DNA of 61,912 nucleotides, filler included, from Globobulimina sp. (Eukaryota), in the NCBI GenBank assembly GCA_003354225.1. It is 17 parts of 17 records of this genome, joined end to end, with 100 filler letters (N's around TTAATTAATTAA, not from the genome) between each part and the next. Parts side by side here need not be neighbours in the genome. Positions count along the whole stretch, not along the records: positions 18,256 to 21,805 come from PIVH01002531.1; 16 more parts are not named here. One strand, written 5' to 3'. Each line of letters starts with the position of its first letter. The first letter of the stretch is position 1. The translations under genes were made by a program, and so were the position numbers. Below, in pieces: positions 1 through 61,912 of the stretch. The notes beneath the pieces were generated by a model. It made no database searches, was not told where the DNA came from, and worked only from the letters and a program-made list of their open reading frames with translations.

Positions 1-155
1 TGTACATTTTGTCGGCGTTATGAACAGTGAATAGGAGTAAATGTGTAAATGTTATTCTGGTTTGCTTCCTAACCCTTTAATTTTCTTACTTTTGTTCAAA
101 GTATCCAAAGAAATGAGCCAGACTCGTCAATGTCGCTTGATTCTAGTTGTTCAGG

Positions 156-1430
156 TTAGGCGATGTCAAACTTTATGTAATTATAATAGCCAAACCCTAT
201 TAAAGTAACCATATAGCCGACTACTTGTTGCCTTGTAACCACATCACCAAATACAACAACACACGCAATCACTAAGCATACATTCCTGAACGCATTCAAT
301 GCTTTCAAATACAATCCCGATGTTACCTTTGTCACCATAAACGAAGCTAAATTGACAAAAAACCCCAATAAACCCGCAATGCCAAACACCCACAAATAAC
401 TCCGAATAATCCTCATATTTTCATCATAAAACTCCATAAAAGCGCCCAACTCCAAAGGAACAGCAATAATACAAATACTTAAAAACGTCATTGGGGCATA
501 AAAATATAACCCTTCAAACGTCGAAAATTTGATTTTCTTTTCATATTCAACTTGATCCCCAATGTACTTTATAATTGACACATTTTTCAACGATTCAACG
601 TCTTTCCTGTCGCCAATTAACTTCATTTTAAAACCTTTGACAAAGCCAACATTGACATCAAATTAAACAAAGACATTTCCAACACTGCTTCAGATATTTG
701 CGTGGTTCGTACCTTGCAGTAACTTTTGTTGTAGCGAGAGTTTCAATGCTTCGGTACACTGAGCGCCAGCGGCTAATAAAAAACCAAATGCATTCGCGTC
801 GTTGTTGGAGACTCCCGTCGATGTTATCGCAGTGCCGAAGGACAATAAAGATATGGACACAATCAGTTGATAGGTGGGCTGTGACTGACCGGTCATGAAT
901 AACAAACACATGGTGATGACCGGCGTGAAGGCTTTGAGCATTTGAATCAATGAGACTGACAAATAAATGTATGCGCGATTCCCAAAGTACATGGTTAAGG
1001 ATTGCAAGAATGAGATCATAAATATGCGCGTCATAAGGAATTTCATGGTGACCAGTTCCTTAATTTCTGTCCGTATTTCAATGTATCCCAAATGGTGGAA
1101 TAAATGGACAATTATCGAGGATGCTGTTATGCCAAATGAGGTTACAATGACTGGATATTTAAAGTCTAATTCCGTTATAATTGTTTTGTTTATCATTATT
1201 AGTAAAGGCCCAACAATCATGAATAACGAGCATGAAAATAAAACTTGGCCATTGCAAAATGATGTGGTATGTAATTTTTTTTCATCTTTGCCTCTGATTT
1301 TTGGTTTGTTTGCGGCAGTGTCATCGTCGACTGTTATGATGGCATTGCTGTTGGATACTAAAGGCACCTTCTCATCATCTTCGCCATTTGCAGTTGCTGC
1401 AGCATGTGAAGCATGACGGTGTGAAATCAT
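156..1430 (-). CDS. Triose-phosphate/nucleotide-sugar transporter family (DMT/SLC35-like), 2 exons
   Basis: Multi-TM protein with family motifs (FKYPVIVT, GNRAYIYLSVSLIQMLKAFTPV, GLYFYAP, GFFVNLASF...TSGL). A GT-AG intron at 635..712 joins ORFs 690..1430 and 156..626 in frame (LLQG|FKMKL). Confidence 0.9.
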
Positions 1431-1807
1431 TTTTTTCTCATTTTCTTCACAAAATCCGTACGGTGGTTTTTTTACATCAAGCTCAAAAACGTTTTTTTAC
1501 AACACAGCTAAGCATAATACTAAATCCATGGGTATTGATCTTAAAATATTTGAGGAAATATCCAACAAATTCATATCAAATTGCTCCTATTTACAGCGAT
1601 TAACAATGAGCTTATTCAAAAAGCAAACAAATAAATAGGTTATCACTAAAACTCAGTGGTTCAGGTCATACGACCTGTATCGCAGAAAGAATTCTGCAGC
1701 TGTTATAAAATCGGACCTATTTATATGGAATTTCTATGGAATCGGACCTATTTATATAATCTATTATTATCATTTACTTTACCTTTTACCTTCTACAACA
1801 ACAAAGA

Positions 1808-2725
1808 ATGGGAATTATGGGATATCTCTGGTGCATGCGCTGCGTTTTGGGGGCAATCATTGTTTGCTCATTACCTACAATTCCAGTGATTGTTGTGCTG
1901 TCATATTGGTTTAATGTATTATTTGCACCATTTATTCTCTCCATTCATTGTATATCATTGCTACTATCAATTCGGTATTTAAATGTTATTCGGAAAATTA
2001 CCAAACCGATTCGGAGAATTCTCACATTAAAAGCTATGAGAGCTGGAATGAGAAAGCACGTATTCGGATATTACAAAGATTTAACAAATTATACAAATTT
2101 AAATGAAATTTATGCGGCGAAGTCCAAATCAATGGGAAAAAAAAGATATAAAATGCTGAAAAAAGTGCCAAAAAAAATAAACGAATTAAAAAATAGCAAA
2201 CATCGATTAAAAATTTATAAAAATAAAAATGATACAGTAAAACGTGAATATTTTTGGTTGGCTTTCAATCATATTTATTATGCAAAGGATAACACATTGG
2301 AACAAGTAGTGGCGGTATTTAGTGAGACATTGTTATTATTGATGGCATTTGAAATTGCTCTAACTGTGGAATTTGAGATGGACGGACAAATGGTAGCATT
2401 CGGCACAATGCATTTATTGAATGACTGTTTCGTTGGGCTTTCTTATGAAGTACATAAAGATTACACTAAAAATATGTTATTTTTTGAATATTTTAGGCAG
2501 ATTTTTGATGAAGTCCTAAATAGAAACGATTGTTCATTTGTTTATGTGCTGCATAGTTGGTATCGAAATAAAAACACAGCTTTTGCCAAAGAATGTGCTG
2601 GTTTCGATTTTATCGATTCAAAAAAAGCAATGACAAAGGAACAAGAGAAAGCATTCAAAGCACTGACAGAGAATTATGATAATAAACTGCTGAACTTCTT
2701 ATTTGTATCGAGTGCAATTGAGTGA
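1808..2725 (+). CDS. Hypothetical membrane-anchored protein with a possible GNAT/FemAB-like C-terminal domain
   Basis: 305-aa ORF with two N-terminal hydrophobic segments. The C-terminal pattern DGQMVAFG...Y...LFFEYF...AFAKECAGF resembles GNAT folds, judged by eye only. Confidence 0.5.
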   Translation: MGIMGYLWCMRCVLGAIIVCSLPTIPVIVVLSYWFNVLFAPFILSIHCISLLLSIRYLNVIRKITKPIRRILTLKAMRAGMRKHVFGYYKDLTNYTNLNEIYAAKSKSMGKKRYKMLKKVPKKINELKNSKHRLKIYKNKNDTVKREYFWLAFNHIYYAKDNTLEQVVAVFSETLLLLMAFEIALTVEFEMDGQMVAFGTMHLLNDCFVGLSYEVHKDYTKNMLFFEYFRQIFDEVLNRNDCSFVYVLHSWYRNKNTAFAKECAGFDFIDSKKAMTKEQEKAFKALTENYDNKLLNFLFVSSAIE

Positions 2726-3552
2726 TTTGTACGAATTATTTTTTTAAAAACTTAAAACTTATGTTTGTGCAGTTTGTGTATGCTGATTCGGTCCTTACTG
2801 CGGTCCACAATCACCATCTGTTCTCTCGTTTTTAGGTTGGATGAGAACTTTTGATGAGAACTTAACTCCCATGATTGGCTTGGACTTGTTTTCTCGCTCT
2901 GTCTTTTTCTGTGTTGTTACACGTGCACAGCAACAAAAAATACAGAATTACCAAGAGTGAGTATTTTGCTCCATGCAAATCCGAAATGTGTCCGGATCCC
3001 TTTTGATTGGTTTGCGTCAGCAAATGGCAACAAAACATGTAAAGGAATTATGCAGAAACATAGCAGATATTTATCCAATGATTACATCAAAATATCCGAT
3101 TAATTTGACCAGTACTTGTTGGTCATGGCATGAACAAAGCATTTCGAGATTATACCAAATTGCTTTGTGCCGTTTTCATAATGCGAATACTGCTGCTTCT
3201 GCGACTGCAATGTGTCAAAGAGATTGCGTTGAATTAATTCATTGCATAATAAGCGCAAACATAAAAATGGGAATAAATTTAGATGTTAAAGTATGGAATA
3301 CCTTTTTCGGGGTTTTTTATTCACTCAAGAATTGAGAATGTCCAACTAAGTGATTTTCGAGACCGTTACATTTCATGTCTCCAATGTCTACACTTGTCTT
3401 TTAGATTGGCGATCCTAAATATGATTCTCACTTATGAATTTCGTCTAAAAGTATCTACGACGAATCAAAAATCATATTTAGGACAATCTAAAATCGACTC
3501 GTCCCGATTTACTTTTTTCAAGAATCGATATTTTTTGAAATCAAGTAAAAAG

Positions 3553-3652
3553 NNNNNNNNNNNNNNNNNNNNNNNNNNNNNNNNNNNNNNNNNNNNTTAA
3601 TTAATTAANNNNNNNNNNNNNNNNNNNNNNNNNNNNNNNNNNNNNNNNNNNN
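3553..3652. other. Artificial contig spacer (first of 16)
   Basis: N44-TTAATTAATTAA-N44. The other copies start at 7204, 10855, 14506, 18156, 21806, 25456, 29104, 32751, 36398, 40044, 43690, 47336, 50981, 54625 and 58269, each 100 bp. The segments between them decrease monotonically in length. Confidence 0.99.
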
Positions 3653-4248
3653 ATCATTAAATGAATTAATAAATAAACATTCAATCAAATATGCTAAATA
3701 TAATTATAAATTAGAGATTCAACAAAATAATTATCCTCGATATGGTAAATTTCCTTCTTTTCGTGTGAGTCCATTGTAATCAGTTTCTAAAGTCAAATTT
3801 TAATTATATTCCCTTATTACTGCGACAGACAATACATATAAAACAGTAGCTAATTATAGTTCGCTTTCTTCGCATCTTTCTAACGTGATGGCAGCTTCTT
3901 AACATGAAGAAATTATCCACACTTTTGTTTTATATCTGTACATAGATATATGTCGAAAGAAATGCTAATATGAAGGTAAACACGCCAGTTGCTTGATATG
4001 TAGTTTTGAGAGACATGGTCCAAGTCAGACCACTATATTAAAAGATTAAAAACATGTCAAAACAAAGTAAAAAACATATTTAATATAACCATCTATTCTT
4101 GGAATTAGTTTCATTAACAGCATATTTTGTGAATTGAGTGGAGGACTGAAGGTTTGACGATATATACACAACAAAAATAGAAATTAAAATTAATACTAAC
4201 ATTACAAAACAGTAACAGCAATTAAAATTAATACTAAACGAAATGTGA

Positions 4249-5824
4249 TTATCGTCGTAAGACATAATGTTCGATATTTATGGATACTTTGCTATTTGCA
4301 ATGATATATGGATTATTCTCGTGAGAATATACTGGAACAATATTTTTTGGAATATTCACGAATGTATTGTCATTGACCTGCGCAGAGACTTTATTTTGTT
4401 GACTTTTCTGATTGACATAAACATCACAAATCATTCGATCAAAATTCACACAAAACAGGAAAGTATCTCCATTTTTAATTTTCTCCCCATTGCCAAGTTT
4501 TAAATCCTTATTTTGAAACTTCTTTTTTTTCCCTTTTTTCGAGCCATTAATCCATCGTTGAATACCAACAGATCCATTACAACATCCTTAGCAACAAAAG
4601 AAACATAACAAACAATTTCAAAAGAAAACAAAGTTACAAACCTAAACAATAAGAATCAGAATGTTTAACAACCAAACCATTATCAAAATATTTCGAAATA
4701 TCATGTCGAAATTCAGCAAAATCCATCGGATATTCAACAAATCCAAAATAGGAAAACTGCGCTAATTCGTTCATTTTAAATGAAAATGCGACTTCCTTAA
4801 AACAGGAAGCCTGTAAAATGTATTTAACATCACCCACAATGCTACACGAACCTTTTTTCGATTTACAGCAAACATCGCGATATGAATTGGATAGCCGCGC
4901 ATTCCTTCCATGCAAGTCTTTGCTCCATAAACATTTAAAATTAGTCACAATATCCACCGGCTCGCAGTATTTTGACCATCGCTTTTTCTCTGAAAGATAC
5001 CGTCGAGCAGATATTGAATATTTTGTTAACGGCAAAATATCCTTCAATTCAATGTATTGCTGCTTATTATCATCAGGCATATATTCATTACTTATTGTAT
5101 TATTTATCAATATTTCATATTTATCATTTAACATTCGGTCCTCATCCAATATTTGCAGCAATACAGTGTCCTCTCTGCCGTCTAACAAACTGATTAATGG
5201 CGGATCGGGTTCGTCTACATCGATGATATGATAACATTCATCCAGTAATGCAACCATTTTGTCTTTAATTGAATCTAATTTGATGTTAAGATTTGTTTTA
5301 TTTCCCTGAATATGGTAACGATCGGTTGATGTTTGAAAATAACTCAAATAACATACACATAACTGACATATAAGTGACTTAACAGAGTTGAAATGTTGTT
5401 GTGATTGTTCTTTATATTCTTGTTTTATTACTCGTTGATATTCGTGAAGGAAATCAATTTGTTCATCAAAAAATGCGTCAATTTTCTCGATATTTTCTTT
5501 TTCAATATCTTTATACTTCTTTTTTTCAAATATGTCAGCATTGTCAGCACCGCATAAGACACATTGTTCTGAATACTCCGCTTCAATGATGATTGTCAGA
5601 AAGAATATTTCGTTCTCATTAAATCCGAATCCCAAAGCAAAGGGTTTGAAGAAGTTTTGTTTGGAATGATAACACGAATGTAACTGCTTCTTGCTTTGTT
5701 GCGGCAATTTATTAAATTTTAAAGAGGCTGTCGCTCCTTGAGCTAGTTCTTCTTGACAATGACCTCCAGCCAGTTCTTGTTGACCTTCAACCTCAATATC
5801 TGGTGTTTGAACCAAATGTGCCAT
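4249..5824 (-). CDS. Coiled-coil - FN3 - SPRY/B30.2-like protein
   Basis: FN3-like segment PDPPLISLL...YIELKDILPLTKYSISARRY...WSKYCEPVDIVT. SPRY-like segment WSKDLHGRNARLS...FSFKM...YFGFV, continued after intron 4587..4641 into GDTFLFCVNFDRMICDVYVN...IVPVYS (ORF 4249..4449). A likely in-frame intron lies at 5306..5356. Confidence 0.7.
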
Positions 5825-6480
5825 GCCACAACAATTAAAAAACTAAGCCAAAAAAGTTATGCTATCTCCGCCCATGCATTAAAATAAATACATTTAATGA
5901 TTGTTTTGATTCTATTTTAATGAAACGAATTGTCGCATATTAAACAGTATATTATTGATGGTAAAATTGTTCACATTCCGTCTTTATCCGAAATAACTTT
6001 ATTTAATAATTTCCATATGCTTCGCTTCGAATCAATTTAGCCCACACATTATTTTTTTTTTATTAATTTTAACAAATTGTAACAATTTATAAACTAGTTT
6101 TCGTTCAATAATCTCTTCGATTGGATCTCGTATGTATGAGAAGTGCGGTTGCTTCAATGCGTGTAGCTGAAGACTTGTGTCTGTTAACGCTGTCATTATG
6201 TAAAGTTGCTACTATTATGTAAATTATCCACACTTTTGTGTGTCATAAAACAACGTGTTTTATATCTGTACATTACCGTATATGTCATCGAATATTATGC
6301 TGGTGTACCAAATTAAAAATGTTGCTGGTTTATAAAAACACTGAACAATATTCCAGACGACCTTTGCAATGTACATAATAATTAAGCATCATACAACAAA
6401 AAAAAAACAAGACAGTACAGCATTTCGATGAAAATTTTCGAAATAAGGAAAGTTACCCACTTGCACTCCAACAGGAGCTA

Positions 6481-7203
6481 ATGTTTGCTTTCTCCAAGAA
6501 GTCAAATGAAATAAATTTAATCCAAACCAATAACAGTAATAATAATAATATAATTAAAGAAGGCTATTTAGAGAAAGAATCAGTTCATCTAAAAACATTT
6601 AGAAAACGATGGATTGTGTTAACAACGGATTATAAATTATACTCATATAAAAAGAAAAAAATATATGCAAATTACACTGAAATTATTGATTTAAAATTAT
6701 GTAAAAATGTAGCAATTTCAAATAAAAATAAAAATCAATTTATATTAATATTTGATGGTAATAAACAACGTAAATTTACGGCAGAATCCATAAATGAGAG
6801 AAATGAATGGATGCAATGCATCGACAAAACGGATAATGTGTCACAGCCAAACGACGACAACAAAACAGTTAAACAAATACATTATAATTGATTTTAATTA
6901 ATTTGTGAGACAAAATGTGCATATAATTACAGAGTGAAAACTATTCAATTTATCAACAACTTATTAATTTGGGATTTGATGAAACAATGTCATTGGAAGC
7001 AAGCCGTAAATATAAAGGAGATATTAATCAATGTATCAATTATCTGACAGCAAAGGAAGAGCAGAAAGAGAATGTTGCTATTAATATTTTTGTGGAATGT
7101 GAATATATGGCCCGCTTAAATCAATTGTTAGAATTGCAATTAGTGCGTGTTTGCGCAGCCGAGATAATAAGAAAAGTGTATGGCAAATATGGAGGGAAAG
7201 ATA
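6481..7203 (+). CDS. PH-domain + UBA-like protein (3' truncated by contig end)
   Basis: PH motif IIKEGYLEKES...FRKRWIVL...FTAESINERNEWMQCI. Intron 6868..6932 joins it in frame to QQLINLGFDETMSLEASRKYKGDINQCINYL (UBA-like). Confidence 0.85.
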
Positions 7204-7373
7204 NNNNNNNNNNNNNNNNNNNNNNNNNNNNNNNNNNNNNNNNNNNNTTAATTAATTAANNNNNNNNNNNNNNNNNNNNNNNNNNNNNNNNNNNNNNNNN
7301 NNNCACCGTTTCTGTTTATAAAGAAAACAAATAAAAGCTCCTTGCACAGGCAAATAAATATCAATATATAACA

Positions 7374-8483
7374 CTAGCATTCTTTAATATTGTCATATCT
7401 CTTAAACACATTACGATACAATGGAGAGGGCACTTTCATGATCAGTCCATCATTATTATTATGTGGATAATATTTATCTCTATAAAAATGCAGATTTGTA
7501 TGCGAAGTGGCCCCTCGATCCAATGATTTCAATCCACTTTGCGTTATCTCATGATAGTGCTTAATGCAATGATCGATCCTTTCATTCGACACTCTATTTT
7601 CACCAAAATATTCCCCCAACTTTCTCAAATTTATACCATGTTTATTATTAAAAAAATCCTCATAAAAAATAAGCACTTTGGAAGCATCGCCTTTCCATTG
7701 GTCGTAGAAGTCAACTAATTTCATGAAAGCATTTCCAAACTGATATTCATAATCTTTCCAAAAATAAGGGACATATTTATTTTCCGACAATATGCATTCG
7801 ATCGGATCGCGGATCAAATATATTAGTCCCCACTCATCGTAGTCTGCAAATTCCTGTGGGATGGCATTTGGTGTATGGATCTTGCGAATGTACGGTCCCT
7901 TTACGTCTGCAGTTTTGATGGCAATTTGCTGCTGCGGTCCGTCGTGTTTTTCCTTTGGATATCCATAAGTCGCTGTTTGTAGCAGGCATTCCAGCATTGC
8001 TTTTGTTAAATGATTGCCACTCCGCGGATAGGACAATAATAAGATGCGCGACCGAGTCAATTCAAAATGGGTGTTATTTGACTGGATTTTCTTTATATTA
8101 TTATTCAAATGCAACGAGTTCGAGACACAAAATTCGCCGTTTAAAGAGGAGGACAATTTAAAATGGTCCAAATGATATTTATATCCGTGCTGGATCCAAT
8201 ATGGGATATCGAGATAGAATGACAGCATGAAATAGGCGATGACTAATAACAATATAATCGCATAGAGGATGATTTTGCATTTGTATTTTGGTTGCCGTCG
8301 ACCAAATAAATACATTGAAGTCGACAAGATGGACCATATGGATTTATTCATTTTTATGGTTCTTTTGGATGACTTATTTGGTGCATCCTGCAAACTTTCC
8401 ATTTCAACATCACTCCGAGAGGAATATGGTCGGTGTATTATTTTTGTTGAATGCATCGGACTGTCCTGGTCCAAATTGTTCAT
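7374..8483 (-). CDS. Type II membrane (Golgi-type) sulfotransferase
   Basis: Single TM near the N-terminus. PAPS-binding 5'-PSB motif LLSYPRSGNH, KIH motif, 3'-PB motif YLIRDPIECILS and LIFYEDF. Confidence 0.85.
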   Translation of the reverse strand: MNNLDQDSPMHSTKIIHRPYSSRSDVEMESLQDAPNKSSKRTIKMNKSIWSILSTSMYLFGRRQPKYKCKIILYAIILLLVIAYFMLSFYLDIPYWIQHGYKYHLDHFKLSSSLNGEFCVSNSLHLNNNIKKIQSNNTHFELTRSRILLLSYPRSGNHLTKAMLECLLQTATYGYPKEKHDGPQQQIAIKTADVKGPYIRKIHTPNAIPQEFADYDEWGLIYLIRDPIECILSENKYVPYFWKDYEYQFGNAFMKLVDFYDQWKGDASKVLIFYEDFFNNKHGINLRKLGEYFGENRVSNERIDHCIKHYHEITQSGLKSLDRGATSHTNLHFYRDKYYPHNNNDGLIMKVPSPLYRNVFKRYDNIKEC

Positions 8484-8528
8484 GAGAGAAAAGTGCAAAA
8501 CTGAGCAGACAACAAATAAATAAAAAAG

Positions 8529-9773
8529 TTACAATTGCTTTTGCAGCACCGTAGCCACTGCCAATTTCATTTTCAACTGGTTTTCAAGTGGTTTGTCTCC
8601 GATGTATTGACAAATTTTAATCGCTTCTTGGAAGAAATTTAGCGCATAGCTCATTTTTTTATTTGATTCTTGTTTCTCTTTTTCCTTATTTTGTCGAATT
8701 GATTGTGTAATCATTGTTGCTAAATTATAAAACGCATAACATTCCGATTGCACGTCGCCTAAAACCGCAACTAACTGCAAATATCTTTCCATGCAACATC
8801 TGGCAATCGAATAATTGGCATTGCACACATTCGCCAATGAAATGTTGCAGATTGCAATGGATTGCGCGATGTTTGAATTTATATTAATAGAATAACGCAA
8901 TGCGTGTTGAAACTGATTGACTGCCAACAATCTCCGATCACATCGCAATAGCAACAAACCAATGTTTGTATATGCAATAAAGAGGGCGGAGTTACAATTC
9001 GTATCATTCATCACATTCGATTCTGTCTCCATTATACAATCCCGATATTTCAGATGATATTCCAACGATTTCTCAAAATATTTGACACATTTCTTTTTTC
9101 TTTTACTGGCGATGATATCGCCTAATAATTGGTAATCGACACCCAATGCATTGTACGCTGCATATAAACCCAAATCGAACTCGACGGCGTTCCTTCTTAT
9201 TTCGGTGTTACTTTTATTGTTATTGTTGTCTGGCTTTGCTTGACAAGTAACAATCACATTTTTTCCGAGAATTTCTATAAACTTTTTGTAACTCGCAATC
9301 GCCTGATATTGTATATGTATGTTATGAATGGAATGGAATGGAATGAAAACGGATTTTAAACACTTAACGTTTTTATAGTCTTTGCAGTTATCATAGATAA
9401 TACCCATAGACAGGTAACAATTTGCGCGATGTCTGTGTTTCTGTGCTCGTTGGCATGTTTCTGACAACATATTGAAATCTTGCAATTTCTCGTTATATTT
9501 CTTCTTATTTTTAATTGTGGCGTGATTGTCTGGAATACGTTGCGGCCATTCACAGACTGGCGGAGGATCAGCACGCAATGGCCCAGTATGGAAATAATAA
9601 TCTGTGAATATTTCCGGTAAATCGCATGATGTCGATGATAAATCTAAATCTTTATCAATGGCATCTGCTGTGTTTTCATTTAGTTGCGATGTTAAATTCT
9701 TTAAATCAACTACTAACTGCTTATTATTATTATTATTATTATTGCCATTTGGATTTTCATCGTGTTCTGACAT
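8529..9773 (-). CDS. Tetratricopeptide-repeat protein
   Basis: Repeated TPR helices (AYNALGVDYQLLG, AYTNIGLLL, AFYNLA...ALNFFQEAI). Likely in-frame intron at 9303..9368. Confidence 0.8.
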   Translation of the reverse strand: MSEHDENPNGNNNNNNNKQLVVDLKNLTSQLNENTADAIDKDLDLSSTSCDLPEIFTDYYFHTGPLRADPPPVCEWPQRIPDNHATIKNKKKYNEKLQDFNMLSETCQRAQKHRHRANCYLSMGIIYDNCKDYKNVKCLKSVFIPFHSIHNIHIQYQAIASYKKFIEILGKNVIVTCQAKPDNNNNKSNTEIRRNAVEFDLGLYAAYNALGVDYQLLGDIIASKRKKKCVKYFEKSLEYHLKYRDCIMETESNVMNDTNCNSALFIAYTNIGLLLLRCDRRLLAVNQFQHALRYSININSNIAQSIAICNISLANVCNANYSIARCCMERYLQLVAVLGDVQSECYAFYNLATMITQSIRQNKEKEKQESNKKMSYALNFFQEAIKICQYIGDKPLENQLKMKLAVATVLQKQL

Positions 9774-10137
9774 TATAGATTTACAATTGTTTGGCTCAAA
9801 TTATTTCGCGTTCTGTTCGCAGCATTATGAACATAAAAGTGCAATTTAGTTATTATGATCATTTAAAGACGTAACCCCAAGACTTCCCACAACAAACCCA
9901 GAGGAAATGTTCCATTTCCAAAATGTAATGTTTTTTATTCAGAATTTATAGTACGAGATATTATTAATTTTGTGGCATAGATAGCTTACAGATCACAAAT
10001 CATGATACAATTAAACAAAAAGACACAAAATCAACCACAAAAAAAAAACCTTAAAAAACAGCACAACTCATATTAAAACATCACAAAATAAATATATCCA
10101 AAACGTCAGTCAGCATACAACATATACAGTACATATA

Positions 10138-10803
10138 TTATTTATGTGCGTTTATAGTTTTATTTTTCTGATATTGTTTTCTAACTTGTGCAACATTTAA
10201 ATAATCATCATCAACATCATCGGCACTAAATGCCACATTATCCACTTCCAAATGGTTACCAAACTGAGCCCAATTATTACCATTCATATCATTATTATTA
10301 TTCTTCTCATTTGTGAGCCTAACCTCAGTGCTCGCTCTTTGTACGGCGGCATTATTCTTCTTGCTTGTGTTTGATATCAATGTCTCATCAAAAGACTTAG
10401 ATTTCCGGATATTATCATCAGGAATGTGCTTATATACAACCAACGATGGCTCAGATATTAATTCCGCATTCTCAATTTTTTTCCTACATAACGGACATGT
10501 GGCAAATTCAGTGCCGTTCATTTTTTTGCTGTGTTCTACATGCGTTTCAATGCAATGTCTATGGAAATGATGGCCACAATCCAACCTGAACACGTTCTTA
10601 CTATTTATCCCAGTCAGTTCCTCCAAACATATGCAACACTGTTTTTGCATCAAATACGCCAATAATCCATCCCAAGTCACCTCCCTTTGACCCCATGAAC
10701 CGGTCAAGCTTAGCTTACCAAACCCCGTCGCTGACTCGGATGGAAAATATCGTTTATGTTTGACCAGATTTTCCATTCCGTTATAACTCATCACCTTAGG
10801 CAT
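10138..10803 (-). CDS. RING-H2 (C3H2C3) finger protein, probably the terminal exon of a truncated gene
   Basis: CCICLEEL...LDCGHHFHRHCI...CPLCR. Confidence 0.85.
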   Translation of the reverse strand: MPKVMSYNGMENLVKHKRYFPSESATGFGKLSLTGSWGQREVTWDGLLAYLMQKQCCICLEELTGINSKNVFRLDCGHHFHRHCIETHVEHSKKMNGTEFATCPLCRKKIENAELISEPSLVVYKHIPDDNIRKSKSFDETLISNTSKKNNAAVQRASTEVRLTNEKNNNNDMNGNNWAQFGNHLEVDNVAFSADDVDDDYLNVAQVRKQYQKNKTINAHK

Positions 10804-10954
10804 GGATTACGAATTAAGTACATATATTATGCAAATTTTTGAATGGCAAATGTANNNNNNNNNNNNNNNNNNNNNNNNNNNNNNNNNNNNNNNNNNNNTT
10901 AATTAATTAANNNNNNNNNNNNNNNNNNNNNNNNNNNNNNNNNNNNNNNNNNNN

Positions 10955-11694
10955 TGTAATTCTAAACATTCAATGAGTTGGTACACTGATAAGAAGAATA
11001 TCATATATTTGAGGCCAAGAACAAAATATCGTCTGTCATTTTGTCCATATTTTTGCAAAACATTTGATACATTTATTTTCCATTCCGCATCACCATTAAT
11101 ATTTGAATTCGAATCTAAATTAAGAGAACAAATTTGATCACTCACAAAAACCATTATTTTATTTAGAAATTCAACATAAATTACTTTTGTTGTTTGCCAC
11201 ACTGTTTCATGATTTATATGCAATTCAGATAACATTTGAAAAGATTGCGTTTCTGGATTATATGTAAGGTGATGGAGTAATGAAGTCTCGTTATGTTGCA
11301 ATGTTTTAATGCAATGCATATTATTTTGTTGTGCTGCAAAGGAATAAGATAATGCTTTTGGATAAATTGATAACGATATCTGTTGTAATATACGTTGGTT
11401 ATTATCATATATACACTGCAGCATATTATTTGTGATAAATTTTGTAATCCCTGACTCAACGTTGATAATTGCGATTAATTTGTTACAGGAGGTAAATAAA
11501 AATAAATCACCGTTGTTTGAATTAATTGTAATTGCATGGTGACAAAGATTCAAATCAGGCGGGTATTTGTATAAATGGCTGCATCTCTTTGTTGCTAAAT
11601 CATATTTGTAAATAAATCGTACTATTTGTTTGTTATAATTTGGACAAATATTAGGAAATGTTTGTGGCTCAGTTTTGAGCAATAATAAACGCAA
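10955..11694 (-). CDS. Kelch-like/beta-propeller-like hypothetical protein fragment (3' truncated)
   Basis: Beta-strand repeats (IYKYDLATK, HHAITINSNNGDLFLF, HLTYNPET, WK). The start is unclear and it may be a pseudogene. Confidence 0.4.
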
Positions 11695-12256
11695 TTAGCT
11701 GGTTCACACTCTATATACAGAGGCAGCGATGACATATTTATATGACCAACTGCCATTGTGTTTCATGGGTCAGTCATCAAAACAACGTTTTTTTTACACT
11801 AAACATTCAATGAGTTGGTACGCTGAAAAGAAGAACAAAATATCGTCTTTCATTTTGTCCATATTTTGTCCATATTTTGTCCATACTTTCCATTCCGCAT
11901 ATTTAAACCATTAATAGAGTTAGTGCATTTTAGTGAAAAGAAAGTAAAGTCGATAATTCAGTTGATTTTATCCGTCTACAATCAATATTTAACAGACTAA
12001 ACGAATAAATACTGAATTATGTCAACCGTATTTATATACAAAAACGAAAACCAAATAATTTTATTTGCAAAGGAATAAGTTGCTTCAATAGACTTAGAGC
12101 ATTTTTTTTTATGTAAATTTGTTTGGGATTTAATTATAACCCCTTTTGAGGCACCAGCTACAATAATAGTAACTTTTGTGTTTTTCACATGCTGCAGACA
12201 TTCCTTTGTTGAGATATAGATTAAAAATAGCTTATAAAAAATTCCACTGTAAAAAC

Positions 12257-13315
12257 TCAAGTTTCCCAAATTAGATATGACTGTTTCAAACATGTTTTCT
12301 TGTTTTGTTGAGAATCAATATAATTTATTCTAAATATCTTGACCGGTGCTGCAATGGACAGTTTATCAATGCTTCCGCAATATATCCGGCCATCGTCATT
12401 GATGAATTTTATGTTATCTTTAGGTTGCAAGCATTTATTATTATTTATTAATTTATCCAATGAATCTATATTTGTGCCATCAAGTTTGAGCGATACGAGC
12501 AGTTTTTGTATTTCTTGCATCCAATTTTCGCCCTCTTTGAATAAGAAATATTTTCCACGCAGTTTCGGATTTGTATTAGATATTAATATCGGATATATTC
12601 CAAAATAGATAGCTTCCAATGCTTCAATTTCATGATCAGTGAGCACAACACATTGCTGTTTGAATATTCTCGAACGAGATATCGATTGCTCATACAACTG
12701 AATGTAAGGTCTATTATAATTTGCGATGGATGGCGCACACACAAAGGCATTAAAATAACCTCTTAAACCAATATCATTTAGAATTAAGTTATAAGTCTCT
12801 CGCGAATCCTTATGCATTAAACACAGAGTCCACTTCAGATTTTCTCTTAGTTCTCTCAATAAAATTCGGATTCCTTTTTTTAATTCAATTTTATGCATAT
12901 TATCCTCAAAGAATTTGTCTTTGATTTGCATCAATTCATACTTTAAATTGTCGTTAGTGATTAAACTTGTTTTGTTGCATTTAGTTTGATACCTTCTTAT
13001 TTGTTTAAATATTTTATCCACCAAATCATCCTCGACAAAGGTGCATAGTGCCAATTCATTGATAAATTGAGTGAGACTGGCAACCAATGCATTATCTTTG
13101 TGCGTTTTGTTAATAATATATTTCAAGCTCCTGATCCAAGAGTCTTTCATGATCTCCTCATAATTTTCAATCAATGTATGCGTGAATATCAGCAAGTATC
13201 TCAATGGCTTATCTTCAGTGTGAGCCAATTTCTGCCGTTTGGTATCTGGTTCACCAAATCCAATCTCATTTGGGTTGTATTCTCGTTTCCGTTTTAGCTT
13301 GTTTGCAGCTGACAT
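12257..13315 (-). CDS. HAD-superfamily (IA, beta-PGM/CbbY-like) protein with degenerate catalytic motifs
   Basis: ELKKGIRILLRELRE, ILNDIGLRGYFNAFVC, RPYIQLY and QCVVLTD..EALEA..GI follow the HAD-IA layout. Motif I reads LLIFTHTLIEN, with no DxD. The 3' end may be spliced further toward about 12000. Confidence 0.65.
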   Translation of the reverse strand: MSAANKLKRKREYNPNEIGFGEPDTKRQKLAHTEDKPLRYLLIFTHTLIENYEEIMKDSWIRSLKYIINKTHKDNALVASLTQFINELALCTFVEDDLVDKIFKQIRRYQTKCNKTSLITNDNLKYELMQIKDKFFEDNMHKIELKKGIRILLRELRENLKWTLCLMHKDSRETYNLILNDIGLRGYFNAFVCAPSIANYNRPYIQLYEQSISRSRIFKQQCVVLTDHEIEALEAIYFGIYPILISNTNPKLRGKYFLFKEGENWMQEIQKLLVSLKLDGTNIDSLDKLINNNKCLQPKDNIKFINDDGRIYCGSIDKLSIAAPVKIFRINYIDSQQNKKTCLKQSYLIWET

Positions 13316-13374
13316 TATTTAGGATAAAAAAACAATTAATGGCTGTGTGCAAGGATGAACCAAAAAATATCTAT

Positions 13375-14505
13375 TTATTTATATACAAAGTTACAGCATT
13401 GTATCGCATGCCAGTCATTACGGCCACAAGCAGCTTTTTTACCACTTCCACAATGTCCAGTAGCAATAGTACCTAATTACAACATATATGCAGTACACAA
13501 ATATATAAAATAACACACCACATTACCTACCTTCTGGACAATACACCCATTCCCCATTACCACCACTGGGCCATGAACATTTCGTAAAATCGATATTAAA
13601 ATACGATTGATCCGCACATAAAATACCATGATACCCACTGCAAAATTGTTTACAATTCGCACCACTGCCACTGCCACACACCCCCATTAATACACTGCCT
13701 CCATTCTGAAAACATGATAATTCCGTTCCATCCGCACCGCAGAGCCAGCCCGTCCTATTAAAAGGTACCGGCTCTAAACCTGGATAATTACAATCAATTC
13801 CTTCGAAGCCACTGCTCTTATCCGGACAGGCAGCGCCATAGCAATCATGATTTGAGCCACTGCCACATTCTCCCCACACAACACCACTCTCCACATCACA
13901 TTGAATAAAGTCGCCAGAGCCACCACAGAAATATGTCGTCTTTTGATCCACACATTTCTTTGTATTGGGATCACAGATCCCGTTGTTCGGACACACCTTA
14001 CTCGAATCAACGCAGCTCGTAACGTTTGAGGCCAAGTCTTTGAAGTATAGCTCCCACATTTCCTCCATCAAAATGTCAAAACCGGGTTCCGTCGCATGTA
14101 TGCAAGCCAACATCAAATCAGCTGGAGACCAATAATCCAGATTTGGATGCGTAGGATAGGCATCCTCGATATTTTCAGCCGCCTGCAACGAGCCTAATAA
14201 GTTAAGAGACGTGAAATTAAAACCTAAGGCCGCATAGTAAGCAGCTAAAACGTCGACTTGTTGATATTGGATTTTTATCATTTGAGTGTTAAAACAGGTG
14301 ATATTATCCGCACATTGTTCGATTACAATGTTCCCGGAAATATTGCACCATTCACGCACATCATTGGAGAAATTCGGAATGTCGTAGCCAAATTGAACCA
14401 CTTTGATGTTTGGATGGTTTTTGAATAACACGTTGAGAAACGTTTGCGTGTTATTTATGGTGCGCCTTAATACTAAATCTGCGCATTCATTTATTGGCAA
14501 TGTAG
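13375..14505 (-). CDS. Secreted SGNH/GDSL-like hydrolase with a C-terminal Cys-rich triple-repeat domain (5' truncated)
   Basis: IKVVQFGYD and LMLACIHATEPGF resemble the SGNH block V DxxH region. Three G-x-CGSG-x3-[DNA]C repeats follow. Intron 13473..13530 adds the third repeat and the stop at 13375. Confidence 0.6.
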
Positions 14506-14605
14506 NNNNNNNNNNNNNNNNNNNNNNNNNNNNNNNNNNNNNNNNNNNNTTAATTAATTAANNNNNNNNNNNNNNNNNNNNNNNNNNNNNNNNNNNNNNN
14601 NNNNN

Positions 14606-14724
14606 ACATCAACTTTGTCATTGTATTTGATGTTGGAATGGCTCTGTGTCCATTGCAGATTTATAGTAATATCATAATTGGCCAATTCTGCGATTATACA
14701 ATGGATTTTATCCAATAATTTAAT
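14606..14724. repeat. 119-bp exact direct repeat at contig start, identical to 18037..18155
   Basis: acatcaactttgtcattg...ccaataatttaat is present at both ends of the contig. Confidence 0.95.
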
Positions 14725-15618
14725 ATGGATTTCATCCTTTGTTGTTTTTTATGGGTGGAGAACCAATTTGGATATTCATACTTTTTTTCTTTTTTGTTTT
14801 TTTTTGTTTTAATGGCCTCAATTATTTACCATGTTCATAAATATATATATTTACCGTAATCTTTTTTCACAGACAAAACTTTCAACTTAACACTTTTTTT
14901 CTGAGACTTCAAAATCATTGAAATGCTGCATGGCCATCATGGTTTTCATTATAAAATGGTTTATACGGATATTACGGATATTACGGATAGGTGTTTTGGT
15001 TCAAATATCAACCGTCGTTGGCCAAAATACACGTTGTCGCCTTTAACTGACAGTAACTAGAGTCGAAAATGGGGTCATGCCTATTCGTCTCTTTATAACT
15101 CAGTGCCTGACCGGTTCCTAATTCGGCTGAGGCTGTCTCGACAATGTTATTTATGGATTTTATTGATTTTATTCTTTATTCAAAATTGGTTTATGCATTT
15201 AATTTATTATATCTATCTATTTTTCTCTTCCTCTCTTCCTCAAATCTTATATATTAATTTATAATATATTTAAATAACAAAACAAAAATAGCGCAAGTTG
15301 CTGACCTGCCTGCCTGCCGCTGCTAGCTAGCTACAATTAATTGCAATTTCATAATCATCAAATTATACAAATCCCTTTTGTTTGTACATGCCATGCCATC
15401 TAAATAAGCCACAAAAACTGTAGTAAGCTAAAGCGGCCTCTTAAATCATGTGACATGGCGAAAAGCAAAAAAAGATACGTTTTTATTATTATGTTTTGTT
15501 TTGTTTTGTGTGTTGTGAATGCAATATTAATAATATTATCAGAACGATGCGTGCGGTGGATCGAATTGGTTGATAATAATAAATCCTATCCAGTGCGGAC
15601 GGACACGAAAAAGGCATT

Positions 15619-17295
15619 GTGCCCGCCGGCTATTTCACGCACGGACATGCCATTGCGATATTGTTATGTGGCTCCAATCCAATGATTGCAGCCATTCACA
15701 TTGAAATCATACAAGACAAACATATAAAAAGCAACGATAAAAGCTCGCAATCTGCGACCAGTTGGTTCGCCGCTGCAAAATCATTGTTTCTGCATAAAAA
15801 GGCCAAAACACATACAAATAAGAATGAATTGTCTGCGATTACAATACCAAATGCCACGGACGATAATATCGCAGCGATTGGTAGATCTCCCTCCAAATCG
15901 CCGAGAGCCGCAAATAAAAAAATATATTCACGCCATAACCTGCAAAACCTGCGAGACAAAAAAAAGAAAAAGAAACAGAATCGAGATCAGATATTATTAG
16001 CACAGAAACATACGCAACACACCATTCGCGACCAAAAGTACAGTAAATATTTAACCAATTTCGAGTTGCCAAATAACAAGTTTTTCAATAAAAAAGCAAA
16101 CAGAAATAATCTGATCATGAATGCGAATGTGAATCATTGCTCCATTGTATCCATAGTCATGTCACCTGATTCAGAGTACGGTGCCTTTACAGACTCATTT
16201 GGTAGAATATGGATTTGGGACTGCAAACAGTGTCATTTCGTGCGGTTATTCAAAGGGTATCGCAGGGCCCAAATTGCGTGGTGTTACGTGAACAATGACG
16301 TTGACAAATTGATCTCGTGCATCAATGGAGATATTAGTGACATGCAAGGATATGGCCACAAATATGACAATGGCAGAGCCAATACGAACATCACCAATAT
16401 AATATCTTCCGTTGTCTTCGCCATTAAAAAAAAAGAAAAGGAGCGCCGGAGAGACATATTTGGCTCAATCCCATCGTATATATATCGTCGGTCGATATTA
16501 TTATTGGTTTTGTATATTGCATCCCGCGGTTTGTTGGAGTTTCATTACATAGGTTGTTATAAGAGATTGTATGCGGTGAACGTATTTAAGAAAGCGACCA
16601 TGATTTACCACTTAAATTATAGTGTATCGCCGCCATGGACGAGCATATTATTTGTAAGGAAAGGACAGAAGAATAATAATAAAAACAAGGTATACAAATT
16701 GAAGATTGATTCGAGCATAATTCACAATAATAATACGGCATTGCGCCGGATGACGGATGTGTGGGATCGCAAGAATTTGCACTGTAATTCGCCGATTAAG
16801 TTGTTATCGGATCAGCAGATCTATTTTAATGGCAATTATAGTCAGAGATTTAGCATATTTGGTACGCAGTATATAGCGCCTATGAGTGGCAAAAAAAATA
16901 ATATCATTCAATGGTTTGTGTTGGTGAATAAATGCGATGGCGATATTTGTGTTGGGATCCAGTTGATTGATAGGGATATAATTAAACCACAAACACAGAA
17001 TCATGGCGATTTTGCCAATGAAATGAATGGATGGGGCTATCATTGTGATGGTTTTTTGAAATGTAATGCTTCGTTCAGTAGATATGGATGGAAATATGGT
17101 AAATATGACACGATTGGTATTATATTAAACATTAATAGTTCTTCATTGAAGTTCTCATTAAATGGCAAATTATGCTCAAGAAATAATGGATTGACATTAC
17201 CAAACGTAACAAATGGTAATTTAATATATCGTTTGGCAGTGAGTGTCGGATTAAATTCCGTTGGCCAACTGACTATCATTGGATTTTGTAAATAG
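15619..17295 (+). CDS. RAB3GAP2: Rab3GAP non-catalytic subunit N-terminal-domain protein with C-terminal SPRY domain (5' end unresolved)
   Basis: LCGSNPMIA, SPDSEYGAFTDSFGRIWIWD...VRLFKGYRRAQIAW and LVLYIASRGLLE match the RAB3GAP2_N pattern. SPRY-like tail: ICVGI...GWGYHCDG...YGKYDTIGIILN...LKFSLNG. Confidence 0.75.
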   Translation: MPAGYFTHGHAIAILLCGSNPMIAAIHIEIIQDKHIKSNDKSSQSATSWFAAAKSLFLHKKAKTHTNKNELSAITIPNATDDNIAAIGRSPSKSPRAANKKIYSRHNLQNLRDKKKKKKQNRDQILLAQKHTQHTIRDQKYSKYLTNFELPNNKFFNKKANRNNLIMNANVNHCSIVSIVMSPDSEYGAFTDSFGRIWIWDCKQCHFVRLFKGYRRAQIAWCYVNNDVDKLISCINGDISDMQGYGHKYDNGRANTNITNIISSVVFAIKKKEKERRRDIFGSIPSYIYRRSILLLVLYIASRGLLEFHYIGCYKRLYAVNVFKKATMIYHLNYSVSPPWTSILFVRKGQKNNNKNKVYKLKIDSSIIHNNNTALRRMTDVWDRKNLHCNSPIKLLSDQQIYFNGNYSQRFSIFGTQYIAPMSGKKNNIIQWFVLVNKCDGDICVGIQLIDRDIIKPQTQNHGDFANEMNGWGYHCDGFLKCNASFSRYGWKYGKYDTIGIILNINSSSLKFSLNGKLCSRNNGLTLPNVTNGNLIYRLAVSVGLNSVGQLTIIGFCK

Positions 17296-17439
17296 TTCTC
17301 ATATTAGTTCTTTTTTGTTTGGTTTTTGCATTGAAAAAGACATTCTGCTTTCTATTATATACATGTTGTTTTATTGTACAAATTTCAAGTTTGTGTGTTT
17401 TGTGTTTCAACATAAATAATATTATATGTCAACATGTGA

Positions 17440-18155
17440 TCCGTTCCTTTTTTAATGTTTGTTGTTCATCTCATGATATATATACTTATTAATTGGTTGC
17501 CTGAACAGTCCAGTGCTTGTTACATTGGTGGGGGCGGGTATGTTTGTTGTGGCTGGCGGGGAGGGTGCGTATGTTGTGGCTCGCTGTCGGTTGTGATTGA
17601 CATATGTTACACTAGATCTGTTTTTATATAACAACACGCAGCATAAAAATGAGAGCAATCCAATTATTAAATATTAATATATCATGATTTACTCGACTAA
17701 CTTTGTCATTTAATAAGTCCGATTCGATTCAAATCGATTTTCATGTTTAAGTAATTTACTTTTATCACCAATTTTCCAGCGATAAAGTGTGTGATATTCT
17801 CGTTGATACTTAAAATAATTTAATTTCAATCGATTTGTATACAATCTATAAATTATTGCATACTCATTTTTTGATATTTGTGTCAGCTCATTTTTAAATA
17901 CCACATTATCTGCAATATAATTTATATATTCATTTTCTTGGATTAGCAATGCTTTTTTTTTAATTTCTTTTTTAATCGATTTATATCCAATGAATTTTCA
18001 TTATCTCTGATTAAATCTACTGCATTTTTTGCCAATACATCAACTTTGTCATTGTATTTGATGTTGGAATGGCTCTGTGTCCATTGCAGATTTATAGTAA
18101 TATCATAATTGGCCAATTCTGCGATTATACAATGGATTTTATCCAATAATTTAAT
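17440..18155 (-). pseudogene. Degenerate non-LTR retrotransposon 3' fragment (RNase H C-terminus, downstream region, putative 3' UTR)
   Basis: INLQWTQSHSNIKYNDKVDVLAK is the RNase H W-x2-SH...N-x2-D-x-LAK motif, similar to WVHSHSESNLNNLVDMLAK in the LINE at 51081. There is a frameshift near 17945, then YAIIYRLYTNRLKLNYF and stops. A C-rich tract at about 17500-17610 follows. Confidence 0.75.
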
Positions 18156-18255
18156 NNNNNNNNNNNNNNNNNNNNNNNNNNNNNNNNNNNNNNNNNNNNT
18201 TAATTAATTAANNNNNNNNNNNNNNNNNNNNNNNNNNNNNNNNNNNNNNNNNNNN

Positions 18256-19062
18256 GAAACACCGGCAGCGGCATATAATATCGTCGAGGATACGGATAAT
18301 GAGAAGGATAAGCAACATGAACATGAATTTGATATATTTGATCACAAACAATATGAAAAACAGATTGAAGTATCAAAATTAAAAATTGTTAAACTTAAAC
18401 AGGAAACGTTTATTTTGCATATTGATGGTAATGAATTATTGAAGAAAATTAAATTTGCAATCAAATCTGATAAAAAATATGTATTTTATTCAGATATATT
18501 TGTTTTACATAAAGTAAAATGGTGCATTGTTTTAAAGAATAAACCAAAAAAACATTATGACGATTATGATTATGGTTATTTACCAAACAAAAAAGCTAAA
18601 AAACAAATTCCTAAAATGTTTATTTTTGTGAGATGTCTGGCATCGGACAGCTTTAATTGTAAAATTAAATTACATTTGATTCAAACCGGAAATAAAGATG
18701 AATTTCTTTGTGAATTTGAAAGTTCATATCGTAACAGTATGGAAGATAAGAAACAATATTTAATAGAAAATGGATTTAAAATAGATTCATTATCTGCCAT
18801 TACAATCAAATGTGATATTTTTGAATTTGGTGAGACAAATGATACAAAAGAAGAAGAAAAAAATGAAAATAAAACAATTAAGTTATGGTTACAAGAAATA
18901 GATTTGAGTAAATATTATGATTTATTCACAATGCATGGTATTGATAGCTTAGAGACATTACATTTAATTGAAAAAGATCATTTAAAGGAAATGGGAATAT
19001 GGAAAATCGGACATCAAATGAAAATATTACAACATATTAAAAAGTCACTCAAAGATTTATAG
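18256..19062 (+). CDS. Hypothetical protein with MATH-like region and C-terminal SAM domain (5' truncated)
   Basis: The frame is open from the contig start. YSDIFVLHKVKWCIVL is MATH-like. IKLWLQEIDLSKYYDLF...DHLKEMGIWKIGHQMKIL is a clear SAM domain. Confidence 0.8.
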   Translation, partial: ETPAAAYNIVEDTDNEKDKQHEHEFDIFDHKQYEKQIEVSKLKIVKLKQETFILHIDGNELLKKIKFAIKSDKKYVFYSDIFVLHKVKWCIVLKNKPKKHYDDYDYGYLPNKKAKKQIPKMFIFVRCLASDSFNCKIKLHLIQTGNKDEFLCEFESSYRNSMEDKKQYLIENGFKIDSLSAITIKCDIFEFGETNDTKEEEKNENKTIKLWLQEIDLSKYYDLFTMHGIDSLETLHLIEKDHLKEMGIWKIGHQMKILQHIKKSLKDL

Positions 19063-19311
19063 ATACGTGATACTGAAACATTTAGTTTCTTTTCATGTGC
19101 ACATTTTTTTTAATCCATTTTATGACTTTTTCTACACTCTAAAGAATTTTCCACTAACAACCAACTAAAACTTTCATTAACTCTTTTTCTTTGTTTTTTG
19201 CAAACCAATCCCAAGTGCCCCAAGATCACGAAAGCTAACAAGTTAGATATTAGTGCCTTGCATTTCATTTGTTTCCTGTGCATCAGCATCAATATAATTG
19301 AACTCAAGAGA

Positions 19312-21805
19312 ATGAGCAGTATTGTATGGTTCGTATCCATTGCAATCATAACTCGTCTGGTCGAATCAAAGTTTATTGATAACGAATTGCGGACCGGTTT
19401 ACATTTAAACAAACGTGACTTACGTCACATTAATTTAGAAGATAATGAAGCGATTAATACATTTGAAACCTCGCAATATCAGTTAAGGTACAAAACGCAA
19501 CAAAGATACCGAGGTTTACCAGTATTTGGAGCGACATTAGTGGTGGAACAAGACCCTGGCGATGCAAGCAAAAAAATTCCAATTTATGGGCGATGGTACG
19601 ACAAAACAGATATTCAACAATTAGTTCCAAGCATTAATCCCGAATTTGGTGAAGACGAAGCTTTACAAATTGCTTTGACTGCGCTCAATATCGATTCAAA
19701 GAACGTGTACTCGCAAAGTCCGGCCAAATTATACATTTATTATCATGATTCATTCCCATTTTTATGTTGGATTATAAAAGTTTCATACAGCAATCCAAGA
19801 AAAGGGGACGAAGTGCACCATCCCGTGGTGATAATTAATGCATTGACTGGCCGTGTATTGCAAATATATGACGAAGTATTCAATATTAATGCCGGTAGCA
19901 GCGGTGTTGAGGCGTGCGGTGATGGCGGCAATTTAAAAACTGGATTGTATCGATACTGCGTGGATTATCCTTCCTTATTAATCAATGATAATATTGTTCC
20001 CGTTTTAGAAAATGATGTGATTCAAGTTTATGACAATCACGGTAACCCTTATGACACTCATACATACGCAACAAAAGTAACCTGTTCCGGTTCCGTTTCC
20101 AATTGGAATGCAACGCACAACGTAACCGGCAACCACACCTCGCCCAGTTGCTATATCGATGATGTATACACCAACGGCGCGTATTGCCCCGCATGTGATA
20201 TATATGCATTTGCCAATGTAGTTTTTGAAATGTTTGATGAGTGGTAAGTTATTTGTTTGTCCCTTTTGTAATTTGTACCCCAACAAACAACCCATTTGTG
20301 TATAATATATAGGTCGAATGCGACGTATCCGATTTCTGCTGCTTTCATCCCAATGAAATTGTTCGTGCACGTTGGTATGTTGAATATTGAATGTTTTTTA
20401 AACTGCTTGCAAATAACAATAATTTTATATAGGATATAATTGGGTGAATGCAAATTTTGATCCTTATTCAGGAGAAATGAATTTTGGCGATGGGGCGACA
20501 AGTTGGTATCCATTGACTACATTAGATATTACAGCCCACGGTTATGTGCCTATTTATATTCATTTTTTGTGCGTAACATAACTTACAATACACTGCATAT
20601 ACACGGACAGAAATAGCTCACGGATATACGGATCAAGGCAGTGATTTGATATATTCCGGCGAGAGCGGAGGAATGAATGAAGGTAATTATATCTACAAAT
20701 GCACACTGTTTTTGTCACACCACTTTAAAAAAAATTAAACAGCATTTTCGGACATTGTCGGAGAGGTAGCGGAATATTGGTTTTTTGGTGAAAACGATTG
20801 GATGACCGGTGGCGATATATTTAAAAATGTCGGTGAAGCATTACGATATATGTACGATCCTCCAAATGATGGCATTTCCATTGATCATTACAGTAATTAT
20901 TATAGCTCAATGGATGTGCATTATTCCTCTGGTTTATATAATAAGGCAGCGTATAATTTGAATACAAACGGAAGTAATTGGTCGATGGAGGAGATTTTCC
21001 GAGTGTTTGCTTGGGCCAATTTATATTACTGGACTGCAGATAGTACCTTTAACGAAGGAGTGAGTGGATTATATCAAGCATTATACGATTTATATGACGA
21101 TAATATGACTGACGTAGATGCGATGGCAGATGAGCTAGATATTGCATTTCTTGATGTTGGTTTGGCCAGAATTAATACAAGCATTCCTGATAATATTTTA
21201 TGTGCAGGATCGAATAGGTATTGTTTTATTATACAATTTAATACAAACCTGTACTGTAATGGTTACATACACAGATTCTGTTATTATGAAAATATAAATG
21301 CATCACGCACTGCAATCACAAATCATACAGTAAGCATACAAGCGAATGATGATAGTTCTATCACATACTTTGATATATATTTTACTGTCAATGACAATGA
21401 TTGCATGCGTCCAACTTTATGGTTTAAATATGAATTAATTGATTATGACTCAAGCTCAGAGTATATTGATGTATGTAATATGTTGTATTTGTTATATACT
21501 CTATTTTTATAAATATATAACAGGTATTTGATATGAATGATAACTTAATCAGCCGATGTCAAGGCGGTTTTTCATGCGGCACATTTGACTCATCCTGCAT
21601 TCATAATTATGATTTGGGTGTATCGGCGTTCAGACGTGGCGAAACCTATAAAATCGCAGTGGTAGAATCTGCTGCAGTCGATGATTTATGCGGAACAGGA
21701 CCAACAATTAACGCATTTCTTACATTGCAATGTGAATACGGCACAATTTCGCCAACTGCAGAACCAACAAATAACCCAAGCATGGAACCAACGCAACCAA
21801 CAATA
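19312..21805 (+). CDS. Secreted M4-family (thermolysin/LasB/vibriolysin-like) zinc metalloprotease, 7 exons, 3' truncated
   Basis: Signal peptide, FTP (QQRYRGLPVFG) and PepSY (IINALTGRVL) propeptide, GGNLKTGLYRY, NGAY, FGDG...YPL, HEIAH, GGMNEAFSD and DVHYSSGLYNKA. GT-AG introns at 20244..20312, 20375..20432, 20541..20610, 20683..20742, 21218..21274 and 21471..21523 restore one frame. Confidence 0.93.
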
Positions 21806-21905
21806 NNNNNNNNNNNNNNNNNNNNNNNNNNNNNNNNNNNNNNNNNNNNTTAATTAATTAANNNNNNNNNNNNNNNNNNNNNNNNNNNNNNNNNNNNNNN
21901 NNNNN

Positions 21906-22849
21906 TTCCTGTTAATTGTCTGTACACAGTATCACCATATGCTGTTTTATTAACATCAAAACCGAAATATATGGCAAGAAATTCCGGAGCCATCCAATAA
22001 ATCTAAAACAAGGTTGTATGTACAACTGAAACAATATACTGTTGTATGTACAAGTCTACAAATAATGTTTCCATTTGACCCTATATTGTTTTTATTTGTC
22101 CATATTGTGTTTGCAAATTAATGGTATTTACAGCACAATTGGTACAAAGACAGACGCTCTACTTTAAGGTTTGCCATACGTATTTCTGGTTTCTTGCCAT
22201 ATCTCAATATCCTCACCATAAATATTCCCAGAATTCCACTCACAACGAGCCGTCGAAGGGATTATACGGCATCCTGCGCCATTGCCACATGCTTCATATA
22301 TATACGAATCAAATGATCGGAGGAGATTATTTCCGGTCACACAATCGTTTGTTAATAGATTCTGTACATTAATGTATAATTTATATTAATTCATAAGAAT
22401 GTATTCATACCTTTGCAGTATTTGTTCCAATCCAAAAATCAGTATTTGCTGGTTCGATGATGGTTTGATCACCTTCGTTAAATACAAATGATACTTCTTT
22501 GTGGTAATTTAATGCAATGACAGGATTAGAACATGGCTTGGCAACCACTGCATAATTATCATAGTTTGCATTTGATTTACTACCGGGTGGCACAAATCTG
22601 ATTGATATGGCATATGTTTGTAAGTGCTTCTGTACTATGATAATATGCGTATGTTGACGATTGCCCTTCTGTACAGTTCGACATTTTTATCCAGCCTATT
22701 TGTTGTGTTGTATAGGCATCTATTTGTTCAGTTGTAATCTCATCAAAAGTCATTTGATTCAACACAGGAATTGTTTGCGCATTGCATAAACATATTGCAT
22801 ATATTTCCCATATAATGTAGAGTCTTGGCGTAAACATGTGCAAGGACAT
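21906..22849 (-). CDS. Secreted Cys-containing hypothetical protein, multi-exon, one apparent frameshift, 3' truncated
   Basis: Signal-like N-terminus. ORFs 22580..22849 and 22405..22593 overlap out of frame near 22615. A GT-AG intron follows TNTAK, then the exon NLLTNDC...YIYEACGNG...CEWN. Confidence 0.5.
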
Positions 22850-23016
22850 GTTTACTCACTTAAAGGTGACCGAAGTAATCGAAGTTGTTGTTGACAGCTT
22901 AAAAAAATATATAACAACACATAAATGCACAACAGAAGCCACAAGACACTGAAACATATAATATTGATACAAAAACAAAAACAGTGCCAATTATTTTTAT
23001 AAATTAATATCTGTCA

Positions 23017-25455
23017 TTACAAATCAGGAAAAATCGTTGGCTCATCCAATAAAATACGACAACATCGCATTACAAAAAATAACACAACATCGATAATCCA
23101 GGTAATCCAAGACATTTTGATAAATATTGCTATCCCATCATTATAGCTCATTTGCCTGGTTTCTGGATCTGCACAAATTAAACAATCCCAATCATTATTT
23201 GCCATTGCTGTAATAAGCAAAATCATTATTGCATTATCAAACCATTTAGGTGCTAAAGCTAATGGATTTGCAGAATAAATTGGTGTTGCCACACTTCCAA
23301 GCATCATGACCAAGAAAATATCCTCCACTTCACTAGCATCCCCTGTCATTTGTGTAGCCACAACACCACAGCCATAAAAATATAAGGTAATTACCAAGAA
23401 TATAAATAAAAACCAACCGCCCATTACTATCCAAATCAACGAAAATACAGAGAATCTACATAAAATATGAGCAAATCTCCATACAATTCGCACAAAATAC
23501 CATGGTTGCGCACAATTTGGACATTTCTTCTTTGGTTTCATACTTGTTGCAACATCTTCTACCGCATTTGCATCCAATGTCCAAAATTTATTGGCAATAC
23601 TAAATACACTTGCTATTAAAGACATAAATATCAAAATTAAATTTGAATTTGATGCTAAAAGTGCATCATTCGCACTTCGTATAATAAACGCTCCCTGCAA
23701 TACAACCTGGGGCCTAGACTCAACGACGGATTCCGATAACATACATAAATATTGCACAGCAGCGGGATCGACATCCAATAACTCCAAATCTTTTTCTTCT
23801 TGTTCTGATAATTTGACCTTTGCATCAAACTCCGTTGGATCGATTTCATCATTTTCGTCACTTTCGTCACTTTCGTCATTTTCGTCATCAATAACCTCAT
23901 TTTCGTCATTATTTGGCTGTTTTACTACCTTTGCCAATTGAATTTCATTTGCAACATTTCCTTGTCCTTGTTTCAGTTTTTTTTTCCTTAATTGATTTTC
24001 TTCAAATATACGTTTTCTTTCCAACTTTTCCTGCTTTAACGTCTCCAAACGGTCTCTTTTTCTTCGTAATTTCTCCTGATTGTCTTTGATAATATCTTTT
24101 GCGGATTTAAAAGAATCATAGACTGCCAATAATATATACATATCGACCACAGATAATAATAATCCACCGAGCAATCTTCTAAAAGAACCACCAGCATAAA
24201 ATAAACATATTCCGATAGTAACTAATCTGTACGCTATGAGTGCAGCACATGCCCCATAAAAAAAAGAAGCCATATCAACACTTTCATAGTTATGACCGTT
24301 TTGTTCGTCTTTCCATAAATAATACCATGTAACAATAACACCTAAATCAGTGGCAGTATCATAAAAATGAGCTATTATTTGTCCATAAATTTTCTTCTGT
24401 TGCCATACAGATTTAAAAAATGTTGTATCTAAATTATGATCCCCAGAATAATACACATATAATGCTAATATTATCATAAATGTTGTATATACAGAAAAAT
24501 GTGTAATGGCTGCCATTGTTGACCAATCCTCACTGTTCTCGGAATTGTGTAATTTTACAATAACAGGTGTGTCATTAACGCATTTTTGAACTTCTGTGAC
24601 AATTAATTGGAAACACATATCATTTGCACCCTCACAATTAGTATTAACACAGGAATCCATACCCATGTCTTCCATTGATTGATATATACAATAATTTGTT
24701 TTTTTATTTTGTATTTGAAACCATGCTGCGTACTGATTATGCATTCGCCAAAACTGTTCAATATCATCATTACATGGTTGTTGCTCAATGGATTGTATTG
24801 AAATATTATATCCATTGTCTCTATTAATAATACATGTATTTGTCTTCATGTTTTTGATTCTGAAATATTGAGAAGTAACATTTCCTGCACCATCAAATTG
24901 CCAATAACCGTTTTCTGAATCACAATCAATAAAATCATATGATTGAGCTGTTCCTGTTCCATTAATAAATTTAATACAGTGTTCAGTTTGTTTATTTTGT
25001 AAATTACCGATACTTCCACATTCAATGTGAATATTACTACTAACACAGTCAAGTGATTCTGATCCCCAAATAGGAACAACAAAACCAAAAAATACCACAG
25101 AAATTAAAATACAATGAATACAATAACAACTTAGAAATGGACATTTAAGATTACGACCACCACAACCATCCCAATCAACATTATCTAATAACAACATTGC
25201 ACCAAAAGAAGCAGGTCCAGTGGCAATTTGTAAGCATCCAATAACAACAACAAAGATAAATATAATATTTATATCAGGTATACTTTGTAATGCATTTTGA
25301 TCAATAATTCCAACGACAGCAAATGATAAACATGTACCAATAAAGTCACAACATACGGATGCCACAATCGTCATACGGATCCCTGTAATTGCTATTGCCG
25401 ACTCGAACTGCGATCCAGATGAAATTGACTTCATCATACCGGGAAATGACGATGC
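23017..25455 (-). CDS. XK-related multipass membrane protein with an inserted ricin-B-like lectin domain (5' may be truncated)
   Basis: XK-like motifs [11 protein letters not shown] and [14 protein letters not shown]. Ricin-B-like repeats [22 protein letters not shown] and [12 protein letters not shown]. Confidence 0.75.
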
Positions 25456-25593
25456 NNNNNNNNNNNNNNNNNNNNNNNNNNNNNNNNNNNNNNNNNNNNT
25501 TAATTAATTAANNNNNNNNNNNNNNNNNNNNNNNNNNNNNNNNNNNNNNNNNNNNTCATATACAATAATATAAATACAAATTAATGCAAATAC

Positions 25594-27092
25594 CTAACCT
25601 GGAACAACATCGTTTGGAATTATTTGACAATCTTTCGGAGGTTCATACATATAAACATTTGCTTTTGCATCGCCTGTTCTTCTGTCAATAAATGTAATCA
25701 ATCGTTTTTGCTGCAAATAATCAGTTTTCTCATCTTTTTCTTCCAATTTATTCTCTGTTACAAAATCAGTATAAATATCCTCAAACAGACGAGCTTCTTT
25801 GCTTAAATCCTCTTCACTTAATTTATATTTTAATCCATTTTTTTTTAACTTGCCTTGTATATCGCCTATACAATCAATAAAATTTGGGTTAACACCATCA
25901 TCATCATCATCGTCGTCTTCATCATCATCCTCATCATCCTTATCATCCTCCTTACCACCAAAAGCCACATTTTCTTCCACAATCTGGGGTGCACCGACCG
26001 CAGTGACTACGTCCAATTGAAACGGGCAAACAGTCTTTGCTGATTTCACTAAATTTGATATAAAAGTAATTGCCGCATTTAAAAAAGTTACAGTCACTTC
26101 TAACGAAGCATTGATTGCCGACCTTTGTCTAAAGAATAATTTCGGTGAACATCTTGCACCAAAACTCGCAACGGCGCCTGTTACTAATGCCTTGTACGAG
26201 ATTTTAACCATTTTTGCTTTCTCGAGCTCTGGAACGCAAACCATCACTTTTCGTAATCTCCGAAAATGTCTGTGAGTATTACTCCAGTCTTGTTCTGTCC
26301 ATCTGTATTATCAATATTATGCATATTATATTGTTACAAAACATATTTACATTACCCATGTATATCATTAATATGTTTAATTCGATCACGCGAATAATCA
26401 TCCACTAAATGCTGTAAATAATCGAATTTATGTTTTCTTCCAACAGCTAAAATCTGTAAAAAACCACCATCGGTCGACATTCCTTCGTTCCATAAAATCT
26501 TTTATTTGAAAAACATTTGTTAATAAATGAAAAATAGGTTGAATATATTAATGATAAACACACGGGAATTTGCTGTTGATATATTTTTTTGATTTCTTGT
26601 AAATCAGTCGACGTAATTTCAAATAAAGCCGCATTAACTGTTTTGTTGTATATTTATATGTTCTTATCTCATTATGACAGAACTTAGAGAGAAGGAACAA
26701 ACAACAATAATATAATGAGATAGCATACATTCAGGAAAATCAAGAAAGGTTAAGTCTGGATTTCGATAACATTTTCGTATCAAATCAAATATGGCTTGGG
26801 ATCTGTCTGCAGGTTCTTTCTTGAAAGGAAACTCTTCATCGAAATCAACGACAGAACAATATTCAGGCGCGTCTTGTTCTAATTCTTCTGTTAATGTGTC
26901 TTGATCCACTCCATAGTCCTCACAATAAGTACTGAACAATTTGTCATACTCTTTTCCTAAACTTTCATAATATCTACCGAATGCTGCACATATTGAGTCT
27001 ATTGAGGTTGTTTTTTCATCTAAGATATTAATCAATATTCCAGTGTTGGAAGCTATCTTTTTCGTGCAAAGTTTACATATGACTCAACTCAT
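25594..27092 (-). CDS. Multi-exon hypothetical protein (3' truncated)
   Basis: ORFs 26664..27035 and 25594..26247 are separated by GT-AG introns and small exons. There is an acidic D/E tract and a probable 36-nt first intron after ATG-A. Confidence 0.55.
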
Positions 27093-27221
27093 TTTTTGCT
27101 GTTTTGGTCTGGGTCTTTTCTGTCACAATTGTTTTAAAGTTGCATTTTAAGTTTTAATGTCATGCTTTTTGGGGTTTTCATCCAAAAACTAATAAACTTA
27201 CCAGGCCGTATCAGGTGAACC

Positions 27222-28908
27222 ATGTCCGTTCGTCTATGTGTAGGAGATGTTGTATTAGTAAAACCAATCAAAGCTCATCAATGTATTGGCTTGATAAAAG
27301 TTTCGAACATTCCTATCACATTTCCCTCCAAACTTGCTTCATATACATAATTATATTGATTATACCCAAGTATGTCGGTCCGATGGTAGATCATGATGTG
27401 ATGTCAGAATATGTCGGAATTGAACTACTTGAATCCATACCAAAAGGTTGTTAATTCTGCTTTACATTATTCTCATTATAGAGTTTGCGTGAAACACCAA
27501 CAAAAAAAAAAGGCCATAATGGGACGATTGATGGTTTTACATATTTTACAACATCGCAGGGCTATGGATGCCATACAAAGACAACCAATGTAATAAAAAA
27601 ACTATTAATTAAAGATCTATTTAAAGAAACGAAGAAATTATACAATGTATTTCAAACCAAATTAAAACACATTTCAAAACTTGAATCATTATTAGACTCT
27701 GCAAGAAAATCTCGCAGTGAAACCCCACCAAAAATTAATATAAATTTGCCATGCCATGGTCGGTCACCTGACGCTCAATCAAACTCTGTACATTCTCGAT
27801 TTTCCCAACTAACTAATGCTTATTCGCTCGCTTCGCCAATACCGACACAAACATATCACTCACACAGCGTTGCTAGAAAATTAAATCTACAAAATATAAA
27901 CTCAAATGTGTGTATACCTAATGCATATTTTGTACCTTGCTCTGTTTCTCCATTTCTCTGTTTATGAATCCAATAAATATGTGATAGCATCGCGTACATC
28001 CACGAAGAAGCAGTTCCATATCTTCATATTCTACAAAAAGCAGCTTCTCCTCAGATGACTCTGACTCATCTTCGGAATTGGAAAAAGAGAAAAAACCCAG
28101 AAATGAATATAGTAAAAAAAAATCAAGTACATTGCGAAGGTCTCATTCCACTTCGACAGAATGCGAACGCCAATATTTTGGGCGAAAACGCTCAAAAACG
28201 GCTGGTCTCCAACACAAAAGTAGTCAAAATGTATTAATCTCGCATCCATATACCAACAATATGAATATGAGCCATATTTACAATAATAATAATTATAATC
28301 CATATCAACATAGATTGCCAGCACCGGTACCGGCACCACCTCTGATATCTGAGTCTAAGTCCTCGCCATTAATATTAGTACCACTCCATCAATCGGCACA
28401 ATCTGCGCCAGCCTCTCCATACATTTCCTATTTAGAACATCAACATTATTCGAGTGCCACTAATTTGTCCATTCCGCAATCCAATACACAAATGGTTGAT
28501 GATGTGCCATTTATTGATATGCAGAGGAGTCAGCCATCAAATACTGTGTCTCCAATGTCACAGAATATGTTCATGGTAAATAATGCATATTCACCTTCGC
28601 CATATGGAGCTGGGCATTATTATAATGATCCGAGTGCATCGCATATAAGTCCTATTTCTCATTCTTCGTTAGGGTTTACTCAAACTGCAGCAATGGCAAA
28701 TTATAATGATGTTAGCAACCATTCGACACCAATCACAAACGCAATGTCTCCGTATTCAGCACAGTTAGCCGCTTATAATGAATATCGACATCAACATGTA
28801 TCAAATCCAAATGTGTCAAATCTATCAATGCATAGCCATCCAGGACCAATTGGTAAAATGTATCAAATGCAGAAAAACGGTCATGACATTCTGTATCAAC
28901 ATAAATGA
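27222..28908 (+). CDS. CAP-Gly domain protein with long S/P/N/Q/H/Y-rich low-complexity tail, 4 exons
   Basis: Spliced N-terminus RLCVGDVVLV...GLIK|YVGPM...YVGIELLESIPKG|HNGTIDGFTYF matches the CAP-Gly pattern. Introns at 27300..27370, 27447..27512 and 27908..27987 keep the frame. Confidence 0.8.
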
Positions 28909-29203
28909 TTTTGTATTAAAAAATATTAAAAAATTAAACTCATTGTTTTTACTTTTTATTTCATTGTTTTGATCACGTGAAAATGTTAACGTTTGATTTG
29001 TGAAATGTTTTGTTTTGTTTTTAATTATTTTGTGTGTAAAATAATTTATTATATTATTATGTTTTTAATACCCTTTTTTGTCTTCATATTACAAACTATT
29101 ATANNNNNNNNNNNNNNNNNNNNNNNNNNNNNNNNNNNNNNNNNNNNTTAATTAATTAANNNNNNNNNNNNNNNNNNNNNNNNNNNNNNNNNNNNNNNNN
29201 NNN

Positions 29204-32200
29204 TCAAGAAACGCATAAAAGAAGCGGTGGTCGAGTCGGATCCGCCCGATCCATATCTCGATCAATGGAACGGTATCATTCGAAATATAATCGTCCCCAA
29301 CGAGGAACTGCAGGAAGAAGAAGACTATAAAATGGATAGCATGGACAAAATGAATGTGCATTTGTCCTTTGACAATTTGTTACTACGCGGCTCTGAGCTA
29401 CGAAATTCTGACTGGTGTTATGCCATTGTGATCTACACCGGATTCGATTGCAAGATATTTATGAACAACAAGTCCCGCGAGAGACAACGCATAAAACGGT
29501 CGTCTGTGGAGAAGACATTGGGCAGATTCATATATTACATGGTCGGCGCCCAGTTCCTTATCTGTGTGATGTGCGCCATATTGTCGGGCGACTGGACCCA
29601 CCGCAACCAGCATGCCTGGTACTTACACGGCAATATCTCGCCGCAATTGGACGGATTCTATAAGTTCTTCACTTGGTTCATCATCTTTGCGCAGTTCATC
29701 CCCATCTCGTTGCTGGTTTCCATGGAAGTGGTGAAATTCATCCAGGCGCAGTTCATGCAATGGGACATCAATATGTATTGCAAATTGCGCGGCAAAACGG
29801 ACAAGTTCTGCACGGTACAAAACAGTAATTTGAACGAGGAATTGGGGCAAATTGATTACGTATTTAGCGATAAGACGGGGACGCTGACGGATAACTCGCT
29901 GGATTTCCGCAAATGCGTCATCGGAGAGATCAATTATGGCCGCGGGGAGACGGAGATTGGCCGTGCCGCCAAACGGAGGGAAGAAGAGTTGCAGCAACAA
30001 ATCGAGCATCAACAAGGTAATGGCAATAACAATGAAAGCATACCGTTCAAAATCAAACGAACGTACACCTCTGACATCGGAGTGGTGTTGGAACGAAATA
30101 ACAACGCACCGCATGTCAATTTCGATCAGGAACTCAAACTCCGGAAACAATTAAAGTTATCGTGCCTCAATACAGACAACGAGCACGCTCGAATGGTGCG
30201 GAGGTTCCTGACCGTATTGGCCATCAATAACTCGTGTTACCCGGTGTTCGACGACGAGCACAACGAGTTATCGATCCGTGCGGCCTCGCCCGACGATGAA
30301 TGTTTAACCTGTTTTGCGCAGTTTATGGGGATACAGCTGACGGACCGCAACCCGCCGTCGATCAAATTGGATGTATATCCCGACGGTTTGGACAACGAAG
30401 ATAGCCATTTCAGTGAGAACTGGCTGCAATTGGCGGAGTTGCCGTTCACTTCGAAACGCAAACGAATGAGTGTGATCGTACGCAATTTGTCGACGGGAAA
30501 GATCCATTTCACGATGAAAGGCGCGGACAGTGAGATGATACGGTTAATGGGCGCCGATTACGCGAACAGTAAATACCGCAGCTATACGGAGAAGTACTTG
30601 GATGAGTACAGCGGTGAGGGTTTGCGGACTTTGGTGGTGGCGGAGAGTATTTTGGAGGCGGATTGGTGGGACGATGCCGGCCATGGTTGGTTTGGCAAAT
30701 ATCAGCGCTTCATCGAGGACACGTTGATTATGGAGGAGACTGACCGCGGCCATATAAAAGGAGCGTGCTCGGACCAGTGTAGGAAGTGTATCTGGTACGA
30801 ACGGATCGAAATGGACGCCAAGTGCCAGTTGCTTGGCTGCACTGCGATCGAGGATAAGTTACAGGAGTCAGTGCCCGAAACCATCTCTGCGATGTTGGAC
30901 GGCGGCATAAATGTGTGGGTGTTGACCGGGGACAAACAGAAAACTGCGGAAAACATCGGCATTGCCTGCAACTTATTGGAGCCGAATATGGAACGATGTG
31001 GCTTGTTATTCAAGTTAACCTGCATGGAATCGCATACGTTGCACGATATTATGCAGTCCGCCATCGATGCGATTAATAAATATAACGCCGAGAACCAATA
31101 CAATGCGCAGTCTCCCGGCTTAGTGATCAGCTCCACGGCGCTGAAAACCATAATGGACATTGACAACAACAACGACTGCGATTTGCAGAGCCTGTTCCTC
31201 GAATTGGCCAAACTGTGCAAGTCTGTGATTGGCGTTCGACTGCAGCCCAACCAAAAGGCGCAGATCATCGATTTTATAGCCACGCGGACGTCTGCCCGGA
31301 CCCTGGCCATTGGCGACGGCACCAACGACGAGCCGATGATCCGCACTGCCAACGTCGGCGTCGGTATCTGCGGCTTGGAGGGGACCGCGGCGGTGCGGGC
31401 CAGCGATTATGCCATTGGAAAGTTCAAGTTTTTGAAGCGTTTGATGTTTGTGCACGGCCGCTTGCACTATCGACGCATCACCACGTTGGTCTGCTACATG
31501 TTTTATAAGAACGGGTTGCTGTCGCTGAGCTCCTTTTACTTCGGCTTTTATAACGGTTTCAGTGGGCAAATATTGTACAATGAGTGGGCGTACCAGCTAT
31601 ACAATGTGGTGTTTACCTGCGTTCCCATCTTTTTGTTTGCGGTGATCGACCGGGACCATACTGATAAGTTTCTGATTAACCATCCGCAGTTATATTACAT
31701 TTCGCAGTCTGGCGAGTATTTCAACTCCAAGGTGTTTTTTACGTGGATTGCGGACTCGTTGTTGGCGTCGTTTTTGTTGTTGATTATTCCGATCAACATT
31801 TATGAGAACAACACGTCTCCGGACCATACGGGACAAAGCTCGGGTTTGTGGAGTGTGGGCTGCGTCATTTTGACTGCGATCGTGTTTACGGCCAATATCC
31901 GGCTGGCACTGATTACAAACTCATGGATCTGGATAACTCACTTGTTTTTATGGGGCAGTGTCGCGGCGTACTTTGTGTCTATCATCATCTTAAACAGCAC
32001 GACTTTTTTTGCCAAGGCGGGCTCTGATTATTATTGGATGGTGTTTCGGATTTTGCAGTCGGGCCGCTTTTGGTTGACTGTGTTTTTAGTGAGTATTATT
32101 GCGTTGTTTGCGCCGTTTACGTATATCGCGTTCAGCACAATCAGGAAGAATGCGAAAATAGAGGAGCAAGAACAAAATACAATGTCTTTTAATGCCATCC

Positions 32201-32380
32201 AAAATAGAAACAATAACAATAATGATGATGATGGAGGTTTGTCTCAATAAATTATTATATTTGTTAGATGGCCTTTTTGTTTTGTTTTCTTTTCTTTTTT
32301 TAGGCGCAAATCGTCACCGTTCATCTAACGAATATGATTCTGGTTCAAGTAAAGAGCCATTAAAAGGATATGAAAAGTGA
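29204..32380 (+). CDS. P4-type ATPase (phospholipid flippase), 5' truncated
   Basis: LLLRGS, IPISLLVSME, LNEELGQIDYVFSDKTGTLT (phospho-Asp), AASPDD, FTSKRKRMSV, VLTGDK, LAIGDGTND and FYKN. A final intron at 32237..32303 leads to the stop at 32380. Confidence 0.96.
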
Positions 32381-32850
32381 TCATGACATTAAAAAGTGTA
32401 CTGTTTTGTGTTTTTTCTTCAACTTTTTTTTTTTTTTATTTATAATGGACATTTCAATTCAATTTATTGATTCTAAAGCTTGACTTCTGCGTTGTTGTAT
32501 TGTATTGTGTCAATCAGCTTAATTCTTCAATGGAACCCTCCCATAATAGGGATAACCACACTGACTCTGTCGTCATTTGAATAGGCTTAATATAAAAGGA
32601 ATCACTTTAATTCCTTGATCTCGATTTGAATGAATTAGAAAAGAGACGAATATTCTTAACCCTTTACACACGACCATCCTAGGATTTTGACGAAAAACAT
32701 GCATTGCAATGATACTTTCAGCAGTTTAAAAATCCTCAACTATTACAAAANNNNNNNNNNNNNNNNNNNNNNNNNNNNNNNNNNNNNNNNNNNNTTAATT
32801 AATTAANNNNNNNNNNNNNNNNNNNNNNNNNNNNNNNNNNNNNNNNNNNN

Positions 32851-34476
32851 CGACAGTATGCTTTTTATCACGGAACAATGGTTGGAACCAAATGAGATCA
32901 GATCAATAAACGATTGAGAGATGTCATCAAACCATTTATTACAATGAAAGCAAATATAATTGTTCTTCTGATGCGTGTACATATAGAGAGATAAACTAAA
33001 ATTGGATTCAAACATTTCGTTTTTAGAATGGAACTTCAATCGATTGATCATAAATTTCGCGTAGGAAATGACTAAATCCTTCATAAAATCATGCGATTGG
33101 TCCACTTTCCAAAACTCAATCAATTGATTATAAAATCGAATTTCAATGATGGAGACAGACATAAATTGTTGCGGAGTTTGTAAAAACAATCGATGTAAAA
33201 GTGTCAATAACTTGATGCCAGTGAGCGAGGACCGATTACATATCACCGAGGCCGACATATAAACGCGTTCCACCATATGTTGCACCACTTGTTTATCTGC
33301 GTTGTTGTCCCAAAAATTAACCATTAATCGGTTATAAAAGATTTGCGAATTTGTTTTCAGGATCTTATTAATCATCGAATCGATTGGATTGTTATACATT
33401 GATGAGTTCTTATTGACTTTTCTTTTCCTTCTGTTCTTTCCATGTTTGCCAGCCTCTGTGTGCGGCGTCGAGTGTTTGCTGTCATTTCCATCATTTAATG
33501 CTGATAAAAAGCGAATGGGATCATTATATGTGGTGGCATCCGATATGAATTTTAATACTTGTGAGATGGTGATGCGTTTGTATGGATTGCTATGAATCAT
33601 CTTTGTTTTAACAAAATTACTGGCGGTGGAACCCAGAAACATGGAACAATCAGCTTCACGAACTCCTAATTTGTTTGTATACCATTTGGGCACAGTGCCA
33701 TCATACAATAAATACAATAGCAAACAGCCCAAACTCCAAATATCACCTTTTTCGAATAATTTATTGTCTATGACGGCTGTATATTGTTTTGGGTCTAACA
33801 GTTCTGGCGCTATGAAGATGGTGGAAGAATCATCATGTTTCGATTCATAATTGTTGCTGTTATGCGCGTTTATGTTAATATTGGGATAATGCTGCATGTT
33901 ATTTGAAAATACTGAGTTGCGATTCACTGAGCCTGAACTGCCTAAGCCGCACAATCCATTGTTAATTATGACCGAAGAGTCAAAGTTAGTGATTTTGAAT
34001 GTGCCAAAACCATCCTGTACTACATTTGCAGGGTGGATGGATAAGTGCGCGATGCTATTTATATGGCAATGTTGTATGGCCTGACAAATGTCTTCAAACG
34101 CTTTTAATTTTAATTTGAAATCGTGTAATAATTTCTGTTCCATTAAGTCATTCAAATGTAGCCATGCCGAGGAGTTCTCGGTTAATAATGCAAATTCAAT
34201 GGAGCCGTCTTGATGAACAAAATGCGATGAACCTACATAACGCACAATATTTGGGTGTGATGGCAGTCGTGACAGTATATCAGCGCAGGACAAATAATCA
34301 ATCGTATTTGAACCGCTATTTATCAACATTTTTTTCAAAAAATATTCTTCCTTGGTTTTGGTCTCTGCGACAATTAATTCGGTTACTATGTCACTTGTGG
34401 ATTGTATTGATATTACCTTATATTTTGATGATCCTATTTTTAAGTGTTGTTTTTTCTTTGAAGAGGAGGTGCCCAT
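32851..34476 (-). CDS. N-myristoylated NAK-like (pseudo)kinase fused to an ANTH domain (3' truncated)
   Basis: MGTSSSKKK start. Kinase fold: LSRLPSHPNIVRY, FIAPE, KGDIWSLGCLL, PYKR. ANTH-like segments IKLLTLLHRLF and SYAKFMINRLKFH...FESNFS. Confidence 0.75.
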
Positions 34477-34644
34477 TGTTGCATTGACTGAGAAAAAAAA
34501 ACGAAAAATCACAACAAATCAGTTCAAAGAGGTATCTGGTATCAACTGACAAAAAATATAATTTATATTATACATAATTAATTATTTATTATACAAAAGT
34601 TTTGTTGAGGATTAAATGCATTATAAATATATTATATGTTTCTT

Positions 34645-36397
34645 TTATTCAAAATATTTTTTTTTGAATGTTTTATAAATAAAATAAATATCAATAATAA
34701 TGTATGACATTAATAAAATCCATAATATACTTTTATTATCAACACTGACTTGATCACTTTGAAAAAATATAAATGTTAGAAATTGCTCAACAAATATTCC
34801 AAACCATAAATAATGAAAAGGAAATGATTTTATTCCATTTGAATGATGCAAAAATTCAATTTTCCATTTTAATGTAGTTATTGCTTTAACATAAAAAAAT
34901 AAAAAAGAATTGATTGATATAATAATCATTGGATATAATAAAGGGCAAAATATTGCAAATACTAAGATTATTTCTAATTTAGTAGTAATCATAGAATATT
35001 CAGAGTCAATTTTAATTTTTTTACATTCTTTATTTTTATACATATTATGTTTAATCGTTTTAAATAATAAAATAAATAATGGCATAAAAAACATCACCAT
35101 CATTTTTACCATTAATAAATTACACCATTTATAAAGGAAGGATCTGATACATTTATTCCATTTAATACGAATGAATTTTGTTTGTGAACAAACCTCAGAC
35201 GCACTTAAAACATCTAAATCAATCGGCGGAAACGCAAAATACATGCTCCAGCTCTCATTATTGAACGAATAGTTATAATAAGAAGGTGATGGCGTTAATG
35301 GATATTTAATATTAAATGAATTTTTATCATTCTCAGTGAAACATGGTTTCCATAATTTTGTCCATCCGTTGCCACATTCATTTAATAATAATATAGAAAT
35401 TGTGATTGGAATTAATATCGTTGTTATTGTTCTTGTGATCATAATAAATTTGGTTTCGTTCATTTTTCCTCTTTTAATGTGAAACAAAATAAATGTGGAT
35501 GTAATAAATTTTGGTGTAATTAATGATGTATTTATTGCTAAAATAATTTGAATTGAATGTGTTAGCAAATTGTTCTCAATTTCGGTAAAATGCAATGTAT
35601 TGTTATCTGGTAATGATTCACTTAAAATATATAACATCAAAAGAAATATTGATATTAAATATAACACCAAATAAAATGTAAAAGTTAATAATTTTGATAA
35701 AAAATTATTTTTTAATATTGAATTAGTATCATCATCGATATCAACATGATTTCCAAACATTGAATCATTAATTAAACCGACATTCTTTTTATTACCATTA
35801 TTAACATCAAATTCATATTCGATATTTTGGTTAGAACGCGACCCCCATGTTTTGTTAATTATTTTTGTAATAATATTAATTATAATGATATTGTAAATGA
35901 TTATCAATGCGGATAATATGTATTTTATATAAATATTTTTTGTTTCAAAAAAAAATAAAGCAAAATGAGATAAAATTGGTGATGAAGAATAATATGAACA
36001 AGAAAATGGATAAAATATGAATAAAATAAATGTAATCAATAATAATTTTGTATCACATAAATGTTCATCAATTTGTTTGGTATTACAAATAAATTCACTA
36101 TCTACATATGGTATGAATTTATATTTTTTTTTAATTAAAATGAAAATATACGAAACAAAACCAACACATAAAATAATCCAACTTTTTATGATATCCACCA
36201 AAGTGATAAATAAATGTTTAGCGTCAATGAATTTTGATTGATCCATCCATTGTGGAATACCATCATCACTTAAAATTGTAAATAAATTTCCTCTTAAAAT
36301 AATTGGTGTTATATTTTGTGAATTTACTAAATTGGAAGGTAATGATGATGACAATTGATTGTTATACATTGAGATAATGCTTTTCTCAATGATTTGG
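34645..36397 (-). CDS. Multipass membrane protein, probably the C-terminal part of an LRR-containing receptor-like protein (5' truncated)
   Basis: Begins with an LRR-like end (ISMYNNQLSSSLPSNL...ILRGNLF), followed by about 10 hydrophobic segments. Very AT-rich. Confidence 0.6.
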
Positions 36398-36497
36398 NNN
36401 NNNNNNNNNNNNNNNNNNNNNNNNNNNNNNNNNNNNNNNNNTTAATTAATTAANNNNNNNNNNNNNNNNNNNNNNNNNNNNNNNNNNNNNNNNNNNN

Positions 36498-38524
36498 AGA
36501 TAAGAGAGGATGATGGGGCCTATATCTGCACCAAATCTTTGCAACACAATTTCTTTTGTAACAGGGTACCATTGAATGGAATCATAAAAACTATAACATT
36601 CCTCCAGGAATGGGATTACATCGTCATTCCATTTGTTAACTTGAGAAACCCCCGGCGCCACATGCCATAGCCACCGATGTGTCCGACACACGAAAACACC
36701 CAACACCAACAACAGCAAATGCAATAAAACATAAAATGTCAACATTGATAACTCAAATACATGCATTTTAAACCACAAATCATAATAATACAAATATCCA
36801 ATAATAAAGTATGGATAGAGTACACTCGCTATTCTACTCAATACATAAACTGGTAAACTTATATAAAGTATCAACAGTAAAGCTGCACACCACAAAACAG
36901 TACATATTGACTGGAATTTGCGCGTCCAATCAAATTGATCAATACATTCTTTTTTAAACTCATCAAAGCCAGAACAATATGTTTTGATTCCCGTTTTAAA
37001 CAGATTCGCACGTTTGGGCTTATGACAGTTATTGCGAATATCTGTATACTTGACTTGATGCAATGTCTCCTTTTCTTTTCGTGCCAATATATATTTTCCT
37101 AATCTATCCTCAGAATTATACGCATAATTCACACATAATATTCTGACGATTCGGTCATTATTCCGATATGAAGCACCACCAATAAAATACAACAATTTCT
37201 TAATTATATCCGCAACTTTTTGCTCCGTATAATCCCATCGATCCACCGTCAAAAATAACCACACAAACACAGCCACAATGGTAAAACATAGAATTTCTGC
37301 GACCAGAAATATAATAAATGAGAGCACACAATATATGAAAATCAGTGCCGCATTGCCCAGCGTTAGAAACAAAAGCAACATTAATATCTGGTACCACCAT
37401 GGTTCATCGCTATTTTCTTTAATAATGCCATATATTATGAACAACATTGCAACCGCAACGTAGGCCACTGCCACGAACAAAATTGGAGCTATTATGGCTA
37501 AGCCTACCTTCCAACACCAAACTTGCCCAATGATGCTAAAATGGCCTAAGAAAGTACCGTTGACGTATTCATTCGACAGAAATATCCATGAAACCACAAA
37601 AAAAATGCTAAAAAAATCAGTACAGACCGCTAACCACGTAAATAAAAAGGATTTCCACTCAATTCCTTGACTGATCACTAATGATTTGGTCATGATAGAC
37701 GTCATTGATAATATAATTGAACCGACAGAGATCAAATTGGTTTGTTTCAAATAAACCATGGCAATTAACTGCAAAATGCTTTGTGGCAATGCCTCCAGGA
37801 ACGCCTCCAAAATAAAGCCGCCGTGTTTGTTGATCTTTTTTGCGGTGAATTTTGCCATTTCACTCCAATGCTCTTCGAGTGGGATATTTGTTCTTTTTTT
37901 TATGCCAACTTTGTCAGTGATGCATTGCGCGAACGCGGATTCTTCGTTTTCTGCAAAATACATTAAGAAAGAGACCAAATGTCCAAAGGGTAATAATAAG
38001 ACAAATAATGAGATTGCTGCGGCGGCCAAGATAATGAGGGTTAATATGATAGCAATGGCTTCAAATATTTTGTTACATATCTTGCATGCTTTGCTGTTGC
38101 ATTCGCATTGACATTTGCAACGATCCAGACATTTCAAAAAATAATCGCAACATTTACAACATAATGTACATTCACACGAACAACAAACATTGACTGCATT
38201 TTCGATGAAATCTTCAATCTCGAAACTAAAAATAAAGACCATCAAATATCCAATTTGAGCTATTATTAAAATGGTGAACGAAATCCAGAAAAATGTCATT
38301 TGATTGGAGTTGTAAAATGAGACTAAAACCATTAGATCGGTGGTTACATCGGCAACGGAAATAAAAATAGTCAAAATATCATAAAAATTATTGAAACATT
38401 TGGCAACAAATTTATCACGCTGTGAGTGGTCGTGTTGGTTTGCAACCAAAGACGCCGGCAATGTTATAGTATGTGTATCGGCAGGATCTTCTACTTCCGC
38501 TATTTTTGTTTCTTCAGCTATCAT
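36498..38524 (-). CDS. XK-related (Xkr scramblase-like) multipass membrane protein (3' truncated)
   Basis: ISVADVTTDLMVL...FFWISFTIL and ILEAFLEALPQSILQLIA are XK-family motifs. It has a Cys-rich cytoplasmic loop. Confidence 0.8.
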
Positions 38525-38578
38525 CCTAGTGAGTAGTGAAATTTTTTTTAAGTTGTAATCATTTCGCAATGTGATGCG

Positions 38579-39616
38579 ATGGCAGCTTTTACAGAGATTA
38601 TGCAAAACTTGAAAGATATTGAAACAGAAATGGACACTGTATCGGAAACAGTGATCACCGAATATTGCACATTAATCAATTTTTTTAACAATCCATCTGA
38701 GGAAAATCGAAGAAACACAGCAAACATATTAAGCAGAAATAAAATAAATTCAGAAAAACAAGAAAGAAATAAAAATAATAATAATAAAAGCAAGAAAAAA
38801 AAATGTAATATGAGCAGATCAAGAATAACAAACAAAATAAATTCAAATTCAATTAAATCCAATGCATTATCACCATCGCCATCAGCATCAGACTCAAATT
38901 CATATTCATCATCATCTCCATCATTGGAAATATTAAATATTAATTTTAAAAAAAGAAAAGATTCAAATTATTCCAACGTTTCATTTATTTCAAATCATTC
39001 AAATCGTTCAAATTATTCAAACATTTCAAATATAGAAATTGAAGAAAAATGGAAATCAGTGAATGAAGCGTTGAATAAAAATAATTTAGAAAACTTTTGT
39101 TTAAATACAACAAATATGTTGCAATTATCAAACAAATCTAAAAAATCAAAGAAATTGTGTCGATCAAAACGGATAATGTTAAAAAATTGTAATAAAGAAG
39201 AAGAAGATGAGAACAGTTCAGATTCAGAGCATGAAACAAATAAAAATAAAAATAATAAAAAATTAATGGAACATAATTTGTGTAAAATAGAAGAAATTGA
39301 AATATCAGATTGTGAATTTGGTGAATCATTATCTCAATCGACAATTGGTGATAGTAATAGGAAACGAATAGCAAAATGGTGCGACTCCCGACAGAAAATA
39401 GCAATAAATAACAGGAAAAATATAATTATAAATCCTGAAATTTATTTTGGAAATAAAACGAATGTAATAATTGATTTGAAGAAAATGTTTGGTTCAGCTT
39501 TGATTGATAAAAACGATAAAAGAAAAAAGAAATTCAAACCAAACTCAAATTGGGTTGGCGATAAACTCACAAAACAACAAAATTTAAAATATTTAAAATT
39601 TATGAACTGGTTTTAA
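38579..39616 (+). CDS. INCENP: INCENP-like protein (C-terminal IN-box, Aurora-B binding)
   Basis: C-terminal RIAKWC...INPEIYFG...DLKKMFG...NSNWVGDKLT...Y..M follows the IN-box consensus (IPxWA...dPxxiFg...dLxeiF...SxxWxxDxLT). The middle is low-complexity and S/N/K-rich. Confidence 0.7.
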   Translation: MAAFTEIMQNLKDIETEMDTVSETVITEYCTLINFFNNPSEENRRNTANILSRNKINSEKQERNKNNNNKSKKKKCNMSRSRITNKINSNSIKSNALSPSPSASDSNSYSSSSPSLEILNINFKKRKDSNYSNVSFISNHSNRSNYSNISNIEIEEKWKSVNEALNKNNLENFCLNTTNMLQLSNKSKKSKKLCRSKRIMLKNCNKEEEDENSSDSEHETNKNKNNKKLMEHNLCKIEEIEISDCEFGESLSQSTIGDSNRKRIAKWCDSRQKIAINNRKNIIINPEIYFGNKTNVIIDLKKMFGSALIDKNDKRKKKFKPNSNWVGDKLTKQQNLKYLKFMNWF

Positions 39617-39716
39617 TGATTTCTTCAATTTTTACTCGCAACATAAATAAAATACGGAAATGAAATATAAAATGTAAATTTCAACAATAATCATACACAA
39701 ATATCGAGATACTTTC

Positions 39717-40043
39717 TCAATTCAAAATGCCAAAATCTATTTTTCTTAAACTTTGCTCAAAGATCTCCCAATCAGTTAAAGACACACTCTTCGCGTAACC
39801 ATATTTGCCAATGAAATCAAATAAGAGATATTCTGCGCAGTCAGTATAGTTAGCACCTGCAGCACCCACCAGTTCCCCAACCAAGCCTTGCCGGGCTAGT
39901 AATGGATCAGAAAATATCCTGCCACGTTTACGATCACTATAATTCTCCCTCACCTTCAAAGCTTTTGATCTTTGACAAAATATATTAACTTTATCTGCAT
40001 TGAACAATATATTCCCGCTTACATCCAACAAAATATCTTCATG
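39717..40043 (-). CDS. 3' end of an unidentified gene
   Basis: Open frame from the contig edge to a stop, with protein-like composition. Confidence 0.45.
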   Translation of the reverse strand, partial: HEDILLDVSGNILFNADKVNIFCQRSKALKVRENYSDRKRGRIFSDPLLARQGLVGELVGAAGANYTDCAEYLLFDFIGKYGYAKSVSLTDWEIFEQSLRKIDFGILN

Positions 40044-40406
40044 NNNNNNNNNNNNNNNNNNNNNNNNNNNNNNNNNNNNNNNNNNNNTTAATTAATTAAN
40101 NNNNNNNNNNNNNNNNNNNNNNNNNNNNNNNNNNNNNNNNNNNATCCGGATGATGATAAAACTGCTAATTCTTCCAATTCTTCTTCCTCGATTTCAAGTT
40201 CTGAGTGATCGGTTAAACCATTTGGGTTTCCTGGACTGCTGATTCTTAATAAATTTGCCTGGCTTTGACTGTGTGTTAATGCCCTCTGCGGATCGCCATC
40301 ACCAAAATATAAATTTAATTGAGCGTCAATTCGCGTAGTCATATGTATATATTGTTTTTTTTTAATTATGATACTTTAATTATGTAATACTTATATAATA
40401 TGTCAG

Positions 40407-42821
40407 GGAATTCAAACATTAGCACGAATTGCTCATTGCTATCAGATTCGATCCGCATTCAATGCAATAATCCATGCATTATGTAACCATTTAATGCTAT
40501 GTTTGTTGCAATTTGCCACACAAAATGAATTATTGCCGGCAACATTTGATTCGCGAATTAATGATAATAGAAATTCAAGTTTATCCTCAATACATTCGAC
40601 TGACTTAACCAATGATAATAATACATCAACAATATCTGTGCCCTATTTCCTATCAGCAACACCAACAAATATTGACCAATTAGATGATAATGAACAGGAT
40701 TCAGACATTTTGCCCATTGATATGCGCATTATGTATACCATTAAAATATTTTTTGAATTAGTGAAAGATTATGGCGGTTTATTGCTAACTGATGGTTGGT
40801 CATCGGTGATGAAGGTCATTTTGTGGTTATTTCATTTGGATTTAATACCATTGACAATATTTGAAATGGAGGATTTCACAGATTCGCAAGGCGTACCGCT
40901 GCCATCTTTATCTGATCCACAAAATGATGATAAATCAAATACAAATAATGAAGATTCTGCTGTAAATGTATTAACTTCGTGGATTTCAACTGCATTTGGC
41001 TCAATATTTTTGCCTGAAACTGCAGATATAGAAGAAAATAAAATTAATGATGGTATGTATTTAAATGAATTAAATCAAGAAGAAAAAACAAGCGATGTTA
41101 ATAGTACTGCTATAAACAATGACGATGATCAAGAAAATGAAGAGCAGCATGATCCAAAATGTCAAAGTATAATCAATTCGGTCAATGAATGCAAAATTGG
41201 TTTAATATTTACTGCGTCAAATATATATCATATTAATTCGTTTATTCATTTTGTACGTACATTAATATCATTATCCAACATAGCGAGCATATCAAATATA
41301 ACAAATATAAATAAAGCAGATCCAGAAAATCAAGATGAAAAAGAGCAAAATCATGAGCCAGTCTCAGCCGTCACAAGCCATACCATCACGTCTTTAGATC
41401 CTTTACCAATAAAAACATCACAATTGAATAAAAAAGCGGCATCAAAATATTCCAATATGGAGGATGTTATATGTTTGCCATTAACTATTGATATGAAAAT
41501 ATTTTGTTTAGAGAGATTGTCTCAAGTTTTATCAGCAAATATAAATAGAATCAATAAAGTGTGGCTATCCATCACGGATCATTTTAAATCTCTAATAATG
41601 TCAAATGTGAATGATAATGATAATGATAGTAATATTGATGTGATCCGTCATAGTCAGTATTTTATTGAACGTATTACCGTAAATATATTAAAATTATGTG
41701 TTGAATTAACAGAACAGGCAGAGAGTAATACTGATTCTAACCATTTAATCGGAAATGTCGGCAAATTCTTTGAACTATTTTTAAATTTGGAAGATAACGT
41801 ATTATTTATTGTTGGTCGACGAATTATTGCTGGCATCAAATTGTTATTAAACATACAAAATGATAAAAGAAATACATTGCAATGCTTTAAAACAGAGAAA
41901 GACTGGGAAATTATATTATATTTAATGAAAAGATTTGGAACAAATAAATATTATAAATTATTCTGTTTGGATGCTTTTCATTTAATTGAATTAATATCCA
42001 GCAAACATTTAAATGAAATTAATTTTAAATATGTGTTGAATGTGTTGGTAAATTTTGGTAAATATTCGCATAAACAAACGAATGAATCACCGATCCATAA
42101 CACACGTTGTATTGAGATTATATTAGATATACATTCCAGATTAATATTTATAAGCAATAATAACGAAATTAAATTTGGTCAAATGTGGCATAAAACTTTA
42201 TCAACAATTTCATCATTCATAACCAATAAAGATTACAAAACAAGAAATATTGCAATAAATTCTTTGCATAAAGCATTATTACAACACGAATATGATCCAA
42301 ATATTAACAATAAATTGACTGAAGCAAAAATATTATTATTCCAAACTGCATTATTCCCCGTTTTATTGACCTTGACAAAAATTGAAAATGCAAATAAAAG
42401 TGAATCAAATGAATCCATTAAAATTAAAAAAAACACAAATAAAAATAATGATGATTTAAGGATAAAATGTGTAACATTAATATTTAAAGTATTTTTACGC
42501 GAAATTAATACATTTATTCAATACGATAATGAGTTTACTAGATTGTGGTATAAATTTTTAGAAACAATACGTGATTTTATCAATATGGTGAAACAGGATA
42601 AACGGCACGGATCAAATATAATTACTCACACTCAAGAATCTTTAAAAAATATTATTTTAGTCTTTCAATCAAACAATTTCTTCCAGATATTGTCCGATAA
42701 CACAAATAGCGATGTTTGGAATGAGACTTGGAACATTTTAGATGATGTTGCTACAAACTCTTTAAAACAAGAATTCGATACAAACTCTTTACAAAAACAA
42801 GAATTCAACACAGATTCTTGA
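40407..42821 (+). CDS. GBF1: GBF1/GNOM/Gea-type large ArfGEF, C-terminal (HDS) region; terminal exon of a truncated gene
   Basis: An AG acceptor at 40406 opens the frame. Motifs: GWSSVMKVILWL...LIP, FCLERL..V...NINRI..VW, FIERITVNILKL, RNIAINSLHKAL, FTRLWYKFL and ESLKNIILV...WNETW. Confidence 0.8.
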   Translation, partial: GIQTLARIAHCYQIRSAFNAIIHALCNHLMLCLLQFATQNELLPATFDSRINDNRNSSLSSIHSTDLTNDNNTSTISVPYFLSATPTNIDQLDDNEQDSDILPIDMRIMYTIKIFFELVKDYGGLLLTDGWSSVMKVILWLFHLDLIPLTIFEMEDFTDSQGVPLPSLSDPQNDDKSNTNNEDSAVNVLTSWISTAFGSIFLPETADIEENKINDGMYLNELNQEEKTSDVNSTAINNDDDQENEEQHDPKCQSIINSVNECKIGLIFTASNIYHINSFIHFVRTLISLSNIASISNITNINKADPENQDEKEQNHEPVSAVTSHTITSLDPLPIKTSQLNKKAASKYSNMEDVICLPLTIDMKIFCLERLSQVLSANINRINKVWLSITDHFKSLIMSNVNDNDNDSNIDVIRHSQYFIERITVNILKLCVELTEQAESNTDSNHLIGNVGKFFELFLNLEDNVLFIVGRRIIAGIKLLLNIQNDKRNTLQCFKTEKDWEIILYLMKRFGTNKYYKLFCLDAFHLIELISSKHLNEINFKYVLNVLVNFGKYSHKQTNESPIHNTRCIEIILDIHSRLIFISNNNEIKFGQMWHKTLSTISSFITNKDYKTRNIAINSLHKALLQHEYDPNINNKLTEAKILLFQTALFPVLLTLTKIENANKSESNESIKIKKNTNKNNDDLRIKCVTLIFKVFLREINTFIQYDNEFTRLWYKFLETIRDFINMVKQDKRHGSNIITHTQESLKNIILVFQSNNFFQILSDNTNSDVWNETWNILDDVATNSLKQEFDTNSLQKQEFNTDS

Positions 42822-43061
42822 TCCTCAATCTATGACATTTCAGCACCAATATCTAATATAATTTTTGTTTTGTCAGAAATGGTGTTTCATCCTAGCTCAC
42901 GTACATAATAATATATGTTACTTTCAAATTGTAATTTGCTATCTTTCTGTTTCTTAATTGAGGCCTTAATATTTTAACTTTTACAAAAAATAGATTATTA
43001 TTTGCATTGGATTTTTTTTTTGTTTGAATGGCCTCAATTCAGTTTCAGCCAAACTACTTGA

Positions 43062-43254
43062 CTTTTTAGGTTCACTTCTTCTGAGAAATGCTTGCAAATC
43101 CAGAAACGGTTTGCTATAGATTTGTCTTGGGTTTATTCTGTGTTTGTTATAACTTTGTCTTGGGTTTGCAAATCCAGAACAAAGTCAAAACAAATTTATA
43201 ATTGAATTTTCGGTATACAAAGGGTGTTCACAAAAGAAGTGTGAACCTAAAAAG
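43062..43254. mobile_element. Putative MITE (about 193 bp) with about 20-bp terminal inverted repeats
   Basis: ctttttaggttcacttctt at 43062 pairs with aagaagtgtgaacctaaaaag ending at 43254. Internal duplicated motifs tttgtcttgggttt and gcaaatccagaa. Confidence 0.55.
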
Positions 43255-43431
43255 CTTAAATAAATCTTTCTGACGTGTTGGTTTAAAGATCAACTAATCA
43301 ACTAATCAACTAATCTCATCAAGCAAAGAAAACAAATCACAAGTCAGAATTTGTGTTGCAAAAAAATTCCTGAAATCTGAAATCACTTTTACTGAATAAG
43401 AAAAACTAAAAAGATAAGATTCGAATAGAAA

Positions 43432-43504
43432 TGGAGTACCCGGGTTTCGATCCCGGTGCCTTAACGTTGCGAACGTTACGCGCTTCCGATTGCGCCAGTA
43501 CCCC
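43432..43504 (-). tRNA. tRNA-Ala (anticodon CGC)
   Basis: GGGGTAC-TG-GCGC-AATCGGAA-GCGC-G-TAACG-TTCGCAA-CGTTA-AGGCA-CCGGG-ATCGAAA-CCCGG-GTACTCC-A. Full 73-nt cloverleaf with the G3:U70 alanine determinant and discriminator A. Confidence 0.95.
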
Positions 43505-43789
43505 CACAATATTTCCTTAATTACTTGTATGAATGCATTATTTGCATGTCATATATAAACATCTGGTTTATCATCGTCATGAGTTCATGGGAACACACAT
43601 CTTATTTATACTGTACATGTGAACATATATATATATATATATAAATGCTGTTTTTAAGCACTTAACATTCTATAATCATCCAAGTATTCNNNNNNNNNNN
43701 NNNNNNNNNNNNNNNNNNNNNNNNNNNNNNNNNTTAATTAATTAANNNNNNNNNNNNNNNNNNNNNNNNNNNNNNNNNNNNNNNNNNNN

Positions 43790-43860
43790 CCTAGCTCAAG
43801 GAGAGCACTGTATGGTATTGATACATACAGAAGATTCAGGTTCAAATCCTGAGGCGACCT
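43790..43860 (+). ncRNA. tRNA-like element with an extended anticodon arm (5' clipped by the contig edge)
   Basis: CC-TA-GCTC-AAGGA-GAGC-A-CTGTATG-(9 nt)-CATACAG-AAGAT-TCAGG-TTCAAAT-CCTGA-GGCGACC-T. A-box and B-box are present and the D and T stems pair. Confidence 0.6.
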
Positions 43861-44077
43861 CAAGCAATACAAATAAATGGGGAAAGCAATGAAATAAATG
43901 GGGGGAAATTTGGTTGGCAATTATCAGCCACCAAATTCAAGCAAAGCTTCCTGAGTTGAGTAACAAATCATAGAATTACTCAGAAATTCTCCACTTTCGA
44001 ATGGTAATTATTCAGATTTTTTTATGAGTGCGTACGTTCATGAATATTATTACAAAAATTAAATAGTTATATTAATT

Positions 44078-47000
44078 TTACGGAGTTTCATCAAATGTAA
44101 ATGTAATCAAATACAATGGAAGAGACTGTGCGTTATCAAATGTGACAAACATTGAAGGCTTATCAACATGGTCAACAACAGAATCGTACAATTTGCTATC
44201 ATTATTATTTGGCATTATTTTGGGCGGTCTTCTCAATCCCGATGATCCCTTACAAAATGAGCCAGCTTTAACCGCACATAAAAACATATATTTTACCATT
44301 CGACCAATGATTGCATCCACTTGTGATTGCTTACAAAATTGTGCAGCATACGATGCATAAACAGCAAAATATGATCCATTCCCATATTTTGTGCCATTAT
44401 CACCATGTAATCGGAAATCTGTTCCTTCACTGATAATACCACTCACATTCAATGGCCGTGTACCATGAAATAACAATAATTGATTATCGATTCCATTCAA
44501 ACAATTATTATATCTTTGTTGGTTGTCAATATTTTGTATTCTTTCAATGCGATGGATCTCTAAACCTCCACTCATTCCACGATTCTTCATCAACTCACAA
44601 ATCGCGTTATATTCCATTTTATGCCGTTGTTTATCTAATTGATATCGCTTGCAATTTCCGCCTGAACTCATCCAAAACGACGACCATCCCCTCATTTTCT
44701 GTCGATGTAAGGGGGTTAAACTTATTCTACGTTGCACTCTAAACCCATTTCGATCATGTAATCTTATTTTCTTTTTATATAAACCTAATTTATTGAATCG
44801 AATGTCATAATGGCCGCTACCATAATTGTGATATACTTTATTCTTATTACGATATGATTGTTCAATTGCTTTTGCCTCATTCGACCCAAATGGAGTCCCG
44901 CCATCCCGATCATTCATAAAATAAATCCATTCAAACGCTTCATGAATAATTCCAATTGTGTTATTTCGGATATTTATGGTTTCGATATTGATGATGCTGT
45001 GCAAATTTCTTGCTATTTGATTTTGTGTTGAGTTTGATTTTTGTTTTGCTTTTGACAAATAATTTTCATATAAATCCTTAAGATTTTTTAAGTCTGTCAT
45101 TACAATATAAGTGGGATTATTATCTAAAATATGATTAATATTTGCTATCGCGTCTTCAAATGATTTTTGTGAGGCGTTTTCAGGTAAACCAGCTAAATTT
45201 TTTGCTGTCTGGGTGCGAAGTGCTTGTTGGGCGCTTCTGCTATGTCCACGATATAACGATGGATTATTGCTGTTGTTATTGTATTGATTGCCCAATGCGG
45301 CTTGTTTTCGCTTCTGTTGATGGCGCGAAACAATGCCAAACGCTGATCCTTGATTTGATGCATTGGTGTTTGCATTTGCTGGATGTGCATAAATATTATT
45401 TTTTCGACGACGATACGAATTCTTGTGTTGGTTAAATCTGTAACGGGAACTTCTTTGCACCGCATTTGCTTGTTTTTTATAATTATTTCTTCTGCCATTA
45501 TTATTTGGATGTTGCTCTTGTAAACATTTCAATTGCCGTTGAATTTGTGGAATTCGACTATTATTTTCTTGATTTATTTGAGATTGAAAATATTGATAAT
45601 GAAGAATAGCAGTTTGATAATATCGTATATTCCAATCAATCTCTTTTCTATTTTGATTATTTATATACTTTGCACCGGATAACAATATTTTGATTCTATC
45701 ATTGGGCTTTGTATTGTTATAAGCCATCACTTCAAAACAAGCGAGTGCAATTTTTGGGAACCACTTTATTTTCGCTTTATTTGCATTCGAATGAATATAC
45801 TTTTTATTGCTAAGTACAGCCACAAATGTTGTTTGGGCATAATAATACTTCTCCTTTTCTCTAAATGCAGTTCCAAGCAAAAATGATATATGTAATGATT
45901 CATAAATATTCATTATTTTCTCCTTTAATTTGAAATATTTCTCTTTCTCTTCAATGATGGTACCATACGATCTCAATACATAATGATCTTTTAGTTCTTG
46001 ATAAATCTCTGCATTCGATTGTTTTTTGATAGTTTGTAATCTTTCATACAATCTTGACTTGACTTTTGTTTTCCGTTTACAATCCTTATCATATTTCATA
46101 GCTTCATCTTTATACTTTTTGTGTTTGTACAGCCATTTAGTTGCAATTTTATTCATTTTCCTGGCACAACTCGCAGCGTTTTGCATTTGTTTCTTTCGTA
46201 AAAAAATATCGGTAATCCATCTTTCAATCTCAAACTGCTGTTTCCGATATTCAATCAAATAAATTGGAGACTGAGCAATACAAAGTTGCACACATTGCCT
46301 GCACTTTGTTTGGAAAACACGCAAACAACGATCAAAATCTTTTAAATGATACAATGTTAACGCCAAATTAAAATATGCATCCAATTCTTTATCAATCAGA
46401 TCATATTTATTTGCTATTCCCGCTGCTTCTGAATAGCACATTTTTGCCCTGTCACATTGATTTAATTCGTCATACGTATGGCCTGAATATCATTGTATTA
46501 ATTATGTACAAATATATTATATTTATATGGGTACTGTACCTAATTCTATTTTTGAATAAGCTCTCTGTTCGTTTATGTCTGTTGCACTCAATGTTTTGTC
46601 CAAAATATACTTATATTTATTATTATTATTCTTTTGTTTTAGTAAATTATTTAAGATATCTAAGGATTGTTTATAATGATCCTTTGATCGAAGTCGGTCC
46701 TCATAACTCCCTCTCTGACGATAACTATGTGCAATATTGGAGGTACAGTAATATCTCCAATGCAAAACCACAGACTGATGCACGGTTTGATAACTCACCA
46801 CTTCATGTTTTAAATATGCATCGTATTCTTGGATGGCTTCATTCCATTTTCGTTTTGAAATTAAATATTTTCCATAATACTCTAAACTCGCAAAATAATA
46901 AAACATTAACATCGAATGTTGTTTATTTATATTCCGCCCTTGTTCTCTGCTACATTTTATAAGATATTTGTTGATGAATTCCTTCCCATCACTGCTTACT

Positions 47001-47101
47001 TCACGGCAATACTCCACTGCATTTTTATGACACTGTCTGATCATTGTATTTGTGCTGCGACCTTTTGGTTCATTATTTTTAATAAATGTCGCTTTATCCA
47101 T
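44078..47101 (-). CDS. TPR - WWE - PARP catalytic domain protein (predicted mono-ADP-ribosyltransferase), 2 exons
   Basis: TPR-like helices (AYSKIELG|HTYDELNQ, AYFNLALTLYHLKDF). WWE-like FEWIYF...AIEQSY...YDIRF...VQRR. PARP motifs LLFHGT, YGNGSYFA and DSVVD...PSMFVTFDNAQSLPLYLITF. Intron at 46483..46539. Confidence 0.88.
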
Positions 47102-47435
47102 TTCTGAATCAGCGATTAATATCTTTGATTTACATATTTTAATGATGCTTTTAATATTATTATTGCTTGGATTTTTATAAGCATCATTTGTCTGTAATAA
47201 GTTTCAAATTATTGTATGAATCAAAACCCAAATCCAACAAAGAATCAATAATATCAACAATGAGAGCATTGATTCAATCACAAACTAAACTGTATTCACT
47301 AAGTGCCTCTCATCCAAATTTTGCAGTGCTTCAATNNNNNNNNNNNNNNNNNNNNNNNNNNNNNNNNNNNNNNNNNNNNTTAATTAATTAANNNNNNNNN
47401 NNNNNNNNNNNNNNNNNNNNNNNNNNNNNNNNNNN

Positions 47436-47753
47436 AGAGATATTGCGGTGACTCGAGCGTCGTTATTGATATTAAGTAAATTTGTAAATGTTTACAATGG
47501 CTTATTTATGAATAATTTAACGGAATTAATGGATTTATTGCATAAATGTTTGAGAGACAATAGATGCAAAATTGTCAAGAGATATGTTGTGAATTTATTG
47601 TCTGAAATTGCGGTTTCTATGAAAAAAGATCAATGGGATTTAAGTAATGACTTAAAACAAAGTTTAACGAAAGAAATTAAAGCTTTTGAGAAAGAAAATC
47701 AAAGTGATAAAAAATGCGCGGGCCGTGCTTATAATATTTATAAAAAATTATAA
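47436..47753 (+). CDS. 3' end of a HEAT/ARM-like helical-repeat protein
   Basis: Open frame from the contig edge with amphipathic helices (LLHKCLRDNRCKIVKRYVVNLLSEIA). Confidence 0.45.
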   Translation, partial: RDIAVTRASLLILSKFVNVYNGLFMNNLTELMDLLHKCLRDNRCKIVKRYVVNLLSEIAVSMKKDQWDLSNDLKQSLTKEIKAFEKENQSDKKCAGRAYNIYKKL

Positions 47754-47925
47754 ATCGCATAAATATTTACTAGTATATATAAAAAGAAAAAAGAAAGAAA
47801 TAATCGAAGCAACAGCTATATTAATTTATTATTAATGTTGTTTGTTTTTATGCGCTTTTGCGCGTTGCGTTTTGTACCTTTGTTTGTGCTAAACTTGTTT
47901 TTTTCTTTTTAGTATTTTTCCAAAT

Positions 47926-48041
47926 AGTTTGTAAAACTGATTGGGATCTTTTTGCATGTATTGTGCTGTTTGTTTTTTAATTTTACGTCTTGCACTTCGA
48001 AAAGAAATGTGTTTGTATACAATCCGCTGATTTGGTATCAC
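47926..48041 (+). repeat. About 116-bp direct repeat, copy 1 (copy 2 at 49970..50086)
   Basis: agtttgtaaaactgattggg...gctgatttggtatcac is near-identical on both sides of the sirtuin gene. Confidence 0.9.
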
Positions 48042-48046
48042 GAAGA

Positions 48047-49917
48047 ATGGCAGCTACTGCACTGACTGAAGAAGATTGCAAAGAATATTTTGATGAACCA
48101 GAAGAATTGAAAGGGAAAATAAAAAAATTAGCTGAATTGGTGAAAAGAAGTCAACATTTCGTCGCATTTACTGGCGCTGGTATATAAATATTTATATTAT
48201 GATAACATTATGTGTATGGAAACTTAAAACAGGCATATCAACGAGCGCAGGAATAGCAGATTTCCGTTCAGGTATAAATACAATCTTAGATACCGGCGCA
48301 GGAGCATGGACTAAAAAAGCAGCAAAACAAAAAGGTCAAACTGTAAAAACAGCCAAACGTAAAGTCTCCACATTAAAAGCATACCCAACACCATCTCATA
48401 TGGCATTACTACAATTAATGAAAAGCGGTCATTTGAAATATTTAATCTCTCAAAATACGGATGGTTTACATCGACGATCTGGTATCCCACCCTCTCAACT
48501 ATCTGAATTGCACGGAAACAGCACATTGGAAAAATGCGCGAAATGCAATAAAGAATATTTGCGAGATTATCATTGTAGAAACAGAGTTGCTCGAAAACAA
48601 AGTAAAAAATTATCTGATGAACAAAAAATTGGCCGCTATAAACATATGACAGGCAGATATTGCACAGTTATTGGATGTAACGGAGATTTACAAGATTCTG
48701 TAGTTTCATTTGGTGAACATCTGCCTTTTGATCCACTAGCTTTAGCTCAGCAGAATTCAGACAAAGCGGATTTGTATTTATCATTAGGCTCATCGTTGGG
48801 TGTTACGCCGGCACGGGATATGCCAAAAGGAATTGGTAAGAAATGGTTGAAAGAAAAACGAAAAAAGCCACAGCAAACAACCACACATAATTTAGTTATT
48901 GTTAACTTACAGAAAACACCGTTGCATGGAAAATGCTCACTGCCTATTTTCGCAAAAATTGATGATGTTATGATTGGATTAATGAATGAATTGGATCTAG
49001 TAATACCACATTGGAATTTGCAACGATATATAAAAGTTAGTCTGAATGCGAATATTTTATCAGTTTGCGGTGTGGATAGTGATGGAACGCCATTTGAGGT
49101 ATTTAGGAAAATAACATTGTTATATCATAAAAAGGAAATAAAAGCAATCAAAAATGATGTTATTGCATTTGAATATGTTATACCAAAAAATATAGAAAAA
49201 GGGTTAAATATTTGGTTAGAATTTTATAAGAATTATAAAGAAGTGGATTTGTTGATAAATTTGAATGATTTGATGCCAGATTTAATGAAAAATGATGGAA
49301 AGAAAGGGATTATTTTACAATTGATGTTTGACCCTCGGCGTTGTAAATGGAATAAACCACAAATATGGAATGAGAATGATGAGTTAATGGATTTGAAGAA
49401 TGTGTGTTTGATGCAACTGTATAAGACATCATATGGTTATGACGGGAAAAATGCACTTTTATTTGGCAATAATAAAAAAAACGAATCATTGCTCTCACCG
49501 CAAAAAATAACCAAATATATTAGTTCAAATAAATGTAAAATATTATGGATTGATGGTAAAACGGGAAAGGAGGATCTCGCGACATATACAACATTCTATC
49601 ATCAATTTGGTTTATTATACTGTTATTATTTTGATTATTACGTGCCACAAATTAGAATAAAAATATTAAATAAAATTATGTTTACTACCAATGATAACAT
49701 TGTTGGCGATGAATTTGGGAAAATATTATATTTGATTTGTGAGTATGAAGGTGTTTGTAATTTATTGAATGATTTTATTCGAGGCGATTTTATGAATCCA
49801 TATCCATTTCATAAAAATTTAATGATTCAAAGAATGTTTCAACATTTGAATGAATTTTCAAACGAATGGCAAGAATTTATTAATACGTATTCAAGTCATA
49901 GACAAGTATCTGATTAA
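48047..49917 (+). CDS. Class IV sirtuin (SIRT6/7-like NAD-dependent deacylase) with C-terminal extension, 2 exons
   Basis: VAFTGAG|ISTSAGIADFR (intron 48180..48232), PTPSHMAL, ISQNTDGLHRRSG, ELHGN, Zn-binding CAKC...C..GC, LGSSL and IVNLQKTP. Confidence 0.92.
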
Positions 49918-50321
49918 TTTTATCTGTTTTGTTGTTTGTTTTTATGCGCTTTTGTGAGTTTTCCCCAAAAGTTTGTAAAACTGATTGGGATCTTTTTTGC
50001 ATGTATTGTGCTGTTTGTTTTTTAATTTTACGTCTTGCACTTTGAAAAAAAATGTGTTTGTATACAATCCGCTGATTTGGTATCACTTGAAAGGTTTTCA
50101 CAGAAAATCCACACAAAAAAACTAAAAGTTATCATACTTTAGAATAGGCGTGTTAGAAACACTTCGTTTTTAAAATTGCAGTTTGAATTCAAAACATTTC
50201 GTTTTTGAAATACTGCTATTACAAAATAGAAAGAGTGGATAGTAATTGGCAAAAAAGAAACAATATAGGTATCTTGGATCATCAATCAGACACTGAGATT
50301 TTGTTGCGGTCTTTGCCAGCG

Positions 50322-50412
50322 GTCATTATGTCTTTCCATAAAGTCATTGTGTCTTTCCACAACGTCAATGTATCTTTCTACAATCTGTCACTCTGTCTTT
50401 CCAGAGATGTCA
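50322..50412 (+). repeat. Degenerate 21-23-bp minisatellite, about 4 copies
   Basis: gtcattatgtctttccataaa / gtcattgtgtctttccacaac / gtcaatgtatctttctacaatct / gtcactctgtctttccagagat. Confidence 0.8.
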
Positions 50413-50451
50413 TCCCAAAGATACGACTAATAACAAGTTAAGAATCAAGTA

Positions 50452-50862
50452 TCAATGGAAATATTTGGATCTTTGATGTCAAGAACCAATGCCTGAAAGA
50501 TTGTGTCCTATATTGCTTCTTGTTTTGTTCAGTGCAATAATTAGCCATTGATAAGCTGCTGCAATGTAAACACATTTTACTTTATGGGATGTAAAAAATA
50601 AGCAGAACACAAAAAGTGCCTTTATTAAAAGTGATGTACTGTTCAACAATAATTCACACTCAACAAATATTGGTTTTAGTACACACCCAACAAGTTCTAC
50701 AGTAGAACCTTCTTATTTTTTACATCCCATAAAGTAAAATATGTTTACATTGCAGCAGTTTATCAATGGCTAATTATTGTACTGAACAAAACAAGAAGCA
50801 ATATAGGACACAATCTTTCAGGCATTGGTTCTTGACATCAAAGATCCAAATATTTCCATTGA
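50452..50862. repeat. 151-bp inverted repeat (arms 50452..50602 and 50712..50862, 109-bp spacer)
   Basis: The arms are reverse complements with 3 substitutions, read directly from the sequence. Confidence 0.93.
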
Positions 50863-51080
50863 ATTTGTTGATCTGTTCATCGTTCCAATAAATACTGCCG
50901 TTTTCAAATATTAAGTCTCCCGTAATAGGTAATGACGGCATTATATCATCTAAATTGAGTGTGAGTGTCTGACTGATGATNNNNNNNNNNNNNNNNNNNN
51001 NNNNNNNNNNNNNNNNNNNNNNNNTTAATTAATTAANNNNNNNNNNNNNNNNNNNNNNNNNNNNNNNNNNNNNNNNNNNN

Positions 51081-54000
51081 CATGAGCACATTATAACTGA
51101 CGATAAGCAGAAGGCCGACGTTATAGTGGAATATATGGACACTATCGGTCATGATTCAAATCCAATGTATGATAAATCGATAAAGAGATCGCGAAGTGAA
51201 GCACGTAAAATGGACAAACCGTATGATTTCAAACCCAAAATATGGGCAGAAATGGATCAGAAACACTTATCAAATCATCAGATTATGGCCACAAAGGAAT
51301 GGGTTGAAGCCTGTAATAAATTAACGGGCCCATTCAACAAAGCAGAATTCCATGCGGCTGTAAACAAAGCAAATCCAGGCAAAGCATATCATGGCATTGA
51401 ACATTTATGTCTGTTAAGACACGCTGAAAACCAAATTGTTGATATCTTCCTTTTTATTTTTGATTGGTGGAAGGATAATGGTGTCGTAACAAACAATATG
51501 AACCAACGTCTCATGAATCCACTGTTGAAGCCAGGAAAAGATCCGCGACTAATTGGCTCATTAAGGCCGTTGGAATATGGCCTAACAATATTTAAAATAT
51601 ACACTATGATGGTCTTTGCGAGAATTAATGAGTACGCAACCAAATTTAATTTATTATCAATACATCAATTTGCGTCTAAAATAGCATCCGGATCTGAGGA
51701 TTGCTTAATCGATATGATCACGGATATAAATGGCATGATTTCCAATGGATTCCCTGCAGTCTTAGCCTCAATGGATTCGAGCAGTGCGTACAACTCTATG
51801 TACCCTCCAATTATCGAAGACAAAATGGTTTATCATTGCGGATTTAATAAAAATGCATTAACTATGTTCAGATCATTGACAAGTAACGTAACGTCAGTAT
51901 GCAAAGTAAATAATACGATATCAAAGGTATTTGACCCTCTAAACTCGCTATTTTCCCAAGGATTTATACCTGCGGGTTTTAGTTGGTGTGTTTATGTCAA
52001 TCCGTGCGCAGTACATCTAAATAATAGATATATATTATACGATAAATGCAATCGGATTTTAGCTAAAATCCAGCCCAAAATATTAATGGACGACATAAAT
52101 TATTATATATTATTAAATAATGATAATAAATCGCTTAAATTGGACGCACGAATGGAATACAATGAAGCTACAATGGCAGACAAAATATCAATAAATGAAT
52201 TTATTAATCTCAAATCTAATAAGAGATATATGCATATATTACAAAAAATGCTCCCGATGCTACAAAAAGCGATTGATTATACACGAAATTATTTAAACAC
52301 CAACAACATTCCAACAAATAATGATAAATCGCACATAGTAACATTTCAGGATTGGTATTATCAGAAATTAATGCAATTTCAGGAAGAACACAAGCAAATT
52401 ATACCAATGATTGATAATATCCAGAGACTAATTGTAAAAAAGAATAAACTGCGAATATCCCAGCATAGCAAACCAATTTATGTAATAAAAAAGGATAAAT
52501 TAATAAACGCAATTAACAAAAGATACGGTATTGAATCATCCAAAAAAATAATGAAATATGCAATAAGAGAAAAAATTTGGTACAATCACAAATCAAATGA
52601 AGTAAAATGTATTATAATTTTAGATGAATACGAATACAGTCAATTTGCTGACAAACAAAAAGTAATAAATCATAAATTAAATGATTGGTTGATGAAATAC
52701 CGTAATTTTGATCTATCTATGAATGGAATTGATACTCATAAACATTCGAAAAGTTTCGTGATTTTGGGCATGGAATTGGACGATAAATGGTCATTTAAAT
52801 TGCACTCAGATAAAATGATAAAAAATATGAGAACAATTCGCCGTTCTTGCTATAAGTTAATATGTAGCAAAAAATTTAGAATCTCCGCCGGTGTCACAAA
52901 GTATTATATTGAATCTACGGCGATGGTCTTATTAAATTATGCGGGATCAACGTATTTAAATTTGAACAGTAATAATAAAATAAAGAATGAATATAATAAT
53001 TTGATGCGAACATTAAATCACAAATTGTATACATTGTCGGATTTAGAAAGAGCAAATTTTAATGGTTTTAATACATATGAAACATTCGTAAAAAAGATAA
53101 ATGCAAAGTCGTTCTCAAAATTAATGAGATATAATAAGAATAATGCTTTGTATAAAAAGAAACAAAAATTTATATCCGAAATAAAGCCATATTATCACCG
53201 AATTACCAATGAACATAACACCAGAGATAAATTCAAGAAAATACCGAAAGATAAAGCCAAAAATAATATATTTTGGCAATGGTATATGGCAGCGATTGAA
53301 TTAAAGTCAATGGACGCAATAACATATATTTGTGGCAATTTTGTAGAGCGATTTGGGTACAATTTCATCCCAACACCGATTCCAAAGTCTATGGTATTTA
53401 TTAAATATGAAAATATGTGGAAAGATGAATATGTCGACGTAAATAAGTTATATTTTGTACCGGATGGCTCGGTATATTTTTATGACAATGATCCAAAAAA
53501 TAGAATGTATGGAATTGGTGGCTGTGCAATGGTAATATACCACGGCCACAAAATAATAGATGAAATTGCGTTGCCTCTCAGCGTGAGAACGCATATAAAT
53601 ATCATGGAATTTTACATATTAACTGAGGCACTGAAATGGATAAACAACGAAGATAACGAACGCAAATATGTAAATAATGTGGATGGAATTGCAATAATTA
53701 CGGACAGCCAAAACTGTTTAAACATATTGTCGCAAAAACATATGCCATCCGACGATGTGATAATTAATCTGTACATAGCAGCAAATGATGAAATAGCGAA
53801 AATAGCAAAATCGGACTTCGTTAGCAATTTTATCAAAATGTATTGGGTGCATAGCCACTCAGAATCGAATCTAAATAATTTGGTTGATATGTTAGCAAAA
53901 TGTGCGGCAGGAATGGTAAAACTCCAATTTACCCAAAGAAAATACACCGAATTGGAACAAGAAGACGATGTAACCGAAGAAATCCAAAATAAAAATGATG

Positions 54001-54624
54001 ATAACTCCGATGAACACAAAGAAAATGACCTATTCAATGATAACAAATTGCCGCATGAATTAAATGGAAATCACAAATATTGGTTAAATCCAAACGAATT
54101 AATTGGATACAAAACAATCAAATCGGAGATAAGATTTTTAGCAAATAAATTAGATGAATCGCTATGGAATCAATACAGATATCACAACATAAATGTAATT
54201 GGGAAACATTATTATCAGTTAAAAATCCGATGGAATCCCAAGAAATACGCTGATGTCATACCACATATTACCACAATGGAGAATGATATCCGTGTAATGT
54301 GTATGGCAGAGCAACTACCATTAAATGCATATATGGTATACAAAGCAAATAATTACGTATACGATCCATGGTGTACCCAACATAGTGATTGTATACAACG
54401 TCGTAGTGATGAAACATTAATGCATTACATAAGTGAATGCAAAGCATTGCATTACATTGAACACCGTAAGTGTTTATATAATGCCATTGATGAAATCTAC
54501 AGTGGTTATAATCGCATGGCCACAAAGGAAAAAAACAAAGTGATCTTTGATAAAGAAGGCGATATTAATCACATACAGAAACATCTATTTTTCCCGCCCT
54601 TAAAACTCGACGTAAAGCTAAGAA
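51081..54624 (+). mobile_element. Non-LTR retrotransposon (LINE) ORF2: reverse transcriptase - RNase H - CCHC-like knuckle; both ends truncated
   Basis: Uninterrupted frame across the contig. RT motifs LKPGKD...LRPL, HQFA, MDSSSAYN, QGFIPAG, LMDD and ILG. RNase H D-E-D-D residues (DGS, IME, TDS, VDMLAK). C-x5-C...ET..H...C knuckle. Confidence 0.92.
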
Positions 54625-54724
54625 NNNNNNNNNNNNNNNNNNNNNNNNNNNNNNNNNNNNNNNNNNNNTTAATTAATTAANNNNNNNNNNNNNNNNNNNN
54701 NNNNNNNNNNNNNNNNNNNNNNNN

Positions 54725-57700
54725 ATTGAATATTTAGTGGATTATGACGTGATTATAAGTAAAACTAATGAGGAAGCAATAGCAACACTGCGTATATCAT
54801 TTAAACAGCAACATTATGATAAGCAACAATTATTGGATGACTTATGTAAAGCATTTGGTGATGGAGATGATGAACATTTAATTGTTTATAAAATATTATT
54901 TGGTGAATTCGATTTATTGCGAGATAAAAGACAGCAAATATATGATATATGGCTCCATAAATATTTCATAGTCAATGATTTCACCGTTGCGAATGTAATT
55001 GATTTATCACAGACATTTATTAAACAATTAAAATTAGACGACACTGTACCTATAGACCCATTTATTTCTGTTTTGGGGGAGAAACAATTGAATGGAGAGG
55101 CATTAGTCAGTAAACCAAGAAAAGAATTTGGTGCTTTATTTAAAACAAAAATGAGTGGAGTACCTGCCAGAGCCTTTAGTAGAGTGCATAACAAATTTGC
55201 AATGTGGAAACGGTGGAAACCAAAAAAAATCAAAAAAGGAAAAAAAGACAGCAAAAAACAACCTAAAATGATACACGAAGATAACAAATATGACGAGAAA
55301 GATGAAAATAAACAACAACTTATAATGAAACAAGAAGATAACAAATATGAAGATAGAGATACACCGATACCACATTGTAGACACTATGAAAAACAGAATG
55401 ATGACGATATGCTACCAACGTATATGTATAAAAGTGTTTAGTTATAAATATTTATATGAGTATAACCGTATATTTGCGAATATAAAATATATAAATACAG
55501 ATGTTCCATCATTCAGAAGATGAAACATTAGAAGTATTAATAGATACGGCAGTGTTAAAGGTGCTAGATCGAGGAATGTGGGACAATGAATTTTTTGTTA
55601 AGCAAATCTATAATGATGAAGAATATTACAAGGCAGTGAGCAAAGTGTATGAAGAAGTTGGAGGAAATCAATTTTTCAATGAGTTTATTAAAAAATATGC
55701 CAAGCGAGAATTGGAAGTTTGGAGAATTGAAAGAGAAGATTCAGAGCCTATTACTGATCCGAAGCAAATATATAAGATATTGCAATCAGTTGATTTTGAT
55801 GATTTAGCTGATGATGAATCGGATTATATCGATAAAGAAGAGTTTTTGCAGTATTTCCGAGAGCAAAATATGCGAATTAATGCGGATATATTAATGAACG
55901 TTTTTGCTGAAATCGATGAGATGAATACAAAATGTGAAATCGATATATTAATGAACGAAAAAGATCAAAAAATCACCCGAAATGAATACAAAATGTGGAA
56001 AAATGATATAAAGAAAAAAACTTTTTTAATTGAGAATGACGAAAAAGTGGAATTGGATCAACAATTCGATGCTATTGTTTATTGGAATAATAATGACAAC
56101 ATTTACGAAATACATGTACAGGGCGGGAAAAAACCCGTTTTTCTGGAAGAAATTATCCGAATTAACGGGAATAACCGCGATAACAATGATGTCTTTAAAT
56201 GGGCTCAGTTTGTTCCAAAAGCAAAATTAAAAAAACGATTTTTGAACCGGTGCAGGGGGAAAAAATTGGAAAGTTTAGGTTTGACCGTCAATGGAGAATG
56301 GCGAATAATTGATAATAATGAGGAACAATTACAACATTTAAATTTAATATTTGAGCTATTGCATCATTATTATTTGCTGCAAATTGACAAAAAATTAAAA
56401 AAAGATAACTCCATTTTGAGTGCGAGATATACTGACAAATCAACACAAGAATCGGATGAAAAAGTAAGTGATAAGAAAGTAATAATTAATATTGGCGGTG
56501 CAAAATATAAATTAATTTATTGGACTCACAAAGGAAGATATCAGACAAACGCAATAATAATATCAAGTATTGACGAGCTCGAGAATAAGTACGACGATTA
56601 TAATGAGACAAATTATATTCGATTTGATGCAGACCTCGAAACTCTAAAAGTAAAATGGGAATGGTATGACAATGATTCTGCAGTATTTAAACCAATGGGA
56701 TTCAATAAAAACGTATATTATAAGCCATTGCTTTATCAATTGGAAGTTTCATTTTTAGCGAATATTAAACATATTTTCGATCCAGATATATTTAATCAAA
56801 AATTTAATAATGTATTACTTTCTGAATTATCAAATTTTATGCGAAAGATATTGAAAATAAAAACAGGATCCGACCATTATATATTTGAGGCAACATTTGG
56901 TAAATTAGAATTATCGAATGTTATGATTGCGATGACCCAAAAAGGATTTAGATTTGGTGGCGGCGCTCCTTTTTCGAGGACGTTGAGGAGAATGGAAAAT
57001 GGAACAGATTCATTGCTAAAAGATGCACGCGATTCTGACTTATTTATTGAACGCATCAAACAAAATTATAAATTGTATACTCGCGCGCAACAGTTGTTTT
57101 TCTTTGCGTGTATTTTATCAGTTGCTGCTAAAATAAAATATATTGATATTGAATTTGCAAATCAATGCGTATTAATTCCACGGTGGAATGCAACAAAATT
57201 AATTCTACCGCGAAATGCAACACAATATAAAGTTAAACATAATACATTTGATGCTAAATATGTTCAGATAGATGTAGTTGATGCAAAAGCAAAACATAAT
57301 CGAGGAGCAGTCATTGCGAGCAGATATTTAACGTCAGAGTCGATGTCAGATATTTTACAGCCAGCATCACGACAAGCATATGTTCAGAGAGGAACGTTAA
57401 CTGATCAACCACGCTTATTTAGCAACGAAGAAGCTGTATTTTTGAGGTTTGCAGAGTGTATCAGGTACGCACAGACGGTACAGTATAATTATATTATTTG
57501 TTGAGAGCATATACTTAGTATAAAATATATAAACAGGAAATATGTTTTAGAATCAGAATTATTTAAGTCGGGCCTTGGTGTATCAATATGGCCGTGGTAT
57601 AGGAACTCGTTTCATTGCGCTGATGACAAATACAGAGATAGTGAAATGTACAAGGAATTGATGGTTAAATATAATTTGGTTTATAAATTTGGTACTGATG

Positions 57701-58268
57701 AAATGAGAGGGTTTTTGAGAAGGAGCGATGAATTGATTGCCACAAAAGTCCGACCAATTCGACATAAAAGAAAATTTGCGGCCAAACAATTGCTTAATGC
57801 AGCTGATACGGAAAGAAATTTAAATATAATGAAGCATCAATTAGATTTATGCTTGGATGGTATTCTTGGAAATTGTTTTGAGGAAAAAAAATATGATACA
57901 TTAATAGACAAATCGCTCAAAATTATTTCTAAAGAAAAATGGAAGACTGATGAAAGTTTGATGTTAAAGGATATACAAAAATATATACAGAACGGCAAAC
58001 TAATATGGAAACAAATAATAAAGACAATAAATGAGAAATATAAGAAACAATTTGAAGATAAATGCGATGAATATACATTATTTAAGCAACATTTAGAAAA
58101 TTTAAAAACTATTGATATCACTAAATGTAAGTTACCATTGTTTGAGCATTTCGTGTTTGAATTATTTGTGGCTGCGGATAAAAAAACATATGAACGAAAC
58201 AGTTATGCTTTTAAAGACATTGAAGAGTATTTTTATAGAATGTGGATTGAGGATTGGCGGGATGTGCC
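54725..58268 (+). CDS. Large multi-exon hypothetical protein with EF-hand-like and WWE-like motifs (both ends truncated)
   Basis: Introns 55436..55500 and 57465..57536 join the three long ORFs in frame. DDESDYIDKEEFLQYF and DQKITRNEY are EF-hand-like. VKWEWYDND..FKP is WWE-like. Confidence 0.6.
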
Positions 58269-58368
58269 NNNNNNNNNNNNNNNNNNNNNNNNNNNNNNNN
58301 NNNNNNNNNNNNTTAATTAATTAANNNNNNNNNNNNNNNNNNNNNNNNNNNNNNNNNNNNNNNNNNNN

Positions 58369-60020
58369 TCAGCATCTTTGCCCGCAAAAATTATATTTAT
58401 CTTTGAAGCCGAACAATCCATTAAACACAAAACAAACATTAACTGATATCCATTCGGAGTCTGTCTCGTAAATGTTTCTATATTTTGCGGATAAATGCTT
58501 TGCACTTTGCCGCGAATTCGAAATCTCATATTTGTCTCTTTTATGCTGAGCACTGTCTTTATCATCGAATAGGACTGATACCGATGATGCGGATTGATAT
58601 TCGACACACTGCTGACAACAGACACATTTCTCAAGATATTACCATACAAAGTATCCAATTTCTCATTTTCTATTTTGTGTTCGTACGAATCTGCTTTGAT
58701 TGGTGATGTTATTTTTGTTTTTCGATCGTAAACCAATATTTTCCTAGTTTTATCATACAAAATATCCTGTAAATACACCCAATTTCCAACATCAATCTCA
58801 TTGAAACACAGAATGGCGGTATGATAATCGGGAGAGATTAACAGTTTTGCGGCGGAGCCAATTATTTGCGGATTGATATATGTATTACCAATAAAACATG
58901 CATCTGCATTATTTGCCGCATCTTTTGCATCATAAACGGCCAATAAATGTTTATTTTGCTCACAATTCGAGCCATCCCACAAAATCCAATAAAATCTAAA
59001 GGCATTCTCATCAGAAACATTCTCATTTTCATCCATCAATATTCTGCCAATTATCATAACCACCAAATTCAATCTTTCTTTGCCAACTCCAATATCACTC
59101 AAATTGTCATAAATCAGCATATTTTTCTCATTGTCATTTGTGTCGATATTGTTATGATTGGTTTGCGACAGATTTTGAATGAAATATCGATCCAAATTTG
59201 TTAATTGACAGTTATTTATATTAATATTCGAACATCTTAAACTTGCATCCTTTGCGTCGATTACTTTCCATTCACAAATACATTCATTCAAAGCAGCCGT
59301 TCCTTGAAAGAATCCGCAATGAAAAGAGGTCCGCCATTTAATGGTTATTTTATTGAATGCAATGATATCAAACAAGAAACATTGCGGAAATCCAGTGTTT
59401 AAATGATGGAATAGCATAATTTCAAAGTCAAACGAAGAAACTGATAATGACAAATCCCGAATTCTTATTTGTTGCGAATATTTATGAATGCTGTAATGAC
59501 TCTTAATTGCTTTGATTGCGCCAATTTTGGTGATATATCCACACAAATTTGCATTGTTTCTCATTTCAAATATTTCGGAGAGTGGACACAAACTAATCTG
59601 TGATTGTAAATAATTATTATTCAGTTCGCTTAAATCATTTATTATATTCAATACGTTTGCTTTGGATAAATGGATACCATTCGCCCCACATATTCGATGT
59701 ATGTTTGTTTTGAATTCAATGAAGGCAGTCCTTGCCATATTATTTAAATCCACACAAAATGCTCCATTCGTATCCAAACCAATATTATTTAAAGTAATTG
59801 AGATTTGTGTATTTTTTAATTTGGATTTCCATAAAAATTGCATAATTTGAGACCATTCATCGTATAAATATGCTACGGTAAGACAGGTAACGTCGGTGTT
59901 GGTGGAGGGTGTATTCAAATCTTTATTTTGTGGGTTTAGGGTCAATTTACTTCGTCTGCGAGTATTAGAATCATTGCGTTCAACGCAACACTTTCGGATT
60001 AGGCCAGTATAGCTTGCCAT
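58369..60020 (-). CDS. POT1: POT1/TEBP-alpha-like single-stranded telomere-binding protein (3' truncated)
   Basis: OB1: ANLCGYI...IRIRDLS...IMLF...FPQ...DII. OB2: LNLVVMI...ILWDGS...VGNWVYLQDI. OB3: FRIRGKVQSIYP...MFVLCLMD...IIFAGKDA. Confidence 0.78.
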
Positions 60021-60151
60021 GCTTTGAGAGTGATGTAATCCTGAAAACGTTTACCAGTCTGAAATATGTTCACATTTAATTTATTAACACTTTACAATGG
60101 AATATGTTAAAGCTAGCGCAAGGAATATGAAATATTTTGCATGATTTAATA

Positions 60152-60862
60152 TTAATGCATTGTATTTATGTGTCTTTGTAAATCACATTTTCTGCGAAAG
60201 GGTTTGCCACAGTCATTACATGCAAATGGTTTTTCTCCCATATGGATTAACGCATGGTCTCTTAATCTGGATTTGTGCGCACATTTATATTTACAATATC
60301 CACACTGGAATTTCTCTTTTTTCTTTTTCTTTAATATACATCGTTTTGTTGTTGATGATTTTCTTAGTTTTGTACCACTGTTTGTATCCACATCATTTGT
60401 ATCCACAGCATTCACATTATTGGCTTCTCTCTTCTTTTTCAGTCGCATTGAATATCGGGTTGGTTTCTTTACTTTTTTGTCAATATTTTCTTCATCTTTT
60501 ACAGTTATTTGTATGTCCGGTGGTATGCTGTTGTTTGTTTGCAATAATATCATATTTTGGGATGAAATTGCTTGATTTGATGATGTATCGGCAAATGTAG
60601 AATCAATCGAATTATTGCTGATATTAATAGTATTATTGGTATTGTCATTAATCTCATTATTAACATTATTAGAATGCTCTTTGACTGAATGGCGAACTTT
60701 CTTTAATAAAATTTCAAATTGAGCGCGAATTCGTTGTGTGATTAATAATTTCTGTAACATCAATGTATTGAGTCGAGCAGCATATTTACATTCTAATTCT
60801 TGTATTAATAACTCCCTTTGTTTTATTATTTGCGTTTCATTGTGTTTCGAAAACTGGAACAT
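60152..60862 (-). CDS. C2H2 zinc-finger protein (two C-terminal fingers)
   Basis: FQCGYC...LRDHALIH-MGEKPF-ACNDCGKPF...LQRHINTMH, with a Kruppel-type linker. Confidence 0.9.
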   Translation of the reverse strand: MFQFSKHNETQIIKQRELLIQELECKYAARLNTLMLQKLLITQRIRAQFEILLKKVRHSVKEHSNNVNNEINDNTNNTINISNNSIDSTFADTSSNQAISSQNMILLQTNNSIPPDIQITVKDEENIDKKVKKPTRYSMRLKKKREANNVNAVDTNDVDTNSGTKLRKSSTTKRCILKKKKKEKFQCGYCKYKCAHKSRLRDHALIHMGEKPFACNDCGKPFRRKCDLQRHINTMH

Positions 60863-61033
60863 GATTCAAAGAGATTTTCACAGCAAACTAGTATTTAACC
60901 CACTTGCTTCAAGTTCAGTTGATGTGATTTAATTTTTGCCACAGCCTTTGTGAAAAAAAAAGCAAGCCAAACAAAAGAAAAACAAGCGTTCGCTAAAACG
61001 GATTGATATATGTCACAATATAATGACTTGTGG

Positions 61034-61912
61034 CTATTGCTGAGAGTCCGTATCTTGGCTGTTATCATCATAAGGACTGATACATTCATATTTTTTGCCT
61101 CTATCAATTTCTTCATTTTCATTCTCATTCTCATTCTCAGCAATTCCCGTCATTTGATAGAAGAAATTGCTATGGATAGAATTTCTGAGTATGGATTGTT
61201 TCGAATTCATTGATGTGGATTGCTCGATGTGTTTTATTCGCGTTTCCCTCGATATTATATTCATTATTGCATTGTATGAGTGTTGGTCATATTGCTTATC
61301 ATGCATCACACAACAAAATGATATCAAAATATCCGCAAACCACTCGCGATCAGCACATAACTCTCTATTTATCACCGACGATGAAAGATATTCGGTGGAA
61401 AATAAATTAATGTACGATTTAAATTTGGTTTTAAATGATTGCTTTTCATCGTCGTCATGGAACGAACAATAAAAATCCATCAAATTATAATTGCTCCAAA
61501 TGTATAATAATTTTACTTTTTTTTGTACTGTAAACATAAAATGAATGTATAACAGTGCCATGGACAAAATATAAAATATAAATTGCATGATCGCCGCAGT
61601 TATAATAACCTCCACCGACGGCTGTATGCATGCAATCATATAAAACCAAAACAAAACAGAATGGAATGGATATAATACGCATAATATCCATTTCAAATTA
61701 TACCGTATTTGCTTGTGATCGTTGCATTGAATTGAATTATTCCATGACGATATATTCAAATCTAACATGTTTTTATTCAAATTATTGCCATATTTGTCGT
61801 ATAATCGCATCATATCTTCCAATTCGTTTCCAACTCTCTTTAAAACAATACCGACATCATTGCCTACCAATAAATTAACGAAACTCACTCTGTGTCGATG
61901 CGACCGCGGTGT
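61034..61912 (-). CDS. Hypothetical membrane protein (5' truncated)
   Basis: The frame is open from the window end and has two hydrophobic segments. No recognised domain. Confidence 0.5.
   Translation of the reverse strand, partial: TPRSHRHRVSFVNLLVGNDVGIVLKRVGNELEDMMRLYDKYGNNLNKNMLDLNISSWNNSIQCNDHKQIRYNLKWILCVLYPFHSVLFWFYMIACIQPSVEVIITAAIMQFIFYILSMALLYIHFMFTVQKKVKLLYIWSNYNLMDFYCSFHDDDEKQSFKTKFKSYINLFSTEYLSSSVINRELCADREWFADILISFCCVMHDKQYDQHSYNAIMNIISRETRIKHIEQSTSMNSKQSILRNSIHSNFFYQMTGIAENENENENEEIDRGKKYECISPYDDNSQDTDSQQ

Follow-up and report, generated by a model that had tools for sequence, protein, structure and literature searches.

The window, by which we mean the whole stretch of 61,912 nt of Globobulimina sp. 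DNA analysed here, carries on its plus strand a gene for a predicted M4 zinc metalloprotease. Once six GT..AG introns are taken out, seven exons join into a single stop-free frame of 709 codons (2127 nt), which starts at the ATG at 19312 and is still open where an assembly gap begins (21806..21906; runs of N around a ttaattaattaa linker), so that the gene is truncated at its 3' end. Exon 1 (19312..20243), assigned from the frame and from Pfam, encodes a hydrophobic N-terminus, MSSIVWFVSIAIITRLVES, judged by eye to be a putative signal peptide, a propeptide with an FTP motif (residues 60–82) and, in its 3' part, the start of the catalytic N-domain (GGNLKTGLYRY, NGAY...VVF). Intron 1 (20244..20312; 69 nt, phase 2) separates it from exon 2 (20313..20374; 62 nt), which the frame and the contigs define, and intron 2 (20375..20432; 58 nt, phase 1) follows. 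Exon 3 (20433..20540) ends with His367 (20537–20539) and the first base of Glu368 of the HEIAH zinc motif, and intron 3 (20541..20610; 70 nt, phase 1) lies inside the codon of this catalytic Glu, split as G/AA. The remainder of HEIAH, the Tyr of LIYSGESGG and GGMNE, with the third zinc ligand Glu391 (20679–20681), are encoded by exon 4 (20611..20682), and intron 4 (20683..20742; 60 nt, phase 1) splits the Ala codon between NE and AFSD. Exon 5 (20743..21217) encodes the alpha-helical M4 C-domain (VHYSSGLYNK, ANLYYWTADSTF) and the start of a C-terminal module. Past intron 5 (21218..21274; 57 nt, phase 2), exon 6 (21275..21470) holds the first half of this Cys-containing all-beta module, and past intron 6 (21471..21523; 53 nt, phase 0) exon 7 (21524..21805) holds the second half, to approximately 21748, and then a PT-rich linker (PT repeat, E = 0.004) in which the frame remains open.

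All six coding introns were found within 1–3 nt of the places given in the original prediction, including the one inside the HEIAH Glu codon and the one just after N-E, and contigs of three public runs skip them. Contigs of runs X1 and X7 skip six of six exactly; those of X2 skip five, with a 9-letter overhang that fits the remaining one, intron 5. X1, X2 and X7 come from three studies, and their kind was guessed (X1–X3 as 'RNA?'); as no listed run is recorded as RNA, a DNA source for the joined form is conceivable. X4 contigs, 100% identical to the window at a depth of about 5, retain unspliced introns 1 (contig 20005–20355), 3 and 4 (20500–20892), 5 (20888–21420) and 6 (21422–21804). A seventh intron, missing from the original prediction, lies in the 5' UTR (19242..19308; 67 nt, GT..AG) and ends 3 nt before the ATG; one X7 contig, with a side of 30 letters, skips it by a joint from 19241 to 19309. 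The same evidence would place a 5' UTR exon at 19182..19241, with an approximate start next to an adapter-like loose end just before 19181. Beyond 21803, a loose end of X1 carries the PT-rich frame onward and record 24 of X7 holds 594 more letters.

From residue 7 to residue 695, the spliced protein gives one uninterrupted alignment, at 57% identity, with P0002, a 1343-aa Nonionella/Bolivina protein. Among the 39 coding differences listed between the window and the X1 and X2 contigs (39 of 40 rows, the other being in the 5' UTR, with 67 further rows beyond these), 27 fall on the third base of a codon, and the 39 divide into 19 synonymous and 20 non-synonymous changes; the two coding indels, of 3 and 6 nt, are both multiples of three. 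Together, these data argue for a real, spliced and probably active gene. Its splice sites are now checked to the base, and gene callers tuned to bacteria or to long exons would miss the one inside the catalytic Glu codon. A few joints differ from this pattern (X2, 20378>20471, 20461>20838 and 20903>20975; X4, 20801>20880; X1, 21216>21273 with 8 extra letters); because their sides are only 21–24 letters long and their ends are not GT..AG, we attribute them to paralogues or contig chimeras and not to alternative splicing.

The upstream neighbour on the same strand is the last exon of a SAM-domain gene (18256..19062; Pfam SAM_1, E = 1.7e-15). It shares one gap-free stretch with the M4 gene, and an X4 contig (18646–19217) joins it to the M4 5' region; runs of N lie on either side (18208–18255 and 21806–21906). 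P4-ATPase, PARP, Sir2, Rab3GAP2/SPRY and XK-related genes are found elsewhere in the window. The GC content of the M4 region, 0.30–0.34, is like that of most of the window, where 29 of 30 bins of 2 kb range from 0.26 to 0.38 and one (30001–32000) reaches 0.497. No second M4 gene was found in the window, and neither M4 nor the module gave any further match downstream of the gap. With its spliceosomal introns and eukaryotic neighbours, the M4 gene is physically part of a eukaryotic genome, and the earlier argument that the introns and the adjacent SAM-domain gene speak against contamination is upheld by the exact removal of the introns and by the position of SAM_1 on the same gap-free stretch.

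Scanned as exon pieces, the protein gave Pfam matches that run consecutively along the M4 models across the introns: positions 104–137 of 145 of Peptidase_M4 (PF01447) in exon 3 (E = 1.2e-4; 23.0 bits against a cut-off of 22.4), and of Peptidase_M4_C (PF02868) positions 1–14 in exon 4 and 16–157 of 165 in exon 5 (E = 2.5e-23; 83.2 bits against 24.4). Full-length members of its clade (see below) passed both models. Exon 1 matched the FTP propeptide (PF07504; 23.7 bits, with the cut-off at 21, E = 4.3e-05), and the propeptide chain of MCP-02 matched residues 48–189 weakly (E = 0.01); PepSY had no Pfam match at E ≤ 1 in the exons of the gene. Of the complete signal-FTP-PepSY-M4 protease originally proposed, the FTP and M4 parts were thus recovered, but not PepSY, and the 3' end is cut by the gap. 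The zinc site is intact (HEIAH, residues 367–371, and Glu391 in GGMNEAFSD), and GGNLKTGLYRY, NGAY...VVF, YPLTTLDITAHE and ANLYYWTADSTF are all present. In the family alignment, the columns that hold HEIAH, Glu391, the LIYSG Tyr and the VHYSSG His (H59 of exon 5) vary little or not at all; we take these residues to be the zinc ligands and transition-state residues familiar from thermolysin and LasB. The predicted protein is an M4 prepro zinc metalloprotease with an intact catalytic set.

Within M4, exon 5 scored 102–113 bits against the PDB chains of 7ecc, MCP-02 and LasB and 96 bits against ProA, compared with 44–56 bits for thermolysin and Bacillus neutral protease and 36–39 bits for aureolysin. 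Legionella ProA provided the sole NCBIfam match; this equivalog model spans residues 56–308 and gave scores of 103–213 bits, far under its cut-off of 900. As in vibriolysin/MCP-02/7ecc, LasB (pseudolysin) and ProA, Peptidase_M4 is followed by Peptidase_M4_C, and the gene shares with LasB, vibriolysin and ProA the HExxH motif, a Glu 24 residues past its first His (GGMNEAFSD), GGNxKxGxYxY, VHYSSG and an FTP-type propeptide. Unlike them, it belongs to a eukaryote, and its coding region is broken up by six introns. The proteins of its clade also differ from the Pfam Peptidase_M4 N-domain, of which the first 60 or so positions are unmatched, matches beginning at model position 18–65. The original assignment to the LasB/vibriolysin branch agrees with these hallmark motifs, with the bit scores (96–113 versus 36–56) and with a tree group supported at 100/100, and on sequence grounds the gene is a member of the LasB/vibriolysin/ProA-type subgroup of M4.

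The catalytic domain is 45–59% identical to proteobacterial enzymes. In a pattern scan of 185,579 prokaryote genomes, the best 80 of the loci listed comprised 78 from Pseudomonadota, by title, and two from Corallococcus. A profile built from the foraminiferal clade gave 1132 matches at E ≤ 1e-10, the best 120 of which were five EukProt/ENA members of the clade and then 115 proteins of bacterial type; among the latter, all those with an organism name belong to Gammaproteobacteria (Vibrio, Thermomonas, Dyella, Luteibacter, Lysobacter, Oleiagrimonas, Permianibacter, and metagenome-assembled genomes of unclassified Gammaproteobacteria and Lysobacteraceae). Since these statements concern the best 120 of 1132 matches, further eukaryotic M4 lineages may sit lower. 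Atlas clusters were all bacterial, which we treat as leads only.

The closest relatives of the gene are proteins from Bolivina and Nonionella transcriptomes, with 57–78% identity, and the first 14 matches of exon 1 in an all-against-all HMMER comparison were ten Bolivina/Nonionella proteins, one MMETSP transcript and three ENA proteins. Because the transcriptomes behind the foraminiferal labels were made from cells collected in the field, other organisms may be included. We constructed a maximum-likelihood tree (LG+C20 PMSF; 71 rows, 363 columns) with 17 foraminiferal rows, 48 bacterial rows of LasB type, five of Bacillota, and P0011. Bacterial rows were picked by likeness to the query. Proteins with fewer than 120 residues before or 150 after HExxH were left out, as were near-duplicates of a retained row (bacterial loci at ≥ 72% and unnamed proteins at ≥ 50% identity), P0161 and P0040 (cluster-mates of retained rows) and the Listeria locus L087, which has no ORF with the search motif. 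The foraminiferal rows form one clade of 17 (support 100/99), in which six rows bear no Bolivina or Nonionella label (the window, P0005, P0024, P0034, P0063 and P0137). Its internal branches are long, the clade as a whole is deep, and it includes many paralogues and, as one basal member, an MMETSP transcript. The gene therefore does not stand alone, as the idea of a single domesticated gene had implied, but is apparently one of a large family, so far found only in foraminifera. Scans of metagenome contigs returned no foraminifer-like genomic relative: exon 5 gave 63 pattern matches, none a relative, and the clade alignment gave 80 retained matches at 77 loci, all bacteria-like with 45–59% identity.

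The foraminiferal clade falls in a LasB-type group separated by a stem of 1.35, with 100/100 support, from the outgroup of five Bacillota rows and P0011, which puts it within overall bacterial M4 diversity. Named members of this group are almost all Pseudomonadota, and the nearest outgroup of the clade consists of seven metagenome proteins (support 93/80, in a tree whose ultrafast bootstrap is still unsettled, with a correlation of 0.967). An AU test did not reject (p = 0.413) a tree that unites the 48 LasB-type rows from bacteria to the exclusion of the clade, so positions within the LasB-type group and sister to it are indistinguishable, and nesting in Gammaproteobacteria is no more than plausible. 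The clade thus lies within or next to a nearly all-Pseudomonadota group of bacterial enzymes. In the proposed transfer from marine Gammaproteobacteria, bacterial ancestry is supported, by the tree as well as by the matches, but the donor is only plausible.

Downstream of the catalytic domain, the Cys-containing domain and PT repeats of the original prediction were both seen, and bacterial relatives lack such a module. In clade member P0023 (2687 aa), each repeat aligns with exon 6 over its first half. PPC/PKD-type C-terminal domains are frequent in the bacterial proteins among the best 120 of the 1132 profile matches; in contrast, PPC, PKD and P_proprotein had no match at E ≤ 0.1 in exons 6 and 7 or in six full-length clade members, which carry Cys-rich, CUB-like modules and PT linkers instead. 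Searching with residues 235–540 of P0001 recovered only P0001 and P0002 among 1062 candidates, in a word-limited search that says little about absence elsewhere. An AlphaFold2 model of clade member P0006 (mean pLDDT 76) consists of two all-beta domains. Its first 12 Foldseek matches in the PDB, which we take to be tandem-CUB proteins, had E = 1e-6 to 3e-5 and probabilities up to 1.0, with whole-model TM-scores of only 0.15–0.21; the best were the tandem CUBs of MASP, C1r/C1s, PCPE-1 and neuropilin. A bacterial collagen-binding (PPC-type) tandem also matched the model (E = 1.3e-4). The Pfam CUB profile matched neither P0006 (E ≤ 10) nor any of six clade members (E ≤ 0.1), and phmmer of P0006 against the PDB found only the M4 tail and a meaningless match to a neuropilin-2 linker (E = 0.93). 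Going by the P0006 model, the module would be a repeated all-beta domain specific to the foraminiferal clade, with tandem CUB domains as its best matches.

We conclude, with a probability of roughly 0.85, that a foraminifer-like protist carries a functional nuclear gene at this locus, that the gene encodes a secreted prepro M4 zinc metalloendopeptidase of LasB/vibriolysin/ProA type, and that it is of bacterial origin. A bacterial M4 gene would have entered an early foraminiferal lineage once, and would then have gained introns and duplicated many times, while the bacterial PPC/PKD extension was presumably replaced by arrays of Cys-rich, CUB-like modules on PT-rich, probably glycosylated, linkers. 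Such later gain of introns, extensive duplication and exchange of the C-terminal domain suggest that the acquisition is old, and the place of the gene in a deep, many-member Bolivina/Nonionella clade that the transfer predates much of foraminiferal diversification. The hydrophobic N-terminus would direct the protein to the secretory pathway, and the propeptide would fold and inhibit the catalytic domain until autocatalytic cleavage, a mechanism known from LasB and MCP-02. Once mature, the enzyme may be extracellular, held to a surface or matrix by its modules, and likely used for extracellular digestion on the pseudopodial network or for remodelling of organic matrix.

Alternatively, M4 proteases of this type could have been present in early eukaryotes, or in early Rhizaria/SAR, and kept in foraminifera, their likeness to bacterial enzymes reflecting old shared origin or transfer from eukaryotes to bacteria. 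The AU test, by permitting the clade as sister to all sampled bacterial LasB-type rows, agrees with such vertical inheritance, as do the depth, long internal branches, many paralogues and basal MMETSP transcript of the clade. Nevertheless, no broad, vertically inherited eukaryotic M4 clade was seen: eukaryote-labelled relatives are foraminiferal plus the one MMETSP transcript, and none labelled as another eukaryote occurs among 26 proteins whose clusters were looked up or among the best 120 of 1132 profile matches. The atlas clusters are bacterial, the family is very widespread in bacteria, with 1132 profile matches at E ≤ 1e-10, and the 100/100 stem to Bacillota M4 sets the clade inside bacterial diversity. 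We hence consider vertical inheritance improbable.

The gene could also be a decaying or non-catalytic paralogue, encoding a binding or structural protein that only keeps the M4 fold. At least P0023 offers a precedent in the same clade, having lost the third zinc ligand (GAIDNFYAD replaces ..NE..SD), and 20 of the 39 listed allele or strain differences are non-synonymous. Against this, the window gene retains HEIAH, Glu391, the LIYSG Tyr and the VHYSSG His, and its 709 codons are open, with 27 of 39 differences at third positions and indels in frame, all of which makes loss of catalysis very improbable here. Bacterial contamination or an assembly chimera, with introns as a reading artefact, might be suggested by the 45–59% identity to proteobacterial enzymes and by the N gaps on both sides, but its probability is next to nil and it is, in our view, already refuted by the open spliced frame and the contig joints, given that the frame is broken six times with no single bacterial ORF, that contigs of three runs lack the GT..AG interruptions to the base, that no gap parts the M4 gene from the SAM-domain gene, with the X4 contig 18646–19217 reaching from one to the 5' region of the other, that regional GC is window-like, and that eukaryote-labelled transcripts are the closest relatives.

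Beyond a functional gene of bacterial origin, we put forward, tentatively and as a possibility that we ourselves hold to be doubtful, that foraminifera built a large modular family of extracellular enzymes from one LasB-type gene taken up early. Its members, roughly 600 to over 2600 residues long, would carry CUB-like modules, as many as ten or more, on PT-rich stalks, and would act in the digestion of prey or biofilm, in adhesion or in remodelling the organic test lining, some of them as catalysis-free binders. In metazoans, BMP1/tolloid of the astacin family, C1r/C1s and MASP combine a secreted zinc or serine protease with repeated CUB modules. The foraminiferal proteins would resemble these in joining a protease to a beta-sandwich array, but their catalytic family is M4, not M12A or S1, and the likeness would be one of convergent domain shuffling and not of whole-protein homology. 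If true, this would be a protist-made parallel to metazoan protease-plus-CUB architectures, serving the extracellular side of the reticulopodial network.

A literature search for foraminifera together with thermolysin or M4 metalloproteases, or with their horizontal transfer, found nothing relevant. A proteome of the foraminiferal test matrix mentions 'three zinc metalloproteases', their family not named in the text, which we regard as a lead only (PMC11648905). Little molecular detail exists on foraminiferal extracellular digestion or matrix remodelling, and the proteins described here are a candidate enzyme family for either. More generally, the locus provides a clean, checkable case of a bacterial secreted hydrolase turned into a eukaryotic gene family; it is a well-documented, yet not unprecedented, example of a eukaryote taking over a gene from bacteria, and involves no new principle. 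According to the main text of a survey of Rhizaria, prokaryote-derived genes are enriched among predicted extracellular proteins, gain introns over time (in Reticulomyxa filosa, 69% of them contain one or more) and duplicate often (bioRxiv 10.1101/2023.01.27.525846). The words 'peptidase', 'protease' and 'thermolysin' are absent from that main text, although its supplementary tables may list the family (bioRxiv 10.1101/2023.01.27.525846). The foraminiferal M4 gene fits all three trends as given there, being predicted to be extracellular, interrupted by introns and duplicated, and the present analysis adds to that main text the exact splice evidence, the structure of the clade and the C-terminal module.

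The gene at 19312-21805 (+ strand) is most probably a LasB-type M4 protease gene of bacterial ancestry, today part of a eukaryotic genome, spliced and extended by a C-terminal module of a new kind. Reading of stop-to-stop frames found no long ORF holding the whole protease on this strand; its pieces are spread over frames 373, 257 and 110 codons long and some smaller frames that separate them. Removal of six short stretches joins seven exons into a single stop-free frame of 2127 nt. All six are GT..AG introns on the + strand: intron 1 (20244-20312, 69 nt), intron 2 (20375-20432, 58 nt), intron 3 (20541-20610, 70 nt, phase 1), intron 4 (20683-20742, 60 nt, phase 1), intron 5 (21218-21274, 57 nt) and intron 6 (21471-21523, 53 nt). 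These coordinates are the same as in the original prediction, including the splitting of two active-site motifs, by intron 3 in the Glu codon of HEIAH and by intron 4 in the Ala codon after N-E of GGMNEAFSD. A seventh GT..AG intron (19242-19308, +, 67 nt), in the 5' UTR, ends 3 nt before the ATG at 19312 and is skipped in one contig of X7, a public sequencing run; an adapter-like loose end just before 19181 suggests a transcript start near 19182. The frame is still open at the run of N at 21806. Because of scaffold gaps at 18208-18255 and 21806-21906, the latter consisting of two runs of N flanking the linker ttaattaattaa, which puts a stop into each of the six frames, the gene is incomplete in the assembly, not truncated in nature. 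Beyond the 21806 gap, the PT-rich frame carries on in a contig of run X1, and an X7 contig adds 594 further letters.

Three independent lines make this gene model more than a reading. First, exon-by-exon Pfam matches are consecutive along the family models, with exon 3 covering Peptidase_M4 104-137 of 145, exon 4 Peptidase_M4_C 1-14 and exon 5 Peptidase_M4_C 16-157 of 165 (E = 2.5e-23). Second, the spliced protein aligns unbroken over residues 7-695, at 57% identity, with a 1343-residue Nonionella/Bolivina transcriptome protein (P0002). Third, X1 and X7 contigs lack all six coding introns with exact borders, bearing out the predicted junctions in assembled contigs, although from runs with no RNA record; X1 and X2 are only guessed to be RNA, and the joined form could be non-RNA. 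Contigs of X2 lack five of the six introns, and the remaining joint is consistent with one contig whose first 9 letters are those that close exon 5. Those of X4, identical to the window and with a depth of about 5, retain introns 1, 3, 4, 5 and 6.

The X1 and X2 contigs diverge from the window by a few percent and represent another allele, strain or close species carrying the same gene. Coding differences numbered 39 among the 40 rows listed, with 67 further rows outside this count (27 of the 39 at third codon positions, 19 synonymous), and the two coding indels, at 19407 and 20100, are deletions that keep the frame, one of 3 nt shared by both runs and one of 6 nt confined to X2; this third-position bias and the in-frame indels are the pattern of a frame under selection. 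Several contigs of X7 and of X4, a run of genomic appearance, have loose ends at 19238, 19302, 19370, 20311 and 21437, passing there into other sequence, as would be expected of paralogues or alleles within this organism. Among them is one that matches from 20311 on, the last two bases of intron 1, with different sequence upstream, and may share the position of that intron.

Judged from its sequence, the predicted product is an M4 prepro-metalloprotease. The hydrophobic N-terminus, MSSIVWFVSIAIITRLVES, was judged by eye to be a putative signal peptide. Exon 1 matches the Pfam FTP propeptide motif, as anticipated, while for the PepSY domain also proposed for the propeptide no Pfam match was found at E <= 1 in the exons. 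The Legionella ProA model aligned over residues 56-308, and the MCP-02 propeptide chain weakly with residues 48-189 (E = 0.01). HEIAH occupies residues 367-371 and Glu391 lies in NEAFSD; two further residues, Tyr in LIYSG and His in VHYSSG, occupy alignment positions that vary little or not at all across the family. When exon 5 was compared with solved structures, 7ecc, MCP-02 and Pseudomonas elastase scored 102-113 bits and the ProA of Legionella 96 bits, whereas thermolysin and Bacillus neutral protease reached 44-56 bits and aureolysin 36-39 bits; exon 5 is thus nearer to LasB-type enzymes than to the thermolysin type, in agreement with the predicted LasB/vibriolysin branch. In P0023, a clade member from Nonionella stella (2687 aa), residues ~347-387 contain GAIDNFYAD in place of the family's ..NE..SD, so that the third zinc ligand is lost, and this protein may be a non-catalytic paralogue.

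The helical domain is followed by some 150 residues in which cysteines are conserved, and these in turn by a PT-rich segment. This module is present in three copies in the relative P0001 and in ten or more in P0023, and the first half of each copy corresponds to exon 6, the second to exon 7. No Pfam match to it was found in the window exons or in clade members. For P0006, a relative with two copies, AlphaFold2 worked from an alignment of just 10 sequences; the model (mean pLDDT 76) consists of two all-beta domains with a disordered PT linker between them. Its first 12 Foldseek matches in the PDB (E = 1e-6 to 3e-5, probability ~1) are tandem-CUB proteins, namely neuropilin a1a2, MASP, MAP-1, C1r/C1s, PCPE-1 and Neto2; a different orientation of the two domains keeps the whole-model TM-scores down to 0.15-0.21. 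From this model, the module is probably CUB-like. The alternative is a much-diverged PPC-type domain; a clostridial collagen-binding tandem also matched the model (E = 1.3e-4). CUB-like or not, the module differs from the PPC, PKD or P_proprotein extensions of bacterial relatives, which supports the predicted addition of a Cys-containing C-terminal module.

With exon 1 as query, HMMER was run exhaustively over 1.84 billion representatives and yielded 202 matches at E <= 0.001. Ten of the best 14 are EukProt proteins from Bolivina argentea or Nonionella stella, and the others are one MMETSP transcript without organism and three unnamed ENA proteins; an Alteromonadaceae and a Porticoccus protein appear lower. 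A profile of foraminiferal proteins retrieved 1132 proteins at E <= 1e-10. The best 120 of these comprise five members of the foraminiferal clade followed by 115 bacterial-type proteins, most of them with PPC, PKD or P_proprotein domains; all those with an organism name are gammaproteobacterial (Vibrio, Thermomonas, Dyella, Luteibacter, Lysobacter, Oleiagrimonas, Permianibacter, and unclassified Gammaproteobacteria or Lysobacteraceae MAG). In a scan of one prokaryotic genome per species, with patterns that favour the LasB-type subfamily, the 80 best loci among the matches listed (45-59% identity to exon 5) belong to Pseudomonadota (78) and Corallococcus (2).

The catalytic domain, from 180 residues before to 185 after HExxH, was used for a tree of 71 rows and 363 kept columns (IQ-TREE, LG+C20+F+G4 with PMSF, ultrafast bootstrap and SH-aLRT; bootstrap correlation 0.967, short of full settling). 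Alongside the spliced protein of the window it included 13 members of the clade (P0005, P0024 and 11 with a Bolivina or Nonionella label) and named sequences from Gammaproteobacteria, Legionella and Corallococcus. Metagenome proteins without a name were added after thinning at 50% identity, and five Bacillota M4 genes served as outgroup. The window protein is sister to P0002 (100/96), followed by P0003 (100/97), within a clade of 17 rows (100/99) containing all 14 rows marked as foraminiferal or eukaryotic and the unnamed P0034, P0063 and P0137; in these three the Pfam match to the N-domain begins only at model position 62-65, a peculiarity typical of the clade. Closest to the clade stand seven metagenome proteins without a name (93/80), of which two carry a bacterial PPC domain, and P0041 resembles bacterial M4+PPC clusters. 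The LasB-type group including the foraminiferal clade is separated from the Bacillota enzymes and the relative P0011 by a stem of 1.35 substitutions per site (100/100); 37 of its 48 bacterial-type rows are named, 36 from Pseudomonadota and one from Myxococcota. An AU test left unrejected a 48-row bacterial clade without the foraminiferal sequences (delta lnL 3.08, p = 0.413). These sequence comparisons place the foraminiferal clade within or beside the proteobacterial LasB-type radiation, as foreseen and with no broad eukaryotic M4 clade seen among the relatives listed, and the donor cannot be named from the data; the marine gammaproteobacterial origin first proposed is a plausible candidate.

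Bolivina paralogues P0014, P0017, P0018, P0020, P0021, P0029 and P0030 branch deeper than the split between the window gene and its sister, so that much duplication predates the divergence of this organism from those rotaliid species. The gene is one of many in a foraminiferal family that is old and has expanded; the original idea of a domesticated bacterial M4 gene survives as a spliced LasB-type eukaryotic gene, though not as a lone one. Most simply, an early foraminiferal lineage would have acquired the gene once from a bacterium, with intron gain and family expansion afterwards. Vertical descent of a LasB-type M4 gene from an early eukaryote is compatible with the AU result, which is all that speaks for it, but no eukaryote-labelled relative outside the foraminifera was seen among the looked-up clusters and the best 120 of 1132 proteins. 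The general trend is the same in a survey of Rhizaria, where prokaryote-derived genes are enriched among extracellular proteins, acquire introns with age and duplicate often (bioRxiv 10.1101/2023.01.27.525846); its main text makes no mention of peptidases. That secreted bacterial hydrolases have passed into Rhizaria and later gained introns is already documented in general.

LasB, vibriolysin and MCP-02 are the basis for the secretion, propeptide and zinc-site steps. By analogy, the signal peptide would direct the enzyme to the secretory path, and the FTP-bearing propeptide would aid folding and block the active site until its autocatalytic removal. Zinc held by His367, His371 and Glu391 would then activate water, with Glu368 as general base. 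The architecture suggests that the modules and a probably glycosylated PT stalk anchor the enzyme to an extracellular surface or matrix. That it digests prey or biofilm outside the cell, or remodels organic matrix, is a guess that we hold tentatively. As a lead only, a paper on a foraminiferal test proteome mentions unnamed zinc metalloproteases (PMC11648905).

Bacterial contamination is untenable, since the end of a SAM-domain gene (E = 1.7e-15) lies on the same gap-free stretch, an X4 contig (18646-19217) joins that gene to the protease 5' region, typical eukaryotic genes lie elsewhere in the window, and all but one of the window's 30 bins of 2 kb have a GC of 0.26-0.38. Long frames with Pfam matches to typical eukaryotic genes encode a Rab3GAP2 N-terminus with SPRY (15583-17295, +), an XK-related protein with a ricin-type lectin domain (23017-25503, -), a PARP catalytic domain (44078-46489, -) and Sir2 (48136-49917, +). 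The sole Rfam match at gathering score within the window is a tRNA gene (43432-43504, -). A 1215-codon open frame (51033-54680, +) has an RNase H domain (E = 2e-7), with no second Pfam match at E <= 1e-4, and may belong to a retroelement. A 1032-codon open frame (29152-32250, +) matches a phospholipid-translocating P-type ATPase in its C-terminal part (E = 4e-74) and coincides with the one stretch of the window that is rich in GC (0.497 at 30001-32000, about 0.3 elsewhere).
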